Assembly: GCA_964368945.1 (NCBI GenBank) | Contig: CAYJDM010000004.1 | Coordinates: 8,577 to 72,576, forward strand | DNA: 64,000 bases | Direction of reading: 5' to 3' | Origin: an uncultured Candidatus Saccharibacteria bacterium | GTDB lineage: Bacteria > Patescibacteriota > Minisyncoccia > Phycocordibacterales > CAIZLB01 | Part shown: piece after piece, positions 1 to 64,000 of the stretch | Numbering within the stretch: position 1 is the stretch's first letter | How the letters are laid out: every line of letters starts with the position of its first letter | Made by a program: the position numbers and the translations under genes | The notes under the pieces: model-generated | The model's database searches: none | What the model was told of the DNA's origin: nothing | What the model saw: only the letters and a program-made list of their open reading frames with translations

Positions 1-521
1 AATTGCTTCGCGAAATCAAATGCTTCCTGAGGCCCGAAGGTATAATGCCCGCCAACAGGAATGAGCGCATAATCGACTTCGAGATCCGTCACATCGATTC
101 CAGAAGGATAAAACATATCTCCGGCGAAATAGACAGTCTGACCGTCTGCATTGATCAGAAAACCGAAATTTTCAGGAAGGGCTACAGACACATTCGGCCC
201 ATGATCGACATTGAATGATTGCACGGATATTTCATTTATTGAAAAAGTTTCCCCTGCCCTTATTTCCACGATCTCGAAATCGAAAGCCTCTTCTCCCAAC
301 GACTCCTTGCATTCATGATTGAGATATACCTGTTTGGGCTGCAGCTTCTTTATCTGCTCAATCGAAAAATGATCTCCATGAATATGAGAAATGAGCACGG
401 CATCGCAAGTTATTCCTTCCAGCTTTTCCAAAGGCGTCTTATTGCCTATATCAAAAGCCAGCTTGAATCCTGAATTCGTTTCGAGAATAAATCCTGATTG
501 CTCAAATTTGGTAAGTTTCAT
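1..521 (-). CDS. MBL-fold metallo-hydrolase, partial (3' end runs off the window start)
   Basis: ATG at 521-519 on the minus strand. The translation MKLTKFEQSGFILETNSGFKLAFDIGNKTPLEKLEGITCDAVLISHIHGDHF carries the HxHxDH zinc motif typical of the metallo-beta-lactamase fold. There is no stop before position 1. Confidence 0.6.
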   Translation of the reverse strand, partial: MKLTKFEQSGFILETNSGFKLAFDIGNKTPLEKLEGITCDAVLISHIHGDHFSIEQIKKLQPKQVYLNHECKESLGEEAFDFEIVEIRAGETFSINEISVQSFNVDHGPNVSVALPENFGFLINADGQTVYFAGDMFYPSGIDVTDLEVDYALIPVGGHYTFGPQEAFDFAKQ

Positions 522-692
522 TCCAGTATATTAGCACTAATTTGTGGGCAGGAAATATGGCACCAGCTTGGGCAATGTTCAATGAAAGCTCTTGCCCGTC
601 TTCAGCGTCTCCAATATTGCCTCTGACCTTTTCTGGCGAGTTTCTGGTTTTTTGCAATAGATAAATGGCTGCTGATATTTGACAACGTCACC

Positions 693-2249
693 CTATCTCA
701 CGATTTCAGTTGGTTCCATCAGTCTTAGGCCTGCTCTTTGGCCATCGATTGCCATATCAACCTCATCCAAATCATTCTCAATCGCCTCCTTGATTTCCTT
801 TTCCTCCTTTGACAGAGTGCGCTCATGTCGAGTGCGCTGCAATATTTCAAGGTGTCTTTCAAGGCGCTTTTTAAATGTGAGGAGCACCTTTAGATTGTCT
901 CCATTGGACAAAGCCGCGCGCTTCTTGAATCGATTGCGAAGCTTGCTATAGTGAAGCCCGAATTCGAATGCGGCGAAGAGAAGCAAGATAAGCACGGACA
1001 AGATCAGTATCGCGAAGTAAAGCGCAGGCACGCTGAACGATCCTATCGAAATCAGCATCGGCTGCTTTGCTGAGGTGCTTGGCAGTGCGGATTCCGATGG
1101 ATGACTCTCGACAGCCGATACGTTGAAAGCCGCGAGCGACTCGACAGAATTGCCGGCACGGTCAATCGCAACGAGCCTTACCGTATTTTCCCCAGGAGTA
1201 TTCACGGCCATGCTGTATGCGCCATTTATGAATTCAGAAGATGGAACCTTTTTTATCAAAATATCATTTACATATATTTCGTAATAATCCAGACCTGAAG
1301 TTTCATCAACGATATCGGCAGCAATGCTCAATACCTTATTCTGGTCATCATAAGAAAATACGACATCGTTCTTTTTAGGAATCGTATTGTCTACCTGAGC
1401 TATATACGTGCTTGTCGGACCCCATGTCCCGTCTTTGCGCGCCCGAACCTTGAAATACCATGTTCCGTCTTTCAGATCCTGCGCAGACTTTTCATTTATG
1501 GCCGGACTATGCATTACTCGAGCTGAGCCGGATGCATTATTGTCAATTCCTGTCTGTACCGCATCTGCTCCCTTGGGTACCTTCCATCTGAATAGAGGGC
1601 TTGAATCCTTGTACCATGATTCTTGAGAGGGATGGGTCGGCGATGTGATTTGCAAGGCCAACGTTGAAGGCGCCGGTGCCGCGGCAGGTGTCGGTGCCGG
1701 AGCTGGCGTCGGCGTTGGAATATTTTCGACTACAGGCTCGCTGCTCTTGGCAATGGTTATTGTTCTGCCTTTTTTGCTCGTGAGAACATCCGTACCGAAT
1801 CCGTCATTTGCGCGAACAGCGGCATCAGAGAAAAATATATCCGCCTGACCAGCCTTTTTTGCCTTTACCACGATGGATAAGGCCGTGCCGTTTGAGCCGC
1901 CAAACCCAGGAGTCGGAACGCCTCCATTGAAGCTGATCGTTCCGGAAGGGTTTGAATATGCAGGCTCTTCCACCCATAGTGAGAAAACAGAATTGCTCTT
2001 GCTCACCGATACCACTTCCAATAAGTCGGACGGAAAAGCAATTCTTGCCTCAGCATTGTTTATGGCCTGTCCTTCGGCATTCACGACAATGGTCAATGTA
2101 GCTATTCCTCCGGGCGAAAGCGTTGCCGCGCTGGAAGTGATTTGCAAAGTGGCAGCATCCGCTTTGCTGCTGATGAAAAAGAATGCGCTGAGGAAAAAAG
2201 CCGTCGTCCAGAATCGAATGTTATTTTTTGTAACTTTTTTTATAAGCAT
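693..2249 (-). CDS. membrane-anchored cohesin-domain protein (scaffoldin-like)
   Basis: N-terminal signal peptide, then a domain of about 140 aa with a cohesin-like beta pattern (TLTIVVNAEGQAINNAEARIAFPSDLLEVVSVSK...). A PT/PA linker and a Big/FN3-like module follow. A C-terminal TM helix (ALYFAILILSVLILLLFAAF) and a charged coiled-coil tail close the protein. It lies immediately downstream of the dockerin-bearing giant gene. Confidence 0.55.
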   Translation of the reverse strand: MLIKKVTKNNIRFWTTAFFLSAFFFISSKADAATLQITSSAATLSPGGIATLTIVVNAEGQAINNAEARIAFPSDLLEVVSVSKSNSVFSLWVEEPAYSNPSGTISFNGGVPTPGFGGSNGTALSIVVKAKKAGQADIFFSDAAVRANDGFGTDVLTSKKGRTITIAKSSEPVVENIPTPTPAPAPTPAAAPAPSTLALQITSPTHPSQESWYKDSSPLFRWKVPKGADAVQTGIDNNASGSARVMHSPAINEKSAQDLKDGTWYFKVRARKDGTWGPTSTYIAQVDNTIPKKNDVVFSYDDQNKVLSIAADIVDETSGLDYYEIYVNDILIKKVPSSEFINGAYSMAVNTPGENTVRLVAIDRAGNSVESLAAFNVSAVESHPSESALPSTSAKQPMLISIGSFSVPALYFAILILSVLILLLFAAFEFGLHYSKLRNRFKKRAALSNGDNLKVLLTFKKRLERHLEILQRTRHERTLSKEEKEIKEAIENDLDEVDMAIDGQRAGLRLMEPTEIVR

Positions 2250-2853
2250 TGTGGAAAATTACATAGAGGACGATGGCTATTAGTAGAATTATTGTAGCAT
2301 ATTTAAATGCATTGCCACTGTCCTGTGAATAATTATTCGCATTATTATCATTCTTGTTATTGTCATTTGTTGCTGTCGCCGTCCCATCGTTAGCGGCACG
2401 AAGCTCAAGAGGGTTTGAAGAAACCGATTCTTTGGTTCCTTTCCCATCGTTCAAATATGCATTCCCGTCCACATAGGCAATCGTCAAATCATCCGGCTTT
2501 GTCTGAGAGATTTGCAGCCTAAAAAGAAGCCCTTTGGCATTGAAGCCATTCGGAACTCCGCCGACAAATGAAATCGACTTATCCTGCTCGTCATAGAGCG
2601 GCGGCGTAGGCCAAATAGGCAAAATAGACTGACCGTTTTCTATGCGAACCGTCAGACCGTCCGCGCCAGGTCCTGAAAATCGTATTTTTCCTTCGACCAC
2701 ATTCAATGATTTTGACTGTGGATCGATATGCACTTCGACAGTGCGAGAATCTGCAGACGCGCTAAAAAGAAGCTCAGCGGCGAATGCGCTGCGCGGCATG
2801 AGTATTGTCAGAAGAATGAAGGTTCCTATGAGATATGAAGGTATTTTAAGCAT
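2221..2853 (-). CDS. cohesin-like domain protein with C-terminal TM anchor
   Basis: Signal peptide plus a paralogous cohesin-like domain (ISFVGGVPNGFNAKGLLFRLQI resembles TISFNGGVPTPGFGGSNGTALSIVV in the neighbouring gene). An Asn/Asp-rich linker and a C-terminal TM helix follow. Confidence 0.5.
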   Translation of the reverse strand: MLKIPSYLIGTFILLTILMPRSAFAAELLFSASADSRTVEVHIDPQSKSLNVVEGKIRFSGPGADGLTVRIENGQSILPIWPTPPLYDEQDKSISFVGGVPNGFNAKGLLFRLQISQTKPDDLTIAYVDGNAYLNDGKGTKESVSSNPLELRAANDGTATATNDNNKNDNNANNYSQDSGNAFKYATIILLIAIVLYVIFHNAYKKSYKK

Positions 2854-2860
2854 GGTTTAA

Positions 2861-5800
2861 TTATTGTCTCTTGAATAAGGCAGGATTTTTACCCCACTGA
2901 TAAAGAAGTATCGAGAAATCGACTGAGTTGACTTGCTTGTCTGTATTCGTATCTACGCAGGCATTCTTATATGGTCCTGCAGTCTTCCAGAAAGCAAGCA
3001 TGATTGAGAAGTCTATTGAATTCACCTTGCCATCGCTATTGAGGTCTGCGCCCACGCATGCTCCGTTTGGCTTTGTCACGACTGGCGGAATTATGATGCT
3101 CACGCCTCCGCTGCCGCCGCCACCTCCTCCGCCACCGCCGCCAGTAGGTGGCTCAACGGGAGTGTCTGCCACTGCCGTGAATGACTGATGTGCGACTGAT
3201 GAATCTGATCCGAACTGAACATTGATATGGAAGAAGTAATTGCCAGCAACAGGAACCGTAGAGTTGAGGATCGTATCGAAGTTTTCTCCAGGCTGAATGA
3301 GTTTTGCAGCCGTTGAGCTAAAGACATCATCTCCGCTTCCGCAAAGATTGACAGCGCTGTCCGTTACGCACCATGTATATTGATATTCATATGCAACCGA
3401 ACCTTCATTGGTAATGCGAACCGCTGTACCGATTGTCGGAGTGATCAAATCGCTGAAGCTCTGGATAAGAACCTGCGCTGGCGCACCCGGCGTCGCGCTT
3501 ACAACAGAAGACGATGTTCCCGTACCGACGATGTTCTTGGCGTACACTCTAAAGTCATATGAATTGTCATTCGACAGGCTTGTTACTGTCGCATTAGGAA
3601 CCGTGCTCACGCCATCGGCAAATGTCGTCCATGTTCCGCCTATCGTCAGCTTGTATTGGATGACGTAATCAGTTAGCGCCGAACCGCCATCTGAAACAGG
3701 GGCCGTCCATGAAAGATCTATGCTGGAATCCCCGACAACAGCAGCAAGGTTTATCGGCGCTCCAGGCACGCTTGCCGGCGTCACGCCGGCGCTAGAACCA
3801 GAAGAAACGCTTGTACCAATAGCATTGGTAGCAGTGACGGTGAATGTATATGTTACTCCATTCGTCAATCCTGTGACTATGGCATTTGTAGTTGTGCTAT
3901 TGACCGTAATGCCGCCAGGACCCGAAGTGACGGTGTAGCCCGTGATCGCTGATCCTCCATTCGAAGCCGGAGCTGACCAGGTAACGCTGACGCTCGTATC
4001 GCCAATAGTTCCTGCGACATTCGTTGGCGCATCAGGCACGGTTGCAGGAGTGACGGAATTGCTTGCAATCGATGCGGTGCTCGTACCTGCGGCATTCGTC
4101 GCGGTCACGGTGAACGTATATGCCTGGCCGTTCGTAAGGCCAGTAATCGTGATCGGCGATGATCCTGCAGATGCAATATGTCCGCCGCTTGATGTGACTG
4201 TGTAGTATGTGATCGCAGAGCCGCCATTAGATACAGGAGGAGTAAAAGTAATCGTTGCCTGTCCATTTCCGCTAGTTGCTGTTCCGATAGTCGGAGCATC
4301 AGGAACTGTCGCCGGTGTAACTGAATTGCTTGCTGCCGATGCGGTGCTCGTACCTGCTGCATTTGTCGCAGTTACCGTGAATGTATATGCAGTGCCGTTT
4401 GTCAGGCCAAGGACCGTGATCGGCGAAGATCCGCCGGTTGCAGTGTGGCCTCCGCTTGAAGTTACCGTATATGAAGTGATAGCAGAACCTCCGTTGCTTA
4501 CAGGCGCCGTGAATGTGATCGTTGCTTGGCCATTTCCTAGAGTGGCTGTGCCAATTGTTGGAGCGCCAGGAACAGTTGCTGGCGTGACGGAATTTGAAAC
4601 TGCAGAAGCTGTGCTCGTGCCGGCTGCATTAATTGCGGCAACGGTGAACGTATACGTTGTTCCATTTGTAAGTCCCAAGACCGTGATAGGCGAAGATCCG
4701 CCGGTTGCAGTATGGCCGCCGCTTGATGTGACGATATAGCCAGTGATTGCAGAGCCTCCGCTATTCAAAGGCGGAGTGAATGTGATCGTCGCTTGTCCAT
4801 TTCCAGCTGTCGCTGTGCCGATCGTTGGCGCGAACGGAACGGTTGTCGGCGTTACGGAATTGCTTGATGCTGATGCGGTGCTTGTGCCAACTGCATTCGT
4901 AGCTGTCACAGTGAACGTATACGCCTGGCCGTTTGTAAGGCCCGTTATTACGATCGGAGAGCTTCCGCCCGTAGCGCTAAAGCCGCCAGTGTTTGAAGTG
5001 ACCGTATAGTACAGAATATTTGAACCGCCATTGTTCACCGGAGGAGTGAATGTAATTGTCGCTTCGCCATTTCCCAATGTCGCAGTGCCGATTATTGGTG
5101 CATCAGGAGTTGTTGCAGGAGTGACAGAATTGCTTGTCGGCGATGGCGTGCTAGTTCCGAATGCATTGCTTGCCGTTACCGTGAACGTATATGTTGTTCC
5201 GTTTGCAAGGCCTGTGATCGTGATCGGCGAGCTTCCACCTGTCGCGCTAAATCCTCCAACGTTAGATGTGACTGTGTAGTACGTAATTGCAGAACCTCCG
5301 TTTGATACAGGCGGAGTGAATGAAACCGTAGCTTCACCGTTTCCTCGAACTGCAGTTACGCCAGTAGGCGCTCCAGGCACTGTAATAGGGGTAACTGAAT
5401 TCGTGGCAGTTGAAGCAGAGCTTGTTCCTACGGCATTTGTCGCTGTGACTGTGAAATTATATGTAGTGCCATTTGTGAGGCCGGTAACTATTACTGGCGA
5501 TGCTCCACTGTATACGACAAACCCTCCAGTGTTTGAAGTCACCGTATAATACAAGACTGATGAATACCCATCGCTCGCCCCTGGAGTGAATGTGATAGTC
5601 GCTTCCCCATTGCCAGCAGTTGCAGTGCCGATCGTTGGCGCATCCGGAACAGTTGCTGGAGAAATTGAATTGCTAGCTACTGATGCAGTGCTTGTTCCTA
5701 CAGCATTCGTTGCAGTTACGGTGAATGTATAAGCCTGGCCATTCGTAAGACCAGTAACGATAAGCGGAGATGAAGCGCCGAATGCTGTCAGCCCTCCGAC

Positions 5801-8800
5801 ATTTGATGTGACCGTATAGCCAGTGATCGCTGAGCCGCCATTGCTTACAGGCGCCGTGAATGTAATTGTCGCCTGGCCATTTCCTCGAACTGCCGTTACG
5901 CCAGTCGGCGCATCAGGCACTGTCGCAGGCGTTACGGAATTTGTCGCGCTAGATGCAGAGCTTGTTCCGATTGCATTTGTTGCCGTAACAGTGAACGTAT
6001 ATGCAATGCCGTTAGTGAGGCCAGTAACCGTAATCGGCGAAGATCCGCCGGTTGCCGTATGCCCTCCGCTCGAAGTTACCGTATATGAAGTGATAGCAGA
6101 ACCTCCATTGCTGACTGGTGCTGTGAACGTGATCGTCGCCTGGCCATTTCCGCCAGTCGCCGTTCCGATAGTCGGAGCATCTGGCACAGTGGCCGGAGTT
6201 ACGGCATTGCTTGTTGCAGAAATCGTGCTAGTGCCAGCGCTATTTGTCGCTGTCACAGTAAATGTATACGTTACCCCATTCGTAAGTCCTGTGACTGTAA
6301 TTGGCGATGAGCCACCTGTCGCTGTAACTCCGGTATTTGATGTAACCGTATAGTATGAAATCGCTGCTCCGCCGTTTGATACTGGAGGAGTAAACGTAAT
6401 TGTCGCCTGGCCATTTCCATCAACTGCGCTTATGCCCGTTGGAGCGTCAGGAACGGTCGCAGGCGTTACTGAGTTCGTAGTAGCAGAAGCCGAGCTTGTT
6501 CCATATGCATTAGTCGCTGTGACCGTGAATGTATATGCCTGACCATTTGTAAGGCCCGTTACTGTGATTGGCGAAGATCCTCCGTATGCAATAAATCCTC
6601 CGACATTCGATGTGACAGTATAATATGTGATTGCTGACCCGCCATTAGATACTGGCGGAGTGAATGTGATCGTCGCCTGGCCATTGCCACCTGTTGCAGT
6701 GCCGATAGTCGGAGCATCAGGGATTGTCGCGGGAGTTACCGCATTGCTCGTTCCTGATGATGTGCTTGTTCCATATGCATTTGTCGCAGTAACCGTGAAG
6801 GTATATGTTACGCCATTTGTAAGGCCAGTAATTGTGATTGGTGACCCACCGCTTGTCGCGCTAAATCCTCCAGTATTTGAAGTCACCATATACGACAAGA
6901 TCTGTGATCCGCCAGTATTGCCAGGCGCCGTGAATGTAATTGTCGCCTGGCCATTTCCAGCAAGAGCAGTGACGTTAGTCGGAGCATCTGGCGCAACCTG
7001 ATAATTGAAATATGGATACGTAGTTGTCTCTGCGATCTTCCAAACAGGAAGAGTGCTGAAATCCCAGTTTGTAAATGTAGCCTGCTGCTTCATTTGAACA
7101 GTGGTTTTTCCTGCGGTATTTGTTGGTGTCGTCGCGTTTCCAGCGCCATCAGTTTTGCCCGATGTCGTCGTATCCCAATAGCTTGATGCCCATGTTCCGC
7201 TCACTGGGTTTCCGACGATTCCTCCAGCATACTGAAGCGACGCTGATGAGCCGGTAGCGCCAGTCGCGCCATCACTTCCTCCAGAACCGCCAGTACCCTT
7301 TGAACCAGCGGCACCACCGGCAGCTCCTGATGTCTTCGTCGCAGTTGGAACGCTTGATGAATATGTATTTGTAACTAGAGAAGTCGCATGGCTACCCAAA
7401 AGTCCTCCGACTAAGGCGCTCGCGCCAGCGCCTCCGACGCCTCCGTTTGCTCCGTTGCCATTTGCTCCAACGCTACCTCCTCCTGCCGCTCCTCCGTTTC
7501 CGCCATTTCCTCCTTTGCCTCCAAGAGCGGGTGATCCGGCAGTCGCAGTAACACTACCCAATGAATATGCATTGGTAATGACTCCTGTATTATCACCGAC
7601 GAGGCCTCCTCCCGTCACGGCTCCACCCGCGCCTCCGGTTGCGCCTGCGGCTCCGACTTGACCGGCACCGCCGTTTCCTGAGCCGCCCGAGCCGCCAACT
7701 CCTCCATTTCCGCCATTTCCTCCGATGCCTCCCGTTGCGCCATTTCCGCCTGTCATTGTTACAGTCGTCGAAGCATAGCTATTATTGAAAGATCCGGTCG
7801 TAAGGTTTGAGCCGATAAGTCCGCCGGCAATGCTTGCGCCTCCGACACCTCCAGCGCTACCTGCGACACTCGTACCGCCATTTCCTCCTGCAAGCGTTCC
7901 TCCATTTCCTCCATTGCCGGACAGTCCTCTGACGCCAGCAGTTCCGCCATTTCCCCCCGTTGTTGTAACGCTGCCTGCAGTCCAAGAGTTTGAAACCACT
8001 CCGGCAGTAAAGTTATATCCGATAAGGCCGCCGACATGCAATGCTGCGCCGTTTCCAGCATCAGAAGTCGCGCCTTGGTTGCCTCCATTTCCACCCGCGC
8101 CAGTCGCCCCTCCGTTTCCTCCGTTGCCGGCATTTCCTCCATTGCCCGCTGCGCCGCCATTTGCTCCGGTAACAGAAACGGCGCCAACTGAATAGACAGT
8201 TGCGATCGTGCCAAGGTTATAGCCCAGAAAACCTCCGACATATTTAATTCCGCCCACAGTACCGACTCCGCTCGCGCCAGCATTCCCGCCGGCTCCTCCA
8301 GTTCCAGCTGATGCGCCAGCTCCTCCCTGTCCGCCATTTCCGGCATTTCCTCCATTACCTCCGTTGCCACCGCTCAAAGTAACATTTCCTGTCGCATAAG
8401 AATCCTTGATCACTCTTGTAGTTTCATTGCGTGCGACAAGCCCTCCTCCGTACGCAAAACCTCCAACGCCTCCAGCGGTCGCTGCTCCGCCAATTCCTCC
8501 GTTGCCACCAGCGCCAGAAGTTCCGGCGCCACCGTTTGCTCCATTTCCGCCCGTTCCTCCCTGTCCGCCATTTCCAGCAACTCCAACCACATTTGAAGTA
8601 GAGTATGAATATGTCTGAATAGTTCCGTCATTCCTTCCGATAAGTCCGCCGACAAATACAGTTCCCGCAGAACCAGCAGCTCCGCCTGCACCCGCTGCAC
8701 CTCCAGCCGCAGCAATGCCGGAAGTTCCGCCATTTCCTCCAGTTCCTCCTTGTCCGCCATTTCCGCTCGTACCGCTTACAGTGGCGCCTATTGCATAGCT

Positions 8801-11800
8801 TGTCGTAACCGTATTCGCAGCGTTTATATTGTAGCCAATAAGTCCGCCTGCATAGCTATCTCCACCGGCGCCTGCAGCGCCTCCAATCGTTCCCGCTCCT
8901 CCATTCCCCGTGCTCAAAGACGCATCTGCGCCATTTCCTCCAGTTCCTCCATTTCCTCCATTTCGTGCAAGCGATGTCACTGATCCGGCAGCATAAGAAT
9001 TCAAGATAACTCCAGTCGCTGCATTGATTCCGACAAGTCCTCCTGCATATGAAGCGCCGCCTGCGCCCATTGCACCCACAGTTCCTCCTGCAGCACCAGT
9101 CGTAGCTGTGCCGCTATTGCTTGCGCCTCCTGCGCCTCCGTTTCCTGCCGTGCCAACATTGCCGCTCGTCGAAGTAACGTCTCCTGTAGCATATGAATTG
9201 CTTTCAATAATTCCTCCGCCTGCGAGACCGGCTGATCCGTTTGTTCCGACAAGTCCTCCCGCATACGATGCGCCTCCGGCACCCGAAGCGCCTCCTGCTC
9301 CTCCAACGCCTCCAATCGAATTAGTTCCACCGGCGCCTCCAATTATTCCAGCGCCTCCATTGCCGCTCGCACCTCCCGTCGCGCTAACTGCCCGCGTAGA
9401 ATAATTCGCTGTCACTTGAAAGTTATTGCTCGCAGTCGCATTGATTTGAGCAATCAATCCGCCGGCATACGCAGCGCCTCCGGCTCCAGTTGGGCCAGAT
9501 GCACCAGTTGAACCTCCTGCACCAGTTCCGCCGGCAGCAGATACGCCAGCATTTCCGCCAGTACCAGAAGCTCCTCCGATCGCAGTCACAGTTCCAGTGG
9601 CTGAATAATTATTCAAATAGTGAATGAATCCAGTCGTGACGCTCCCGAGCCCGATCAATCCGCCAGCATCCGCTTCACCGCCAATGCCCGATCCGCCGCC
9701 CGCTCCGCCTGCGCCTCCAATAGTTCCGCCTACGCCGCCATTGCCACCAGTGCTTCCAGAAGCGCCGATTCCACCCTGAGCGATTACAGCTCCTGTTGCA
9801 AATGAATTAATGATTCCGCTTCCCGCTGGGTTAACGGTAATTCTGTGAATACCGATAAGTCCGCCTGCATATGCAGCGCCTCCTGTCGCCGGTGTCAATA
9901 CGGATCCGCCGCCCGCGCCTCCAGCCGCGCCAGTCGCTGAGTCACCTCCTGTGCCGCTCGTACCCTGATTGCCCGCATCTCCTCCAGTCGCGCTTACATC
10001 ACCCGTAGCATTTAGCGTAAGGAAATCAATCGATCCTGATGTGAGGTTGCTCAGTCCAACTAATCCGCCAGCGACCGCTTCACCGCCGATTCCTGCAACG
10101 CCGCCCAAGCCTCCTGTCGCACCAGCATGCGTACCGCTTCCAGTGGAACCATCTCCTCCGGTTCCTCCCTGACCGGCATTTCCTCCATTGCCTGCGACAA
10201 CTTCAACATCGCCCGTAGCATTAGAATTTGATATACGCATCACTTGGGTTGTACCGCTGATTCGTCCGACTAATCCGCCGCCATATGCAGCCGCTCCTGC
10301 TCCTCCATTTCCACCAACTCCAGCAACCGCTGCAGTACCTGACGACTGACTTGCTCCAGATGTTCCTCCCGTTCCTCCCTGTCCGCCATTTCCTCCATTG
10401 CCACTAGTGACAGAAATATTTACTGTTGAATATGAAAATCCTTGAATCGTACCGATTGCCGATAGGAAATCTCCTACAAGCCCGCCAAAGGCACGGATAC
10501 CTCCCGCGCCTCCGGCTCCGCCGACAGAACCGGCTCCGCCATTATTTGCTCCGACTCCCGCGCCTCCGTTTCCGCCATTGCCTCCATTTCCTCCATTTCC
10601 TCCAGCCTGCTCAGTTCCTGAAATAGTCAATGTATCTGAATAAGACGAAGTAATTATTCCTGAGCTAAATCCGATAAGGCCTCCAGCATAAGTTCCGCCC
10701 GCTGCGCCACCAATACCAGCGGTACCCAAACCTCCCGCGCCGCCAACGCCGCCAGCAGCAAGCCCTGAACCGCCATTGCCAGCATTGCCGCCATTGCCAG
10801 GAGTTCCGCCTGTGATTACGATATTGCCTTTTCCTGAAGCGGAGTCGTAACTTGCATACGATGAAATGACATCAGAGATTGCATAGCCGACAAGACCGCC
10901 TGCGTATACGATACCTGATGCACCTCCGGCGCCAGCAACGCTTCCTGCCGCACCCGTATTAGCTCCAGCAGAAATACCCGCTGCGCCATTTGCGCCAGAC
11001 CCCCCCGTCAGGACGAGCGATGTTTTCGAATATGATTCCGCTTCAATAACGCCCGTCGTATATCCAGCCAGCCCGCCGACATATATGGCACCGCCAGCGC
11101 CACCGTTAGATCCGGCGCCTCCGACTCCATATATAGCAGTACCTGTACCAATTCCACCCGTTCCGCCGAGAGCAGATGCGCCTCCATTTCCACCAGTTAC
11201 GGTAACAGTTCCAGTTTGTGCATAGCTCGAGGTGATTGTTCCGAGGATGTTTTGACCGACCAGTCCTCCAGCAAATATAACCGCGCCGGCGCCACCTGCT
11301 CCAGCCGCTCCGCCGGCGCCACCGATATGGTTCGTACCAGCTGATCCGTTTCCACCATTTCCACCCACTCCTCCATTGCCTCCATTACCGCCAAGCGCAG
11401 TAACGCTTGTCGTTGCATACGAATTTGTAATAATTGCCAAAACTGCAGTGACGCCATTTCGTCCGGCCAACCCTCCAACAGACACCGTTCCGCCAACTCC
11501 TCCGTTAGCACCTGCGCCTCCGGCTGCTGCAGTACCGTTTGTAATGCTTCCTGATGCGCCTCCATTTCCGCCGGCGCCTCCATTGCCTGCATTTCCTCCT
11601 ATCGCCGTAACGGTTCCGCCTATATGATATGTATTCAAAATCGCAGCGGTGCTATCGCCAACCAAACCTCCGGTAAAATTAGATCCGCTGCTTGCGCCGA
11701 TGGTCCCTGCAGTTCCCACGGTGCCCGCCACCGAAGAACCTCCAGCGCCTCCTGCTCCTCCTGCGCCTGAATTTCCTCCATTACCAGAAGTTCCCTGCAC

Positions 11801-14800
11801 CGATCCTGTTGTATATGAATTTGAGATTTCTCCTGAAGTCACAAAGCCGATCAATCCTCCAGTATATGATGATCCCCCAATTCCTGCACCTCCGCCCGTT
11901 CCGCCGATTCCACCTACCTGGCCTGCTCCGCCCTGTGCACCAGCTCCGCCATTTCCTGCATTGCCACCATTACCAGCAAGGACTGTGACATTTCCTGATG
12001 CCGATGTTGATGCAATCGCTACAAGCGAGTTCGTAAAACCGATCAGGCCTCCTCCATATGCAAGTCCGCCGGCACCGCCTGTTCCGCCGTTTGCTCCTGC
12101 GCCTCCAACCACTGCGCTTATCGCAGCCGCACCAGCGCCTCCCGCCTGACCATTTCCTCCGTTTCCGCCCGTTACGGTAACATTGCCTGTCGCATAAGAA
12201 TTAACAATATTTTGAGCGGAGTTAGAGTTATACCCTTCGAGCCCACCTCCATACGCAGCCAATCCGGCTGCTCCTCCTGCACCACCAGCGCCGCCGACAC
12301 TTCCTGCTGCGCCATTTACTCCAGCAACTCCTGCGCCTCCATCGCCTCCGTTTCCTGCTGTCACGACAACATTGTTTGTCGAATATACCGTATCAATCAG
12401 TACGGATGCGAGTGAGCTATAACCGATTGCTCCTCCAGCATATACCGGACCAATCACACCGCCGGTTCCTCCAGCTCCTCCAACTCCATTTTTTCCATTG
12501 CCAGAACCCCCCGCTCCACCGGCGCTTCCTGCCCCGCCGGTTCCTCCATTTCCGCCAATAGTAACCGTGATCGTGCCTCCGATCGCGCTAGACTTTTGAA
12601 TATTTCCATTTCCCTGACCGGCAAGTCCGCCAATGTATACGGCACCTCCAGAAGATCCGTTACCGCCCGCTCCGCCAATGCCTCCCGCATGACCTCCGGT
12701 TCCAAGAGATCCGTTTCCGCCAATTCCGCCCGCTCCTCCATTTCCTCCATCTCTTCCAAATGCAGTAAGGCTTCCTGTAACAACCGAATCAACGATGACG
12801 CCAGAGTTATCTCCAGCAAGTCCTCCTATATATGCAGCTCCGCCGATGCCGCCAGCTCCTCCAGTTCCGGCTGTGGCCCCAGCGCCCGCAGCTATATTTC
12901 CTGATGCTCCGGCATTTCCTCCCGTACCTCCCGTTCCGGCGACTCCGCCTGCCGCAGTAATCGATGTAATCGTATATGTCACATCATGAATTACCCCGGC
13001 ATTAAATCCGAGTATTCCACCGCTCGCAGCGAGTCCGCCGTTTCCTCCAGCGCCGCCGATGCCGCCAGCGCCGCCAATTGCGCCCGCAGTGCTTCCTCCA
13101 TTTCCTCCATTGCCTCCGTTTCCACCATTTCCGGCAGTACCGCCAAGAGAAGCTACTGTTCCTGTTGTATTTGGAATTGAAATCGTCGTGCCCAGCACGC
13201 TGTCATTGCCGATCACTCCTCCGGCATACGCTGCTCCACCGTTCAATCCAGCTCCGCCAGCGACTCCTGCAACCCCGACAACGCCAGCTCCGCTCGCTCC
13301 TCCATTTCCTCCATTGCCTCCGTTTCCTCCATTTCCTCCATTTGCAAATACGCTTCCATTTGCATATGAATCAGATGCAACCGCACCATTGTTCAATCCA
13401 ATCAATCCGCCAGAAGCAGCAAGTCCTCCTGAAAGCCCGACGCCGCCAGCTATGCCCGTACCTCCGGTGAATGCGCCAGTGGACGTGCCGCCAGAAGCAC
13501 CCGTGAGTCCATTTGCCCCAGAACCTGCGGTCGAGGTCGCATTACCGCTTGCATGTGATGCGCCTTGAATGCTTCCGTTTGCTGCATTAAAACCAACAAG
13601 CCCGCCTGCATACGCTCCTCCACCGAGGTTTGTCGCCGTAGCTCCAGCAGCGCCGCCCGCGCCTCCTGCAGAGGTGCTGCTTGATCCGCCATTTCCACCC
13701 GCGCCGTTTGAGCTGCCGGCGCCTCCATTTGCAATTACATCTCCTGTAGCATATGAATTATTTATTATGCCGGTATTTGCCCCGACAGCACCGCCCGCAT
13801 AGCTCGGAGCGCCTACGAGACCCGCGCCGCCAGTTCCGCCGGCAGCTCCATAACCGCCAGTACCTCCATTTCCACCCGCGCCCGAAGCACCAGAAGTCGA
13901 GCTCGCAAGTATGAAAGCGTGAGAATTGCTTATCGTACCTGCAGAGTTGAAGCCAATCAATCCGCCGACGTATCCGATTGCGCCGAAGGCCCCAGAACCG
14001 CCAGTTCCGCCAGTCGCACCTAATGCCCCAGTTCCCGCGACTCCTCCTGCGCCGCCAGTCGCTCCGGCGCCGCCAGCACTTCCAACCACAGTCGCTGATC
14101 CTGACTCAATATATGTATTGGCAATAATCGCAGTATTCAAACCCGCAATGCCTCCGGCATATGCAACTGCACCAGCGCCACCTGCACCTCCGGTTGCGCC
14201 AGCAGCGCCAGTGCTCGAAGACCCTCCCGATGCATTGCTTCCGCCAAGACCTGCGGCACCTCCGTTTGCTCCAGCAGAAGCGGTTGCCAAAATAGTTCCG
14301 CTTGCATAAGAATTCTGAATCGTATTCGTATTATTACCTACGATGCCCGCAGCATAGGCGGTGGCACCCGCGCCTCCTGCTCCTCCAGCTCCGCCAATTG
14401 CGCCAGATCCGACAAATGTTCCGGCAGAGGCGCCTCCATTTCCGCCGATCCCTCCAACCTGTGCAGTTCCTGCCGTTGAAGTCACATTTCCAGTCGAATA
14501 TGAAGAAGCTTGAATTACGCCGGCGCTTTGTCCTGCAACTCCTCCAGCTGTTGCCACGGCGCCAGCTCCTCCAGTTCCGGCAATAGCGCCAACGCCTCCG
14601 GCAAAGTTTGTTCCGCCGACTCCGCCATTTCCTCCATTGCCCGCAACTCCTCCATTGCCGGCGTTCACGATAATATTTCCCGTATTATACGTTCCAGAAA
14701 TTACTCCCAAGATAATATTTCCAGCGACCCCTCCTGCGAATGCCGCGCCGCCAGTTCCGCCGGCAGCTCCCGCTCCGCCAGCTCCTCCGGTACCAGCTGA

Positions 14801-17800
14801 GCCCACGCCTCCATTTCCTCCATTGCCTCCGTTTCCTCCGTTTCCTCCTTGAGCCGTGATCGTGCCGGTTGAATATGAATTTGAAATTTCTCCATTATTT
14901 AAAAATCCGACGACTCCGCCAACATAAGCAATACCTCCAGTGAGTCCCACGCTGCCAGCGACGCCTGCAACTCCTGCGGTATTCGTATACCCCGCTCCGC
15001 CATTTGCGCCAGCTCCACCTGCACCCGAAGTTCCTGTTACATCAACTGTCGAATACAGATTAAGAAGCGATGTTCCTGTATTGTATCCAACCGCTCCTCC
15101 GGCATATACGATTCCTCCGACGATTGCAGCACCTGCTGCACCGGCAGTTCCTCCTGTCCAAGCGCCTCCTGCTCCGCCCGCACCCGCAGAGCCTCCAGCT
15201 CCAGCAGTACCGTTTACATCCCCAGTCGTATGATAGCTATCAACGATGGCGAGCGCATTATTTCCTGCGAGTCCTCCTATATATAGTATGCCTGCCGCGC
15301 CTCCTGTTCCACCGGCCAGACCCGCGAGTCCTGTCTGAGCCGCTACGCCAGTTCCGCCCGCGCCTCCTGCTCCAGCAGTGCCGTTTACCGCATTTGTAGA
15401 GTGTGCAAAACGAATCGTTCCCGTATTGTTTCCAACGAGTCCGCCGGCATACGATCCAGAAACTGCCGCAGAGCCTCCTATTCCGGAAGCTCCGCCTGCG
15501 CCCGATGTTCCAGCTGAACCCTTTGCACCTCCCGATCCGCCAGTGCCGCCGACTCCGCCATCGCCGCCGACTGCAGATACGAGTCCGCTTAATGAATTAG
15601 CCGTGATGATCGATCCTAGATTTATTGCGGACAATCCGCCTGCGAACGCAGCACCGCCCGCTCCGCCGGCTCCTGCTGCACCTCCGACTCCGCCAGTTCC
15701 TGTAGTCGTAAGTGATGCGCTGCCTCCCGCGCCTCCAGCTGCTCCATTTTTTCCATCAGAACCAGTAGCAGTGACTGCGCCAGTAGAATAGACGTTTACT
15801 ATCGAACCATTGATGAAGCCAGGCGTATTATTTTGTCCAACCAATCCTCCGGCATATGCAATTGCGCCAGCTCCGCCCGCTCCACCAATCGCAGATACGC
15901 CAGATGCTGCAATCGCTGACGAACCTGCAGCAGAAGCGCCGCCCGCGCCTCCTGCAGAGGCATTGCCAGCAACTCCTCCGATTGCCTGCACATCCCCAGT
16001 CGCATAGCTTCCATTTTCGATAGTGCCTGAATTGTTTCCAACAAGACCACCGACAAATACCGTTCCTGCCGCGCCGCCAGTAGCTCCAGCGCCGCCGAGG
16101 CCGCCGATATTTGCGCCGCCCACGCCAACTCCGGCATTGCCTCCTGTACCTGCAGTTCCAGCATTGCCTCCTGCGCCGCCCCTTCCGGTAACATTTCCCG
16201 TCGCAGCAGAAGACACGATTGTTCCTGCCTGTACCCAGCCAATAAGCCCACCAACATATGCAAGGCTACCTGCACCGGCGACTCCCGCCGCACCTCCTGC
16301 TCCTCCAATGCCGGTACCCACACCTGCTACTGATCCATTGCCTCCATTACCTGCATTTCCGCTTGAGCCACCAGCGCCTCCTGCACCTGTAACAGTTGCA
16401 GAACTTGTAGCTGCAGTGATGCTTCCCTGCTGAGAATATCCGGCAAGCCCTCCAACATATGCAACTCCTCCTGTTGCTGCAGCATTGCTTGCTGCCGCTC
16501 CGCCAGGACCTGCGATGCTCGAACCCGTCGTAATATTTCCTGCATTGCCACCGTTTCCTCCATTTCCGCCGGCGCCTCCCGCACCGTTAATGTTTCCACT
16601 GATACTTACATTCGTAATTGTTCCCGTATTGTATCCAACCACTCCTCCCAAATATAATACGCTTCCCGCCGTACCAGCACCGCCAGCCGTACCGGCTGAA
16701 GGCCCGGGTCCGTTTGTTCCGTTTACGCCATTGCTGCCCGCCGTACCAGCAGTGCTCGTCGCGCTGATTGAAACGCCAGAGAGAGTTACGTTTTTTATAA
16801 GATTAGTAGAATATGCAAAAAGACCTACATAGCTCGAAGTCGTCGTACTTATATATAGGTTGCTGATCGTAAAATTATTTCCATCAAAGATACCAGCGAA
16901 AGGAGTCGAAACGTTTCCGATCGGATCGAATCCTGAGCCAGATGACCAGCCGGTAGTTGTCGCCGCATCAATATCATTGTTGAGCTTGAATGAGCTAGAC
17001 AGGTTCGTCTTCATGCCCTGCAGTCCGTATACATCGAAAACCAAGAAAGGATCCGCGCTATTCCCAATGCCTGTATAACGTCGAAAAGTTCCCGCAGTGA
17101 CGTTGAAGCTTCCGCTTACAGTCAGTATATTCGTTCCGGGATTCGTCGCAGTAAAAGTCGCAGCAGATGTCTGAGTATAATTTCCAGACTGTCCGCCTGA
17201 GTTCGTCACGGTAAGGTTTGCGTTTTGCAAAATCGTGCCAGCATAACCATTGATGGCAAAAGATCCGACCGTTGCAGCAGTATCAATAGTAATGATAGTT
17301 GAGGCCGCACCTGAAGATGCATCGAAAAATACATTCGTCGTGGCATCGGGCAGGTTGCCAGCGCCAGGAGTTCCGTTTGATACCGTTGCCCAGTGGTTTG
17401 CCGCATCAGACCAATTTCCCGTACCTCCTACCCAGTATGCATTCGCTGGCGGATCAGTCACATAGTCGACATCGACATTTCCAATTATCTTCAGGTCAAA
17501 GACATCCGTAGGCGTTGCAAGGCTCGAAAGGTTGATGCGGTACTTTCCATCATGATCAATATAAAAAGTTCCGACAAGCGTACCGTCCTGTGCATAAGCC
17601 TCGATAGTCGCCGGAGCATTGGCATCTGTCGGCCGAGCATAGAGCGTAATGTCATTCGTATTATTGAGGAGCTTCTCAAAGGTCACTCGAATATACTGCC
17701 CGTTGAGCAAGCTCACATAATTCTGATCAAGCGAGCCAACGCCAGGAAAAATATCTTCCAAAGCATTTTTATGCTCATCGAGGCGCAATGCATCTGAGAT

Positions 17801-18775
17801 CAAGATGATTTCAAATGTCTGCGTCGAAAGATGCGGGACTATCCATGCGACATGATCCAAGTAGCCATTTCCGTCTTCATCAGTTGCGACGAACTCCATT
17901 TCTTGGTTCTCATTATTCTGCCATTTGATTTTTATCTTGCCCTCTTCCCCAACTTTGAATATTTCTGGAATCTCTATTTTGACTGGAACATTCGTCATAT
18001 GCTCGATCAAGTCTTGTTCCGGCGTAGATGCGACTACGACGATTTTTCCAGTAGCGCTATTTTCTTCTGTGATAGTCGGCAATGACGATGTCGCTGTTGA
18101 TGTGGCCGTCGATGTCGCAGTGACCTCTGAAATTGATGAGGTCGTAGAGGCTGTAGAAGTCGCGGAAGTTTCTGCTTCGTTAGAAGTCGCGACATCCGAT
18201 GTCGTTGAAGCCGCATCAGTCGAAGGCTCAGTTGCAGAAGATTGAGTCGGAGTTTCAGTTTGATCTTCTATCGGTGTCGAAGTCGAGGTTGATGTAGAAG
18301 TAGAAGTAGAAGTAGAAGTAGATGCAAAGGCGGATTCTGATGTCGATGTTGAGGCCTGCTGCGTATCTGAAGTGGCGGTCCCTTCGGATGTAGTTGGAGC
18401 CGTCGAAGTGTCCTCAACAGAAGCGGCGTCAGGGACCGATTCGGGAACGGATTCAGGATCAGGATCAGAATCAGAAACCGGATCGACGCTTTCAGATGTC
18501 TCATCTGGAGCTGTTACATTTTCCACCGTCGGAGTCGATGGTTCAGAAATATTATTTTCAGATGGCTCTGATACAGTCGGGCTTGATGTTTCTGGAGCAG
18601 CTGCTGGTTCTGATGATGGAGCCGCATCAGGAACCGGTGCAGAAATTTGCGGCGCGCTAACATCTGATGCAGGAGCTGCACTTTCTTCAGCAAATGCTGT
18701 TGAGAAAAAACCGCAAAGCATTATTGCTGCGATTAGTGAGAAAGATATTTTTTTGAGACGAGTACTCAGTTGCAT
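2861..18775 (-). CDS. giant secreted surface protein (5,304 aa) with C-terminal dockerin
   Basis: A single uninterrupted ORF. It has a signal peptide (MQLSTRLKKISFSLIAAIMLCGFFSTAFA), then an acidic S/T/P/E-rich region with an (ST)n tract. About 50 Gly-rich repeats follow (...YAGGLVGxNxGxIxNSYxTGxVxxxGGxGGxGG...), then 13 FN3-like repeats (PDAPTIGTATGGNGQATITFTPPVSNGGSAITYYTVTS...TGLTNGQAYTFTVTATNA.GTS). The C-terminal ~60 aa show the dockerin type-I duplicated Ca-binding motif (GADLNSDGKVNSIDFSIML / VDTNTDKQVNSVDFSILL). Confidence 0.85.
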   Translation of the reverse strand: MQLSTRLKKISFSLIAAIMLCGFFSTAFAEESAAPASDVSAPQISAPVPDAAPSSEPAAAPETSSPTVSEPSENNISEPSTPTVENVTAPDETSESVDPVSDSDPDPESVPESVPDAASVEDTSTAPTTSEGTATSDTQQASTSTSESAFASTSTSTSTSTSTSTSTPIEDQTETPTQSSATEPSTDAASTTSDVATSNEAETSATSTASTTSSISEVTATSTATSTATSSLPTITEENSATGKIVVVASTPEQDLIEHMTNVPVKIEIPEIFKVGEEGKIKIKWQNNENQEMEFVATDEDGNGYLDHVAWIVPHLSTQTFEIILISDALRLDEHKNALEDIFPGVGSLDQNYVSLLNGQYIRVTFEKLLNNTNDITLYARPTDANAPATIEAYAQDGTLVGTFYIDHDGKYRINLSSLATPTDVFDLKIIGNVDVDYVTDPPANAYWVGGTGNWSDAANHWATVSNGTPGAGNLPDATTNVFFDASSGAASTIITIDTAATVGSFAINGYAGTILQNANLTVTNSGGQSGNYTQTSAATFTATNPGTNILTVSGSFNVTAGTFRRYTGIGNSADPFLVFDVYGLQGMKTNLSSSFKLNNDIDAATTTGWSSGSGFDPIGNVSTPFAGIFDGNNFTISNLYISTTTSSYVGLFAYSTNLIKNVTLSGVSISATSTAGTAGSNGVNGTNGPGPSAGTAGGAGTAGSVLYLGGVVGYNTGTITNVSISGNINGAGGAGGNGGNGGNAGNITTGSSIAGPGGAAASNAAATGGVAYVGGLAGYSQQGSITAATSSATVTGAGGAGGSSGNAGNGGNGSVAGVGTGIGGAGGAAGVAGAGSLAYVGGLIGWVQAGTIVSSAATGNVTGRGGAGGNAGTAGTGGNAGVGVGGANIGGLGGAGATGGAAGTVFVGGLVGNNSGTIENGSYATGDVQAIGGVAGNASAGGAGGASAAGSSAIAASGVSAIGGAGGAGAIAYAGGLVGQNNTPGFINGSIVNVYSTGAVTATGSDGKNGAAGGAGGSASLTTTGTGGVGGAAGAGGAGGAAFAGGLSAINLGSIITANSLSGLVSAVGGDGGVGGTGGSGGAKGSAGTSGAGGASGIGGSAAVSGSYAGGLVGNNTGTIRFAHSTNAVNGTAGAGGAGGTGVAAQTGLAGLAGGTGGAAGILYIGGLAGNNALAIVDSYHTTGDVNGTAGAGGSAGAGGAGGAWTGGTAGAAGAAIVGGIVYAGGAVGYNTGTSLLNLYSTVDVTGTSGAGGAGANGGAGYTNTAGVAGVAGSVGLTGGIAYVGGVVGFLNNGEISNSYSTGTITAQGGNGGNGGNGGNGGVGSAGTGGAGGAGAAGGTGGAAFAGGVAGNIILGVISGTYNTGNIIVNAGNGGVAGNGGNGGVGGTNFAGGVGAIAGTGGAGAVATAGGVAGQSAGVIQASSYSTGNVTSTAGTAQVGGIGGNGGASAGTFVGSGAIGGAGGAGGAGATAYAAGIVGNNTNTIQNSYASGTILATASAGANGGAAGLGGSNASGGSSSTGAAGATGGAGGAGAVAYAGGIAGLNTAIIANTYIESGSATVVGSAGGAGATGGAGGVAGTGALGATGGTGGSGAFGAIGYVGGLIGFNSAGTISNSHAFILASSTSGASGAGGNGGTGGYGAAGGTGGAGLVGAPSYAGGAVGANTGIINNSYATGDVIANGGAGSSNGAGGNGGSSSTSAGGAGGAAGATATNLGGGAYAGGLVGFNAANGSIQGASHASGNATSTAGSGANGLTGASGGTSTGAFTGGTGIAGGVGLSGGLAASGGLIGLNNGAVASDSYANGSVFANGGNGGNGGNGGNGGASGAGVVGVAGVAGGAGLNGGAAYAGGVIGNDSVLGTTISIPNTTGTVASLGGTAGNGGNGGNGGNGGSTAGAIGGAGGIGGAGGNGGLAASGGILGFNAGVIHDVTYTITSITAAGGVAGTGGTGGNAGASGNIAAGAGATAGTGGAGGIGGAAYIGGLAGDNSGVIVDSVVTGSLTAFGRDGGNGGAGGIGGNGSLGTGGHAGGIGGAGGNGSSGGAVYIGGLAGQGNGNIQKSSAIGGTITVTIGGNGGTGGAGSAGGAGGSGNGKNGVGGAGGTGGVIGPVYAGGAIGYSSLASVLIDTVYSTNNVVVTAGNGGDGGAGVAGVNGAAGSVGGAGGAGGAAGLAAYGGGLEGYNSNSAQNIVNSYATGNVTVTGGNGGNGQAGGAGAAAISAVVGGAGANGGTGGAGGLAYGGGLIGFTNSLVAIASTSASGNVTVLAGNGGNAGNGGAGAQGGAGQVGGIGGTGGGAGIGGSSYTGGLIGFVTSGEISNSYTTGSVQGTSGNGGNSGAGGAGGAGGSSVAGTVGTAGTIGASSGSNFTGGLVGDSTAAILNTYHIGGTVTAIGGNAGNGGAGGNGGASGSITNGTAAAGGAGANGGVGGTVSVGGLAGRNGVTAVLAIITNSYATTSVTALGGNGGNGGVGGNGGNGSAGTNHIGGAGGAAGAGGAGAVIFAGGLVGQNILGTITSSYAQTGTVTVTGGNGGASALGGTGGIGTGTAIYGVGGAGSNGGAGGAIYVGGLAGYTTGVIEAESYSKTSLVLTGGSGANGAAGISAGANTGAAGSVAGAGGASGIVYAGGLVGYAISDVISSYASYDSASGKGNIVITGGTPGNGGNAGNGGSGLAAGGVGGAGGLGTAGIGGAAGGTYAGGLIGFSSGIITSSYSDTLTISGTEQAGGNGGNGGNGGNGGAGVGANNGGAGSVGGAGGAGGIRAFGGLVGDFLSAIGTIQGFSYSTVNISVTSGNGGNGGQGGTGGTSGASQSSGTAAVAGVGGNGGAGAAAYGGGLVGRISGTTQVMRISNSNATGDVEVVAGNGGNAGQGGTGGDGSTGSGTHAGATGGLGGVAGIGGEAVAGGLVGLSNLTSGSIDFLTLNATGDVSATGGDAGNQGTSGTGGDSATGAAGGAGGGSVLTPATGGAAYAGGLIGIHRITVNPAGSGIINSFATGAVIAQGGIGASGSTGGNGGVGGTIGGAGGAGGGSGIGGEADAGGLIGLGSVTTGFIHYLNNYSATGTVTAIGGASGTGGNAGVSAAGGTGAGGSTGASGPTGAGGAAYAGGLIAQINATASNNFQVTANYSTRAVSATGGASGNGGAGIIGGAGGTNSIGGVGGAGGASGAGGASYAGGLVGTNGSAGLAGGGIIESNSYATGDVTSTSGNVGTAGNGGAGGASNSGTATTGAAGGTVGAMGAGGASYAGGLVGINAATGVILNSYAAGSVTSLARNGGNGGTGGNGADASLSTGNGGAGTIGGAAGAGGDSYAGGLIGYNINAANTVTTSYAIGATVSGTSGNGGQGGTGGNGGTSGIAAAGGAAGAGGAAGSAGTVFVGGLIGRNDGTIQTYSYSTSNVVGVAGNGGQGGTGGNGANGGAGTSGAGGNGGIGGAATAGGVGGFAYGGGLVARNETTRVIKDSYATGNVTLSGGNGGNGGNAGNGGQGGAGASAGTGGAGGNAGASGVGTVGGIKYVGGFLGYNLGTIATVYSVGAVSVTGANGGAAGNGGNAGNGGNGGATGAGGNGGNQGATSDAGNGAALHVGGLIGYNFTAGVVSNSWTAGSVTTTGGNGGTAGVRGLSGNGGNGGTLAGGNGGTSVAGSAGGVGGASIAGGLIGSNLTTGSFNNSYASTTVTMTGGNGATGGIGGNGGNGGVGGSGGSGNGGAGQVGAAGATGGAGGAVTGGGLVGDNTGVITNAYSLGSVTATAGSPALGGKGGNGGNGGAAGGGSVGANGNGANGGVGGAGASALVGGLLGSHATSLVTNTYSSSVPTATKTSGAAGGAAGSKGTGGSGGSDGATGATGSSASLQYAGGIVGNPVSGTWASSYWDTTTSGKTDGAGNATTPTNTAGKTTVQMKQQATFTNWDFSTLPVWKIAETTTYPYFNYQVAPDAPTNVTALAGNGQATITFTAPGNTGGSQILSYMVTSNTGGFSATSGGSPITITGLTNGVTYTFTVTATNAYGTSTSSGTSNAVTPATIPDAPTIGTATGGNGQATITFTPPVSNGGSAITYYTVTSNVGGFIAYGGSSPITVTGLTNGQAYTFTVTATNAYGTSSASATTNSVTPATVPDAPTGISAVDGNGQATITFTPPVSNGGAAISYYTVTSNTGVTATGGSSPITVTGLTNGVTYTFTVTATNSAGTSTISATSNAVTPATVPDAPTIGTATGGNGQATITFTAPVSNGGSAITSYTVTSSGGHTATGGSSPITVTGLTNGIAYTFTVTATNAIGTSSASSATNSVTPATVPDAPTGVTAVRGNGQATITFTAPVSNGGSAITGYTVTSNVGGLTAFGASSPLIVTGLTNGQAYTFTVTATNAVGTSTASVASNSISPATVPDAPTIGTATAGNGEATITFTPGASDGYSSVLYYTVTSNTGGFVVYSGASPVIVTGLTNGTTYNFTVTATNAVGTSSASTATNSVTPITVPGAPTGVTAVRGNGEATVSFTPPVSNGGSAITYYTVTSNVGGFSATGGSSPITITGLANGTTYTFTVTASNAFGTSTPSPTSNSVTPATTPDAPIIGTATLGNGEATITFTPPVNNGGSNILYYTVTSNTGGFSATGGSSPIVITGLTNGQAYTFTVTATNAVGTSTASASSNSVTPTTVPFAPTIGTATAGNGQATITFTPPLNSGGSAITGYIVTSSGGHTATGGSSPITVLGLTNGTTYTFTVAAINAAGTSTASAVSNSVTPATVPGAPTIGTATLGNGQATITFTAPVSNGGSAITSYTVTSSGGHTATGGSSPITVLGLTNGTAYTFTVTATNAAGTSTASAASNSVTPATVPDAPTIGTATSGNGQATITFTPPVSNGGSAITYYTVTSSGGHIASAGSSPITITGLTNGQAYTFTVTATNAAGTSTASIASNSVTPATVPDAPTNVAGTIGDTSVSVTWSAPASNGGSAITGYTVTSGPGGITVNSTTTNAIVTGLTNGVTYTFTVTATNAIGTSVSSGSSAGVTPASVPGAPINLAAVVGDSSIDLSWTAPVSDGGSALTDYVIQYKLTIGGTWTTFADGVSTVPNATVTSLSNDNSYDFRVYAKNIVGTGTSSSVVSATPGAPAQVLIQSFSDLITPTIGTAVRITNEGSVAYEYQYTWCVTDSAVNLCGSGDDVFSSTAAKLIQPGENFDTILNSTVPVAGNYFFHINVQFGSDSSVAHQSFTAVADTPVEPPTGGGGGGGGGGSGGVSIIIPPVVTKPNGACVGADLNSDGKVNSIDFSIMLAFWKTAGPYKNACVDTNTDKQVNSVDFSILLYQWGKNPALFKRQ
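3485..6995 (-). repeat. tandem array of 13 FN3-like coding repeats (~270-nt period) inside the giant gene
   Basis: The near-identical ~90-aa protein repeats are mirrored by the series of similar antisense ORFs in the ORF track (MIAEPPL.TGAVNVIVAWPFP...). Confidence 0.8.
7100..16800 (-). repeat. Gly-rich (GGxGGxGG / GGLVG) coding repeat array inside the giant gene
   Basis: Dozens of ~55-aa repeats with consensus YxGGL(V/I)GxNxGxIxxSYxTGxV followed by poly-GG(A/N/S/T)GG. The antisense strand reads as Pro-rich shadow ORFs. Confidence 0.75.
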
Positions 18776-18877
18776 TTATGGCCTTAATTATAACAGCAAA
18801 GTGTGGATTTTTACGCTCAGAACGGTACTTTTTCATATATATTTTGGGGATAAACCAGGATATTTTTTTGCTATAAT

Positions 18878-19435
18878 ATGCAAATGCCAAAGAATGCCAA
18901 AAGATCTGTATACAGAGAGAAAGAATTTGAAATGTATGTGCTCTGGAAATCTATGCCGGCATATTTCAGAGGCATGAAAAAAACAGAGCTTCATGCACAT
19001 GGATTCACTGATCCATTGGTCATGGAAATCGCTGCGATAAAAAGTCAGACAGCGTTTGCAAAAAAATTTCGCATCAAAGATCTCGGAACGCTGACAGATT
19101 GGAATGCGAAAATTTCAAAAAATAAAATAAATTCAAACGAATCGCACTCCCCTTTTCAAAAACAAACTATCGCGGTCAATGATGCATTGACTGCGACGCC
19201 AGACAATGCACTAAAAATCGAGCTGCATGAATTGCGCAAATTGGTATCAGAACTTAGGAAAGAAAATAAAATATTGGCAGAACGGCTTGGGGTGAATGCT
19301 CCGAAAATTCATGCGCGGACAAAGCGCGAACCGGCGCCGGCGGCTGATACTCCTGTCATTTTGCTTGAGCCTAAAATTGTCGAACAAGTTGGTTTTTTCA
19401 AAAAAGCTCTGTCTATTTTTAAGGGCAGGAAGTGA
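18878..19435 (+). CDS. hypothetical protein (divergent from the giant gene)
   Basis: 185-aa ORF with a C-terminal coiled-coil region. No recognisable motif. Confidence 0.4.
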   Translation: MQMPKNAKRSVYREKEFEMYVLWKSMPAYFRGMKKTELHAHGFTDPLVMEIAAIKSQTAFAKKFRIKDLGTLTDWNAKISKNKINSNESHSPFQKQTIAVNDALTATPDNALKIELHELRKLVSELRKENKILAERLGVNAPKIHARTKREPAPAADTPVILLEPKIVEQVGFFKKALSIFKGRK

Positions 19436-19477
19436 TATAGATAGCGATCAGCTTAATGCCACGTTTTCGGAGCAGAC

Positions 19478-20008
19478 TTATATTCGGTCAGAAACCCTGT
19501 ATCCGTAATACGCCTGATCGCCCGTAACTTCAGATAGATCATAAGGGAATTCGGAAGGATCGAACGAACCTCTTTCCTCTTCAGATGCAGCATCGACTTC
19601 GAGTATGCGCAGGTCGCTGTCTACGAACTCATCATACTTCATGACAAAAGGCTTCTCATTCTGAACGAGGCTGAATTCATATCGGGTTTTTTCAAGTCTT
19701 AGCACGGATGACGCAAGCAGTTCTGCATATTCACCTTCTGATATCTTGGTCTTTTCAGAAACCCTGTTGCCGTCCTTGGTCACCTTCGAAATAAGCAAGA
19801 TCTGTACATCGCCGTTCGGGTACGTCTTGTGAGCGAGCTTCTTTTCACTTTCCTCATCGGTTATCAGCCAATCTGAAGCAAGGACAAATGATGAAGCGTG
19901 GTTGGCTTCGAGAAAAGATTGTTCGATCGGCGCTGAAATGAATTTGCGCGCATTGTCCTCCATGCTTTCTTTTTTCTCAGGATTATGCGGTTGGATTGAT
20001 TCGGTCAT
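19478..20008 (-). CDS. hypothetical protein
   Basis: 176-aa ORF with coding-like composition. Possible weak CYTH-like N-terminus (NARKF) but not convincing. Confidence 0.4.
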   Translation of the reverse strand: MTESIQPHNPEKKESMEDNARKFISAPIEQSFLEANHASSFVLASDWLITDEESEKKLAHKTYPNGDVQILLISKVTKDGNRVSEKTKISEGEYAELLASSVLRLEKTRYEFSLVQNEKPFVMKYDEFVDSDLRILEVDAASEEERGSFDPSEFPYDLSEVTGDQAYYGYRVSDRI

Positions 20009-20068
20009 GATTATGTTGATATTAGAATTTCTTAAAAACCGTTAGTAAAAAACATGTCAGTTTGGATA

Positions 20069-20425
20069 TCATCGTAGCGCGAAGTTGGAACCTATCTTAG
20101 CATCAGAAAAAATACGATTACTGCCATTACAACCTGAATCGCAATACCAAAAAAATATCCTCTTTAGCCCGGTCACGGGAACAGCTGACAATGCAATGAA
20201 GACATCAGAAACCCCTGACGAGTCGCCGGTAGCCCTGTCGCCATGCGTTTTTGGATCGAAAAGATAGACGACTGACGAGAGCGCGAAAATGCCGATCGCG
20301 CCGAGGATGACGGCGGAGAGGCCGTTCGCATCTAGCCCGTTGGACAGCCAGGCAACAGCGAACGAGATCACTGCCGCGGTTGCAAACAGGACAAGAAGCG
20401 AAAAAGACTTTGATTTGTAGTACAT
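20069..20425 (-). CDS. hypothetical small membrane protein
   Basis: Two predicted TM helices in the N-terminal half. Confidence 0.35.
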   Translation of the reverse strand: MYYKSKSFSLLVLFATAAVISFAVAWLSNGLDANGLSAVILGAIGIFALSSVVYLFDPKTHGDRATGDSSGVSDVFIALSAVPVTGLKRIFFWYCDSGCNGSNRIFSDAKIGSNFALR

Positions 20426-20649
20426 GATTTTATGCTATCAGCCTTTATGCGGAATGTGAAGTCATTACAGAGCACGTCACATTTTTATACGATTGTTAGG
20501 ACTCGGTCACCGGTTCATTCTGCTGCGCAGAATGCCCGTCGACCCCGCCTCCTCGTTGCGCTTCGCCGTTAGGGGTAATGCAACAATTGTGACAGGTGGC
20601 GGCTCACTGCGCAACTTCGTCCGGCTTTCTCGTATCCTATTCCCTGGTC

Positions 20650-20699
20650 AGGAAAATCAAAAGACCCGGCCTGACGGCTGCGGGTCTTTTGATTTTCCT
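20650..20699. terminator. bidirectional intrinsic terminator-like palindrome (AGGAAAATCAAAAGACCCG ... CGGGTCTTTTGATTTTCCT)
   Basis: 19-bp perfect inverted repeat with a 12-nt loop, flanked by A/T runs on both strands. It lies downstream of the copper operon. Confidence 0.5.
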
Positions 20700-20958
20700 G
20701 ATGCTGACTGTCGCGGTCTTGAACCTACGTGATGAGACACCGTAAGGCTTTCTTATGATCCCTTCTACTCCTTATATGAGGCGTTTCGGTCTCTAGGGTG
20801 TTTTTATAGACCAAGCAAACTAAGCGTATTTCACCCGTCTCGGTCACTGTCTCATTTTCAAAATGAAGCACTTTCGCTCCGCCTTGAGGAATATGGGTAT
20901 TCTAGTAAAAATGAGACAGAATAAGACACTTTGGAGGTAGCCAATTTTGTGTCTCGTT

Positions 20959-21393
20959 TTAAGACTGAAACTCTACTTCGAATGGATACATTCCCATTCC
21001 GCACGATCCCTTAAGTGAACCAATTTTCCCACTGCCAATATCTATATCTGTTGATCCTGATTGGGGTAGTGATTTGGTTATATCCAAACTTGGAATACGG
21101 ACTGAGGATGAGCAATCAAAAGTCCCTTTTGTATTGAATCGAATGATTGTCGGTATTCCTGCCTTAGCAATACTCTTTCGTGGTTGATACCCGCCTCTAG
21201 CGGTTATCTCAATAATCTGTTTTCCATCTACAACACTGACATTGTTTGCATTTATAACTTGCCCAGTATCACCACCGTCTCGTGTGAATATGAAAGCTCC
21301 CCCGATGAGAACTACCGCCACAATAATTGAAATAATAGTTGCTTTCATAACTGGAATTATACTAGAAATTAAACACTGGCGGTATGACCCCAA
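20959..21393 (-). CDS. cupredoxin-like copper-binding protein
   Basis: N-terminal TM helix. Cupredoxin_1-like core (IEITARGGYQPRKSIAKAGIPTIIRFNTKG...GSCGMGMYPFEVEF) with a C-terminal CxxxxM copper motif. It is the last gene of the copper operon. Confidence 0.6.
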   Translation of the reverse strand: MGSYRQCLISSIIPVMKATIISIIVAVVLIGGAFIFTRDGGDTGQVINANNVSVVDGKQIIEITARGGYQPRKSIAKAGIPTIIRFNTKGTFDCSSSVRIPSLDITKSLPQSGSTDIDIGSGKIGSLKGSCGMGMYPFEVEFQS

Positions 21394-22393
21394 TTACTAC
21401 CAGGCTATTAATAAGGTTGAAGAGCGCAAACATGATAACAATCAGTCCTGCTGTCTTGAAGAAGATTCCTGCCTTTGAACTTTTTTGAATACTGAATGAG
21501 CTGAAGCTAATGAGAGCCAGAACTGGCAACGTACCAAGTGCGAACGCAAACATCGTTAGTCCTCCAGTGAGAAAACTTCCTGTGGTAAGTGTGTAGAGTT
21601 GCATGGATTGTGTGAAGCCACATGGCAAGAAGAATGTCGCCACACCAACAAGAAGCGGAGTAAGAGTGTGGTTGAATTTCGACACACCGTGAGCATGCTT
21701 AGCGATAAACTTCGGCATTGACGGCTGAAGTTTTTTTGCCCAATGAAAAGTATCAAGGAGATTGATACCTAGAATAAGCATGACGATGCCGATGATTAGA
21801 CTCAGGATAAATGTTGCCGAGGTGTTAAGTGTGAATGCTGATCCGATAGTACCTATTACTCCACCGAGTATAAAGAATGATGCAATACGGCCACCATGGA
21901 ACATGAGTTGAGGTTTTATCTTGTCACCTTCTTTCGCAAACGTAGCAGACATCGAGAGAACCAATCCACCGACAACTGCCATACAGGTTGAGAGTGAAGC
22001 AATGATACCTATCACGAATGCTGTGCCATAGGTTACATTTCCAGCACTCACAAGATTTACTATTCCCATTTTCTGTAGCACCACAAAGAGTACTGCAAAG
22101 CCGAGAGCAATCGGGACCGCAATCCTGAAGTCTCCCCATTTGGCATTATGCTGTTGTTTTTCAACTGAAACACTATAGCCATGGGATTTTAAAGGAATAG
22201 TAAGTTCTAGAGCGATCTGTTCCAGTGTCTTATCACCAAAATCACCAATAACTTCTACTGAATGATTCTTGAGACTCGATTTGACATGGGTGATATTTGG
22301 CAGATCACTAAGCTCGCTTTCTGTCATGAGCACACAAGCGTTGCAGTGCATACCGTGTACATGAAAGGTATATTTTTGTGTTTGTGTAGTCAT
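21362..22393 (-). CDS. HMA-domain fused to a CcdA/DsbD_2-like multi-pass membrane protein
   Basis: N-terminal heavy-metal-associated motif GMHCNAC. A polytopic membrane domain follows with conserved Cys in two helices (LSTCMAVVGG and FFLPCGFTQS). Confidence 0.55.
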   Translation of the reverse strand: MTTQTQKYTFHVHGMHCNACVLMTESELSDLPNITHVKSSLKNHSVEVIGDFGDKTLEQIALELTIPLKSHGYSVSVEKQQHNAKWGDFRIAVPIALGFAVLFVVLQKMGIVNLVSAGNVTYGTAFVIGIIASLSTCMAVVGGLVLSMSATFAKEGDKIKPQLMFHGGRIASFFILGGVIGTIGSAFTLNTSATFILSLIIGIVMLILGINLLDTFHWAKKLQPSMPKFIAKHAHGVSKFNHTLTPLLVGVATFFLPCGFTQSMQLYTLTTGSFLTGGLTMFAFALGTLPVLALISFSSFSIQKSSKAGIFFKTAGLIVIMFALFNLINSLVVIGVIPPVFNF

Positions 22394-22398
22394 GATAA

Positions 22399-24678
22399 TT
22401 ATAATTTTTTAGCTTTAATGCGAAGCGAGTTCGATACGACCGATACAGACGACATCGCCATAGCAAATCCCGCAAAGATTGGGTTGAGTAGCCAACCAAA
22501 AATCGGATAAAATAAACCAGCAGCAAGCGGAATTCCAACAATATTGTAGATAAATGCCCAGAAGAGGTTCTGCTTAATTCCTCTCATAGTGATTCGTGAC
22601 AACTTGATAGCTTTTACCAGTTTAGAGATATCACCATGAAGCAGTGTTATACCCGCAGATTCGATAGCGACATCTGTTCCTGTACCCATAGCAATACCAA
22701 CATTGGCTTGTGCGAGAGCGGGAGCGTCGTTTACTCCATCTCCTGCCATGGCCACTATTCTTCCCTGATCCTGAAGTGCTTTGACTTTATTCATCTTGTC
22801 TTCGGGCAATACATGAGCCATTACTTCGTCAATACCAACTTGAGAGGCGATGTATTTTGCGGTCTTCTCATCATCACCTGTAAGCATAATCACTTTTATA
22901 CCCAATTTATGGAGGCTTGCGATAGCATCTTTTGATTCTTTCTTCACTTCATCAGCTACCATAACAAAACCAAGAAACGTATCTTTGGTACTCATAAGCA
23001 CTGGAGTTTTCCCTTGAGCTGTGTATTTTTCTAACTGCTTTTGATCAAAAGAAACCCCAAGCACTTCAATCAATTTTGCATTACCGACAAAATATTCTTT
23101 TCCTTCAATTACCCCCTTGAGACCCTTTCCTTGAATGATTGAAAAATCCGACGCTGTTTTTAACGATATATTTTTACTTTTTGCATACTGCGTAATAGCG
23201 TGCGCGATTGGATGCTCTGATTTATTTTCAAGGGAAGCAATTATACCTATGAGAGATTCGTCACTTAAATCCGATTTATTGTGTATATCAACTACAGACG
23301 GCTTGCCGATAGTAATGGTTCCTGTTTTATCTACCACTACAGTATCTGCCTTGTGCAAATGTTCTAGGGAAGCTGCGTCTTTGATGAGGATTCCATTTCG
23401 TGCCCCTTTACCTACACCAACAATGATTGCTGTGGGAGTTGCAAGACCGAGTGCACATGGACAAGCGATAACAAGAACACTTACAAACGATAGAATGCCT
23501 AGTGATAATGCTTGCGAGAATCCAATAAATTGTGAACCAACTGAAAGCCAGACAACAAGAGAAACAAAAGCAATGATAAGCACTATTGGCACAAATATAC
23601 CCGACACTCTATCTGCAAGGGCTTCTATCGGAGCCTTACTGCCTTGTGCATCTTCAACCATTTTAATAATTTGGGATAGGAGTGTTTCTTTGCCGACCTT
23701 TTTGGCTTCGAATACAAATGAACCGTTGGTATTAATTGTTCCTGCGACGACAGAATCACCAACATTTTTTTCGACAGGAATTGGCTCGCCAGTAATCATT
23801 GATTCGTCAATAAATGAACCACCTTCAATAATCGAGCCATCAACAGGTATTTTACTGCCGGGCTTTATCACGATTTTATCACCGTGCACCACTTCATCGA
23901 TTTTCACCTCCACTTCGTTTCCCTTTCGAATAACAAGAGCTGTCTTTGACTGAAGATTCAATAATTTTTCAATAGCATCACCTGTCTTTTTCTTTGATCG
24001 TGCTTCAAGATATTTACCGAGAGTTATAAAACCAATGACGACAATGGTGACATCAAAATATGTATACTCGGGAACACGTAGTAGCACTCCAAGTGATGGT
24101 GAAAGTGTAACCAAAATACTGTAGGTATACGCAACAAGCGTGCCGAGACCAATAAGTGTATCCATATTAGCGACTCTGTGCTTAATGAATCTTGTCACTC
24201 CAAGCAGATATGGTTTACCTACCCAGAACAATGCCACAGTTGCCAAGACCATAGAAATGGTATTAAAAAGAGCCATCGGAATCGGTAGATTCGGCATCCA
24301 TGTAGTTGTCCGAGCAAGAATGTCCCACATCATAAGAACAAACACCACCAGTGTAATGGGTATGATAAACTCAGTTTTATTTTTGAGTTCATCAAGTTCA
24401 TTTTCTTTGGGGGCTGTATGATTATGTTCAGCATTAACCTGATTTTCTCCCATGACAAAGGAGTATCCTAATTCGCTTATTTCCTTATTCATTACATCAA
24501 TTGAGACACGGCTTTCGTCATAATCAATTTTTGCCTTTTCATTTCCATAATTTACAGAAACAGAATTAATATATGGCACACTCGAAAGTTTTTTGGTGAT
24601 AATCGAAGCACAGCTGGCACAATGCATTCCTTTCACTTTTAAGATTTGTGTAGTCATGATGATTATATGTTGTACCAA
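22399..24678 (-). CDS. copA: copper-translocating P1B-type ATPase
   Basis: N-terminal HMA motif GMHCASCAS, membrane CPC motif ([11 protein letters not shown]), phosphorylation site DKTGTIT, and hinge [10 protein letters not shown]. Confidence 0.9.
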
Positions 24679-25223
24679 GTAGTTCTAAGACCCTTGAGTG
24701 TCTGTAAGCCATTTGAAAGAAATGCTTCGACAGCATCCGCATTATTCAAAACTTCAGCTCGACTTGATTTTGATCTTGTCTCTTTTGTCATAACTATCCC
24801 TGCTTCATGGTGAGCAATAATGGCATTAAGAAAACGTAGATCAAATGTATCGCCCGCAGGTCCAAGATTTGCTACGATTGGATCTCTCACTGTTTTAGTG
24901 TCTCCATACCAGTCTTTCTTCCAAGCATATAGTTCAGCAATAGTTTTTGGTTCATCATTTAGGATATTTTGTGAGAGAGTCTTCATCTCAGGACGAACAG
25001 TATTTTTTCCGAGTTGCTCAGCCAAAAGCATCGCTCCACGATGATGAGATATCATCGCATTTACATATCGCAGATCAAAAGTCCTATCAGCCTGACCGAG
25101 GCTCATCGTATTTTTCTCATACATAGAAACTTTGTATTCGGGAGTGAGGTAATATCCAAAGCTAACACCTAACACCGCACCAACTACCATAAGACCGAAT
25201 GCTAAATATATTGATATTTTCAT
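24663..25223 (-). CDS. DUF305 family protein (copper-resistance associated)
   Basis: Signal/TM N-terminus. Two DUF305 repeats ([16 protein letters not shown] and [16 protein letters not shown]). Confidence 0.65.
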
Positions 25224-25224
25224 T

Positions 25225-25500
25225 TTATTTTCTTTTTAGACGATATACTTTGATAATTTCTTCTGTAGCTTTGGCTGCTTTTCCTTCCTTGATCTGGTTT
25301 ACAAGACAATGACCAAGGTGATGCTCAAGAAGTTTGTCTTCCACATTAGAAATGCCCTGCTTTACCGCAGAGGCTTGAGTAATAACATCAATGCAATACG
25401 CACCTTTTTCAATCATATCTTGAAGACCCCGAACCTGACCCTCGATTATCTTAAGACGCCGAACTAATTTTTCTTTATCTGTTTTCATACTACTCATCAT
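25225..25500 (-). CDS. csoR: CsoR/RcnR-family copper-sensing transcriptional repressor
   Basis: LKIIEGQVRGLQDMIEKGAYCIDVITQ...HHLGHC: DUF156 fold with the C-H-C metal ligands. Confidence 0.75.
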   Translation of the reverse strand: MMSSMKTDKEKLVRRLKIIEGQVRGLQDMIEKGAYCIDVITQASAVKQGISNVEDKLLEHHLGHCLVNQIKEGKAAKATEEIIKVYRLKRK

Positions 25501-25518
25501 ATACCCCCTAGGGGGTAT
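25501..25518. promoter_or_regulatory. CsoR operator-like perfect palindrome ATACCCCCTAGGGGGTAT
   Basis: 18-bp perfect GC-rich inverted repeat of the TACCC-N-GGGTA type. It lies between a TATAAT -10 (rc of 25533-25538) and the csoR start codon. Confidence 0.5.
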
Positions 25519-25564
25519 ATGTCAACAACACAATTATACCCAGATTCCCATTTCAATAATCTGA

Positions 25565-26803
25565 CTATTTCTTAATTCTTTTAGACGGTGGCACATAATC
25601 CGTCTCCAGATACCAATATCTGTACCTCTTCGGTCTGTCTGGATAATCAAAGAATCGAGTTTCTGGAGTACTGTTCTGTACTCGCTTGAGGCTTGGACCA
25701 TCAACCTTTCCTTTCTTGATATATTCAGCTTCTATCTTCTTCCATCGCTCCACTGGATACCCGTCCTCGTCGTCAAACCACATGCTGAAATTCTGACGCT
25801 CGTGTTCTGGAAAGTAATTGATATGTCCCATACCCCACATCGGAGCGGATATCTCAAAACTCTTCGCTGTCTTTCCGCCGACACGGATCGGTTCCATATG
25901 CTTTTCCTCCATAAAATCATCGATGCCGACACATGACATGTCCAAGAGATACTCACGAGAGAATACCGTCCAGAGATCATGGTTTCTTGGATTAGGCAGA
26001 CCTCGTTCTACGTTCTTGATTGCCTTAGCATCTGGATACTTCGCAGACCACAATATACGATTCCTATCATCAAGAAGTGGGTACGCCTTGAATATGCCAG
26101 ACATCTCGTCATGCTTGATTGCCTTATATAGACGAATCAGTATTGACCTTGGATCAAGTAAGTTTCCCAGAACGACGATGTTGGTTGTCTCATCCCCGAT
26201 GGAGAGAAGCTCTCCCATGAACCACTCGTAAAGCAGGTCAACCTTAGCTTGATCGGTAAACGAGGTTACGTCTTCGATGTCGTCACAGATAATGAGGTCG
26301 GGTCGGTGGTCACGATATTTGAGCCCTCGGATATTTTGATTTGCCCCGATACACATGATCTTCGCTCCGTACTTTGGAATCTCAATCGTGTACGCACCCC
26401 AGTCTTCCTTGGTCGCTTGGAACGGACCAAGATCGCTCTTGAGCAGTTCATTTTCTTCTAGCTCCTGCTTGATGTTGTCGAAGTGGGATTGGGACTGGAC
26501 TCTGGTTTTAGAAACGATCAACACGAACTTCTTCTGGTGCTTTCCGAGGATACTCCACAGAGCATTAGAAAGGTTCAGGATGGTTGATTTTCCTGAACCT
26601 CTAAATGCCATGAACACGTTAAGCTTGTGTTGGTATGACTCGGTAATGCGGAACATCTCCTTATGGAACCAAGCGAACTCATACTTCAAATGCCTCCGAA
26701 GATAGATACTGCAAAATGCCTCGTGATTTTGATACACGAGTGCGGTTCGCACGGCGGTATCATTGATGACCGCCTGTATTATTTCTGGAGATAGTTTTTT
26801 CAT
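25565..26803 (-). CDS. phage terminase large subunit
   Basis: Walker A in the ATPase domain (AFRGSGKST) and a C-terminal RNaseH-like nuclease region. The overall ~410-aa architecture fits a terminase large subunit. Confidence 0.75.
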   Translation of the reverse strand: MKKLSPEIIQAVINDTAVRTALVYQNHEAFCSIYLRRHLKYEFAWFHKEMFRITESYQHKLNVFMAFRGSGKSTILNLSNALWSILGKHQKKFVLIVSKTRVQSQSHFDNIKQELEENELLKSDLGPFQATKEDWGAYTIEIPKYGAKIMCIGANQNIRGLKYRDHRPDLIICDDIEDVTSFTDQAKVDLLYEWFMGELLSIGDETTNIVVLGNLLDPRSILIRLYKAIKHDEMSGIFKAYPLLDDRNRILWSAKYPDAKAIKNVERGLPNPRNHDLWTVFSREYLLDMSCVGIDDFMEEKHMEPIRVGGKTAKSFEISAPMWGMGHINYFPEHERQNFSMWFDDEDGYPVERWKKIEAEYIKKGKVDGPSLKRVQNSTPETRFFDYPDRPKRYRYWYLETDYVPPSKRIKK

Positions 26804-27186
26804 TTGAAAAGTTTGAGTGCGTCCTTGAGAATTTCCTTTTGTTGAGCATTCAGCTCAGTTTTCTTTTGCACCTTTCGTATCAGGTCTCTCTTGTCCTCAG
26901 ACATGAAGCGATGGTGGTTGTTCTTGAGCCACAGAGCAATCGCCTGATATTTCTTCTCTCTGATGAGAGCAATGAGATGAGCTTCGGACATATCGTTTAT
27001 GTTCTCCACGCCATCGACCTTGGCGTTATCAACGTTTGCCTTGAAGTCTTCGTCTTCATTGCACCAGCGGTAGAACGTGGCTCGTGAGATTCCACCTTTC
27101 TTGCATGCCACTTCCACAATCGGAACGGTACGCAGATGCTCCAGCAGAACTTCCTTCTGCTTTTTTATCTTCAGATCTACTGCCAT
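26800..27186 (-). CDS. phage terminase small subunit-like HTH protein
   Basis: 128 aa with HTH (GGISRATFYRWCNED). It overlaps and lies immediately upstream of the large-subunit gene. Confidence 0.5.
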   Translation of the reverse strand: MAVDLKIKKQKEVLLEHLRTVPIVEVACKKGGISRATFYRWCNEDEDFKANVDNAKVDGVENINDMSEAHLIALIREKKYQAIALWLKNNHHRFMSEDKRDLIRKVQKKTELNAQQKEILKDALKLFK

Positions 27187-27188
27187 GA

Positions 27189-28511
27189 CTAGCTTATTTT
27201 CTTACGCTTCTTGCCAGTCTCTTTCTCCCAGCGATTCATGATGACTTCTGCATAGACGTGAGACTTTTCCATGATGAAGCAACGACGACCCATCTTCACT
27301 GATGCAATGAGTGTGCTTCCACTTCCTCCAAATGGTTCGAGGATGAGGTCGTCTCTCTTTGTAAGGACTTTGAGATACGGTACGAGGAGTTCGATCGGCT
27401 TCGTACCGAATATAATCTCCTGTCCAGAAGACTTCTTGTCTGCGGCGGTATGCGAGATGAAGTCCGTGGGACAAATTTTCTTTCCTTTCTCGTATGGCTC
27501 GAAGTGCGGATGTCCTGACGTTGCGAAGATGGCATTCTCGTACTCGTTTTGAAACAATCCTTCTTCTGGTTCGAGGTTTAGATCTACTTCTCCCGAAGTA
27601 CCGACAAGGGCGATATCAGTCTTGTTGAAGAACTTGTTTGAAGCTGAGAATCCCTGCATCCGATTTGGCACATGCCACGTTATCGTATTGCGATATTTCC
27701 AGTGAACTTCGAGTGCGTTCCAGATGGTGCGAAGGTTCTTCGGATTCTCGAAGATGATTATCGAGAAGTCAGGTTTTTGCACCTTAGCGACGTTTGCCAT
27801 CCAGAGATCTGAAAAGTTCTCAGGCAACACATCTGTTTCCAGATAGCGACGATTCTTCTTTGAACCGAATCCGACAGTTGGACCATCCTTTCCTCGACCT
27901 TTACCTTTGAGATAATCGAGGATATACGGAGGGTCAGTTAGCACCATGTCCGCTTTGTTTTCTCCCATGAGTTTGAGCATATCTGCCTCGACGGTCGAGT
28001 CACCAATCATCAATCGTGAGCCGTCGAGATCGTATACTTCGCCTTTCTTTGCATCGACTGTGATATCAAGCTTTTCGAGTTCCTTTTGGAGATCAAACTG
28101 TTCCTCGTTCTTTTCCATTGGGAAGATATCGTCAATATCCTCAGACGTGAATCCGATATCGAGGAGCATCGAGCTGTCGAACTCGGCGAGCATATCAAGA
28201 TCAAACTCTCCTTGGTTTCGATTGAGTCTGAGATTGAGTTCTGCTTCTTTTTCTGGTGTGAGATTCACGAACACGACTGGCATATTCTTGTATCCCAACT
28301 CTTTGCACGCTTCCACACGGAAATGACCTCCAACGATGACGTTCATTCTTTCCTCGTGCGTGTTCACGATTATCGGATCGACATTGCCGAACCGATTGAT
28401 ACTTTCCTTGAGCTGTTTCTTTTGCTCGTCCGTCCACTTGCGTGGGTTCTTGTCGTTTGCGACGAGACTGTCGATTGAGACGTACTCAATCTTTAGATTT
28501 TCTTTGTTCAT
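27189..28511 (-). CDS. ParB-like nuclease domain fused to DNA (N6-adenine/N4-cytosine) methyltransferase
   Basis: N-terminal ParB/Srx motif (NPRKW...GGHFRVEA). Methyltransferase motif IV DPPY (VLTDPPYI) and motif I FGGSGST near the C-terminus. This is a typical phage arrangement next to terminases. Confidence 0.75.
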   Translation of the reverse strand: MNKENLKIEYVSIDSLVANDKNPRKWTDEQKKQLKESINRFGNVDPIIVNTHEERMNVIVGGHFRVEACKELGYKNMPVVFVNLTPEKEAELNLRLNRNQGEFDLDMLAEFDSSMLLDIGFTSEDIDDIFPMEKNEEQFDLQKELEKLDITVDAKKGEVYDLDGSRLMIGDSTVEADMLKLMGENKADMVLTDPPYILDYLKGKGRGKDGPTVGFGSKKNRRYLETDVLPENFSDLWMANVAKVQKPDFSIIIFENPKNLRTIWNALEVHWKYRNTITWHVPNRMQGFSASNKFFNKTDIALVGTSGEVDLNLEPEEGLFQNEYENAIFATSGHPHFEPYEKGKKICPTDFISHTAADKKSSGQEIIFGTKPIELLVPYLKVLTKRDDLILEPFGGSGSTLIASVKMGRRCFIMEKSHVYAEVIMNRWEKETGKKRKKIS

Positions 28512-28932
28512 ATACTTTCTAGATAGTTAGTGAGTAATCTAGAAGCAACAAAAAACCGCCTACGATATCAAAGTTATCTTTAATACCAAAGGCGGGTTCT
28601 CGTTTCTATATTTATCGACCTGAACAATAGAAAGACCTTTAACCTTTGGGGGTTAAAAATATTTCTATTGCCAGAATGGTCACCTTCGCCAGTCCACTAT
28701 CATGAGATAGTTTCTGAAGTTTCTTCCATTTAAGCTACGTTGCATAGAACTTTAACTAAGGATGCTTGCATTAATCCATCTTAGCCGTTTTTAGATATGG
28801 GTGATGTATTGGTGCTTCTGTGAGTATTTTAGCACAAAACTCAATACAGCAAGTGTCTTTTTTGAGACAAATACGTGTCACTTTCAAAAACCGCTATGTT
28901 TCAAAGTGATTTAGGTAATTGACTGTTGATAA

Positions 28933-29802
28933 CTATTTCCAAAAAGCGAACCTCTTGAAGAATCCGAACACTTTCTGCACGAATGTCTCTTTTAGCGGTT
29001 CAGGTGTCTTTACCTCCTCAACTACAGGAGCTTCGACTACTGAAGTCGTGGTAGATTCCACTTTTACTTCTGGCTTCGACTCTATCTTCTTGATTGTCTC
29101 AGTTTTCTTTTGAACGGCGGTAGTAGGCACAATCTTTGGAGCTACTGTCTCAGTTGCTTGTGAGAAAAATTCAGGATGTTTTACTCTATAGATATCCTCA
29201 ATCTTTTTGTAGTTCTCAGGATTCATCGACTTAAGGAGATTCAGTTGGGCAGACCATTCGTCGGGAGGTAGTGTCTCAAGCCAGTCGTATAAATCGTAGA
29301 TGGTAGCTGATGACTTTGGAATCTCAGTCGCTCTTTCGTACTCGGCAGTCTGCATGTCGTATTCGAGCTGTTTGATTTTCAGTTTCAGCTCGGCAATCTC
29401 TGCTTCTTTTGCATTAGTGTCTGACTGAGATTGATACGATGACTTCTGTGATTCGAGTTCGCTTATCTGCGATGCGTATTTTGCGGTTATCTCGGCAACC
29501 TTTGCGTCTGCTTGGTTTGAGATTCCACTTTGTGCGTAGAGACCACGGATGTAGTTTATCTCCGCATCTCGCTCTGACTTTAATTCAGATATTCGGGCGT
29601 TGATAGTACTGATTGAAGCCGATGGATTATTCGACAGTTGCGACTCAAGACTTCTTAATCGATATTCTAAAGCCGACAGTGCTTCCTTTTGTTTTATCCC
29701 AACATCAGCTGGGAGATAATTGTAATCTGTTGCGTGTGCGATTGATGCTTGGAATACAAAGATTCCTAGCACGAACACACATGTTCGTAATTTATTTTTC
29801 AT
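28933..29802 (-). CDS. secreted coiled-coil protein (hypothetical)
   Basis: Signal peptide followed by a long heptad-rich region and a Pro/Glu/Lys-rich tail. Confidence 0.4.
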   Translation of the reverse strand: MKNKLRTCVFVLGIFVFQASIAHATDYNYLPADVGIKQKEALSALEYRLRSLESQLSNNPSASISTINARISELKSERDAEINYIRGLYAQSGISNQADAKVAEITAKYASQISELESQKSSYQSQSDTNAKEAEIAELKLKIKQLEYDMQTAEYERATEIPKSSATIYDLYDWLETLPPDEWSAQLNLLKSMNPENYKKIEDIYRVKHPEFFSQATETVAPKIVPTTAVQKKTETIKKIESKPEVKVESTTTSVVEAPVVEEVKTPEPLKETFVQKVFGFFKRFAFWK

Positions 29803-30177
29803 AAGCCACTGTAGCGGTTTTAGCCTATTAATTTAATAATAGACGAAGAATCTTGAGTCGTGAGACAGAAGACTCCTCGCCATTGTGATCCAACCTTTCG
29901 GTCAGACCCATATACCCTTTCGGGTACACGACCGCTACAGTGACTCTGACGAGGAGTCTTCTATACTGTAGCGGTTTTATATTCCGACCATATCCTAAGG
30001 AAACTAAGCGTTTTCTAAGGGGTTAGGTCTTTGTTGTATGTGTACATGATAGCAAAAATCGAGCTATCTATCTAGACTCTAGCTTAGATTCGGAGCCTTG
30101 CGAAGCATCGGTTACCAACAGCTGAATTTGAAGACTATGCGGTATCTAAAAGGGCTCAATTTTAGTAAAATAGAAAT

Positions 30178-30777
30178 ATGGGAGACTGCTTAAGTACAAT
30201 GGATATAATCACAATAGTAACCTCAATTGCAACACTTATTGCACTTGGCTTTACTGTATACCAAGCTCGACTCACAAGAGATACTCTTTTAGAAACCAAA
30301 AAGAGTATTGATCAAGAAAAAGTTAACCGTCAGATATCTCTACTTCCAAAATTTGAATACATTATCGAGGTGGATGTCGAACTAATGCATTGGCAAGAGG
30401 AATTGGAAACAAGAAGTAAGAAACTTAAGGAAGCATTCGCAAGAAAGGATTCTAAAATCTTGGAAGATCTATCTAAAACAAAGACGAAAAATCCAAGCGA
30501 CTTGAGACTTTCAAGATATCAATATGAGAAGATGCCCGATTGGCTTTCTCAGCTATGGCTTTCAGGAGCACAATACTATTACGACGCTATGGCATCAATG
30601 CAATTTTTGTATAAGGATGATAAAGGAGAATTCGGTCTAGCGGAAATGCTCTATCAGAGATGTGACGGCAGTGCATACTCAATAAAAGAATTGCGCGCTT
30701 ATATTTCTGGAATGATACCTGAAGTTATTCTTGAGACTCCTGCCAGTACAAGAAATAGTGAGTTTTTTAGAGACTAA
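30178..30777 (+). CDS. hypothetical membrane-anchored protein (island cargo)
   Basis: N-terminal TM helix (IITIVTSIATLIALGFTV). No known motif. Confidence 0.4.
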   Translation: MGDCLSTMDIITIVTSIATLIALGFTVYQARLTRDTLLETKKSIDQEKVNRQISLLPKFEYIIEVDVELMHWQEELETRSKKLKEAFARKDSKILEDLSKTKTKNPSDLRLSRYQYEKMPDWLSQLWLSGAQYYYDAMASMQFLYKDDKGEFGLAEMLYQRCDGSAYSIKELRAYISGMIPEVILETPASTRNSEFFRD

Positions 30778-30867
30778 ACAACAGAGTTTAGAGGAGAAAA
30801 GTTACCAACTTAATGGGTCTAGGACGCTCTAGACTCCTAGAGCGATCAGCGTCATCAATGTAGTTGT

Positions 30868-32187
30868 ATGAAAATACAAAAACCGCTACAAGTGACTCCT
30901 GACGAGGTCGTACCAATTAAGTACTGTCTCTATGCTCGCAAATCAACGGAGCAAGAAGATAAGCAAGCATTATCAATAGAATCGCAGGTTAAAGAGATGA
31001 TAAGTCTCGCCGAGCGAGAGGGTTTAAAAATAGTCGAAATCAAGCGTGAATCGCACTCCTCTAAGGAGGTTGGGCAAAGACCGGTATATAACGAGCTGAT
31101 CAATGAAATCAGGCAAGGTAAATTCAACGGTATCCTGACATGGGCACCTGATCGCCTATCGAGAAATGCTGGTGATCTTGGATCGGTCGTAGACCTGATG
31201 GATCAGAAGCTTCTACACGAAATTCGGACTTATGGACAGAAGTTCACGAACAATCCAAATGAGAAGTTCTTGCTCATGATTCTCGGATCACAAGCAAAGC
31301 TTGAGAACGACAACAAGATGGTAAACGTGAAGCGAGGACTTCGAGCGAGATGTGAGATGGGCTTATGGCCATCAGTGCCTCCAACCGGATATCTGAGCCA
31401 TTCAGACAGGAACAAGAAGTGTGAGGTGGTGTTGGACGAACAAAGGAGTCATGTGATAAAGCTGATGTTTGAGAAGGTAGCCTATGATGGTTGGTCGGGA
31501 CGAAAGCTATTCAAATGGTTGGCTGAGGATATACGATTCAAGACCAAACACGGAAAGCCCCTGACACTGAGTAATGTGTATATCATTCTCAAAAGCACCT
31601 TCTACTACGGTGAATTTGAATATCCAAAAGAAAGCGGACAATGGTATGTCGGAAAGCACGAGCCGATAATCACCAAAGATTTATATAACCAAGTGCAAGA
31701 CAAGATAAATAATGATCATCTGACGCGGACTCAAGATAAAGAGTTCGCTTTTACCAAGATGATAACCTGCGGACTCTGTGGATCAGGCATAACCGCTGAC
31801 GAGAAATTCAAGAAGCTCAAAGATGGTACGACAAATCGCTACGTCTACTATGGATGCACGAAGTTTAAAGACAAGGACTGCCCTTGCGGGTACATCCGAG
31901 AGGAAGATCTAATTGAGCAACTAGCAATGGTTCTAGATACAATTTCGCTGGACGAGATCGGAATGAAAGACAGGATCAAGACTGAGATTGAATCACATAA
32001 TGAATTCCAAGAATCAGTACTGGGGCGAGAGGTCAAAGAGAAAGTGAAGATAAAGGAAGTAGACATCAGAAACTACGCAAAACACATACTAAGAAAAAGA
32101 CCGCTGTACGAAAAACGAGAACTATTAAGTCATCTGAGAAGCAAGTTGGTACTGAAAGAAAAGATACTCAGTGTGATCAAGAATTAA
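30868..32187 (+). CDS. large serine recombinase (resolvase/invertase-type catalytic domain plus recombinase domain and zinc ribbon)
   Basis: Catalytic YARKSTEQED serine motif near the N-terminus, a recombinase domain, and Cys-rich CGLCGS...YYGCTKFKDKDCPCGY. Confidence 0.8.
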   Translation: MKIQKPLQVTPDEVVPIKYCLYARKSTEQEDKQALSIESQVKEMISLAEREGLKIVEIKRESHSSKEVGQRPVYNELINEIRQGKFNGILTWAPDRLSRNAGDLGSVVDLMDQKLLHEIRTYGQKFTNNPNEKFLLMILGSQAKLENDNKMVNVKRGLRARCEMGLWPSVPPTGYLSHSDRNKKCEVVLDEQRSHVIKLMFEKVAYDGWSGRKLFKWLAEDIRFKTKHGKPLTLSNVYIILKSTFYYGEFEYPKESGQWYVGKHEPIITKDLYNQVQDKINNDHLTRTQDKEFAFTKMITCGLCGSGITADEKFKKLKDGTTNRYVYYGCTKFKDKDCPCGYIREEDLIEQLAMVLDTISLDEIGMKDRIKTEIESHNEFQESVLGREVKEKVKIKEVDIRNYAKHILRKRPLYEKRELLSHLRSKLVLKEKILSVIKN

Positions 32188-34730
32188 CGAAGCCTTCTCT
32201 GTAGACTTTCTTTGAGCTTACCAATTTCTTTCTTTGCAGCAGGCGCAATCTCAAACATCGAGACATCATTCGCCAAGAGCCATTCTATACACTCTTTTCT
32301 TCCAAGATTGATATCTCCAACATACTGTGACAATTCAATGGCAGTGTGTCTACTCAGACCGAGATTAATGAGGGATATTTGAGTCCTCTGCGAAACACCG
32401 AACTCAACCCACATGTTCAACTGTGGTACAGATTCTAGGAGTTCAGGGTGTTCGTTGCCAAGATAGTATTTGAGAATATCTATGTAACAAGAAGAATATT
32501 TTGCAAATTTGAATCTAACATACTCCTCAATATCGCTCATCGTATCTCGGATGATTTTGGAGAGCTTTCTACGTGGCTCTTTTCTGCCCCAATATGTGAT
32601 GTTGGATCTGATGATTCGTGCAAGTGGATATCCATTCATCCAGTTGATTACCAATATTGCATGGTACGGAGCAAGACCCTCATGATCACCCGAGAGAATC
32701 TTGCTTATCCTTTTAATGATCGCAACATAGTGACCTAGAGCCGCGTCTTCTGTGTCTGGTAAAACAGGAATGAGATTTTTGACATCCTTGTCATAGTTCT
32801 TGAAATACTCTAAAAGCTTTTGCTGGGCGACAGGGCTGATACCAGGGTTTCTGTAAACGATATCCTCAGGAACTTCTAAGGTTTCCTTTACCCTCGCACA
32901 CTCAGCCTCAAGCTCAGCTATGTAACTCGCTTCCAAAGGCTCTCCTTGAAGATTTTGATTTTTGAGAAACTTTGTAAAGTAGTAACTGAATGCGTATTCG
33001 AGATTGGGCTTGAACGATCCTTCTGAAGTGCCTTTTATGTAATCCAGAAGATCCTCTCGGCTTTCAGATATTTCAGCAATAGCTCTTTTTATAAAATGCT
33101 TTGTCTTTTCCCTGACAGGCTTATTATCCCATTCTTCAGGATCAATACAGACGATATTTCCTTGGAACTCTTTCTTTAAGCGACCTGCTCTACCCGCAAG
33201 GTTCCAGAAGTCAGACTCTGTCATCGGCAATCGATTACCTCTCTTTGGCTTCCTGATAAAGATAGACTTAGCAGGAAGATTCACACCCTCAAGCAGAGTT
33301 GAGGTGCAGACTAAGTATTTTATGTGACCCTCTGTATAGAGCCTCTCAATCTCTTTTCTGATAACCAACGGCATGTTGCCATAATGAAACGCAATCTTTC
33401 TCTTCAAGACCTTAGCTAGCAGATAGTCTGTATGTATCAACTTTTTGGTTAGGTCGATAAGCTCCTCTATTTCATCATCTTCAGTTTCCTGTGATTCACC
33501 AACAAGGTCAAAGAGTTTTTCTGACACATCTTCAGCGTCAGCCTGTCCGTTTACGTAAATCATGTTACCGCCATCTTCAGACCCAAGCATATGACAAAAC
33601 ATAGGGAGCTTATCTTTTTCTCCAAGAATATCCCTGGTGCTAAGCGTTCCAAGGTTTATAGAGTATGTCTTTAGGCAGAGATCAATACTCCACTGACGAG
33701 GATGTCCTGATGCTTGAGAGACCCACACAAGGTTCTGATTAACCGCAACGTACTCTGTGACGATTGTCGATTTTCTTTCAGGATTGGGTAAACCATCGAG
33801 GAGTATCTCTGGATTCTGTGAAAATGGACTACAGAACAGCATCTTAAGATCAGGTAAACGGCTGACCAGTTCCTCAATCTTTTGTTGTAGTAAAACACCT
33901 CTTCCTCCATCACCAATCTTATGAGCCTCATCAACGATAAGGAAATCAATTCGGTAGTCCTTGTTCTCGTTGAGAAACCAGTGCAATCTCTCTTGGGTGA
34001 AGATGAGAAGACTCGGCTTGCTTCCGTCTTCATCGTCAGGCAGTTGAGGTACAGAACTAAGATATACGGAGTGATTGTCGTTTTTAAAAAGCTGATCCGA
34101 AAAATCCTGCTCTACCTGATTAATCAACGCTCTTGTTGGCACAAGATATACAATATTCTTTGGATTTCCCAAATCGCTCAACTGCTCCAAAACAAAGGTA
34201 TTTAAAATAAAAGACTTTCCAGAAGATGTTGGGGCGGATGCACTTACATAACTAGAAGCGTGAGCTTTATCGTAAAAATCCTTTTGAAACTTATTAAGAT
34301 AAATTGGTTCATTAGTGTCTTTCGTGAACACGATATGTTCAACATCTCGTTGTGTATTTTCCATCTGGAATGGCAGAGGGATGTCACTCTCATAGTCAGC
34401 TGGCAAATGCTCTTTTTTGAGAGCAAGTTCTATGGCAGGTCTATTGGTGAGCTTGTGAAATATCACTGAGGATGCAACCCTCTGATTTTTAGTGGTATCA
34501 GGATGAGTAAGACAGCATTGTGCAATTCTCAAGGCGGCATCCTGACAGTCTGGATTATCTGAATGAGCCAGAGCACTCGCACACATCAAAAGATGATTCC
34601 AGTTCACAGAAGAAAATAGATCATCCTGCTGATTCAGGGCTGGAAAAAGCCTTGTTACTGAATATTTAATAACCTTCAATAGATCCCTTTGGAAACTAAC
34701 TAAATTGTATATTTTTTCAGGAAGGTTCAT
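32184..34730 (-). CDS. SF2 DExD/H helicase, candidate HamB-like defence helicase
   Basis: Motif I APTSSGKS, motif II VDEAHKI, motif VI AGRAGR. 848 aa. It overlaps the upstream partner gene by 14 nt. Confidence 0.6.
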   Translation of the reverse strand: MNLPEKIYNLVSFQRDLLKVIKYSVTRLFPALNQQDDLFSSVNWNHLLMCASALAHSDNPDCQDAALRIAQCCLTHPDTTKNQRVASSVIFHKLTNRPAIELALKKEHLPADYESDIPLPFQMENTQRDVEHIVFTKDTNEPIYLNKFQKDFYDKAHASSYVSASAPTSSGKSFILNTFVLEQLSDLGNPKNIVYLVPTRALINQVEQDFSDQLFKNDNHSVYLSSVPQLPDDEDGSKPSLLIFTQERLHWFLNENKDYRIDFLIVDEAHKIGDGGRGVLLQQKIEELVSRLPDLKMLFCSPFSQNPEILLDGLPNPERKSTIVTEYVAVNQNLVWVSQASGHPRQWSIDLCLKTYSINLGTLSTRDILGEKDKLPMFCHMLGSEDGGNMIYVNGQADAEDVSEKLFDLVGESQETEDDEIEELIDLTKKLIHTDYLLAKVLKRKIAFHYGNMPLVIRKEIERLYTEGHIKYLVCTSTLLEGVNLPAKSIFIRKPKRGNRLPMTESDFWNLAGRAGRLKKEFQGNIVCIDPEEWDNKPVREKTKHFIKRAIAEISESREDLLDYIKGTSEGSFKPNLEYAFSYYFTKFLKNQNLQGEPLEASYIAELEAECARVKETLEVPEDIVYRNPGISPVAQQKLLEYFKNYDKDVKNLIPVLPDTEDAALGHYVAIIKRISKILSGDHEGLAPYHAILVINWMNGYPLARIIRSNITYWGRKEPRRKLSKIIRDTMSDIEEYVRFKFAKYSSCYIDILKYYLGNEHPELLESVPQLNMWVEFGVSQRTQISLINLGLSRHTAIELSQYVGDINLGRKECIEWLLANDVSMFEIAPAAKKEIGKLKESLQRRLR

Positions 34731-35700
34731 AGCTTATTCCGAGTGCCTCTAAAAAATGCTTCCTAAATTCTTCTACTGAGGGAAAAGGCAGAAGAAACAC
34801 ATGGATATCAAATGTGTTCAAGTTTGTATGTTTGGAAATCTGACCTATCACGCTTGTTGACCATGCTTCAATTTCCGCTTGTATCTTCGCTTTGATTTGT
34901 TCCGTCGTTTCGCTATTTGCGACCGCAGGATACTTGTCGTAATCAAAACCTATAAGACAAACACCTTTGTAGTTAACCTGATTGTGAAGAGGGTCATCTT
35001 TATCAAGATATTTCAAAATCACTGTCCCAAGCCTTTCATCAATAACATCAAGATTGCCTCTGAGGAGCTGGAGATCTCTTTCAGCGGGAGCATCTTCTCC
35101 TCCGTCAGAGAGTAAGAACTCCTTGAGGCTTTCGAAACAACTTGAGATAGCACCACTCATATCCTTATGCAGTTTCGATTCTCCCCAATACAGAGAAAGG
35201 ATGTCCTGTCCGCTTTCGTTAGTCTCTACGGATACATGTATTCCATCAGCACCGTTTACATGAAGTTCTGAATTTGTTTTCAGGGGCATCTTACAAATCA
35301 GTTGCGGAAGTTTCAAAAATTCTTGTACAAGGATATAAAGAAGCATCTCACCACCTTCACCTGTCTTTTTTAAAGACGTAAACAATGCTTCGGCTTTCTT
35401 TACCAATTGTGTGGTCTTGGTAGAAGTATTGTGCTCACGATCATACTTTTGAGCCTCAGCAAATTCCTTTCTAGGAATAGCGTAATCGGCAACATGCCGT
35501 GCGATAAATCTTGCAAAATCTTTTGTCTGAGGTCTTCCGTTTCCATCTAAAGTAAGAAAGTAGCAGTGGGACACTGCTTTAGTATCTTTTAGATTTACAT
35601 GTGAAATAACCTCAGTTATGTAGCTGTTTATTTCCTGCTCACTGGTTCTAAGGAGTTCAGTGATAAGTTCTGCTAATGTTTTATTATCTTCTGTGTCCAT
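34717..35700 (-). CDS. candidate HamA-like (DUF1837-type) effector with PD-(D/E)xK-like residues
   Basis: 327 aa, translationally coupled to the helicase. D...ExK pattern (GADGIHVSVE...WGESKLHK). The size and gene order match Hachiman type I. Confidence 0.45.
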   Translation of the reverse strand: MDTEDNKTLAELITELLRTSEQEINSYITEVISHVNLKDTKAVSHCYFLTLDGNGRPQTKDFARFIARHVADYAIPRKEFAEAQKYDREHNTSTKTTQLVKKAEALFTSLKKTGEGGEMLLYILVQEFLKLPQLICKMPLKTNSELHVNGADGIHVSVETNESGQDILSLYWGESKLHKDMSGAISSCFESLKEFLLSDGGEDAPAERDLQLLRGNLDVIDERLGTVILKYLDKDDPLHNQVNYKGVCLIGFDYDKYPAVANSETTEQIKAKIQAEIEAWSTSVIGQISKHTNLNTFDIHVFLLPFPSVEEFRKHFLEALGISYEPS

Positions 35701-35701
35701 A

Positions 35702-35890
35702 TTAGTGGTTTATAAGCTTAAGGATGTCCGACTTCTTGTATCGACGATCCTTTCTTGTGCCAAATCGGATAGGCACTAGAATACCCTTCTTGTCCCAATT
35801 CCTTAGAGTATTTGGATGGCAGTTTAAAATCTCACAAGCTTGTTTAAGGCTTAAGATTTCGGGATATTGACTGTAATCGTTTTTAGTCAT
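35702..35890 (-). CDS. excisionase/MerR-family HTH DNA-binding protein
   Basis: 62 aa (LSLKQACEILNCHPNTLRNWDKKGILVPIRFGTRKDRRY), the Xis-type HTH_17 pattern. Confidence 0.55.
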   Translation of the reverse strand: MTKNDYSQYPEILSLKQACEILNCHPNTLRNWDKKGILVPIRFGTRKDRRYKKSDILKLINH

Positions 35891-35931
35891 ATCTTAGACT
35901 TAACATAAGTTAACAACAAAAGCAATCCTAC

Positions 35932-35981
35932 AGAAATCAAAAGACCACCCATGTAGGTGGTCTTTTGATTCTGGATACTGC
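35932..35981. terminator. palindromic hairpin AATCAAAAGACCACC-CATGT-AGGTGGTCTTTTGATT
   Basis: 15-bp perfect inverted repeat between the Xis-like gene and tRNA-Gln. It shares the AAATCAAAAGACC / GGTCTTTTGATT arms with the hairpin at 20650-20699. Confidence 0.45.
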
Positions 35982-36106
35982 ACTCAGCAGGTATGCAATT
36001 TACGGAATAGTATCGTGTGATTTGGGAAAGTTCGAGCCCATGACTGGTTCTCAAAACTCTTCCCCCTAAACAGCCATTTTAGGCGTTTAGGTAGGTCTCA
36101 CATAAC

Positions 36107-36177
36107 TGCTGGGAGATAGGGACTCGAACCCCAATTAAACGGACCAGAACCGTTTGTCCTACCATTAGACGATCTCC
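36107..36177 (-). tRNA. tRNA-Gln (anticodon CUG)
   Basis: Reverse complement folds as UGGGAGA-UC-GUCU-AAUGGUA-GGAC-A-AACGG-UUCUGGU-CCGUU-UAAU-UGGGG-UUCGAGU-CCCUA-UCUCCCA-G. U1-A72 and the CUG anticodon fit Gln. No encoded CCA. Confidence 0.85.
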
Positions 36178-36321
36178 CAATAGGCAAAAAGATAACACTT
36201 TTGGCCCTAAAAATCAACCCGGACCAGGGCCGAAGAGGCGCTCCATTCTTGCATTGCATGCCCCGAGGAGTATGCTGTTCTCGGAACACAGACCCACAAA
36301 CCCAAACCCCCGCCCTTTACA

Positions 36322-37239
36322 ATGAACACCTACCCCCACCCGACGAATATCGGCCTAGGCGGCATGCTCGGCTGGACTTGGACACAGTTCGCCGTTTTGT
36401 ATGCCATCTGCCTAATCATACTGGCCATTTTCTTTGGAGGCCGAGTGATACTGAGAAAAATCAAGAAGCGTAAATCCGACAAAGCAGCCCGAATCCCGCA
36501 CTGGCATGAGCCAACTGAGAAAACGATCCATATCGATTTTCAATATATGCATGCGACATACATGATCCCGACTGACTGGACCTGTCGCATATCGATATTC
36601 GCTTGCAGGCATTGCGACAAGGCAAAGCTTGAACAAGCCCTCATCCGAAATATCACCCGCGCGATGGGACGGTACTGCGAATTCACATTCGTCGCATCGC
36701 CTCCCAGACTCCGTCTGAACATATGCGAAAGCAATATCAACCATGAGCGTATGCCCTGCCCTACGGGAGACCATGATCTGCATGTCCGCGACTTCAGCGT
36801 GACGAGCCATGCGCCCGACCCTATTGAGCCCTTGCTTCGAAAGATGGCTGCGGATTCTTTTACGCAAGGCCTCGAGAATGCGCAGCGCGAAAAAAAGGAA
36901 AAAGAAGATGCCGAAAGGAAATCCCTCTCCGATGCACGTACGGCAGAAATATATGCAGCCGCGCAGAGATATGCGGAGCTGCAGAGCCGCGCAGTGGAAT
37001 TGGCCCGCGTCTCCAGGGAACTCCAATCGAAGTCCGAAGCGGCTCGCGCCCATGCAGACGAAATGTCTGCTCGCGCCCGCCTTTCTGCCGCTGAGGCCGA
37101 GGAGCGTAAAAAGGCGGATGATTGGCTGGATGAAAATCCAGCATGCGAAGACGATGAATCGTATTATTCGCTTGGCGACGATGCCAGGCAAGAATACGGC
37201 CTTGGATACGATATGGGCCACGATCCCGATGACCCATGA
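36322..37239 (+). CDS. hypothetical membrane / coiled-coil protein
   Basis: N-terminal TM helix and a C-terminal charged coiled coil. Followed by a hairpin plus T-run terminator at ~37242-37290. The overlapping minus ORF (36412-37323) was rejected. Confidence 0.4.
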   Translation: MNTYPHPTNIGLGGMLGWTWTQFAVLYAICLIILAIFFGGRVILRKIKKRKSDKAARIPHWHEPTEKTIHIDFQYMHATYMIPTDWTCRISIFACRHCDKAKLEQALIRNITRAMGRYCEFTFVASPPRLRLNICESNINHERMPCPTGDHDLHVRDFSVTSHAPDPIEPLLRKMAADSFTQGLENAQREKKEKEDAERKSLSDARTAEIYAAAQRYAELQSRAVELARVSRELQSKSEAARAHADEMSARARLSAAEAEERKKADDWLDENPACEDDESYYSLGDDARQEYGLGYDMGHDPDDP

Positions 37240-37370
37240 CTCAAAGCAAAAGCCCGGACCTATGCCTATTGATGGCGAGGCCCGGGCTTTTTTATAAAAA
37301 ACAAATGCAAAATCAAAATTCAACCCGCACTGTATTATTGTAAAAGCTACCTGCGGCGACTTTTACACCT

Positions 37371-38306
37371 TTACACCTTAAGGTACTTCCTCACCGCAAG
37401 ATAGCTCGAAATGAATCCGAGCACTGCGCCAGCGCCGATGACGATGCCGAAGACCGAGAAGAAGTTCGCCATATAGAATGCCCAGATATTGATGCCCGTG
37501 CCAAGGCTGACCGTGATCGGACCGACATAATATGCGACTGGGAACAAGATCAGAATCGTGAGGATGGCAGAAACGATTCCATACATAAGGCCGACCGTGA
37601 GGAATGGACCGCGGATATACATTTCGCTGGCACCGACGAGTCGCATGACCGAGATTTCTTCTCGGAAAACATAGATCGCCAATCGCACGGTATTGAATGT
37701 GATGAGGATGGCGACGAATGCAAAGAATACGATGAGCGCGAAGCCGAGCTTATTCGAAGAATCGATGATATTCGACAATGCATCGATGGCCTGCTTATTA
37801 TTCGCATAGTTCACGCGGTCGATGATGTCTCCTGCGCTGCCCGCTGATGAATCGGAATCCTGGACGTTTTTGATATAGGAAACGATGCCCTCATATTCGC
37901 TCGGGCTCTTTGCCTTGATATTGAAGCTTGCGCCGAGAGGATTGCCTCCGATCTCATCGAGAGCGGCAAGCGTTGACTTATCATCCTGATGCCGATCTCG
38001 GAACTGTGCGAGAGCCTCGTCTCGAGAAAGGTAAGCGACGCTTTCAACCTGCGGCTGCCCTTCCAATCGCTTCTTGAAAACCATGATATCCGCCTCGGGA
38101 GCTTCCGTCTTGAAATAGAGGCTGATGTCCACCTTGTTCTGAATCGTAGTCAGGGTCGACTTGAGCATTGCGCCGAACAGGAACATCGAAGAGATTACGA
38201 GCAAAGTCACCGTCATCACGAGCACTGATGCGAGCGAGACATAGCCATTTCTCCAGAAGCTGACGAATCCCGACTTTAATGTTCTTTTTATTTTTGTTAT
38301 GAGCAT
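37371..38306 (-). CDS. ftsX: cell-division ABC transporter permease FtsX
   Basis: Four-TM FtsX topology with a periplasmic loop. Lies immediately downstream of ftsE. Confidence 0.8.
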   Translation of the reverse strand: MLITKIKRTLKSGFVSFWRNGYVSLASVLVMTVTLLVISSMFLFGAMLKSTLTTIQNKVDISLYFKTEAPEADIMVFKKRLEGQPQVESVAYLSRDEALAQFRDRHQDDKSTLAALDEIGGNPLGASFNIKAKSPSEYEGIVSYIKNVQDSDSSAGSAGDIIDRVNYANNKQAIDALSNIIDSSNKLGFALIVFFAFVAILITFNTVRLAIYVFREEISVMRLVGASEMYIRGPFLTVGLMYGIVSAILTILILFPVAYYVGPITVSLGTGINIWAFYMANFFSVFGIVIGAGAVLGFISSYLAVRKYLKV

Positions 38307-38361
38307 GTTTTTGTTTTGTGAAAAAATTTGGGCCGCAGCACCTCATTGCTGCGCGCTCGTC

Positions 38362-39042
38362 TTATATGACGTACTTCCCATCCGGGCTATCATGCGCGAC
38401 CTTGCCATTCTTCATCGAGATGACGCGGCGGCCGATATGCTCCACGATGCCGGTATTATGCGTAGTAAGGAGGATTGTCGTGCCGAGATCATTGATCTTT
38501 TTCAAAATCTGTACGACTTCATATGTATTGGCAGGATCGAGATTTCCCGTAGGCTCATCAGCGATGATGAGATCAGGCTGATTGACGATGGCTCGCGCGA
38601 TGGCGATTCGCTGCTTTTCCCCTCCTGACAATTGTCCTGGGAAAGAATGCATCTTGCGGTGCAAGTCCACGAGCTCGAGCACATGCGGTACATCCGCTGC
38701 GATCTCCTCATCAGTTCGCCCTGCGGCTTCCATGGCGAATGCCACATTTTCATATGCGGTCTTGTCGGGCAAAAGCCTGAAGTCCTGGAATACCGTGCCG
38801 ATTCGTCGGCGATATTCATTGATCTCTTTTTTATCCAAAGAGGAAATGTCCATGCTCTCAAAGAGGACATGGCCGTCGGTCGGCTTCTCTTCTCCGAGAA
38901 TCATCTTGAGGAGGGTCGATTTGCCGGCGCCAGAATGGCCGACGATCGTTACGAACTCCTTTGGCTTTATGTGCAAAGTCACTCCATCCAGCGCAAGCGA
39001 ATTATCCGTATAAAGCTTGGTTATTTTTTCGAGTCGAAGCAT
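38362..39042 (-). CDS. ftsE: cell-division ABC transporter ATP-binding protein FtsE
   Basis: Walker A GHSGAGKST, signature LSGGEKQR, Walker B IIADEP. Confidence 0.85.
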   Translation of the reverse strand: MLRLEKITKLYTDNSLALDGVTLHIKPKEFVTIVGHSGAGKSTLLKMILGEEKPTDGHVLFESMDISSLDKKEINEYRRRIGTVFQDFRLLPDKTAYENVAFAMEAAGRTDEEIAADVPHVLELVDLHRKMHSFPGQLSGGEKQRIAIARAIVNQPDLIIADEPTGNLDPANTYEVVQILKKINDLGTTILLTTHNTGIVEHIGRRVISMKNGKVAHDSPDGKYVI

Positions 39043-39068
39043 GGGCTATATTTTAGCAATTTGCGCCG

Positions 39069-39092
39069 GCCGGCGCAATGCGAGTTGAGGGC
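39069..39092. terminator. palindromic GC hairpin TTGCGCCGGCCGGCGCAA between prfB and ftsE
   Basis: Perfect 18-nt palindrome with A/T-rich flanks. Confidence 0.4.
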
Positions 39093-39143
39093 GCTGCATA
39101 TGGCCAATTTGAACAACTTTCATCAAAACTTCACAATCATGCT

Positions 39144-40157
39144 TTATGCATCCGCATCGGCGCCGGCGCCGCCACTCTCGCCTGCCTTATCGCCGCGCTG
39201 CATCGCTTCGATGAATCCGTCGATTTCGCCGCCGAGGACTTTGTCCACTTGGCTCGTTTCGAAACCCGTTCTATGATCCTTGACCATCTTGTATGGATGC
39301 ACGACATATGAGCGGATCTGGCTTCCCCATTCATTGTCCGTCGTCTTTGAAACATACATGCCTTTTTCTTTTGCCAATCGCTCTTCCTCTTCGCGAGCAT
39401 AGAGCTTGGCCTTGATGATGGCGAGAGCGCGCTCCTTATTCTGCGCCTGAGATCGCTCATTGCTGACATGCGCGGAAATCTTGGTCGGCCTATGCACGAT
39501 GCGCACCGCTGTCTCGCGCTTATTCACATTCTGTCCGCCAGGTCCGCCCGCTCGCGCATAGGTGATATCGAGATCGTCATCGGGAATCTCCATCGCTTCC
39601 GCGCCGCTTTTGCCGCCTTTGCCACCAGTGTCGAATTTCGGAATAGTTTCGACGAGCGCGAAGCTGGTATGCCGCATCTGCTTTGCATTGAAAGGAGAGA
39701 TTCGCACGAGCCGATGCACGCCGCTCTCATGCTTGAGCAAACCGTACGGCCCCATCCCATTGCTCTTGCCGCTGATCTCGAATGAGATATTTCTATAGCC
39801 GCCATGATCGTTCTCATGCTCATGAAGGATGCCTGCGGCCCAGCCTTTTTTCGCAATATATTTCGAATACATCTGAAAAAGCATCGATACGAAATCCTCC
39901 GAATCGTCTCCGCCTGCGCCAGCGAAAATCGTGACGATCGCACCTCCGCCATCATATGGCCCGGCATTCGCATCCTTTATGCGCGGACCATTTTCGAGCT
40001 CATCCTTGAGATCCTGATATTCCGCGACCACGGCCTGCGCCGCGGCATTGTCAGCCCAAAAATCCGCCTGAGACATCCTCGCCTCGATTTCTTCTATCTT
40101 TCTTTGCAGCTCGGCTTTTTCTTCCGGCGTATATTTTGGGATTTCGGTTTCTGTCAT
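39144..40157 (-). CDS. prfB: peptide chain release factor 2
   Basis: SPF tripeptide (RISPFNAKQ) and GGQ motif ([19 protein letters not shown]). There is a TATAAT at about 25 nt upstream of the ATG. No in-frame UGA frameshift site was seen. Confidence 0.85.
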
Positions 40158-41182
40158 TTGTGATGATTAGAGTGAGGCCATTATACTATCTTATGAGAAA
40201 AAAGGACCGTCGCCCGTGCTGTGAATTTGTCGTGACCCCTCATATGAGTGGAATAACATCATCAAAAAGCATTATGGGCAACGGTCCACGGCAATGAGCC
40301 GGGCGGTATCTGATCTGAGCCAAACCCAGAAACAGAGGGGCTATGCCCTGAGTTCTTTTGGCGGAGGAACGGCCTCCGAGAACAACAGGTACCCTACCTC
40401 GCATGATACGGCTTCGAATAGCCGCATAGCCGTTTTGCCAAAGACGGTTCGCGAGAGCTCCGCCTTGTCGAATCGTTGGCGGCGGCCTCCCATTCGACGA
40501 AGCAGTAGTAATACTGCCAGAAAATCCATTTTGCGCAATCGCCATCCGCCCGCGCAAACCTCGCGATAGGCGAAATATAAAAAAATATACGAAAAAAGCG
40601 TCGCCATTGGCGTCGCTTCTATATTGGTGCGGCATCCGGCCGCAGCGCACTCGCCACCTCGGCGAGTTTTGCTGCGGCCGGAGCCTTTCCTCCCTCCGGT
40701 ATATGCGGGATAGACTGACGCTCTCCCTCCCCTTAAGAGGAGTAGCGTTGCATCTGACCGGAAGCTGTATCAAAAATCAAAAGATCGAACTTGGAATTGA
40801 ATGGATCGGGACGCCTGGCCCCGAGCCGGTGATCGCAATAGGCCCTATGGCCTTGCTCACGAATATCAGAGGGAAACCTGCAGGAAACCCATCCTTAACG
40901 TATCTTGCAGCGATCACCGGCTCTGCCTTTTTTCACGTACCTCAAACCACACTCCAAGCCAATCCGATCTCATCGATCAAGTGCGGCGACCATCGCCGAC
41001 AACCACGCGCTCGAGCGCCCCCTGCCGCGGAAAGTACCCGGCGCATGGTTGCCAGCAAATGGTTTGCCGCCTCAACTGATGAGAAGATTTCATGCGGCCT
41101 CATTGGCGCGCACCGAGCTGAATTTGGCATTGCTGCGCATTCGCTCTCCTGCATATAATCGTATGCCTATGCTGGCCGACTG

Positions 41183-42283
41183 TCAAATCTCTTGTGGAGG
41201 GCGATTGTTGACAAATGTCTGAGCAAAGCTTTCCTTATCATCCTTCTCGACGGAATCGAATCGGCCTTCAAAAGCCTTTGACCACATCGTGATTTCCCTC
41301 TTTGTCTTATCCGTACCATGCGAGATGAACCAATGGCCGATCTCATCGTCGGTAAGGCCGCGCGCGACGGACTTCTCGAATTCTTCCGGATCGATATCCT
41401 TGAATGCGAATAATTTCTGCTCAAGCGGGCCATTGAACTTGAAGGCGCCGAGCTTATGAGTAAGATGAGCGCGACAGACATCGATGGTTCTAGCAAGGAG
41501 GACGAACCCGGCGATTTTTTCATATGGACTTCGCGGAGGCACCAATCGCAAATCGCGGGCATAATGATGAACCAGAGAATTCACATCTATGCTTCCGAGA
41601 TAATTCGTCTCGAGCACATCCTCATCATCAGAGAACCAAAGCTCAAGCCATCGATGGATGATATTCGAGCTCGCTGGCAATAGATTGAAAAGAATGGCGA
41701 TCGTAAACACGATCAGCGAGACATTCGTATCCCAGAATCCTACGATGATTGCAAAGAGGGCCGCAAAAACGGGAAATAGAATTCGGATATACCCGCTGCG
41801 ATGATCCGCCTTGGTGATCGGTACGGTTTCGATGTGAGGGCTATGCTCTGCATGTTTTCTCATCCAGAACAAAACCAATCCGATCAGGATGACATTCACC
41901 CCATAGACTACGATCGCTATGATATTGTGATTGTATTGTCCGAGCAGATGCGCGGTGAACGGCACGAATACGATCGTGAGAAAGAAGAGCGCATTGATAT
42001 TTGCAAAAGGCACCGTCACATTCTTTGAATAGACCGAAGCGATATAGTGATGGGCGCGCCAGTATGTAAAAAGCAAAGCGAAGCTCAGGATCAGGCTGAC
42101 GAGCACCGGCCAGCTCTTTTCAAGCTCATGCCAGAGTATGCCCGGGCTATTCGAAGCGACCGTCGGCACATGCAATTCGATAGCGAGGAGCGTCATTACG
42201 ATTGCGAATATTCCGTCGGCGAGCCCATCGAGTCTTTGTTGTTTCATTTGTAAATATTCTAGCATCAAATTTCCGCGCCGCAT
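41183..42283 (-). CDS. TMEM175/DUF1211-family potassium channel with C-terminal cytosolic domain
   Basis: Signature RLDGLADGIFAIVMTLLAIEL at the start of TM1 and six TM helices. A C-terminal soluble domain of ~150 aa follows. Confidence 0.6.
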   Translation of the reverse strand: MRRGNLMLEYLQMKQQRLDGLADGIFAIVMTLLAIELHVPTVASNSPGILWHELEKSWPVLVSLILSFALLFTYWRAHHYIASVYSKNVTVPFANINALFFLTIVFVPFTAHLLGQYNHNIIAIVVYGVNVILIGLVLFWMRKHAEHSPHIETVPITKADHRSGYIRILFPVFAALFAIIVGFWDTNVSLIVFTIAILFNLLPASSNIIHRWLELWFSDDEDVLETNYLGSIDVNSLVHHYARDLRLVPPRSPYEKIAGFVLLARTIDVCRAHLTHKLGAFKFNGPLEQKLFAFKDIDPEEFEKSVARGLTDDEIGHWFISHGTDKTKREITMWSKAFEGRFDSVEKDDKESFAQTFVNNRPPQEI

Positions 42284-42528
42284 ATGTATTCCCCAATCTT
42301 GTCCTCGTCGATTGATTTTTATTAAAAAATTACAAAGTGCCTCCTGCGAAGGAGGGTCGGGAGAGAAATTGGGAAAAAGAAAAAGGCGAAGCGTCCGAAT
42401 TGGATTTGCTTCACCTATAGGGTGGGCGCTAACGGCAGATGCTTAAGACATATGCAGAGAGCGAAAGAAAGAGCTGGAAAGAACGGTTACGGCTGCGGAA
42501 TAATCCGCGACTGTTTCTTGTTGGGGGT

Positions 42529-42597
42529 GGAACGCCCTGGGTCGTTCGAGCCGACCAGGCAGGAAAAGCACTTTTGTGCTGTGACCCAGGGCGTTCC
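42529..42597 (-). ncRNA. structured leader element (15-bp stem GGAACGCCCUGGGUC / GACCCAGGGCGUUCC with internal hairpins)
   Basis: Perfect 15-bp inverted repeat enclosing two small hairpins (GGTCG-TTCGAGC-CGACC and GCAC-TTTT-GTGC). It sits inside the long 5' leader of the channel gene, upstream of two hairpin-plus-U-tract elements. Confidence 0.4.
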
Positions 42598-42632
42598 GGT
42601 TACCAACAAGTCATGGTCCGTACCTGATGAAT

Positions 42633-42661
42633 AGTATATTACAAACCACAGGCAAAGTCAA
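42633..42661 (-). promoter_or_regulatory. sigma70-like promoter (TTGACT-17-TATACT) reading toward the K+ channel gene
   Basis: rc of 42656-42661 is TTGACT, a 17-nt spacer, and rc of 42633-42638 is TATACT. It would give a ~340-nt leader. Confidence 0.45.
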
Positions 42662-42712
42662 TAGCCCTGGATCGGCATCTCATTTCCAGGGCGGATTAGA
42701 GCCTTTTCCCGC

Positions 42713-43132
42713 CTATTCAGTCGGTTCGGTATTTTTTTCACCAGGAGGAGACTTCTTGAAAGCGCCGGTCACGGAGTCCCAGAATTTTTTCATAAAGCCT
42801 CTCGTATCCTCTACGGGCACAGGCAATTTCTCATCGACGACGACGATAACGCCCTCATCAGCCTTGACCACATCGAATTTTGAGCGGATCTCGGACTCTA
42901 TCCCCTCTTCGGTTCGGAGCCGGCTATTGTTGGCGGAGACGCTTGCGAGGCGCGAATCGAGCTCGGCTTTCTTTTTTTCCAATAATTCCAACTCCATCCT
43001 GCTGCTGCTCTCCTTCGCATAGACGCTGAGCACGCCGCGGCCGATGAAGATGACAATGATAAGCAGCACCAATACCGATGTCTTGGAGTATAGGCGCTTC
43101 TTTATCTTTTGCTTGTCTTGAAATTCTCGCAT
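42713..43132 (-). CDS. septum formation initiator (FtsB/DivIC-like)
   Basis: N-terminal TM helix followed by a coiled coil (LELLEKKKAELDSRLASVSANNSRLRTE), ~140 aa. Confidence 0.5.
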   Translation of the reverse strand: MREFQDKQKIKKRLYSKTSVLVLLIIVIFIGRGVLSVYAKESSSRMELELLEKKKAELDSRLASVSANNSRLRTEEGIESEIRSKFDVVKADEGVIVVVDEKLPVPVEDTRGFMKKFWDSVTGAFKKSPPGEKNTEPTE

Positions 43133-43178
43133 AATGCCTAGATTGAATAGACGTATTATAGTACACTATCAAGCACTT

Positions 43179-43295
43179 ATGCTATTCGACCCCCGAGCCA
43201 AGAAAGCCATCAAGATTGTCTGGTATATCCTCGTCATCCTGATCATCATTTCAATGATCCTCTTGTATATGCCAGGAATTTCAGCGTATTAGAGT
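43179..43295 (+). CDS. small membrane protein (38 aa), tentative
   Basis: MLFDPRAKKAIKIVWYILVILIIISMILLYMPGISAY. Followed by a GC hairpin plus T-run at ~43318-43352. Confidence 0.3.
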
Positions 43296-43317
43296 CTAGA
43301 GAGTTTTTATATAAAAA

Positions 43318-43352
43318 GGCAAGCCCGTATCGGCGAACCGATACGGGCTGTT
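43318..43352 (+). terminator. intrinsic terminator (GCCCGTATCGG-CGAA-CCGATACGGGC then TGTTTAT)
   Basis: 11-bp stem followed by a U-rich tract. Confidence 0.5.
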
Positions 43353-43389
43353 TATGATTCAATACGGCTAGCATAGCGGCAACCTCCAT

Positions 43390-43929
43390 CTAAACACTGG
43401 AAGTAACCGCCCCTGAAAGACGCGGTGTCGGAATCGTCCTCACGAGAATGACCTCGGCATCCATATGACCATAATCGACCAGAAGGATTGCGCCGTCTCT
43501 GTTTCTCGCGAACTGTTCAGCCCTCAGAGAGTCACATACTTGCCCAGCCGCTTGATCGAGCCGGGCCAACGGAGATTCGCGGCGTATGTCTTCTTGGCTG
43601 ACCCTGTCGCCTGATGACTGGATGTTCACGATTCCGAAAAGCAGGCTGCATTTCACGGGCATCACGCGAGGATCATGCGAACGTTTCCAATACGCATATT
43701 CCTGACGATTGCTCCGAACCCCTGCTCGAAGGTATTCCATAAGCACGAACTTCATCGGCATATTGTAGCGATGGCGCATTATTGGCCAAAGAATTATTCG
43801 AGCGAAGAAGCGTATGAGCCTGAATCTTGCAAACTTGATAGCAAAGGGGCCGGCAATTATCACAAACCGGGTTGTTCCGTAAGCGCATCTGATTTTCATG
43901 CTTTCCTTTCTATGCCACGGTAGCGGCAA
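43390..43929 (-). CDS. hypothetical protein
   Basis: 179-aa ORF with no clear motif. Coding assignment is weak. Confidence 0.3.
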   Translation of the reverse strand: MPLPWHRKESMKIRCAYGTTRFVIIAGPFAIKFARFRLIRFFARIILWPIMRHRYNMPMKFVLMEYLRAGVRSNRQEYAYWKRSHDPRVMPVKCSLLFGIVNIQSSGDRVSQEDIRRESPLARLDQAAGQVCDSLRAEQFARNRDGAILLVDYGHMDAEVILVRTIPTPRLSGAVTSSV

Positions 43930-44131
43930 TTTGGTTTTGTTTTTTGGTGTTGTTCTTTGGAAAAAACAACGGAACTTTTTTACACAAGGATATGCCTAGC
44001 ACACCCGCATGTCAAATGTAAAAAAATGAACCGAGAAAGAACCTTATGCACCTTATGCACTCAAGCCATTAGACAGACGGCTTGCACAGGCATAGACTTA
44101 TGGTAGAGGAAGCCAGTCGCACGGATATACC

Positions 44132-45166
44132 TTGGACGAGTTTTCATCTATACAAAACAGACATATTCGGAAAATCAAAGCCATGAACCTTGAAAATGGT
44201 GATGTTCCAGACAACGGGTCCCCGACCCATATCCACTCGGGCATTCAGAGAGCTGCGCTCATCATGACCGCATACTCCGCGCTCGATCAAGCAGCATCTG
44301 AATCGCGAATCGAAGCCGCATCAAATACCGCGCTGCCGCAGATCATCGCAAAGGATGCGCCACGGCAGAAAGCAGATGCCAAAAGAATAACAGAGCAGGA
44401 ATGGCGCGATATGCTCGCGGCAGTCCGGCCATTGCCGCATAGTCGCGGCACGATATTGCTCATGCTCTTTCGCCATTGCGTCGGCGAGACCAGCCTATTT
44501 GTCCCGATTGAAGCATTGCGCGCTACCAAGAAAGAGCGGATCAAAAGCGTGCAAAGCGTCGAAGCCCTCATTGCCGAAATCAATGACAAGCTGCGAAACC
44601 GCACCAAGACGCCCTTTCTCCTCTATCGCACTCCCGCATACGGACCGACGATCACGGGCTATTCTCTCGAGCGCCGGCCGCTTGCCTCATCGAAAAGAGA
44701 CCGAGGCCGCAGGACACGCGCAGAGACCGAAGCGGATCGCAAAGCCGCATCAGAGACTCATCCGATGCCAGCCGAGGAACCTTCTGCGCCGGCCGCAGCC
44801 GAAGCATCAGCGCCCTTGTCTCTCGACCCGCAGCATTCGGATCTCAGCAAGGACCAATGGTCCGCTTTGGGACAATTGCTCGAGCAAAATGCCGAAGATT
44901 GGAACTGGCATCCATTGCTCAATCATATATATGAATCGAAGCCGAATCCGGTTCCGCTTGTCGAGCTCGACGTCATTGCCAAAGGCTGCGGCAATTCTTA
45001 CCAATATGCCTGGGGCACTGCAATCGTGCAGGTCAATAAATGGCTGCAGAAAAAATCCCTGCCCTATCGCATCATGCGCTGCCCATCTGAACGCATCGCG
45101 GGCTTCAAGAAATCGCATAACATATATGCCGGCAATGTGACGCTCTATCTGCTGTCGCAATCATGA
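44132..45166 (+). CDS. hypothetical protein
   Basis: 344-aa ORF (true start possibly at Met18, MNLENG). A terminator hairpin follows at ~45298-45335. Confidence 0.4.
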   Translation: MDEFSSIQNRHIRKIKAMNLENGDVPDNGSPTHIHSGIQRAALIMTAYSALDQAASESRIEAASNTALPQIIAKDAPRQKADAKRITEQEWRDMLAAVRPLPHSRGTILLMLFRHCVGETSLFVPIEALRATKKERIKSVQSVEALIAEINDKLRNRTKTPFLLYRTPAYGPTITGYSLERRPLASSKRDRGRRTRAETEADRKAASETHPMPAEEPSAPAAAEASAPLSLDPQHSDLSKDQWSALGQLLEQNAEDWNWHPLLNHIYESKPNPVPLVELDVIAKGCGNSYQYAWGTAIVQVNKWLQKKSLPYRIMRCPSERIAGFKKSHNIYAGNVTLYLLSQS

Positions 45167-45443
45167 TAGAGATTAAGTTTTGATAAAATTAAAAACAATT
45201 GCGGCAAAAACCCAAGGCACCTGGCACCCACCATCTCCAGGACACCTTGCGGCATGCATTCACCGCATGCCGAGCGCGCACCGTGCGTGCAAAAAAACAA
45301 GCGCCCACCACCTCACAGGTCGGGCGCCTTTTTAGTTCGCGCGATTTTATTTTTATGAAAAAAGAGAAAACCGGTCCCGGCGCTGAAGCGCACCGGGACC
45401 GGCTGATAACAGTTTTATATGCTCACGAGAAGAAATAGCGGAC

Positions 45444-46490
45444 TTACTTTTTCTTCTTCTGCTTCGCTTTGTCGAACTGCGCATCGAAGACGATGTTCGA
45501 CGGCGGGAAGTCGATCTTTTTGACGTAGGCGCAGGACTCGGTAGCGCCGAACTCGCGATCCATGCCGCCGTCTTCCCATTCGACGCTGAGCGGGCCCTTG
45601 TAGCCGATGTCATTCAGCGCGCGGATGATCTTCTCGAAGTCGATGTCGCCGCGGCCCACGGACTTGAAGTCCCAGTAACGGTTAGGCTTGTGAAAATCCA
45701 CGTGACCGCCGAAGACCCCGGCTTCATTGCCCAGATTCCAGGCCACGTCTTTCATGTGGACGTGGAAAATCCGATCGTAAAACTTGCGGATGAAACCGAC
45801 ATAGTCCACGCCTTGGTAGCCGAAGTGCGACGGATCGTAATTGAAGCCGAATGCCGGATGGTAATCGACGGCCTGGAGCGCGCGCTCGGCGCTGGCGATG
45901 TCAAAAGCGATTTCCGTCGGATGGACTTCCAAAGCGAATTTGACCCCGCAGTTCTGGAATTCATCGAGGATCGGACCGAACCGATTTGCGAAATCCTTGT
46001 AGCCGGCATCGATCTGTCCCGGAAGAACGGGAGGGAAGCTATAGCACAGGTGCCAGATGCTCGAGCCGGTGAATCCATTGACCACGTTGACTCCGAATTT
46101 CTGTGCGGCCCTTGCGGTCAGCTTCAGCTCGTCGGCGGCGCGTTGACGCACCCCCTCGGGATCGCCGTCACCGTAGACATGATCCGGGAGGATCACTTTG
46201 TGGCGCTCGTCGATCAGGTCGCAGACGGCCTGGCCAACGAGATGGGTCGAGATCGCATGGCATTCGAGACCGGTGTGCTCAAGCGCTCCGCGAAGTTCAG
46301 GACAATACTTTTCGTCAGAGACGGCTTTGCCAGGATCGAAATGATCGCCCCAGCAAGCCAGCTCGACGCCGTCATAGCCGAAGCGTTTGATCATTTCGGC
46401 CAGCGGCTTGGCTTGGCCCTTGGCTTCATTGACACCAAAGAGCGAGAAATCGGCCCATTGGCCGGTGAATAGAGTTACGGGTCTTGACAT
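45444..46490 (-). CDS. sugar phosphate isomerase/epimerase (xylose isomerase-like TIM barrel)
   Basis: [22 protein letters not shown] and other TIM-barrel metal-site signatures. Followed by a terminator hairpin at ~45372-45405. Confidence 0.7.
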
Positions 46491-46823
46491 GATATGTAGG
46501 AGCGTTCAGCTCGGTTGTAGTTTGGATTGCGGGTTTATCAGGGGATATCTCATACCAATTTCCACGAAGAAGACGTAGCGATTGAGATGAGAAGCATGGG
46601 CTTTTTTATACAAAAAGCCGACGATTCTCATCTCAATGCACATGGCAAAGAACCTAGTTCAGGCGAAATAGTACACGAGAAATTCATTTGGTCAATGCCC
46701 CTTTTTTTGGGTGGCATTAGCACTAGCCGGAGAATAGAAAAGGGTCCCAGGGACTTTAGTCGTTCGACGGAACGACTACCGAGTAATTTTTCAGCAGAAA
46801 AATTACGTTCCTTTGAGGTTGTT

Positions 46824-48695
46824 TCACTCGCCTGTCTTCATCATCTTGAGGAAAACTTCATGAGGGATATTCACATTTCCCTGTCCTCGCTCCTTCATCT
46901 TCTTTTTACCCTTCTTCTGCTTGTCGAGAAGCTTATTCTTTCGCGTGACATCGCCGCCATAGAGATGGCCGATAACGTCCTTGCGCATAGCGGACTTCGT
47001 TCGAGATGCGACGATGCGCCCATTGGCCTGAGCCTGGATCTTTGTGACGAACATCTGATGCGGCAATACGGCTTCCAATTTGTCGACGGCCTTATTTCCC
47101 TCCTCATCGATGCGGCGCTCCGCAATCACTCGCGTGAATGCTTCGACAGGCTCCCCTGCTACGAGAATATCCATGCGCACCACTTCAGCCTTGCGCAAAG
47201 ATTCGAATTCATATGAAAGAGATGCATAGCCTGACGAAACGCTTTTCAATTCATCGAAAAAGTTTCGCATCAATTCTCTAAGCGGCATCTTGATATGCAT
47301 GCTCGTTCGCCCATCGCCGAATGTCTCCGAATCGACAAGCTCGCCTTCATGATCATAGAGCAGCTGATATACGGGGCCGACATAATCCGAAGGAGAGATG
47401 ATATTGAGCTTCATCCATGGCTCATGCACTTCGAGATAGTTTCCATGATCAGGGAAAAGCGATGGCGAATATACCGTGACTTCCTTGCCATTCTTGAGCT
47501 TCACTTCATAGGTGATGCTTGGCGTGGCGATGACGAGCTCGAGATTGAATTCGCGCTTCAATCGCTCGGTGATGATTTCGAGATGAAGCAGCCCGAGGAA
47601 TCCGCAGCGGAATCCGCGACCTAATGAGCCAGATGATTCTTCTTCATGAGAAAAAGCCGAGTCCGACAATCGCAATCGTCCGAGCGCCTGCTTCAGCAAT
47701 TCGAAATCGTCAGCATCCTCCGGATATACGGATGCCCAGACCACGGGTGCCGGCTGCATATATCCTGCAAGCTCAGGCAGAGGTTTTTTATACAAAGTAA
47801 TAGTATCTCCTACCGATGCGATGCCGGGACGCTTGATTCCCGTCACGATATAGCCGGTTTCTCCAGCATTCAATCGCTCAACAGGAACTTCCTCAGGCGT
47901 AAAGATTCCGACTTCGAGGGCATTGAATTTTTCATCTGCAATCTTGAATAAGAGATCATCGCCCTTCGCAACGGATCCTTCCATCACGCGGATATATACG
48001 ATGACGCCCTTATGATTCGAATACTGAAAATCGAAGACCAGAGCGCGCAATGAATTCGAATTCTCGATCTCCTCATGCGGCGGCGGAATATGCTTGATGA
48101 TTTCCTGGAATAAAACATCGACGCCTTGCCCTGTCTTTCCAGATGTCGCCATGATGTCTTCGGGCTTGCAGCCGAGCAATGTGCACATTTCCTTTTTGAT
48201 ATCGTCGATGCGAGCGAGCGGCGAATCCACTTTGCTGAGAACCGGGATGATAGTGAGACCCGTATCGCGCGCCATGCGAAGCGTCGTCAATGTCTGTGCC
48301 TGTACGCCCTGCGTCGCATCAACGAGAAGAATGCATCCTTCTACGGCCTTGAGCGCTCGCGATACTTCATATGAAAAGTCGATATGTCCCGGAGTATCGA
48401 TGAGGTTAAGCTGAAATTCCTCGCCCGCCTTATACGCATGCGCGGTAACGCTGCCGGTCTTTTCGTCGATAGCCTCTGCATTGAGATCTATCGGCGACTT
48501 ATATCTCATCTGCACAGGCCGCATCTTGATCGTAATTCCTTTCTCCCGCTCCAGTTCCATATTGTCGAGGACCTGATCCATCATCTTGCGCTTTTCGATG
48601 GTATGTGTGAGCTCAAGCATTCGATCGGCCAGCGTAGACTTGCCATGATCGATATGGGCGATGATGCTGAAATTGCGGATATTGGATAGTTTCAT
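46824..48695 (-). CDS. lepA: elongation factor 4 (LepA)
   Basis: IRNFSIIAHIDHGKSTLADR G1 motif, DTPGH, NKID, and the LepA C-terminal domain. The start was moved to the Met before MKLSNIRNF. The track ORF is extended by 47 codons upstream. Confidence 0.9.
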   Translation of the reverse strand: MKLSNIRNFSIIAHIDHGKSTLADRMLELTHTIEKRKMMDQVLDNMELEREKGITIKMRPVQMRYKSPIDLNAEAIDEKTGSVTAHAYKAGEEFQLNLIDTPGHIDFSYEVSRALKAVEGCILLVDATQGVQAQTLTTLRMARDTGLTIIPVLSKVDSPLARIDDIKKEMCTLLGCKPEDIMATSGKTGQGVDVLFQEIIKHIPPPHEEIENSNSLRALVFDFQYSNHKGVIVYIRVMEGSVAKGDDLLFKIADEKFNALEVGIFTPEEVPVERLNAGETGYIVTGIKRPGIASVGDTITLYKKPLPELAGYMQPAPVVWASVYPEDADDFELLKQALGRLRLSDSAFSHEEESSGSLGRGFRCGFLGLLHLEIITERLKREFNLELVIATPSITYEVKLKNGKEVTVYSPSLFPDHGNYLEVHEPWMKLNIISPSDYVGPVYQLLYDHEGELVDSETFGDGRTSMHIKMPLRELMRNFFDELKSVSSGYASLSYEFESLRKAEVVRMDILVAGEPVEAFTRVIAERRIDEEGNKAVDKLEAVLPHQMFVTKIQAQANGRIVASRTKSAMRKDVIGHLYGGDVTRKNKLLDKQKKGKKKMKERGQGNVNIPHEVFLKMMKTGE

Positions 48696-48850
48696 CGTGT
48701 TTAAGAATTCCTCTACGTCGGGACTTTGCCTTCTTGCGATTCCGCAGGAGTTGTTAGAGCCCGAATAAGTAGGCCGAGGACTTAGCAAGAAGGCAAATGT
48801 CTTGAGGTAGAGGGTACTATAAAGGTTTTTCCCCATTGGGGCAATACTTC

Positions 48851-49438
48851 CTACTGAGGCACCACGTCATAGCATGATTCCGCTGTAGCAGCGCCTGAAG
48901 GCTGAGGAACTCCTGAAACTCCGCTGCACTGAAGCAGAGCGGTTGAGCTATATGACAAGCCTGCGAAGTCTGCCAGGCTTCCGGCGCAGATATTCAAAGT
49001 CGCAGGAGCATCGGAACCATTTCGAAGGGATTGGTTGTTTTTGTCTTCCAAAGTGGACCCTAGATGATAGCTGGTACACGTTGATCCTCCCGCACTTGTG
49101 GCCAGACCTGCATATGCATAAGGCGCAGCAGTCTTGGGATCAACCGGAACGTTTTTCATGAAAGTCGTGCCATTGAGCGTCGTGCCGCAGCCCGCCGCTA
49201 CATATAAACATTGAGGATATTGGCCATTCACCAATCGATACTGCTCGAGCGCATAGCGTATCTGTCTGATTTGTGAGACGCGATTGCCGTCCCTGCCTTT
49301 GATCCTGGCGCTATTCGTCATGGTAACGATTACCGTCGACAATACCGCGATGATCGCGACCGTCACAAGCAATTCCAATACCGTAAAGCCGCGATCGCGA
49401 TGGTGTTTATTTTTCATATGAATATACCAATAATACAC
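48851..49438 (-). CDS. type IV pilin / pseudopilin (prepilin-type N-terminal cleavage-methylation domain)
   Basis: KHHRDRGFTVLELLVTVAIIAVLSTVIV: class III signal with G-F-T-x-x-E and a hydrophobic helix. Cys-containing C-terminal region. Confidence 0.6.
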   Translation of the reverse strand: MYYWYIHMKNKHHRDRGFTVLELLVTVAIIAVLSTVIVTMTNSARIKGRDGNRVSQIRQIRYALEQYRLVNGQYPQCLYVAAGCGTTLNGTTFMKNVPVDPKTAAPYAYAGLATSAGGSTCTSYHLGSTLEDKNNQSLRNGSDAPATLNICAGSLADFAGLSYSSTALLQCSGVSGVPQPSGAATAESCYDVVPQ

Positions 49439-49456
49439 TATCTCCTCATGGATTAC

Positions 49457-51112
49457 TTAATCTTTCCCCAATTCATCAGCGATCTTTCCATGAATGCCAT
49501 CGAATGCTCCATTGCTCATGACGACGATCACATCGCCCGGCAGAATATGCGGCGCCATTGCAGCGACGAGTTCATCCGTAGTCTCAGTCAGGATTATTTC
49601 CTTGCCCAAAGCCTGCACATCGCGCTCGATCACATGCGGATCCAGCAAGTCTTGGCCGGCATCTACTTCAGCGCGGTATGGCGGAGTCTTGATTCCGATG
49701 AGATCAGCCGTCGCGAGCGCTGCTGGATATGTATGCTCAAACATCTTTCGGCGGCTGGTATTGGATCGAGGCTCGAACAATGCAACGATGCGCCGATTCG
49801 GAAATCGATTGCGAATGCCCTTGAGCGTTTCGAGGACAGCGGTCGGATGATGCGCGAAGTCATCTATGATAGTGACTTTCGCATTGGCATCTTGGCTCGC
49901 GCCAGCGTCTGCATTAGAATTCTTTATCAAAATTTCACCCACAACTTCCTGTCTTCGCCTCATGCCCGGAAAGCTTGCCACCGCATCGCGCACTGCCTGA
50001 GACTGGATATCGAATCCGGCCTGATGCAGAATCCCGAGAACTGCCACGGTATTGAGCGCATTGTATTCGCCATACATGGGTGTGGTGAATATGCCGAATG
50101 ATTTGGTTTCGCTGGTTTTTTTATCTCTTATAAAAAGCTCGAACTCCTGGCCTCGATCGCTGACTGCGCCGAGCACCGGACGCAAATCCGGCACGATGCC
50201 GTCTTTTTCTTCCATTCCATATACGAGCACTTCGGCTTGATGCGGCACGCTCGCAATCAATTCATTTAAGAGCGGATATTGATCCGAAACGACAAGCCCT
50301 TTCTTCGTGACTTCGATGAGATGCGCGAATGCCGTCTTATACTCCTGGATGTTTTCATAAATATCGACATGATCCCATTCGACAGACGTGATGATCGCGA
50401 ATGACGGTCGATAATGGAGGAACTTCGGGCGAGCATCGAAATACGCAGTATCGTATTCATCGCCTTCGAGCGCGACATACTTCCCCGTTCCGACATGATG
50501 GCTGGTTCCCTCTTTGGCGCTAATATCGCCCGCCGCTGTCTTTCTCTTCTGCATTACGCCTCCGATGAGATATGTCGGATCGCAATCAGGAATTCCCGAA
50601 GCCGCCAATTCAGTCAGCATATGAGAAAGCAGGCCGGTCGTCGTGGTCTTGCCATGCGTTCCTGCGACTACGATGGAAGTTTTTTCTCCATGCTCATCTG
50701 TGCCATCCACATAAAAAGCGCCGATCAATTCGGGCAGAGACATGAGCGGCAAGCCCCGTCGCTGCGCCTCGATGACTTCGATATGCGTCGGACCGCATGC
50801 ATTGCCCACGACGACGAGATCCACATCATCAGCGATATTGCTGGCATTCCAGCCTTCATAAATTTCTACGCCATTGGCCTTGAGATGGGGACCCATCGGA
50901 GGCCAGAATCCGATATCCGATCCGCTAACCTTGAATCCTGAATCGAGGAGCATCAATGCCAAAGTCCCCATCGCCGTGCCGCAGATGGCGATAATATGAA
51001 TATGCTTGCAAGCGCGTAGGTCTACCTCGCCGACTTTCCTGTCTGGAAAGCGAAGCTCGGGATTGGCCTTCTTGCGCAGCTTGGCATCATAATATTCTTT
51101 GAAGAGTTCCAT
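49457..51112 (-). CDS. Mur ligase family protein (MurC/Mpl-like UDP-N-acetylmuramate-peptide ligase)
   Basis: KHIHIIAICGTAMGTLALMLLDSGFKVSGSD N-terminal Rossmann domain, GTHGKTTTTGL P-loop, and the Mur ligase C-terminal domain. The start was set at the internal Met (MELFKEYY). Confidence 0.7.
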   Translation of the reverse strand: MELFKEYYDAKLRKKANPELRFPDRKVGEVDLRACKHIHIIAICGTAMGTLALMLLDSGFKVSGSDIGFWPPMGPHLKANGVEIYEGWNASNIADDVDLVVVGNACGPTHIEVIEAQRRGLPLMSLPELIGAFYVDGTDEHGEKTSIVVAGTHGKTTTTGLLSHMLTELAASGIPDCDPTYLIGGVMQKRKTAAGDISAKEGTSHHVGTGKYVALEGDEYDTAYFDARPKFLHYRPSFAIITSVEWDHVDIYENIQEYKTAFAHLIEVTKKGLVVSDQYPLLNELIASVPHQAEVLVYGMEEKDGIVPDLRPVLGAVSDRGQEFELFIRDKKTSETKSFGIFTTPMYGEYNALNTVAVLGILHQAGFDIQSQAVRDAVASFPGMRRRQEVVGEILIKNSNADAGASQDANAKVTIIDDFAHHPTAVLETLKGIRNRFPNRRIVALFEPRSNTSRRKMFEHTYPAALATADLIGIKTPPYRAEVDAGQDLLDPHVIERDVQALGKEIILTETTDELVAAMAPHILPGDVIVVMSNGAFDGIHGKIADELGKD

Positions 51113-51570
51113 AGAATATACATAGTATATCCGACCATACCTCAAATCAAGCAATCCGTTACGGTCGATCATAAATAAAAAAGACTCCCTCCGCCGGCAC
51201 TTGCCGGGGAGGGGTCGCGAGATGACAGAAGCGGTGTCAGGCCGCTTACATGAATGCGGCGAGAACGCCATAGCGCTGTGCATGTGTCGCATCGGGGCCG
51301 ATGATGGGCCGATTGGCAAACCATTCATCGTGCTTGTCCGTTATCGCCGGACGGGTATCAGCGCCAGGACATTCGCCGCCCCAATCAATGTCGAGGAGCA
51401 GCGCCAGTTGCGAAGAATACTCCGCATGCGACAAGACAAGAGGAGGCGCGGACGATGCGCGGTGTGTTTTGAGCATTGGTAACAGACGGTTCTTGTACGT
51501 CTGCATTTAAGGGTACCACTCAGATGCAACGCGTCAACCCTTTTCCGCATATTTCCGCACTTTTTCAACC

Positions 51571-52257
51571 CTACTTCCTCCTCTCTTCATGAATCACCCC
51601 ATCCTTCATCACGAGGACGCGATCTGCCGCAGACGTATATTCCTCTTCATGCGTAACCATGATTATGGTCTGGCCCTTTTTATGCAAATCCGAAAAGATA
51701 TCGAGGATCATGCCAGAGCTCTCCGTATCGAGATTGGCAGTAGGCTCATCGGCAAAAATGATTCGAGGGTTGTGAGCGATGGCTCGCGCGATAGAAACTC
51801 GTTGCTGCTGTCCTCCTGACAATTTCGCAGGCAGATTATGCAATCGGTCGCCGAGGCCGACTTTGGTCAAAGCCTCGTCAGCCATTCTGTATGCAAGCTC
51901 TTTGGACTTATTCTGCATGAGCAGAGGCACTGCAACATTTTCTCGCGCAGTGAGATCCGGCAGCAAGGCATAGTCCTGGAAAACATATCCGAGCTGATCG
52001 AGGCGGAACTGAGTCTTTTGATCGATCTTCAATGCATGCGTATTCGTGCCATCGATGATGACCTCGCCAGAAGTCGGCTCATCGAGAAGACCGAGCTGAT
52101 AGAGCATCGTAGACTTGCCTGCTCCTGACCGTCCGATGATGCAAACGAATTCCCCTTCGTTTATCACAGCGTCGATGCCGCGCAATACCTGCGTAATTCT
52201 ATCGCCGTCGGTGAACGTTTTTGTCAGGCCTTTCGTCTCTATGATTGGTTTTGGCAT
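51571..52257 (-). CDS. ABC transporter ATP-binding protein (MacB/LolD-like)
   Basis: GRSGAGKST, LSGGQQQRV, IIFADEPT. Confidence 0.85.
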   Translation of the reverse strand: MPKPIIETKGLTKTFTDGDRITQVLRGIDAVINEGEFVCIIGRSGAGKSTMLYQLGLLDEPTSGEVIIDGTNTHALKIDQKTQFRLDQLGYVFQDYALLPDLTARENVAVPLLMQNKSKELAYRMADEALTKVGLGDRLHNLPAKLSGGQQQRVSIARAIAHNPRIIFADEPTANLDTESSGMILDIFSDLHKKGQTIIMVTHEEEYTSAADRVLVMKDGVIHEERRK

Positions 52258-52297
52258 ATATTGGAGGTTATGTGGAGGTTTTATTTTTTATAAAAAA

Positions 52298-53563
52298 TTA
52301 TCTGCCCAAGATAGAATCCAATGTATTCCTCTTAACAATCATTCTCGCAGGAATATATCCCGCAAGCATCGAGACGACGAGCAGGATGGCCGCCCTAATG
52401 AAGGACCCCGCCATTGGCGCATAAATCGTACCATCGCTGAATGGGAAATTGATCGGATGGGCATTGAAGAATGGCACGAGCATTCCATAGAGCAAAGCCA
52501 TGCCGATTGCAGATCCGACGACAGCATAGAAAATCGACTGCATTACATATGACATCTCGATCGCTCGCGAATGCACTCCGATGCCCTTGAGGATGCCGAT
52601 GAACTTTCGTCGAGTGATGGCATTCACGAAGATTACGATGAATACCGTGATGCCGGCTACGACCACGCCGATGAAGCCGATCATATTTCCGAGCATGCCG
52701 AACATCGCCGTCATATCCTTGAGGAATTTAGGCAAGGCCTCTTCGAATGTCTGGATATTGGCATTGGCATCGAAGCCATTGCGAATGAGGATATCCTTTA
52801 CCTCGAGCACTTCGGCATACGATGAGCCGGGCTTCAATTTGATGGCGATTTCATCGAGGTTATAGTCAGAGCGGCCGATGAGCTTTCGCAATTCGCTCTG
52901 ATTCATGATGATGCGGGCATCGACCTGATCGATCTTGGACTTCATGATTCCTCGCACGATGAATTCCTTTGAATTGTTACCCACGCTCACTTTCATCTTC
53001 TGCCCTATCTTCACATTTCGAAGCTGCTCGAATCCAGGAGAATCCACAGGCGTCAGCTCTCGGATCAGATAGGCTCCGATCAGGATGCCGTCTCGATCAT
53101 TGTCATCGAGATAATTTCCTTCGAGCACATATTTGGACAAGCCCGTCTGAGCATCCTCATTGAGCGGCTCGATTCCTCCGATGCCGGCATTCGTAGCATT
53201 CGGAGTCTCATCATCGCGCAAGATTCGTCGATAGTCGGCATTTATTTTTCCTCCTGCCACGACGCGGCCAATCACCCCCTCTACCTGAGGCAGATTCTTG
53301 ATGACGCTCATGATCTCATTCGATCTCTCGATATACGGATTCTGCCTCAGATTAGTGACAACGAGATCCCCTGAATACCTATCCTTGGCTGCCTCGACGG
53401 AGCTCTGAATGAGGCCCACGAGCACGCCGCTCACGACGGTGAGGTTGAGGAAGATCAATGTCATGATCAAAATCATCATGCTCGTAGTCCAAATGCTCGC
53501 GCGCCGGATCTGCCGCACTGCGAGAAAGAATGCCACGCGTCGATGATTGAGAAAGTTTTTCAT
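52298..53563 (-). CDS. ABC transporter permease (FtsX/MacB-type)
   Basis: N-terminal TM, a large periplasmic domain, and the C-terminal 3-TM FtsX-like module. Confidence 0.75.
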   Translation of the reverse strand: MKNFLNHRRVAFFLAVRQIRRASIWTTSMMILIMTLIFLNLTVVSGVLVGLIQSSVEAAKDRYSGDLVVTNLRQNPYIERSNEIMSVIKNLPQVEGVIGRVVAGGKINADYRRILRDDETPNATNAGIGGIEPLNEDAQTGLSKYVLEGNYLDDNDRDGILIGAYLIRELTPVDSPGFEQLRNVKIGQKMKVSVGNNSKEFIVRGIMKSKIDQVDARIIMNQSELRKLIGRSDYNLDEIAIKLKPGSSYAEVLEVKDILIRNGFDANANIQTFEEALPKFLKDMTAMFGMLGNMIGFIGVVVAGITVFIVIFVNAITRRKFIGILKGIGVHSRAIEMSYVMQSIFYAVVGSAIGMALLYGMLVPFFNAHPINFPFSDGTIYAPMAGSFIRAAILLVVSMLAGYIPARMIVKRNTLDSILGR

Positions 53564-53613
53564 GAATTGATTTGTCTGGTTTTTTCCTAATTAGCCTGCA
53601 TTATATGCCGAGT

Positions 53614-55257
53614 CTATTCTGTCGCGGCATCCTCCTTTGCCACAGTCTTTATTACTATGACATCTCCGGCATTCAAGCCGGTGAGAACTTCGAGATCTCC
53701 TTCCCTGTCGATAGTTCCGGTAATGACTGGAACGAGCGTCGCCTTGGCATCGACATCCTTTGTCCATGCAGCAGTGCCAGCAGGAACCACTTTTACCATC
53801 TTCTTTCCTTTCGAGATGACGATTGCCGACTGCGGAACCTTGATGACGCCAGTTCGCTTATCCGTCTCCACGACCACATTCGTAGTGAGGCCAGATTTGA
53901 TTCGCTCATCGCGAGTCTGGAACTGCAATCGAGTGAGATATGTCACGACGCCATCCTTGATCGTTTCGGAAAGGTCTACCTGGCTGACCGCAGCATCGAA
54001 TACGATGGCATCGCCCAATGCATCGAGGGTGACCTTGGCAATCTGTCCGATCTTGAGCTTTGGCACATCATTCTCAGAAACAAATGTCTCGATCTCGAAT
54101 GATGCATCGCTCATGAGCGTGATCACGGCTTCTGCAGCTCCGACCGATTCGCCGGTCTTATACTGAACGCGAGTGACGATGCCATCGAATGGCGCGGTGA
54201 TGACGGTCTTGCTCAGTGATGCCGATGCGCTCGATATGCTTGCCGCTGCTCCTTGGGCATTTGCGAGCGCCACTTTGATTTCCTCAGGAGTGCTTCCTGA
54301 CTGCTGCAATGTGAGAGATTGGTTGGCGCGAGCGAGAGCGGATTCCGCATTCTTGAGCGCGGTGGCAGACGTATTGAATGACTGCACTGCCGCATTCACA
54401 TTCGTTCGAGCGGTATTCACGTCCGCTTTCTTTGCCTGGAACGAGGCATCAGAAGCGAGGCTTGAATTTACGGAAGTGACCGCGGTATTCAAATCCCCTA
54501 GGAAGCCCTGAATCACCGCTGCATATCCTTTGGCCTGAGCGATCTGAGCATCGTTCAATGTCGCCACATTCAATTTGGAATTGAGAGCGAGCCAAGCATT
54601 CAATGTCTCGGTAACAACGACGCGCTGCTCCTGAAGCCTCATTCGCAATGTCGAATTTCCTTCGACGAAGAATGTCAGTTCGGGATTATTGCTTCGCGGA
54701 TTCGTGAAGACTGAATCCGACTTATTCTTTATCGCATCGTCAGCCTTTGCGAATGCATCCTTGCTCTCCTCGATTATGCCGACCCGTCCCTGCGTAACGT
54801 TCTGCGCCGCCGTATCGACATCCGCCTTTGCTATAGCGATCGATTCCGGTCGATTTCCCTTTTGAATATCTGCAAGCCTTGCCTGCTCGCTCTGATATGC
54901 AGCCTGGCTCTTTTGCAGGTTCGCATAATAGTCAGCATTGCTGATATTCGCCAAAGACTGGCCCTTCTTCACCTTCTGTCCAACGACGACATTCACCTTC
55001 GCCAAACGCCCGCCTGTCTCGAATCCGAGATCCACTTTCTGAGCTGGCACGACTTTGCCCGTAACCGATACCTCCTGTACGAAATCAGTCGGCTGAACTG
55101 CGAGCACCTCATATGCCGCCGCAGACGTATCCGGCTTGAATACGCCGATCAATATGATGATGACGATTATCGTGGGTATCCATACTTTCGGCTTTGTCTT
55201 ATTGCGCCATAGATATGGGAAAAAATTCTTTAGCTTTGTCATAAATGAAGTTTGCAT
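53614..55257 (-). CDS. HlyD/MacA-family periplasmic adaptor subunit
   Basis: N-terminal TM anchor, a long coiled-coil hairpin (Q/A/L-rich) between biotinyl/lipoyl-like half-barrels, and a C-terminal beta-barrel. Confidence 0.65.
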   Translation of the reverse strand: MQTSFMTKLKNFFPYLWRNKTKPKVWIPTIIVIIILIGVFKPDTSAAAYEVLAVQPTDFVQEVSVTGKVVPAQKVDLGFETGGRLAKVNVVVGQKVKKGQSLANISNADYYANLQKSQAAYQSEQARLADIQKGNRPESIAIAKADVDTAAQNVTQGRVGIIEESKDAFAKADDAIKNKSDSVFTNPRSNNPELTFFVEGNSTLRMRLQEQRVVVTETLNAWLALNSKLNVATLNDAQIAQAKGYAAVIQGFLGDLNTAVTSVNSSLASDASFQAKKADVNTARTNVNAAVQSFNTSATALKNAESALARANQSLTLQQSGSTPEEIKVALANAQGAAASISSASASLSKTVITAPFDGIVTRVQYKTGESVGAAEAVITLMSDASFEIETFVSENDVPKLKIGQIAKVTLDALGDAIVFDAAVSQVDLSETIKDGVVTYLTRLQFQTRDERIKSGLTTNVVVETDKRTGVIKVPQSAIVISKGKKMVKVVPAGTAAWTKDVDAKATLVPVITGTIDREGDLEVLTGLNAGDVIVIKTVAKEDAATE

Positions 55258-55277
55258 GTCGGTTTTATAGTATTCGT

Positions 55278-55775
55278 TTAGTATAGCGTATTTTTTGATA
55301 AAGATTCCAGTACCTTATATAGGTGCGTCGCGAGCTGGCCTTTCATCGTCTTGGATACCGGCCTGAATATTCTGCCCAATTCCCTGTCTACCATGCGCAT
55401 CGTCTTTGAAACGAATACCTTGCCTTTGGCAGTGAGGCCCAGAACCGTTTTCCTCATCTCATCGGGATCGCTTGATCTGGTAATGAGCTTGTCTTTGGCC
55501 AGAATCCCTATCTGCCTGCTGATTGCCGCTTCCGAGACTCCCCATAATTGAGCGATGGATGCCTGGCAGCAATCCTGGTTTTTTTTCGATCGCTGGATCG
55601 AGAGCAGGATCTTGAATTGAGTCAGGCCATAGCTATTGGAATTCGCCTGCCTGATGAATCCGTCTATATGCCTTTCCAGGATCATGGACGCGGTGAGAAG
55701 CGGCTCTATGAAGGCTATCTTTGATTTGCGCGGCACGATACTTGCTATGTTAAGTATTTTGCCAGGGCATGTCAA
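55278..55775 (-). CDS. MarR-family transcriptional regulator
   Basis: Winged-HTH pattern (LTQFKILLSIQR...CQASIAQLWGVSEAAISRQIGILAKDKLITRS). Confidence 0.6.
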   Translation of the reverse strand: MTCPGKILNIASIVPRKSKIAFIEPLLTASMILERHIDGFIRQANSNSYGLTQFKILLSIQRSKKNQDCCQASIAQLWGVSEAAISRQIGILAKDKLITRSSDPDEMRKTVLGLTAKGKVFVSKTMRMVDRELGRIFRPVSKTMKGQLATHLYKVLESLSKNTLY

Positions 55776-55903
55776 CGCTATGGCAGGGTTTTCTTCATGC
55801 TTTTTATGTCCTTATAGATATTTCTCGCATTTCTGCGCCTTTTAGGTTTTTTTGGGCTTTTTTCAGTATTAAAAAACTTCATGAAGAAGCGGTCTGTCAG
55901 CTA

Positions 55904-55933
55904 TTGACAAGAACAAAGAATGAGGCGTAAAAT
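55904..55933 (+). promoter_or_regulatory. sigma70-like promoter TTGACA-18-TAAAAT
   Basis: TTGACA at 55904-55909 and TAAAAT at 55928-55933, upstream of the plus-strand ORF at 56002. Confidence 0.4.
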
Positions 55934-56001
55934 ATCCTCGCCAAACCACAACTCTGCAAAACACAGTCCAACACCCTGTGTGAAATGCCAGAATTGAAAC
56001 C

Positions 56002-56652
56002 GTGGTAGGCAACCAACATAGTACAAAAAGAAATACCGTGATACAGATACAACACAAAAGCCCAACAGCGAAGCAACCGCCAACACTTGCTTCTCTCTCC
56101 CTCGCAATGATCTTGGCGTCAACTCCGGCACACGCACGGCTCACCATGCTGCCTGATGCCGATGACGGACCATGTACGGCGCTCGTAACTCTGACCCAGC
56201 AACAACACGGCTGGCACGAACTCGACAAAGCCAGCATCGTCTTCCCTGATCAGGTCTTCGGCGCCACGACGGACATCCGCGCCCTGATCGTCGATGAAGT
56301 CAGAACGAACCTCAGGCATGCGCGCTCACAATACGCCATCTTCAAGCAGCGCGTTCCTGGCGAGCCAAACCTGGCCTGCTGGAAAGTCCTCAAAAGGACC
56401 GGCTCCGGCATGAGCATGCGGTGGGATGTCATCGACGAAGCGCCCGAAGAATGGCTTGTCGGGGACGGCAAGTACGAGGTCCCCACAGACATCCTGGTGC
56501 TCAAGAAGTTGGAATTGTCCACGGCTGAAGAAACCCCCTCGATCGGCTTTCCCGTGACCACCCCGCTTCTATGGCAGGAAGCCCATGCAGACCTGCCCAA
56601 ACCGACCCCGCGGACTCGCAAACAGCCCCATGGGAGGACGACGATGAGCTGA
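56002..56652 (+). CDS. hypothetical protein
   Basis: 216-aa ORF preceded by a promoter-like site and followed by a hairpin plus T-run (~56690-56745). Competing minus ORFs lack signals. Confidence 0.35.
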   Translation: MVGNQHSTKRNTVIQIQHKSPTAKQPPTLASLSLAMILASTPAHARLTMLPDADDGPCTALVTLTQQQHGWHELDKASIVFPDQVFGATTDIRALIVDEVRTNLRHARSQYAIFKQRVPGEPNLACWKVLKRTGSGMSMRWDVIDEAPEEWLVGDGKYEVPTDILVLKKLELSTAEETPSIGFPVTTPLLWQEAHADLPKPTPRTRKQPHGRTTMS

Positions 56653-56919
56653 CTTCCCCTCGGCCAAAGCAGGCCCAATAATGAAACCCGGCTTCCAGCC
56701 TCGACGTATCTCAAAACGTCGCGGCTGGGGCCTTTTCTTTTCCCGCAGCCAGGAAGGGCATCTCTTTGCCTTTTTCTCAAAAACAATGTATAGTGTGCTT
56801 CATATTTATAGGCCTAACCGCCTTTTATTTTTTACAAAAATTTATCACCAAATTTAATCGGCGTCTGCTCTGGCCTCGGCGAGAAGAAGTGCGCGGAAGA
56901 TTTTATCATCAACATTCAT

Positions 56920-58707
56920 ATGAAAATTAGAAATATCGCCATCATCGCCCATGTAGACCATGGCAAGACAACCATCGTAGACGCAATGATGCGCGCCACA
57001 GGAGCAGTAAAGGAAGGGTCTTCGAGCATGGACTCGAATGCCCTTGAGCAGGAGCGAGGAATCACCATCTATGCCAAGAACGCTTCCCTCATATATAAGG
57101 ATACGAAGATCAATATCATCGATACGCCTGGTCACGCCGACTTCGGCTCTGAAGTGGAGCGAGTTCTTCGATCTATCGATTGCGTAATCCTTATCGTCGA
57201 TGCCCAGGAAGGCCCCATGCCACAGACTCGATTCGTTCTCAAGAAGTCACTCGAGCTCGGCCTCCGACCTATCGTCGTTTTGAATAAGCTCGACAAGCCT
57301 GCCGCTGATCCTCATCGAGTGCATGACGAAGTTCTCGAATTGTTCATGGAGCTCGGAGCCAATGATGAGCAGCTCGACTTCCCTACCGTATATGCGGTCG
57401 GACGAGAAGGAAAAGCGAAATTGAAGCTTGATGAAGAATTCATCAATTTGGATCCGCTTTTCGATATGATCCTCAGCCATATTCCAGCAGCCGATGACGA
57501 TGCCGCATCTCCATTGCAGGCACAGCCTTTCAACCTCGCATATGACAACTACCTCGGACGAATGGCCGTCGTGCGAATCTGGAAAGGAACGGTCAAGACG
57601 AATGCGAATGTTTTTGTAAAAAAGGCAAATGGAGAAATCAAGACAGGCCGAGTGACGAAGATCTATACATTCGAAGGAATGGGCAAGACTGATGCCGCCG
57701 AAGCATATGCAGGCGACGTTGTCATGATCGCAGGTATTCCTGAAATCTATATCGGCGACACCGTTACCGACAATGCTGATACAGCTTTGTTGCCGACTAT
57801 TACCGTAGATGAGCCGACTATCTCCCTCAACTTCTTGGTAAACGACTCACCATTCGCTGGACGAGAAGGAAAGTACGTTACGAGCCGACAGATTCGAGAT
57901 CGACTCGAGAAGGAGCTCGAAGTAAACGTAGGATTGCAGGTCAATTTCGACAATGCCGACTCATTCAAGGTATATGGCCGAGGAGAACTCCATGTAGCCG
58001 TGCTTCTCGAGCAGATGCGACGAGAAGGATTCGAAATGCAGGTATCTCAGCCTGAAGTTATCATGAAGGAAATCGATGGCGTTAAGTCAGAGCCATATGA
58101 GGAATTGATCATCGACACTCCTGATGAATTCACGGGAACTATCATTGAGAAGCTCGGCAAGCGAAAAGCCGTGATGACGAATATGGTTCAGAAAAATGGC
58201 CTCAGCCGACTGACATTCGATATCCCAACTCGAGGATTGCTCGGATACCGAAGCGTATTCGTAGTCGATACGAAGGGCGAAGGAATCCTTTCTAGCCGAT
58301 TCGTTTCATTCAAGCCATATGCAGGACCTATCGAGAAGCGAGCCGCAGGTTCGATGATCTCTATGGAAAACGGCAAGGCATTGCACTTCGCCCTCGGATC
58401 CCTCCAGGACCGAGGAGCCCTCTATATCGTCCCTGGTACGGAAGTATATGCCGGCATGGTTATCGGAAATACTTCGAAGGGAGATGAAATGGAAGTGAAC
58501 CCTACGAAGGGCAAGCAGCTTACGAATATGCGAGCGTCAGGAACTGATGCCACGGTATATCTCGACCCTGCTCTCGAAGTCACTATCGAGCGAGGCCTCG
58601 AAATCATGACCGATGACGAATATCTCGAAATCACCCCAGAAAGCGCCCGACTTCGAAAGAAGTATTTGACGAAGACTGATCGAGACAAGGCGATGAAGAA
58701 GTCTTAG
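56920..58707 (+). CDS. typA: translational GTPase TypA/BipA
   Basis: IRNIAIIAHVDHGKTT, DTPGHADF, NKLD, and the BipA C-terminal domain. Followed by a terminator at 58752-58780. Confidence 0.9.
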   Translation: MKIRNIAIIAHVDHGKTTIVDAMMRATGAVKEGSSSMDSNALEQERGITIYAKNASLIYKDTKINIIDTPGHADFGSEVERVLRSIDCVILIVDAQEGPMPQTRFVLKKSLELGLRPIVVLNKLDKPAADPHRVHDEVLELFMELGANDEQLDFPTVYAVGREGKAKLKLDEEFINLDPLFDMILSHIPAADDDAASPLQAQPFNLAYDNYLGRMAVVRIWKGTVKTNANVFVKKANGEIKTGRVTKIYTFEGMGKTDAAEAYAGDVVMIAGIPEIYIGDTVTDNADTALLPTITVDEPTISLNFLVNDSPFAGREGKYVTSRQIRDRLEKELEVNVGLQVNFDNADSFKVYGRGELHVAVLLEQMRREGFEMQVSQPEVIMKEIDGVKSEPYEELIIDTPDEFTGTIIEKLGKRKAVMTNMVQKNGLSRLTFDIPTRGLLGYRSVFVVDTKGEGILSSRFVSFKPYAGPIEKRAAGSMISMENGKALHFALGSLQDRGALYIVPGTEVYAGMVIGNTSKGDEMEVNPTKGKQLTNMRASGTDATVYLDPALEVTIERGLEIMTDDEYLEITPESARLRKKYLTKTDRDKAMKKS

Positions 58708-58751
58708 TCCTAAGTCGCGATTAAGTTTTGATCAATGTTTAGATGAAAAAA

Positions 58752-58780
58752 TGCCGCCGCAAGGGCGGTGTTTTTTTGTG
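58752..58780 (+). terminator. intrinsic terminator (GCCGCC-GCAA-GGGCGG then TGTTTTTTTG)
   Basis: GC stem followed by a 7-T run just after the typA stop. Confidence 0.6.
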
Positions 58781-58849
58781 GATAAGTTTTCCACATTCGT
58801 GCGATTTTCTTCATAAGTACTTGAACTATCATTGTATATAAATACGCCT

Positions 58850-59515
58850 ATGAAAATCCTCATAATCGAAGACGATGAATATCTGAGACTGACGCTGAAG
58901 CAAGCGCTCGAGGCCGATATGTTTACCGTCGACCATATGCCCGATGGCGTGAATGGCTCGTATATGGCCAGAACCAATGTATACAATCTCATAGTCATCG
59001 ACTATATTCTTCCTGGCAAAAACGGCCTCGAAATCGTCAAAGAGATTCGGGCCGCTGGCCTCCAATGCCCCATCATGATGATATCGGTGCGCGGCGAAGT
59101 CGAGGACAAGGTCAATCTGCTCGAGCACGGCGCCGACGATTATCTCGCCAAGCCTTTTTCATATCCTGAATTCCGCGCGCGAGTGCACGCCCTGACGAAG
59201 CGGAATTATAAGATCTCCGAGGAGATCCTCACAATCGATGACCTTACGATCGATACCCGCCGAATCGAGATCACCAAGAGCGGCGAGCGCGTCTATCTGA
59301 CGCGGAAGGAATTCGGCATTCTGCAGACCCTCTCACGCAAGCGCGGACAGGTCGTATCCAGGCAGGAAATCGTAGAGGAAGTCTGGGATATGAATTCCGA
59401 TCCTTTTTCCAATACCGTTGAGGCTCATATGCGCAATTTGAGGAGAAAGATCGACTCCCCTAACCGCCAGATCATCCAGACCATTCCGGGTCGCGGATAC
59501 AAGATGGTCGAATGA
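58850..59515 (+). CDS. OmpR-family two-component response regulator
   Basis: Receiver domain (MKILIIEDDE...D...K) plus a winged-helix trans_reg_C domain (LTRKEFGILQTL...RNLRRKID). The start was set at MKILII. Confidence 0.85.
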   Translation: MKILIIEDDEYLRLTLKQALEADMFTVDHMPDGVNGSYMARTNVYNLIVIDYILPGKNGLEIVKEIRAAGLQCPIMMISVRGEVEDKVNLLEHGADDYLAKPFSYPEFRARVHALTKRNYKISEEILTIDDLTIDTRRIEITKSGERVYLTRKEFGILQTLSRKRGQVVSRQEIVEEVWDMNSDPFSNTVEAHMRNLRRKIDSPNRQIIQTIPGRGYKMVE

Positions 59516-59862
59516 TTGGCGCGCCGTCGTTGATTGAACGCACTCTCGCTTGCCGCATAGAATCTTTATCAAAACTTAATATCGACTCAGGTATGATGCT
59601 TGCGGGCATGAGAGATAACGGTCACATGCTGACGCTCGGATATGCCCATACTTATCAAAATAACCAATCAAATACATATGATCCAAAGCATCATCGAAGG
59701 CAAAGCTTCGACCAGAGAGGCCAAGGCCATGAATCAGAAGAAGCTGAACAGAGCCTTGCAAGCCCCATGGAAATAGATAATCTATATACGCTGCCGATGA
59801 GGCTGCCTTAGAACGAAATGCAATAACCGGTCGCAAGGCTGGTTATTGCATGCTTAAAGAAA

Positions 59863-61242
59863 ATGATCAGATATCTCAAGCCCAAATCAATCGAGCCCGA
59901 CAGGCATAGAAAAGAGCTGATACTGAATACCATACTCGGATTCTGCCTTTTGATGATCTTTCTGTTCCTGATCATGGTTTTGAACAATGATCTCAATGAT
60001 CGCAGCTATATCGGACTGGGATATTTTCTGATTATCATATCCCCTGTCGCCATCGCATATTACCTATCGAGAAAAGGAAGGATCGCCGCTGCGTCATATC
60101 TGACAATCGGATTCTTCTCATTCGGATTGCTGTATACGGCATATAGCTGGGGCGTAATTCTGCCGACGGTATTGCTCGGAATCGCATTCATCAGCACCTG
60201 CACAAGCCTCCTCATCAATAGCCGCGCAGGCTTCGTGTATGCGATCATATCCAGCGCCACGATATTCGCAATACATATAATGCATGCCACCGGAGTCCAT
60301 GCGCCAGATTATTCATGGACGAGCATTGCGCCGGATGCGATGGACATAGCGGAATATTCGATCCTCATCTTATTCATATCCGGAATATCCTGGCTATCGA
60401 ATAAGCAGACGGAAGCTGCGCTGAATCGAGCCAGGTCATCGGAGCATGACCTCAAGATCGAGCGAGATGGGCTGGAATTGAAAGTGATCGAGCGAACCAA
60501 AGCCCTCGAATATGCCCAAATCGAAAAGACCACCGAGATGTATCGATTCGTAGAATTCGGCAAGCTCTCTGCCGGCTTAATCCACGACCTCATGAGTCCC
60601 CTAACGGCTTTATGCATGCAAGCCGATGAGAAGAATTCCGAGACAATGAATTCACTGATCGGTGCCAGCCGCAAGATCCAGGACATCATCCATGCGACGA
60701 GGAATCAGATCAAAGCGGACTACAAAGTCGAAAAGATAATCCTCGCGCAGATTATCGATGAGGCGACCCTGCTTCATCAGAGCAGGATCAAGAAGCTGAA
60801 TATCGATATTCGAAAAAGCATTCCAGCCGGCCTGTATCTGAACGGCAGCCCTTCCCTTTTATCCCATATTCTGACCAATCTGATCAGCAATGCCATAGAT
60901 GCCCTCGATGAGCGAATCAATCATGACAGATCCGCAGGCCAAGATCCCAAGGCAAATCCTCCAACGCTTGAAATCTATGCGATGCGCAATTCGGACCACA
61001 TAAAGATCATCGTTCGCGACAATGGAATCGGGATCCCTGAGAATATCCGCCAGTCCATCTTCGATCCATTCTTTACGACCAAAAAGCATACCGGCTGGGG
61101 CTATGGCCTTTCGGCTTCCAAGCATATAGCCCAGAAGCATTTCGATGGCACTATTTCCATAGAAACCAAGACTTCGCCCAGCGGCCTCAGCAAGACCTCC
61201 TTCAATCTGACGCTTCCTTTGAAAAAAGAAAAAAGCCGCTGA
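59863..61242 (+). CDS. sensor histidine kinase
   Basis: Multiple N-terminal TM helices, HisKA H-box (GLIHDLMSPL) and HATPase_c (N box NAIDAL, DNGIGIP, G boxes). Confidence 0.75.
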   Translation: MIRYLKPKSIEPDRHRKELILNTILGFCLLMIFLFLIMVLNNDLNDRSYIGLGYFLIIISPVAIAYYLSRKGRIAAASYLTIGFFSFGLLYTAYSWGVILPTVLLGIAFISTCTSLLINSRAGFVYAIISSATIFAIHIMHATGVHAPDYSWTSIAPDAMDIAEYSILILFISGISWLSNKQTEAALNRARSSEHDLKIERDGLELKVIERTKALEYAQIEKTTEMYRFVEFGKLSAGLIHDLMSPLTALCMQADEKNSETMNSLIGASRKIQDIIHATRNQIKADYKVEKIILAQIIDEATLLHQSRIKKLNIDIRKSIPAGLYLNGSPSLLSHILTNLISNAIDALDERINHDRSAGQDPKANPPTLEIYAMRNSDHIKIIVRDNGIGIPENIRQSIFDPFFTTKKHTGWGYGLSASKHIAQKHFDGTISIETKTSPSGLSKTSFNLTLPLKKEKSR

Positions 61243-61279
61243 TAGCGACTCTTTTCTACGATTTTGATCTACCTAATTG

Positions 61280-61580
61280 CGCGGCTGATGGGTGCTGACC
61301 CCACGGCCTCTCCCGTGCGTGACTCCTATATTTTCATATAAGTACGGACTATATCTTTACCATATCTGATTACTCAGGGTTAGGTACTCTGGTATCTAGT
61401 CTCTACGGCGCTCTCCCTAAATCAAGATTGATAAAAGGAGTTCCCTCGGTATTCGCATATTACGAGTCATTTGCATGATTCGAACTTAGCCTTCACCGAT
61501 ATCCCAAAGAGTTTCAATCTGCCTTTAAGCAGAAAGCTGCCAATTTACAGGGGAGTGCTCTACCGTTGAGCTACAGCCGC
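61280..61580 (-). tRNA. tRNA-Asp (GUC) interrupted by a group I intron. Exons are 61547-61580 and 61280-61317.
   Basis: 5' exon: GCGGCUG-UA-GCUC-AACGGUA-GAGC-A-CUCCC-CUGU. 3' exon: CAC-GGGAG-AGGCC-GUGGG-GUCAGCA-CCCAU-CAGCCGC-G. The acceptor, anticodon and T stems all pair. The spliced anticodon loop CUGUCAC equals the universal tRNA-Asp loop, and the discriminator is G. The T-loop GUCAGCA is non-canonical. Confidence 0.6.
61318..61546 (-). mobile_element. group I intron (229 nt) inserted between anticodon positions 35 and 36
   Basis: 5' exon ends in U, with GCAG available as the internal guide sequence. Conserved R-like (GUAGAGACUAGAU) and S-like (AAGAUAUAGUCCGUAC) elements are able to form P7. 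The intron ends in omega-G (..GUCACG). Confidence 0.6.
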
Positions 61581-62240
61581 AATTGTGATGAATTTCTCAA
61601 ATATCGCCCTCTTCCGCCCTAGGAAGAGCGGCGAGGTGAGACCATTATACATAAAACTATAGATTTTCAAAGAGTCTACCCTAGAGAATTGAAGCCTATG
61701 GCAGCCAGTTTTGACCGAAAATAAAGACCCTCTGACCCCAAGGATATCCGCCAGACTGGCCTGAATTTGTTCCAAGAAACGTCTTGAACAGGAGGTGAAC
61801 GCCATAAGCATCGCCACAGATGCATGGGAGGTTTTCCTATTATTCATACCTGTCCAGATATTCCCATCCCCATCGAAAAAACCTCGTATAAAATCCCTTA
61901 TAAATCCTGACGGGACAAAAGGCACGGCAATGCTATTGGTTTTATTTAACCAAAACCCCAATCTGTGCAGATCGTCACACATTTCCTTGCTTCCAATTTG
62001 AAGGCGGTATGTTACTCCACCAAAGCCCTTCTTCTCACGAGCCGAGATACGATGATCCGACCCTATACATGAGCGGATTGATTCAAGTAGATCCTTATCT
62101 GCAATTTGGATTGACCAATACTGACTCCCCCGCTTATTCATTGTAATGTATCCATCTGCAGCAAAAAAACCAAGCACATACGCCATATCGGGCGTCCAAG
62201 TCTTGAAAAAATCCTTATTAACTTTTCGCATCATCGGCAT
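61560..62240 (-). CDS. LAGLIDADG homing endonuclease (double-motif)
   Basis: Two LAGLIDADG motifs (LGFFAADGYI and IRGFFDGDGNI) about 100 aa apart. ATG at 62240 with a TATAAT just upstream. The last 7 codons overlap the tRNA-Asp 5' exon. Confidence 0.7.
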   Translation of the reverse strand: MPMMRKVNKDFFKTWTPDMAYVLGFFAADGYITMNKRGSQYWSIQIADKDLLESIRSCIGSDHRISAREKKGFGGVTYRLQIGSKEMCDDLHRLGFWLNKTNSIAVPFVPSGFIRDFIRGFFDGDGNIWTGMNNRKTSHASVAMLMAFTSCSRRFLEQIQASLADILGVRGSLFSVKTGCHRLQFSRVDSLKIYSFMYNGLTSPLFLGRKRAIFEKFITIAAVAQR

Positions 62241-62354
62241 AAGCAGATTATATGCTCGAATGTGTTTTTGAAAATATTGACAAAAGAAAAGCCGCCGGTA
62301 ATTGCCTACCGGCGGCCGCAATCTACGTACTACAGATTCATTCTGAGCCACACA

Positions 62355-63056
62355 TTAATCGTATCGCAATTTTTTCACATCAAGCCCAAATTCCAAATGG
62401 AATATCCCCTCGACCAATTGGCCGGCAGCCCCCTTCTCCTTGACCCAGGCCGAATGACCTGAAAGAAAAGCCTGTACGGTGGCAGCCTGATCTTTTTCCT
62501 GCGTATCGATCACGAGATCGAAACCGACACAATCTTCCCAGAGGCACTTATCGCCATACAGTCGCTTGTAGCGAGGGCTATCATCCTTGAGATCGCGCTT
62601 AGTGACGCGCCTCATAGATTCCTCCTCCGAAATGCCATCCCTTATCGCTATGCGCCGGGCGCATTCTTCGCGAGGGCAAACCAGCAGGACCTTGAAAGCT
62701 CCGGGCATGAGGATATGCGGAAGACGCCCTTCGCATATCACAAAATCCTGGGTGGCGAAGATATTGAGCATCTGATCCATCTCATTATCGATCCCCCATT
62801 CCGGATGCTCGCGATTCTGCTCCGCAAGAATCTCAATCGGAACGCCGCGCTTGGCGGCAACGGCGCGCATGATATCGCCCCCCGAAGGAAACCTGTATGG
62901 AGCCTTCTCAAATTCCCTTTTCAGGGCAGTGAGAAGAGCGCTGCTACCACAGCCAGAGAGCGAAGTGATAGATGCCTGATGTCTGAAAAACTTGCTATTC
63001 ATGTGTTTTTTGATTTGGTGGATTGAGGATATGCGGATTGAACTGAATTTAGACAA
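62355..63056 (-). CDS. cytidylate kinase-like family P-loop protein
   Basis: ITSLSGCGSSALLTALKREF resembles the Cytidylate_kin2 N-terminus. Followed by a strong hairpin plus T-run at ~62285-62320. Confidence 0.4.
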   Translation of the reverse strand: MSKFSSIRISSIHQIKKHMNSKFFRHQASITSLSGCGSSALLTALKREFEKAPYRFPSGGDIMRAVAAKRGVPIEILAEQNREHPEWGIDNEMDQMLNIFATQDFVICEGRLPHILMPGAFKVLLVCPREECARRIAIRDGISEEESMRRVTKRDLKDDSPRYKRLYGDKCLWEDCVGFDLVIDTQEKDQAATVQAFLSGHSAWVKEKGAAGQLVEGIFHLEFGLDVKKLRYD

Positions 63057-63164
63057 AAAACACTGAGCCTGAAAGGATCAATGTCTGCCGCAAGAATACA
63101 TACCGAAAGCGATATTGGCAAGAAACCCCGCAGGCAAACCTACGGGAAACAGCTCAAAAAAATG

Positions 63165-63238
63165 TGTCGACGGGTGGGATCGAACCACCGACCTGAGGCT
63201 TATGAGTCCTCCGCTCTAACCATCTGAGCTACGTCGAC
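63165..63238 (-). tRNA. tRNA-Met (anticodon CAU; Ile-lysidine not excluded)
   Basis: GUCGACG-UA-GCUC-AGAUGGUUA-GAGC-G-GAGGA-CUCAUAA-GCCUC-AGGUC-GGUGG-UUCGAUC-CCACC-CGUCGAC-A. Canonical arms apart from an A31-G39 mismatch. Confidence 0.75.
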
Positions 63239-63536
63239 GTCCATGTTTTATAACATATCCTGGGCCTAAAATAAAGGCCGCCCAGGCCAGACCCCCGATC
63301 CCCCTTCATTTACTGGCGCAAGACAAAAGCGCGCCTTTCCGGCACGCCTTTGTCTTTGGTCTCTGGCTACTTTGTTGCGGGGCCAAGAATTGCACTTGGT
63401 CATCAAGGTTATGAGCCTTGCATGCAACTGTTACACCTCCCCGCAATTGCATTATCTTTGCTGAATATTACTACGATCGGCCCCAGGACTTGCGCCACTG
63501 AGACCGAAAGCGTTTTACTATATTGACCGAATTCGC

Positions 63537-64000
63537 CTATTTAGTCAAGGTTCCGATTCGGTACTTCGCAAAGACAGCCTGCTGTTCCCGTCCGCCCATG
63601 CCATGCTGCTCGTGAAAATCAGCGGATCCGTCCTTTCCGCAAAGAGACAATATCGCAATATCGCCGCCCTCATGCTGCCCTACGAAAGATGTCATATCAT
63701 ATACGCTGCCATCGACAGCGACCCAGCAGCTCGACGCATCCTTATGAGAAGAGATATCGGCAAGCGTATACGACGACACTGAAGATGAAGCCGTCGTGCT
63801 GGTACTGTTTGTTCCAGAAATATCCGTATTCGTATTCGCCGGAACCGTATTCGGATAACTCACCGCATCAGATTCGGTATTTGCGAATGCCCATGCAATT
63901 CCCGCGATGATAAGGACGATAATGATGATTATTGCGACAAGACCCTTTCCTTCAGAACGATTCGCCGTAGCGTTGGCAGCAGCAGTGCTTTCTTGATTTT
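63537..64000 (-). CDS. cytochrome b5-like heme-binding domain membrane protein, partial (5' end beyond window)
   Basis: VYDMTSFVGQHEGGDIAIL matches the cyt-b5 HPGG-type heme pocket. The reading frame stays open upstream through a TM helix (LVAIIIIVLIIAGIAWAF) to the window edge. The track start codon is a GTG. Confidence 0.55.
   Translation of the reverse strand, partial: NQESTAAANATANRSEGKGLVAIIIIIVLIIAGIAWAFANTESDAVSYPNTVPANTNTDISGTNSTSTTASSSVSSYTLADISSHKDASSCWVAVDGSVYDMTSFVGQHEGGDIAILSLCGKDGSADFHEQHGMGGREQQAVFAKYRIGTLTK

What the first reader, a model, noticed from the sequence alone, without database searches (positions are those of the whole stretch)
61280..61580. tRNA-Asp(GUC) split by a 229-nt group I intron in the anticodon loop (between U35 and C36)
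The 5' and 3' halves of a tRNA lie 229 nt apart on the minus strand. All four stems pair perfectly. Splicing recreates exactly the universal tRNA-Asp anticodon loop CUGUCAC.

The intervening RNA shows group I hallmarks. There is a U at the 5' splice site with a GCAG guide sequence just downstream, R-like GAGACUA and S-like AAGAUAUAGUCC elements forming P7, and a terminal omega-G.

Group I introns in bacterial tRNAs are known for Leu(UAA), fMet, Ile(CAU) and Arg(CCU). An intron in tRNA-Asp at position 35/36 would be unusual.

The T-loop of the 3' exon is GUCAGCA rather than UUCRANY, so the gene may also be atypical or decaying.
Basis: partly seen in the sequence, partly recalled or inferred. 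Interest (0 to 1): 0.75.

Follow-up and report, generated by a model that had tools for sequence, protein, structure and literature searches.

The report
Intron-split tRNA-Asp with flanking homing endonuclease
The window holds a real tRNA-Asp gene interrupted by a self-splicing group I intron, a kind already described in Patescibacteria in 2020-2026, but it sits directly behind a homing-endonuclease gene that nobody appears to have linked to these introns and that comparative data suggest works together with the intron.

Summary
On the minus strand, tRNA-Asp(GUC) is split between U35 and C36 by a 229-nt ORF-less group I intron (61546-61318). Rfam scores it above its gathering threshold. Covariation across 29 homologous introns supports P1-P9.0. 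The window copy keeps the core and a terminal G.

The kind is not new. 35/36 introns in tRNA-Asp/Asn of Patescibacteria are published, with in vitro splicing. One published Paceibacteria intron is 68% identical to this one. The odd T-loop is a conserved lineage trait, not decay.

The family occurs in at least 484 species-representative genomes, almost always between tRNA-Met(CAU) and tRNA-Asp, as a presence/absence polymorphism with decayed relics.

In an unbiased sample the intron is about 14-fold enriched next to the endonuclease gene. A tRNA-Asp-derived motif (TGGTTAG-N9-CCTGTCAC) precedes most endonuclease genes. Where the functional tRNA matches that motif, endonuclease-carrying genomes nearly always have the intron (24/29, against 2/41 without the endonuclease).

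Best reading: a collaborative-homing pair in which the intron splits the enzyme's likely target. This is inferred, not shown.

The parts
61547..61580 (-). tRNA-Asp(GUC) 5' exon, positions 1-35, ending ...CUCCC CUGU
   Evidence: The last four nucleotides pair with the intron guide GCAG to form P1, which is invariant in 29/29 homologues.
61318..61546 (-). Group I intron, 229 nt, no ORF. Helices in window coordinates: P1 61550-61547/61540-61537; P2 61533-61529/61522-61518; P3 61509-61504/61392-61387; P4 61498-61494/61451-61447; P5 with an 11-nt GAAA-receptor motif 61490-61484/61460-61455; P6 61445-61444/61408-61407; P6a 61440-61437/61416-61413; P7 61403-61397/61351-61346; P8 61385-61383/61361-61359; P9.0 61345-61344/61320-61319; P9 with a GAAA loop 61342-61325; omega-G 61318.
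   Evidence: Rfam scores 53.8 bits against a gathering score of 50. Every proposed pair is a standard pair in the window copy. Across 29 homologues, 89.7% of cells are paired against about 40% in the slid controls, and 21 pairs have changes on both sides. Stop codons occur in all three frames.
61280..61317 (-). tRNA-Asp 3' exon, positions 36-73: CAC GGGAG AGGCC GUGGG GUCAGCA CCCAU CAGCCGC G. CCA is not encoded.
   Evidence: The T-loop G54-U55-C56-A57-G58-C59-A60 is conserved in a 73-nt tRNA-Asp lineage.
61560..62240 (-). Free-standing two-domain LAGLIDADG homing-endonuclease gene, 226 aa. The start ATG is at 62240. The stop TAG at 61562-61560 lies in the tRNA D-loop, so the last 7 codons are tRNA sequence.
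   Evidence: Pfam LAGLIDADG_3 (E 1.9e-14) and LAGLIDADG_1 (E 5e-07) match above their cut-offs. Both catalytic motifs, GFFAADGY and GFFDGDGN, are intact, and their core residues including the catalytic aspartates are invariant in the family. An identical 226-aa protein, P0001, is in the database.
62247..62274 (-). Promoter-like site TTTTCA-16-TATAAT. Its -10 box ends 6 nt before the endonuclease ATG, which would give a leaderless or near-leaderless mRNA.
   Evidence: This is a consensus match only. The same geometry, TATAAT-N6-10-ATGCC, recurs across the family.
61227..61257 (-). Intrinsic-terminator-like hairpin plus T-run, about 20 nt after the tRNA 3' end. It would close the endonuclease/tRNA-Asp unit.
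62290..62317 (-). Terminator-like hairpin ending the upstream cytidylate-kinase-like gene. It separates that gene from the endonuclease/tRNA unit.
63165..63238 (-). tRNA-Met(CAU), the conserved upstream anchor of the endonuclease slot. In the window it lies about 920 nt away, because a kinase-like gene (62355-63056) sits in between.
   Evidence: In 65/84 loci the same-strand tRNA-Met lies within 400 nt of the endonuclease start, typically 35-90 nt.

Best explanation
The locus is one compact unit on the minus strand: promoter, LAGLIDADG endonuclease gene, intron-split tRNA-Asp(GUC), terminator. The explanation has three layers with different confidence.

Layer 1, about 0.9. The 229-nt intron is a functional self-splicing group I ribozyme. 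P1 (exon CUGU with intron GCAG, U35-G wobble) presents the 5' splice site to an exogenous guanosine. The terminal G at 61318, positioned by P9.0, then directs exon ligation. This recreates the anticodon loop CUGUCAC. RNase P and 3' processing with CCA addition then finish what is, as far as the window shows, the only tRNA-Asp.

Layer 2, about 0.8. The adjoining LAGLIDADG gene is a free-standing mobile homing-endonuclease gene. It occupies a fixed slot between tRNA-Met(CAU) and tRNA-Asp in many Patescibacteria. It uses the tRNA's own U8-A9-G10 or D-loop TAG as its stop codon. It goes through the usual cycle of invasion, decay and loss.

Layer 3, about 0.5, inferred. The enzyme recognises the tRNA-Asp gene itself, in the segment from the D-loop to the anticodon loop (TGGTTAG-N9-CCTGTCAC). 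A genome that carries the enzyme must therefore protect its own tRNA-Asp. The intron at 35/36 does this by splitting the site. Other genomes do it through sequence or spacing variants. Because the intron lies 34 bp from the endonuclease gene, it is also co-converted whenever the endonuclease gene homes.

This is collaborative (trans) homing: a free-standing endonuclease and an ORF-less intron sharing one target. The decayed tRNA-Asp fragment upstream of most family members carries the promoter -10 box. It may also serve as an uncleavable operator for autorepression. That last point is speculative.
For: Layer 1:
- Rfam scores above its gathering threshold, and ARAGORN calls tRNA-Asp on the spliced product.
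- There are 32 homologous introns at exactly 35/36.
- Covariation is seen in P2, P3, P5, P6a, P8, P9.0 and P9, while P1, P6 and P7 are invariant and P4 varies at only one pair (G-U/G-C).
- The window's atypical 3' end (AC-G) is compensated by GU after P7, so P9.0 stays paired. Only 8 columns deviate from the family's 90% or higher consensus, none in the core.
- The intron is 68% identical to a published Paceibacteria tRNA-Asp intron and 56% identical to the one spliced in vitro (PMC13011429).

Layer 2:
- Pfam matches, and the catalytic motifs are intact.
- At least 484 species-representative genomes encode a relative.
- In 78 loci the gene runs into tRNA-Asp, 46 unsplit and 32 split.
- At least 97/120 database homologues end in translated tRNA-Asp sequence.
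- tRNA-Met lies upstream in 65/84 loci.
- Empty sites are tRNA-Met, 22-80 nt, tRNA-Asp. Truncated copies occur in L119, L124 and L167, and LKLYDFMYN relics in 4/64 'empty' spacers against about 0.07 expected.

Layer 3:
- In a sample selected only on the tRNA 5' half, the counts are: endonuclease-positive 6 with intron and 6 without; endonuclease-negative 4 with intron and 55 without. Odds ratio 13.75, p = 0.001.
- The tRNA-derived motif is present in 62/84 upstream regions against 2% of control windows, at a fixed 17 nt from the start codon.
- Among endonuclease-positive loci, motif-exact tRNAs have the intron in 19/24 cases, and non-matching tRNAs lack it in 39/52. Odds ratio 11.4, p = 1.3e-5.
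- In the unbiased set, motif-exact tRNAs have the intron in 5/5 endonuclease-positive loci against 2/41 endonuclease-negative loci.
- The intron state changes at least 18 times on the endonuclease tree.
- The only endonuclease copy with a destroyed catalytic motif (L054) is one of the five exceptions.
Against: - No cleavage, binding or splicing was measured here. The target site is inferred from a motif and from associations.
- The sequences are phylogenetically related, so the Fisher p-values overstate independence.
- The window's own tRNA is the 73-nt type, whose D-loop (ACGGTAG) does not match the motif. That lineage carries the intron in 10/15 endonuclease-positive genomes in one set but only 1/7 in the other. 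The immunity argument is therefore weakest for this particular locus.
- L020 (no intron) and L081 (intron) have identical mature tRNAs next to intact endonuclease genes.
- Four motif-exact, intron-less loci have apparently intact enzymes.
- Three intron-bearing loci (L090, L122, L151) show no trace of an endonuclease gene.
- The window lacks the upstream tRNA-derived motif.
- P10 is not conserved.
Confidence: 0.6

Rival explanations
1. The two elements are independent neighbours and the intron merely hitchhikes. Under this reading the endonuclease recognises only its own insertion point (the spacer and the 5' edge of tRNA-Asp), so its insertion alone gives immunity. The intron is an unrelated, mostly vertically inherited ribozyme. 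It is enriched next to the endonuclease gene because it lies 34 bp away and is co-converted during homing, or because of shared ancestry.
For: L020 and L081 have identical mature tRNAs, with and without the intron, both beside intact endonuclease genes. Identical anticodon arms occur in split and unsplit genes. 46/78 endonuclease-positive loci have no intron. Three intron-bearing loci show no trace of an endonuclease gene. Co-conversion of flanking markers is a general property of homing (PMC3984707). mobE mobilises a neighbouring intron in T4 (PMC2790892).
Against: This reading does not predict that intron-less endonuclease-positive tRNAs preferentially deviate from TGGTTAG-N9-CTGTCAC (39/52 lack the intron, against only 5/24 among motif-exact tRNAs). 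It does not predict the 5/5 against 2/41 contrast for motif-exact alleles. It also does not explain why a tRNA-Asp-derived D-loop and anticodon-loop motif is conserved upstream of the endonuclease gene.
Confidence: 0.25
2. The LAGLIDADG protein is a domesticated host factor, for example a maturase that helps the intron fold, or a tRNA-operon regulator. It is no longer a mobile nuclease. It is retained because the tRNA-Asp transcription unit depends on it.
For: The protein is strongly conserved, at 45-65% identity, with intact ORFs in hundreds of species. It is co-transcribed with an essential tRNA. LAGLIDADG maturases of group I introns are an established class (background knowledge).
Against: More than half of the loci have no intron to mature. 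Most tRNA-Asp loci sampled without bias lack the gene altogether, 59/71. Truncated copies and relics show that it is dispensable. Both catalytic aspartates are kept in 75/76 copies, whereas dedicated maturases often lose them (background knowledge).
Confidence: 0.08
3. The locus is a decaying or non-functional tRNA-Asp pseudogene, disabled by the insertion and by an aberrant T-loop, with the working tRNA-Asp located elsewhere in the genome.
For: The T-loop lacks the canonical T54 and A58. Only 64 kb of the genome is visible, so a second copy cannot be excluded.
Against: The same T-loop is conserved in about 15 species-level genomes and many metagenome contigs, in genes with and without the intron. 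All stems are intact. The intron core is intact, with a compensatory change in P9.0. No other tRNA-Asp is found in the window. The literature reports that such genes are usually the sole copy (PMC13011429).
Confidence: 0.03

Closest known systems
Group I introns at position 35/36 of tRNA-Asp(GUC)/tRNA-Asn(GUU) in Patescibacteria (Nakagawa et al., mSystems 2026, PMC13011429; type first listed by Williams 2020, bioRxiv 10.1101/2020.01.27.920355)
   Same: The host tRNA, the insertion point (CUGU|CAC), the U at -1 and the terminal G are all the same. The intron has no ORF and a comparable length; theirs range from 184 to 894 nt with a mean of 257. The window's intron is 68% identical, with a near-identical core, to their Paceibacteria tRNA-Asp intron (GCA_023898525.1). 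It is 56% identical to the Microgenomatia intron they spliced in vitro. Standard tRNA finders miss the gene, as they reported.
   Different: That study looked for endonuclease genes only inside introns, and concluded that mobility is limited. Here an intact LAGLIDADG gene abuts the 5' exon and is statistically linked to the intron. They assign none of the Patescibacteria tRNA introns to subgroup IC, and class 25 of the 28 introns at 35/36 across all bacteria as IA. This intron has no room for P7.1/P7.2: there are 4 nt between P7 and P3' and 1 nt between P3' and P8. It also has the P5 receptor and L9 GAAA layout that I associate with IC3. I did not test this with subgroup models.
Collaborative / trans homing: F-CphI with the psbA intron of cyanophage S-PM2 (Zeng, Bonocora & Shub 2009), and T4 mobE with the nrdB intron (PMC2790892); reviewed in PMC3984707
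   Same: A free-standing endonuclease gene lies next to a gene carrying an ORF-less (or endonuclease-defective) group I intron. The proposed endonuclease target overlaps the intron insertion site, so the intron protects its own allele and is mobilised in trans. Presence and absence vary among relatives.
   Different: The known cases are in phages, involve protein-coding genes, and use Endo VII-like or HNH enzymes. Here the host is a cellular bacterium, the gene is a tRNA, and the enzyme is a LAGLIDADG protein. The endonuclease ORF overlaps the tRNA. A tRNA-derived motif is built into the endonuclease promoter region. The pair is seen in dozens of species, which allows statistics. Cleavage specificity has not been measured here.
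Classical bacterial tRNA group I introns: Azoarcus tRNA-Ile(CAU), and cyanobacterial tRNA-Leu(UAA), tRNA-fMet and tRNA-Arg(CCU)
   Same: [quoted passage not shown] The core sequences GUAGAGACUAGA and AAGAUAUAGUCC are shared (the Rfam consensus alignment). L9 is a GAAA tetraloop and P5 carries an 11-nt receptor-like motif (the comparison with Azoarcus rests on my own recollection).
   Different: The tRNA and the insertion position (35/36) differ. The direct sequence comparison with Azoarcus could not be run, because the sequence is not in the accessible text.
LAGLIDADG homing endonucleases in rRNA introns of Patescibacteria (cited in PMC13011429) and characterised single-chain enzymes such as I-HjeMI (PDB 3uvf)
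   Same: It has a two-domain, single-chain LAGLIDADG architecture with both catalytic motifs.
   Different: It is not intron-encoded. It is only remotely related to any solved enzyme; the best PDB match has E = 0.004 over 60 residues.

Membership tests
Group I intron (Rfam RF00028) | The covariance-model score reaches the curated gathering threshold. | tested here: met
   53.8 bits against 50, E 7e-11. The homologue in L006 scores 42.9 bits, below the threshold.
Group I intron (Rfam RF00028) | P1 contains the 5' splice site, with a U-G wobble to an internal guide sequence. | tested here: met
   Exon CUGU pairs with intron GCAG in 29/29 sequences. The pairing is invariant, so it is conserved but shows no covariation.
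Group I intron (Rfam RF00028) | A conserved core P3-P8 including the P3/P7 pseudoknot, supported by covariation. | tested here: met
   89.7% of cells are paired against 36-43% in the slid controls. 21 pairs have changes on both sides, against 5-11 in the controls. P3, P5, P6a and P8 covary, while P6 and P7 are invariant and P4 varies at only one pair.
Group I intron (Rfam RF00028) | A terminal guanosine (omega-G) at the 3' splice site. | tested here: met
   G at 61318. A terminal G is present in 32/32 homologues. P9.0 next to it covaries, and the window copy carries a double compensatory change.
Group I intron (Rfam RF00028) | Guanosine-dependent self-splicing. | not testable with these tools
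   Shown in vitro for a 56%-identical tRNA-Asp intron (GCA_001029755.1) in PMC13011429. Not shown for this sequence.
Patescibacteria tRNA-Asp(GUC) 35/36 introns (PMC13011429) | Insertion between positions 35 and 36 of a tRNA-Asp(GUC), restoring CUGUCAC on splicing. | tested here: met
Patescibacteria tRNA-Asp(GUC) 35/36 introns (PMC13011429) | Sequence homology to a published member. | tested here: met
   68% identity over 216 aligned positions to the GCA_023898525.1 intron, with the core blocks identical.
Patescibacteria tRNA-Asp(GUC) 35/36 introns (PMC13011429) | The host is a member of Patescibacteria. | tested here: inconclusive
All named endonuclease homologues and the closest tRNA-Asp relatives are Paceibacteria/Parcubacteria MAGs.
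Patescibacteria tRNA-Asp(GUC) 35/36 introns (PMC13011429) | Subgroup IA, the class the paper gives for 25 of the 28 introns at 35/36 across bacteria; it assigns none of the Patescibacteria tRNA introns to IC. | tested here: inconclusive
   No subgroup models were available. The structure leaves no space for P7.1/P7.2 and has an IC3-like periphery. Three variant loci (L035, L061, L072) do carry an insertion after P7.
LAGLIDADG homing endonuclease | Two LAGLIDADG motifs with conserved catalytic acidic residues in a single chain. | tested here: met
   Pfam PF14528 scores 54.1 bits (cut-off 22.5) and PF00961 scores 31 bits (cut-off 23.1). GFFAADGY and GFFDGDGN are present, and the aspartates are conserved in 75/76 copies.
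LAGLIDADG homing endonuclease | Site-specific double-strand DNA cleavage leaving 4-nt 3' overhangs. | not testable with these tools
   No biochemical data are available, and there is no close solved relative.
LAGLIDADG homing endonuclease | Behaviour as a mobile element: presence/absence polymorphism at a fixed site, and degenerate copies. | tested here: met
   12/71 loci are occupied in the unbiased sample. Truncated copies and short relics are present.
Collaborative (trans) homing pair | [quoted passage not shown] | tested here: met
   The endonuclease stop codon lies 13 nt upstream of the 5' splice site. The intron has stop codons in all frames.
Collaborative (trans) homing pair | [quoted passage not shown] | not testable with these tools
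   Support is indirect only: the tRNA-derived TGGTTAG-N9-CCTGTCAC motif upstream of the endonuclease gene, and the dependence of intron presence on whether the tRNA matches that motif.
Collaborative (trans) homing pair | Statistical association of intron and endonuclease across genomes. | tested here: met
   Odds ratio 13.75, p = 0.001 in a sample selected on neither element. No phylogenetic correction was applied.

The most novel reading that the evidence does not exclude
A widespread, previously unreported natural collaborative-homing system in cellular bacteria. A free-standing LAGLIDADG endonuclease targets the tRNA-Asp gene (the D-loop to anticodon-loop segment). It lives as the tRNA's 5' leader, so that RNase P rather than an intron or intein removes it from the host RNA. 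It carries a decayed copy of its own target as promoter or operator. [quoted passage not shown] If so, the Patescibacteria tRNA-Asp introns are not immobile relics. They would be one half of a two-part mobile element, and a living intermediate in the proposed pathway by which mobile introns form.
Probability: 0.45. Interest if true: 0.75.

Novelty: new variant of a known kind. Interest (0 to 1): 0.6.

Why it matters
The intron alone adds one more member to a class already described and shown to splice.

The context is what is new. The published survey concluded that tRNA introns in Patescibacteria mostly lack homing endonucleases and therefore move little. Here the tRNA-Asp intron is about 14-fold enriched next to an intact, widespread LAGLIDADG gene that lies just outside the intron, where that survey did not look.

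If the enzyme does target the tRNA-Asp gene, this would be the first collaborative-homing pair outside phages, and the first in a tRNA gene. It has dozens of natural replicates showing occupied, intron-protected, variant-protected, decaying and empty states. [quoted passage not shown]

There are also practical points:
- tRNA-Asp is missed by standard tRNA finders, which affects completeness estimates for these genomes.
- The endonuclease ORF overlaps the tRNA, so annotation pipelines will tend to call one or the other.
- A new LAGLIDADG specificity against a highly conserved 24-bp tRNA segment could interest enzyme engineers.

Tried and rejected
- ARAGORN with intron detection (-i0,400) on the unspliced locus found nothing. 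Brute-force splicing was needed instead.
- The Rfam alignment places P1/P2 wrongly, 68 nt upstream of the tRNA inside the endonuclease ORF. I replaced it with a manual model tested by covariation.
- P10 (3' exon CA with the UG 5' of the guide) pairs in the window and three relatives only: 0-19% of cells are paired across the family. I dropped it as a family feature.
- The organism could not be identified. Look-ups for TypA and the endonuclease returned only short unnamed Logan contigs, and the cluster look-up carried no name.
- I first favoured a model in which the endonuclease target is only its own insertion point at the tRNA 5' edge. The reasons were that identical anticodon arms, and one pair of identical mature tRNAs (L020/L081), occur with and without the intron. 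The motif analysis shifted the weight. L020 and L081 are both of the 73-nt type that already deviates from the motif, so they are not a clean counter-example. That model is kept as the main rival.
- I rejected the idea that the upstream TGGTTAG-N9-CCTGTCAC motif is an ordinary tRNA-Asp promoter element present in all spacers. In endonuclease-free spacers, the only matches to the relaxed pattern are the neighbouring tRNA-Met genes.
- The pseudogene/decay reading of the T-loop was rejected.
- A direct alignment to the Azoarcus IC3 intron could not be made, because the sequence is not in the accessible text of PMC13168695. The IC3 resemblance therefore rests on architecture and on my recollection.
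- The PDB sequence search gave no useful relative for the endonuclease.
- I did not check whether the three published tRNA-Asp intron genomes carry the endonuclease gene upstream.
Full report
**1. The observation**

All coordinates are on the minus strand.
- The 5' half of the tRNA is at 61580-61547: GCGGCUG UA GCUC AACGGUA GAGC A CUCCC CUGU.
- The 3' half is at 61317-61280: CAC GGGAG AGGCC GUGGG GUCAGCA CCCAU CAGCCGC G.
- They are separated by 229 nt (61546-61318).

Each half is unique in the window, and none is expected by chance even with three mismatches. ARAGORN does not call the locus, even when allowed introns. It does call the in-silico spliced sequence as a 73-nt tRNA-Asp(GUC) with all four stems paired; the T stem includes one G-U.

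Rfam's group I model matches at 53.8 bits against a gathering score of 50. Its placement of P1/P2 is wrong: it starts 68 nt upstream of the tRNA.

**2. The intron is a well-formed group I ribozyme**

I collected homologous loci (see section 4). Brute-force splicing then found 32 tRNA-Asp genes split at exactly 35/36 by introns of 194-253 nt. Twenty-nine of them align well with the window's intron. Three (L035, L061, L072) are a divergent variant with an insertion after the P7 5' strand.

I proposed a full secondary structure, P1 to P9 plus P9.0. Every pair is a standard pair in the window copy. Across the 29 sequences:
- 89.7% of cells are paired, against 36-43% when partners are slid by 1-3 columns.
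- 21 pairs show changes on both sides, against 5-11 in the slid controls.
- P2 (5/5 pairs), P3, P5, P6a, P8, P9.0 (2/2) and P9 covary.
- P1, P6 and P7 are invariant, and P4 varies at only one pair (G-U/G-C).
- P10 is not conserved.

The window's unusual 3' end (…AC-G where the family has …GU-G) is matched by GU instead of AC just after P7. P9.0 therefore stays paired, which supports the 3' splice site at 61318. The window copy departs from the family's 90% or higher consensus at only eight columns, none in the core. The intron has stop codons in all three frames.

In architecture it has P2, a short P5 with an 11-nt receptor-like motif (GCUAAG/UAUGC), a GAAA loop on P9, and no room for P7.1/P7.2. 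To my knowledge that is the layout of IC3 tRNA introns. I could not run subgroup models or align to Azoarcus.

**3. The kind is already known**

Williams (bioRxiv 10.1101/2020.01.27.920355) raised the number of tRNA settings for group I introns from 4 to 21.

Nakagawa et al. (mSystems 2026, PMC13011429) reported the following:
- Standard tools miss them.
- A tRNA-Asp intron self-splices precisely in vitro.
- Only 12 of 333 bacterial tRNA introns encode an endonuclease. From this they inferred limited mobility.

Their supplementary table gives the sequences. The Paceibacteria tRNA-Asp intron (GCA_023898525.1) is 68% identical to the window's, with identical core blocks. The Microgenomatia intron that was spliced in vitro is 56% identical.

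**4.

The ORF at 62240-61560, on the same strand, is a two-domain LAGLIDADG endonuclease (Pfam PF14528 and PF00961). Its stop codon is the TAG in the tRNA D-loop, 13 nt before the 5' splice site.

The signals around it are as follows:
- A terminator-like hairpin ends the upstream kinase-like gene.
- A promoter-like site has its -10 box ending 6 nt before the ATG.
- The next terminator on this strand follows the tRNA 3' exon.

The endonuclease and the tRNA therefore look like one transcription unit. An internal ATGTATAAT box near 61650 could also drive the tRNA on its own.

The protein family is large. More than 1,100 database clusters match, and all named ones are Patescibacteria. Both catalytic motifs are invariant. 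At least 484 species-representative genomes encode a relative.

The position of the gene is highly consistent:
- In 78 loci with a callable tRNA, the gene runs into tRNA-Asp(GUC): 46 unsplit and 32 split at 35/36. In most, the stop codon is the tRNA's own U8-A9-G10.
- At least 97 of 120 database homologues end in a peptide that is simply translated tRNA-Asp acceptor strand, for example -L-R-S* or -A-V-V-A*.
- Upstream, a same-strand tRNA-Met(CAU) lies within 400 nt in 65 of 84 loci, typically 35-90 nt away.
- In the window, a cytidylate-kinase-like gene has been inserted between tRNA-Met and the endonuclease gene.

**5. The endonuclease gene behaves as a mobile element and is linked to the intron**

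I spent the one metagenome scan on a pattern for the tRNA-Asp 5' half. That pattern selects on neither element. All 80 loci returned were tRNA-Asp(GUC). Among the 71 that could be classified:

| | intron | no intron |
|---|---|---|
| endonuclease gene present (12 loci) | 6 | 6 |
| endonuclease gene absent (59 loci) | 4 | 55 |

The odds ratio is 13.75 and Fisher p = 0.001.

Empty sites are tRNA-Met, 22-80 nt, tRNA-Asp. Truncated endonuclease copies occur in L119, L124 and L167. Four of 64 'empty' spacers still encode the family's LKLYDFMYN motif, against about 0.07 expected by chance. One of those four (L160) carries the intron. This is the classic invasion, decay and loss cycle.

**6. A clue to the target**

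Upstream of the endonuclease start, 62 of 84 loci carry GGTTAG-N9-CTGTCA with three or fewer mismatches. Only 2% of control windows do, and most of those are real tRNA-Met genes. In 37 loci the motif ends exactly 17 nt before the start codon.

The consensus is TGGTTAG-TATAATATC-CTGTCACG-NGG-TATAAT. It reproduces the tRNA-Asp D-loop and anticodon loop with the tRNA's exact 9-nt spacing. The stems in between have been replaced by a -10-like box. Homology ends at about tRNA position 38/39, four nucleotides from the intron site. The motif has the 75-nt-type D-loop even in loci whose functional tRNA is the 73-nt type, so it appears to travel with the endonuclease gene.

Two conserved blocks of 7-8 bp flanking a degenerate centre, about 24 bp in all, is the size and layout of a LAGLIDADG site (background knowledge). 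I read the motif as a decayed copy of the enzyme's target that now hosts the promoter.

**7. Testing that reading**

If the enzyme recognises TGGTTAG-N9-CCTGTCAC in tRNA-Asp, a genome that carries the enzyme must protect its own gene. The counts fit.

Among endonuclease-positive loci:
- tRNAs that match the motif exactly carry the intron in 19 of 24 cases.
- tRNAs that deviate lack the intron in 39 of 52 cases. The deviations are an extra D-arm nucleotide, TGGTTAA, T32, and the 73-nt ACGGTAG type.
- The odds ratio is 11.4 and p = 1.3e-5.

In the unbiased set, motif-exact tRNAs carry the intron in 5 of 5 endonuclease-positive loci, but in only 2 of 41 endonuclease-negative loci.

Three further observations agree:
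- Intron state changes at least 18 times on the endonuclease tree.
- In discordant nearest-neighbour pairs, the intron-bearing member is usually the motif-exact one.
- The only one of 76 endonuclease copies with a destroyed catalytic motif (L054) is among the five exceptions.

Simple hitchhiking by co-conversion predicts the endonuclease-intron link. It does not predict the dependence on the motif.

**8. Caveats**

- Nothing here measures cleavage, binding or splicing.
- The sequences are related, so the p-values are optimistic.
- The window's own tRNA belongs to the 73-nt lineage, which already deviates from the motif in the D-loop. That lineage shows intermediate intron frequencies: 10/15 in one set and 1/7 in the other.
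- L020 and L081 have identical mature tRNAs with and without the intron.
- Four motif-exact, intron-less loci have apparently intact enzymes.
- Three intron-bearing loci show no trace of the endonuclease gene.
- The window lacks the upstream motif, because the kinase-like gene replaced that region.

For these reasons I give about 0.9 to the intron, about 0.8 to the mobile endonuclease gene, and about 0.5 to the shared-target/immunity mechanism.

**9. The T-loop**

The loop G54-U55-C56-A57-G58-C59-A60 recurs, with a shortened D-loop (AACGGUA), in about 15 species-level genomes and at least 15 metagenome contigs. It occurs in genes with and without the intron. It is a lineage trait of a 73-nt tRNA-Asp, not decay. 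No second tRNA-Asp is present in the window.

**10. Comparison and verdict**

The intron is a new member of the published Patescibacteria tRNA-Asp 35/36 class.

The endonuclease-intron arrangement works like the collaborative or trans homing described for two phage systems (PMC3984707, PMC2790892). It differs in four ways: the host is a cellular bacterium, the gene is a tRNA, the enzyme is a LAGLIDADG protein, and the endonuclease gene forms the tRNA's 5' leader. I found no report of it in the searchable literature.

Overall this is a new variant of a known kind. Interest is moderate to high because of the context, not because of the intron itself.

Noticed in passing
window 61280-61317 (-); also L008, L009, L011, L012, L015, L020, L025-L027, L030, L033, L052, L078, L081 and many of L088-L167: A 73-nt tRNA-Asp lineage has a non-canonical T-loop, G54-U55-C56-A57-G58-C59-A60, which lacks the T54-A58 pair. 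It also has a shortened D-loop (AACGGUA). Variants AUCAUCA and AUCAACA also occur. How such a tRNA forms its elbow is unexplained.
   Followed up: partly
window 63375-63445 (-): A second CAU-anticodon tRNA is found by Rfam (49 bits) but missed by ARAGORN. Its D-arm is atypical, with no GG in the D-loop, and its T-loop is UGCAAUU. So unusual tRNA elbows are not limited to tRNA-Asp in this genome.
   Followed up: partly
window about 61648-61660 (-); L102, L161, L112, L160 spacers: The endonuclease family's invariant F-M-Y-N codons read TTT ATG TAT AAT, which is a -10-like box about 70 nt upstream of tRNA-Asp. In 'empty' sites the only surviving relic of the endonuclease gene is this stretch. In L102 and L161 it sits 8-9 nt before the tRNA start, as if it were kept as the tRNA promoter.
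   Followed up: partly
L058, L094, L111, L123, L034, L010, L114, L052, L061, L072 (20-40 nt upstream of the tRNA-derived motif): Perfect or near-perfect DnaA-box sequences (TTATCCACA / TGTGGATAA) recur just upstream of the endonuclease promoter region.
   Followed up: no
L035:1036-1294, L061:3207-3469, L072:1294-1557: A divergent variant of the tRNA-Asp 35/36 intron shares P1, P7 and P9, but has a different P3-P6 region and a 30-40-nt insertion after GAGACUA, possibly P7.1/P7.2. Two intron types may therefore occupy the same site.
   Followed up: no
L007:3753-3945: About 170 nt downstream of an intron-less tRNA-Asp there is a second copy of the tRNA's last 21 nt (TCAAATCCCATCGACCGCGCA). It looks like the scar of an element integrated at the tRNA 3' end.
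   Followed up: no
window 62355-63056 (-): A cytidylate-kinase-like/AAA gene sits between tRNA-Met and the endonuclease gene, where most relatives have a spacer of only 35-90 nt carrying the tRNA-derived motif. In the window that motif is absent.
   Followed up: partly
L003:2559-2780 (also L004, L005): A 73-aa GIY-YIG-domain ORF lies among the tRNA genes just upstream of the LAGLIDADG gene. It is a second nuclease family in the same tRNA array.
   Followed up: no
window 29887-30029 (-): There is an Rfam LOOT RNA match above the gathering score, 50.9 against 46.4 bits.
   Followed up: no
window 8000-16000 versus 22000-36000: Composition is strongly heterogeneous. The first stretch has 55-58% G+C with GC skew near -0.29. 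The second has about 40% G+C.
   Followed up: no
L049 (labelled Nitrospira sp.), L067 (labelled Azotimanducaceae): Short contigs carrying the endonuclease/tRNA-Asp cassette are binned into non-Patescibacteria MAGs. This is probably mis-binning rather than true hosts.
   Followed up: no

What the first reader, a model, noticed from the sequence alone, without database searches (positions are those of the whole stretch)
61560..62351. Free-standing LAGLIDADG homing endonuclease gene whose 3' end overlaps the 5' exon of the intron-containing tRNA-Asp
A double-motif LAGLIDADG ORF with its own -10 box is not inside the intron. It lies immediately upstream and runs 21 nt into the tRNA 5' exon.

LAGLIDADG enzymes are almost always intron- or intein-encoded. 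A free-standing copy abutting an intron-containing target gene suggests collaborative (trans) homing, as with phage T4 mobE/segF-type free-standing endonucleases. Alternatively the endonuclease may be a recent insertion.

The overlap also raises the question of how tRNA 5' processing and HE translation coexist on one transcript.
Basis: partly seen in the sequence, partly recalled or inferred. Interest (0 to 1): 0.65.

Follow-up and report, generated by a model that had tools for sequence, protein, structure and literature searches.

The report
Homing-endonuclease gene fused onto tRNA-Asp
A selfish-type DNA-cutting enzyme gene sits directly on the front end of an essential tRNA gene, borrowing its stop codon from the tRNA; the same arrangement recurs in at least 80 species of ultra-small CPR bacteria, with or without the tRNA's self-splicing intron, and looks like a long-running contest between the enzyme and its likely target.

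Summary
A double-motif LAGLIDADG ORF on the minus strand (likely CDS 62240..61560, 226 aa) ends 21 nt inside tRNA-Asp(GUC). That tRNA carries a 229-nt ORF-less group I intron after U35.

It is not a recent insertion. The same cassette (tRNA-Met, promoter, LAGLIDADG gene, overlapping tRNA-Asp) occurs in 83 loci from Paceibacteria-type CPR genomes. Protein identity is about 50-65% and dN/dS about 0.1. In 54 of 80 loci the stop codon is the tRNA's U8-A9-G10.

The intron is optional: 46 loci have one and 35 do not. Metagenomes also hold "empty" tRNA-Met/tRNA-Asp sites, with neither endonuclease gene nor intron, whose tRNA-Asp is identical to the window's spliced exons.

Three further findings:
- A promoter-like TTGAAA-N15-TATAAT is frozen into codons near the ORF's 3' end.
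- Most family members, but not the window, carry at -38 a 23-bp copy of the tRNA-Asp gene's D-loop-to-anticodon-loop letters, GGTTAG-N8-CCTGTCACG, overlapping their own promoter.
- Intron-less loci have unusually diverged tRNA D-arms.

Best reading: a free-standing homing endonuclease that recognises the tRNA-Asp gene, with the intron or D-arm changes giving immunity. Cleavage, binding and transcription starts are all untested. I score this a new variant of a known kind.

The parts
61560..62240 (-). Likely CDS of the free-standing double-motif LAGLIDADG endonuclease (226 aa, identical to P0001).
   Evidence: Homologues start at MP...; Pfam LAGLIDADG_3 and LAGLIDADG_1; predicted fold matches I-Tsp061I and I-AniI.
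62151..62177 (-). LAGLIDADG motif 1 (VLGFFAADG, residues 22-30), with catalytic Asp29.
   Evidence: G24 F25 F26 A27 A28 D29 G30 are invariant in the alignment.
61863..61889 (-). LAGLIDADG motif 2 (IRGFFDGDG, residues 118-126), with catalytic Asp125.
   Evidence: R119 G120 F122 D123 G124 D125 G126 are invariant.
62247..62274 (-). Promoter-like site for the endonuclease gene: TTTTCA-16-TATAAT. The -10 box ends 6 nt before ATG 62240, which implies a leaderless or near-leaderless mRNA.
   Evidence: The same TATAAT-N6-start spacing occurs in 57 of 70 related loci. In the window the upstream tRNA-like operator motif is absent.
62290..62317 (-). Intrinsic terminator of the upstream cytidylate-kinase-like gene.
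   Evidence: Pfam assignment of the upstream gene.
61644..61670 (-). Promoter-like element embedded in the ORF: TTGAAA (61670..61665), 15 nt, TATAAT (61649..61644). It encodes L-K-I-Y-S-F-M-Y-N and lies 63 nt before tRNA-Asp +1. Inferred to be the tRNA-Asp promoter.
   Evidence: the element is conserved in about 72 loci. codon choice at the site versus elsewhere in the ORFs: Tyr TAT 76/77 versus 77%; Asn AAT 76/76 versus 80%; Leu TTG 72/77 versus 21%.
61547..61580 (-). tRNA-Asp(GUC) 5' exon (positions 1-35, ending ...CCUGU). The ORF's last 6 codons and its TAG stop (61562..61560) lie within it.
61318..61546 (-). ORF-less group I intron (229 nt) inserted between U35 and C36 of the anticodon. 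P1 is CUGU/GCAG with a U.G pair at the 5' splice site, and the intron's last base is G.
   Evidence: RF00028, 53.8 bits; 25-sequence alignment with 78 predicted pairs, 36 showing compensatory changes.
61280..61317 (-). tRNA-Asp 3' exon (C36 to discriminator G73). It has an unusual T-loop (GGGGTCAGCACCC), and CCA is not encoded.
   Evidence: An identical intron-less tRNA-Asp is present in metagenome loci L093, L146 and L159.
61227..61257 (-). Terminator-like hairpin after tRNA-Asp, shared with the convergent histidine-kinase gene.
63164..63238 (-). tRNA-Met(CAU). In most related loci it lies about 55-90 nt upstream of the endonuclease gene. In the window's lineage a cytidylate-kinase-like gene (62355..63002) lies between them.

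Best explanation
This is a free-standing LAGLIDADG homing-endonuclease cassette parked on the 5' end of tRNA-Asp.

Shown here:
- The gene encodes an intact, strongly selected two-domain LAGLIDADG protein.
- In at least 80 Paceibacteria-type (CPR) species it occupies the same slot, between tRNA-Met and tRNA-Asp.
- The ORF always runs into the tRNA and takes its stop codon from the tRNA.
- A promoter-like TTGAAA-N15-TATAAT is held at the nucleotide level inside the last codons.
- The group I intron after U35 is present in only about 57% of loci.
- Empty tRNA-Met/tRNA-Asp sites with an identical tRNA-Asp exist.

Inferred:
- The enzyme recognises double-stranded tRNA-Asp gene DNA between the D-loop (GGTTAG) and the anticodon loop (CCTGTCACG). 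Most family members carry exactly those letters, at exactly that spacing, over their own promoter. I-TevI carries a copy of its homing site over its promoter as an autorepression operator, and I read this motif the same way.
- Cutting a cassette-less canonical allele would lead to repair from a cassette-bearing copy. That would copy in the endonuclease gene and the adjoining tRNA 5' part, with the intron when it is present.
- The resident tRNA gene is protected either by the intron, which splits CCTGT|CACG, or by changes in the D-arm.
- The embedded promoter keeps tRNA-Asp expressed after the cassette has separated it from the tRNA-Met promoter.
- The endonuclease mRNA is probably leaderless. 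RNase P cleavage at tRNA +1 would remove its stop codon, which could limit enzyme production.

In the window's own lineage (window, L001, L088) the operator has been lost and another gene sits upstream, so only the cassette core remains.
For: Protein:
- LAGLIDADG identity and fold.
- More than 1,368 homologues at about 50-65% identity.
- dN/dS is 0.08-0.13 in seven close pairs, including pairs from intron-less loci.

Conserved slot and overlap:
- 83 loci examined. The ORF ends inside tRNA-Asp in 75 of 80. The overlap is 10 nt, with the stop at U8A9G10, in 54 of them.
- Five exceptions end in a duplicated 12-20 nt copy of the tRNA 5' end.

Presence or absence:
- 80 metagenomic loci have tRNA-Met, 1-28 nt of spacer, then an intron-less tRNA-Asp, with no endonuclease ORF between the two tRNAs. 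Three of these tRNAs are identical to the window's spliced tRNA.

Operator-like motif:
- GGTTAG-N8-CCTGTCAC with at most 1 mismatch occurs 64 times in 968 kb. 51 copies are at -38 of the endonuclease start, 3 are displaced upstream of it, 10 are inside intron-less tRNA-Asp genes and none is elsewhere.
- It overlaps a TGnTATAAT-N6-start promoter.
- There is no RNA stem around it, which points to recognition at the DNA level.
- Precedent: the I-TevI operator shares 15 of 20 letters with its homing site and overlaps the promoter (PMC2988022).

Immunity pattern:
- Intron-bearing alleles are canonical in 42 of 45 loci; intron-less alleles in 6 of 35 (Fisher 1e-12).
- 5' exons are 86% identical among intron-bearing loci and 72% among intron-less loci, at similar protein divergence.
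- Under the same search constraints, D-arm variants occur in 8 of 14 cassette-bearing intron-less loci but 1 of 28 empty sites (p = 2e-4).
- A second, unrelated group I intron sits at the same tRNA site in L069.
- Intron status flips repeatedly across the protein tree.

Embedded promoter: codon-choice evidence.
Against: - No cleavage, binding or transcript data exist. The target site is inferred only from a motif.
- The window itself, with L001 and L088, lacks the operator motif. For this locus the target inference is therefore borrowed from relatives.
- Six intron-less loci with intact endonuclease genes keep a canonical site (L022, L033, L039, L049, L058, L074). An active enzyme with that specificity should cut its own genome there.
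- The association tests are not corrected for phylogeny. Co-transfer of a canonical tRNA together with the intron would give the same pattern.
- The intron insertion point would lie 8 bp off the centre of the proposed 22-bp site. This is unlike classical LAGLIDADG systems, so the true site may instead be centred on CCTGT|CACG, with GGTTAG serving another role.
- The genome scan used the catalytic motifs as search patterns, so decayed copies were not sampled.
- The protein tree is star-like. Ancient vertical inheritance with loss cannot be separated from horizontal spread.
- The 15-nt spacer of the embedded promoter is short for a sigma-70 promoter.
Confidence: 0.5

Rival explanations
1. Domesticated LAGLIDADG protein. 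The family is an old, vertically inherited DNA-binding regulator in the manner of WhiA. It binds the tRNA-like operator and perhaps the tRNA-Asp gene to control the tRNA-Met/tRNA-Asp cluster, and it no longer drives homing.
For: - Long-term purifying selection, including in intron-less lineages.
- A fixed genomic slot in at least 80 species.
- The operator overlaps the promoter.
- WhiA, a LAGLIDADG-derived regulator, is among the structural matches.
- Six loci tolerate an intact canonical site next to an intact gene.
Against: - Both catalytic Asp residues are invariant, whereas WhiA-type regulators have lost them (my own knowledge).
- Empty sites with an identical tRNA-Asp exist.
- Some loci have duplicated tRNA 5' ends at the cassette border.
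- The D-arm divergence is specific to intron-less cassette-bearing loci.
- The window's own lineage has lost the operator yet keeps the protein.
Confidence: 0.2
2. The endonuclease's target is not inside tRNA-Asp. It lies at the cassette's insertion point, meaning the tRNA-Met/tRNA-Asp spacer plus the first bases of tRNA-Asp. This would be ordinary intron-less homing, as with T4 SegB in its tRNA cluster. The intron would then be an unrelated passenger, and the upstream tRNA-like motif only a promoter or operator for another factor.
For: - The cassette's right border is always tRNA position +1 to +10.
- Duplicated copies of GCGGNNGTAGCT mark that border in five loci.
- The endonuclease gene persists without the intron.
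- SegB is a precedent for a free-standing endonuclease in a tRNA cluster (PMC2330249).
Against: - Spacers in empty sites are short and not conserved. They make a poor 22-bp target.
- This reading does not explain why the only other places the promoter motif occurs are tRNA-Asp genes.
- It does not explain the link between intron loss and D-arm divergence.
Confidence: 0.15
3. The protein is a maturase: a trans-acting splicing factor for the tRNA-Asp group I intron, like I-AniI or the bI3 maturase.
For: - It is adjacent to an ORF-less intron.
- I-AniI and the bI3 maturase are among the closest structural matches.
Against: - 35 loci have no intron yet keep the gene under equally strong selection. 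The intron-less pairs L079/L084, L006/L009 and L005/L006 give dN/dS 0.08-0.10.
- A different intron occupies the site in L069 next to the same protein family.
- Small tRNA introns of this type generally self-splice (PMC3984707).
Confidence: 0.05
4. The gene is a decaying or silent relic of an old insertion with no present function. The conserved nucleotides reflect only the tRNA promoter embedded in it.
For: - The embedded promoter gives a reason to retain the 3' end.
- One locus (L060) has a premature stop.
Against: - dN/dS of about 0.1 applies over the whole protein.
- 55 residues are invariant, including both active-site motifs.
- The ORF is full-length in nearly every locus.
Confidence: 0.03

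Closest known systems
Collaborative or trans homing in phages: F-CphI with the psbA intron of cyanophage S-PM2, and MobE with the nrdB intron/I-TevIII of T4 (reviewed in PMC3984707 and PMC2988022; MobE in PMC2790892)
   Same: A free-standing endonuclease gene lies next to a gene that carries an ORF-less (or defunct-ORF) group I intron. The proposed target overlaps the intron insertion site, so the intron would give immunity and would be carried along during repair.
   Different: - This system is in a cellular genome (CPR bacteria), not a phage.
- The enzyme is LAGLIDADG; MobE, by comparison, is HNH family (PMC2790892).
- The host gene is a tRNA.
- The endonuclease ORF physically overlaps the target gene and carries that gene's promoter.
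- The endonuclease gene persists in 35 of 81 loci without any intron.
- No cleavage data exist.
T4 SegB, a free-standing GIY-YIG endonuclease in the T4 tRNA gene cluster (PMC2330249)
   Same: It is a free-standing homing endonuclease gene embedded among tRNA genes, and tRNA-gene DNA is its target region.
   Different: It belongs to a different enzyme family and is a phage gene. It has no ORF-tRNA overlap, no intron partner and no embedded promoter or operator mimic.
[quoted passage not shown]
   Same: The target is anticodon-loop DNA of a tRNA gene that hosts a group I intron.
   Different: That enzyme is encoded inside the intron and is not a LAGLIDADG protein (my own knowledge). Here the enzyme gene lies outside the intron, and the intron has no ORF.
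I-TevI autorepression through an operator that resembles its homing site and overlaps its promoter (Edgell et al. 2004; described in PMC2988022)
   Same: A near-copy of the presumed homing site lies over the endonuclease's own promoter: 15 of 23 letters here, 15 of 20 for I-TevI. The central bases differ from the target's.
   Different: Binding and repression are untested here. The enzyme family differs. The motif is absent from the window's own lineage.
LAGLIDADG endonucleases in group I introns of CPR 16S and 23S rRNA genes (Tsurumaki et al. 2024, PMC11270868; PMC11809585)
   Same: The same phylum and the same enzyme superfamily, associated with group I introns in structural-RNA genes.
   Different: Those enzymes are encoded inside the insertions in rRNA genes. 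That paper does not mention tRNA or free-standing genes. This family is free-standing and bound to tRNA-Asp.
Group I introns in bacterial tRNA anticodon loops (tRNA-Leu UAA, tRNA-fMet, tRNA-Ile, tRNA-Arg; PMC3984707), and the report of group I introns in Patescibacteria tRNA genes (Nakagawa et al., bioRxiv 2025.07.03.662931, cited in PMC12641178; not readable here)
   Same: A small ORF-less group I intron sits in a tRNA anticodon loop, with a U at the 5' splice site.
   Different: tRNA-Asp is not named as a host in the 2014 review. I could not check whether the 2025 preprint describes the tRNA-Asp intron or the adjacent endonuclease.

Membership tests
LAGLIDADG homing endonuclease (monomeric, two-motif) | Two LAGLIDADG motifs, each ending in a conserved acidic residue. 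| tested here: met
   Pfam LAGLIDADG_3 and LAGLIDADG_1. VLGFFAADG and IRGFFDGDG carry D29 and D125, which are invariant in the alignment.
LAGLIDADG homing endonuclease (monomeric, two-motif) | Pseudo-symmetric two-domain alpha-beta-beta-alpha-beta-beta-alpha fold. | tested here: met
   AlphaFold pLDDT 89 and pTM 0.86. Foldseek top hits are I-Tsp061I (6e-11), I-AniI, I-OnuI, I-SceI and I-DmoI.
LAGLIDADG homing endonuclease (monomeric, two-motif) | Site-specific double-strand cleavage of a target of about 20-22 bp. | not testable with these tools
   Only an inferred site is available: GGTTAG-N8-CCTGTCACG.
LAGLIDADG homing endonuclease (monomeric, two-motif) | Presence/absence polymorphism at a conserved genomic site, as a sign of mobility. 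| tested here: met
   There are 83 occupied loci and 80 empty tRNA-Met/tRNA-Asp sites, three of them with an identical tRNA-Asp. No pair of close relatives differing only by the cassette was found.
Collaborative (trans) homing pair: free-standing endonuclease plus ORF-less intron | [quoted passage not shown] | tested here: met
   for the window; 46 loci overall.
Collaborative (trans) homing pair: free-standing endonuclease plus ORF-less intron | [quoted passage not shown] | tested here: inconclusive
   The operator-like motif contains CCTGT|CACG, which is the uninterrupted insertion site. Intron-less loci have altered D-arms. However, six loci keep a canonical site, and there is no biochemistry.
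Collaborative (trans) homing pair: free-standing endonuclease plus ORF-less intron | The endonuclease gene and the intron are inherited together. | tested here: not met
   35 of 81 classifiable loci have the endonuclease gene without the intron. Intron status flips repeatedly on the protein tree.
Group I intron (tRNA anticodon-loop type) | Match to the group I covariance model above the curated threshold. | tested here: met
   RF00028 at 53.8 bits against 50. The 5' part of that alignment is misplaced into the ORF; the true boundaries come.
Group I intron (tRNA anticodon-loop type) | U.G pair at the 5' splice site in P1, a terminal G, and helices supported by covariation. | tested here: met
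   P1 is CUGU/GCAG and is invariant. G precedes the CACG of exon 2. 36 of 78 pairs show compensatory changes.
Group I intron (tRNA anticodon-loop type) | Self-splicing activity. | not testable with these tools
   Needs in vitro transcription and a splicing assay.
LAGLIDADG maturase | Function tied to the presence of its cognate intron. | tested here: not met
   dN/dS is 0.08-0.10 in pairs from intron-less loci, and 35 loci are intron-less.
Autorepressing homing endonuclease (I-TevI type) | An operator resembling the homing site and overlapping the enzyme's own promoter. | tested here: inconclusive
   The feature is met for the family: 51 loci at -38 plus 3 displaced, overlapping TGnTATAAT-N6-start. 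It is not met in the window, L001 or L088. Binding is untested.

The most novel reading that the evidence does not exclude
An entire class of CPR bacteria carries a self-regulated gene-drive-like cassette welded to an essential tRNA gene. The LAGLIDADG enzyme would target the tRNA-Asp gene itself. It would advertise its target in its own promoter as an operator, supply the promoter for the displaced tRNA, and use the tRNA's U8-A9-G10 as its stop codon. Host genomes would escape either by acquiring a group I intron in the anticodon loop (at least two unrelated introns at the same site) or by reshaping the tRNA D-arm. If so, this would be a cellular, non-phage case of collaborative homing, and a visible arms race written into a tRNA.
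Probability: 0.4. Interest if true: 0.85.

Novelty: new variant of a known kind. Interest (0 to 1): 0.72.

Why it matters
- Free-standing homing endonucleases that cooperate with ORF-less introns are the proposed step in the origin of mobile introns. The cases described in the reviews I read come from phages (PMC3984707, PMC2988022). This would be a widespread cellular example, with hundreds of natural variants to compare.
- It offers a concrete, testable reason why group I introns sit in tRNA anticodon loops: protection from an endonuclease. It would also explain why some CPR tRNA-Asp genes have odd D-arms that defeat tRNA finders.
- If the operator logic holds, the promoter motif predicts the target site of a new LAGLIDADG specificity. 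That site is present in most bacterial tRNA-Asp genes, which may interest enzyme engineers.
- For annotation, the intron-containing tRNA-Asp is missed by ARAGORN, and the ORF-tRNA overlap is real rather than an error.

Tried and rejected
- **RNA mimicry.** I tested whether the promoter motif could fold into an anticodon-arm-like hairpin. Flanks of CTGTCAC pair 2.83 of 5 against 2.81 in controls, while real tRNAs pair 5 of 5. Rejected in favour of a DNA-level similarity.
- **Cassette-less close relatives of the window.** I looked through the neighbouring cytidylate-kinase-like gene. Only three relatives were informative: L001 and L088 both carry the endonuclease gene, and the more distant ones have no tRNA nearby. 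This led nowhere.
- **Synteny with the empty sites.** No synteny was found between the window and the empty-site loci that carry the identical tRNA-Asp.
- **Viral contigs.** They hold only distant LAGLIDADG relatives (24-38% identity) and no copy of this intron. No phage vector was found.
- **Relic of a displaced tRNA half.** I considered whether the upstream motif is a leftover tRNA-Asp 5' half. Sequence upstream of GGTTAG does not resemble tRNA positions 1-17 except weakly in L002. Not supported, and not excluded.
- **T-arm relic.** A resemblance between the codons for V-F-E (GTNTTCGAG) and the tRNA T-arm was considered. Codon usage there varies freely, so I dropped it.
- **Extended -10 claim.** The embedded element is not a canonical extended -10, because its TG abuts TATAAT directly. 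I therefore do not claim that for it.
- **Stop codons in the ORF tail.** The in-frame stop count is circular, because loci were selected for overlap. I use it only qualitatively.
- **Other checks.** PDB sequence search gave only a marginal hit (I-HjeMI, E = 0.004). NCBIfam gave only intein-host models far below their cut-offs.
Full report
**1. What is in the window**

On the minus strand there is an ORF at 62351..61560. It is a genuine double-motif LAGLIDADG protein:
- Pfam gives LAGLIDADG_3 at 1.9e-14 and LAGLIDADG_1 at 5e-7.
- The motifs are VLGFFAADG and IRGFFDGDG, and both terminal Asp residues are present.
- The AlphaFold model has pLDDT 89 and pTM 0.86. Its best PDB matches are monomeric LAGLIDADG enzymes: I-Tsp061I at 6e-11, then I-AniI, I-OnuI, I-SceI and I-DmoI.

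The real start is almost certainly ATG 62240, giving 226 aa. The extra 37 codons of the mechanical ORF run through the terminator hairpin of the upstream cytidylate-kinase-like gene (62317..62290). All homologues begin at MP.... A TTTTCA-16-TATAAT promoter-like site ends 6 nt before that ATG.

Directly downstream lies tRNA-Asp(GUC):
- exon 1, 61580..61547;
- a 229-nt group I intron, 61546..61318 (RF00028, 53.8 bits);
- exon 2, 61317..61280.

ARAGORN cannot see the split gene but calls the joined exons tRNA-Asp.

**2. The arrangement is a widespread, conserved cassette**

The protein has more than 1,368 database relatives of about 225 aa at about 50-65% identity. Where they are named, they come from Paceibacteria/Parcubacteria-type CPR bacteria.

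A scan of one genome per species found 199 species with a relative, and I kept 80 loci. With three context look-ups and the window this makes 83 loci.

- In 75 of the 80 loci where the tRNA could be placed, the ORF runs into tRNA-Asp.
- The overlap is 10 nt in 54 loci, where the stop codon is the tRNA's U8-A9-G10. It is 15, 21 or 23 nt in six loci each.
- In most loci a tRNA-Met(CAU) gene lies about 55-90 nt upstream of the ORF.
- The five exceptions end in a duplicated 12-20 nt copy of the tRNA 5' end (GCGGNNGTAGCT...), with the complete tRNA 60-300 nt further on.

Seven close pairs give dN/dS of 0.08-0.13. The protein is therefore functional.

**3. The intron is an optional partner**

- 45 loci carry the same intron type at the same place, after U35.
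- L069 carries a clearly different group I intron (82 bits) at that same place.
- 35 loci have an intron-less tRNA-Asp, and 2 loci are truncated.

An alignment of 25 intron-containing genes supports a working ribozyme. It has 78 predicted pairs, 36 with compensatory changes. P1 is an invariant CUGU/GCAG with a U.G pair at the splice site, and the intron ends in G.

The window's closest relative, L001 (65% protein identity, syntenic), has the endonuclease gene but no intron. Intron status flips many times across the protein tree. Pairs from intron-less loci show the same strong selection, so a pure maturase role is unlikely.

**4. Empty sites exist**

A pattern scan of metagenomes found 80 loci where tRNA-Met is followed, after 1-28 nt, by an intron-less tRNA-Asp, with no endonuclease ORF between the two tRNAs. 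In L093, L146 and L159 that tRNA-Asp is base-for-base identical to the window's spliced exons, including its odd T-loop.

Their flanks are not syntenic with the window. This shows presence/absence among lineages, not among strains.

**5. A promoter-like element inside the ORF**

About 60-80 nt before tRNA +1, nearly all loci keep TTGAAAtTATAyGATTTtATGTATAAT. In the window this is 61670..61644, and it codes for L-K-L-Y-D-F-M-Y-N.

| Codon in the element | Count at the site | Share elsewhere in these ORFs |
|---|---|---|
| Tyr as TAT | 76 of 77 | 77% |
| Asn as AAT | 76 of 76 | 80% |
| Leu as TTG | 72 of 77 | 21% |

By contrast, the Tyr four codons upstream flips freely (37 TAT, 23 TAC). That is nucleotide-level constraint on a TTGAAA-N15-TATAAT element.

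I infer it is the tRNA-Asp promoter. In empty sites the tRNA sits just behind tRNA-Met, whereas the cassette separates them by about 700 nt. Read-through endonuclease mRNA would still be cut by RNase P upstream of its stop codon, which might limit enzyme output; that step is inference only.

**6. A copy of the tRNA-Asp gene's letters over the endonuclease promoter**

At a fixed -38 from the start codon, most loci read GGTTAG-N8-CCTGTCACG-tGA-TATAAT-N6-(A/G)TG.

- GGTTAG and CCTGTCACG are the D-loop and anticodon-loop letters of an intron-less tRNA-Asp gene, at the same 8-nt spacing.
- The middle is TATAATnT in the promoter, not the tRNA's AGCGCTCG.
- With at most one mismatch the bipartite motif occurs 64 times in 968 kb. 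51 copies are at -38, 3 are displaced upstream of the endonuclease gene, 10 are inside intron-less tRNA-Asp genes and none is elsewhere.
- The flanks do not form an RNA stem, so the resemblance is at the DNA level.
- The size, 22-23 bp, fits a LAGLIDADG target.

The layout also matches the I-TevI precedent, where an operator sharing 15 of 20 letters with the homing site overlaps the enzyme's promoter and is bound but poorly cut (PMC2988022). I therefore read the motif as an autorepression operator that reveals the homing site.

The intron insertion point, CCTGT|CACG, lies within that site. The window, L001 and L088 lack the motif. They keep only TATAAT-N6-ATG, and another gene lies upstream.

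**7. A pattern that looks like immunity**

- Intron-bearing alleles have the canonical D-arm and anticodon segment in 42 of 45 loci. Intron-less alleles have it in 6 of 35 (Fisher 1e-12).
- At similar protein divergence (59% versus 56% identity), 5' exons are 86% identical among intron-bearing loci but 72% among intron-less loci.
- Under identical pattern constraints, D-arm variants occur in 8 of 14 cassette-bearing intron-less loci and 1 of 28 empty sites (p = 2e-4). The main variant is a one-nucleotide insertion, GGTTAG-T-AGC, which changes the half-site spacing.

These tests are not corrected for phylogeny. Co-transfer of a canonical tRNA with the intron would produce a similar picture. Both readings imply an enzyme acting on tRNA-Asp DNA. 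Six intron-less loci with canonical sites remain unexplained.

**8. Comparison with what is known**

The nearest systems are:
- phage collaborative or trans homing (F-CphI with psbA; MobE with nrdB);
- T4 SegB in a tRNA cluster;
- I-Ssp6803I, which targets the tRNA-fMet anticodon region;
- I-TevI autorepression;
- the intron-encoded LAGLIDADG enzymes of CPR rRNA genes (PMC3984707, PMC2988022, PMC2790892, PMC2330249, PMC11270868).

None of them combines a cellular LAGLIDADG gene, an overlap with a tRNA, an embedded tRNA promoter and a tRNA-like operator. Literature searches found no description of this arrangement. A 2025 preprint on group I introns in Patescibacteria tRNA genes is cited in PMC12641178 but could not be read.

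**9. Verdict**

- The mechanism is inferred, with confidence about 0.5.
- It is a new variant of a known kind, and it is testable with simple cleavage and 5'-end mapping experiments.

Noticed in passing
window 61280..61317 and 61547..61580 (-); L093, L146, L159, L138: This tRNA-Asp type pairs a short D-loop (AACGGTAGAGC) with an unusual T-loop (GGGGTCAGCACCC, lacking the usual TTCGA). The two features co-occur across loci, and the type is found both with and without the intron and endonuclease gene.
   Followed up: partly
window 63375..63445 (-): A third tRNA-like gene with anticodon CAU. Rfam scores it 49 bits, but ARAGORN misses it. It has an odd D-arm and T-loop (..CCAAGTGCAATTCTTGG..). Many related loci also have two CAU tRNAs upstream of the cassette.
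   Followed up: partly
window 29887..30029 (-): A match to the LOOT RNA family (RF03000), at 50.9 bits against a cut-off of 46.4.
   Followed up: no
window 2861..18775 (-): A giant ORF of 5,304 aa.
   Followed up: no
window 62355..63002 (-); L001 3237..3887; L088 350..1198: In the window's lineage only, a cytidylate-kinase-like gene with its own terminator sits between tRNA-Met and the endonuclease gene. This is where other loci have the tRNA-like operator, and the operator is missing in these three loci.
   Followed up: partly
L069 1009..1323: A different, better-scoring group I intron (RF00028, 82 bits) occupies the same tRNA-Asp position after U35, next to the same endonuclease family.
   Followed up: partly
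L031 1083..1381; L066 3166..3247; L027 3166..3236; L078 1466..1557: There are tandem or single duplicated pseudo-5' ends of tRNA-Asp (GCGGNNGTAGCTGTTTTGGCTAG...) between the endonuclease ORF and the real tRNA. L031 also contains an assembly gap of Ns in this stretch.
   Followed up: partly
L028 996..1200 (-) and 1349..1463 (+): A second group I intron (50.7 bits) lies elsewhere in the same locus, and there is a sub-threshold AdoCbl riboswitch-like match (45 bits against a cut-off of 50).
   Followed up: no
L004 3538..3795: A small GIY-YIG-domain ORF lies between the two CAU tRNA genes, just upstream of the LAGLIDADG cassette. This may be a second endonuclease-type gene in the same tRNA cluster.
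   Followed up: no
L182..L213 (IMG/VR contigs): Large viral contigs encode LAGLIDADG proteins that are 24-38% identical to this family. Their context was not examined.
   Followed up: no
upstream of GGTTAG in L012, L013, L035, L036, L045, L051, L063, L079, L084: A recurrent TGTG(T/C)ATAA element lies 2-5 nt before the GGTTAG of the operator-like motif. Its role is unknown.
   Followed up: no
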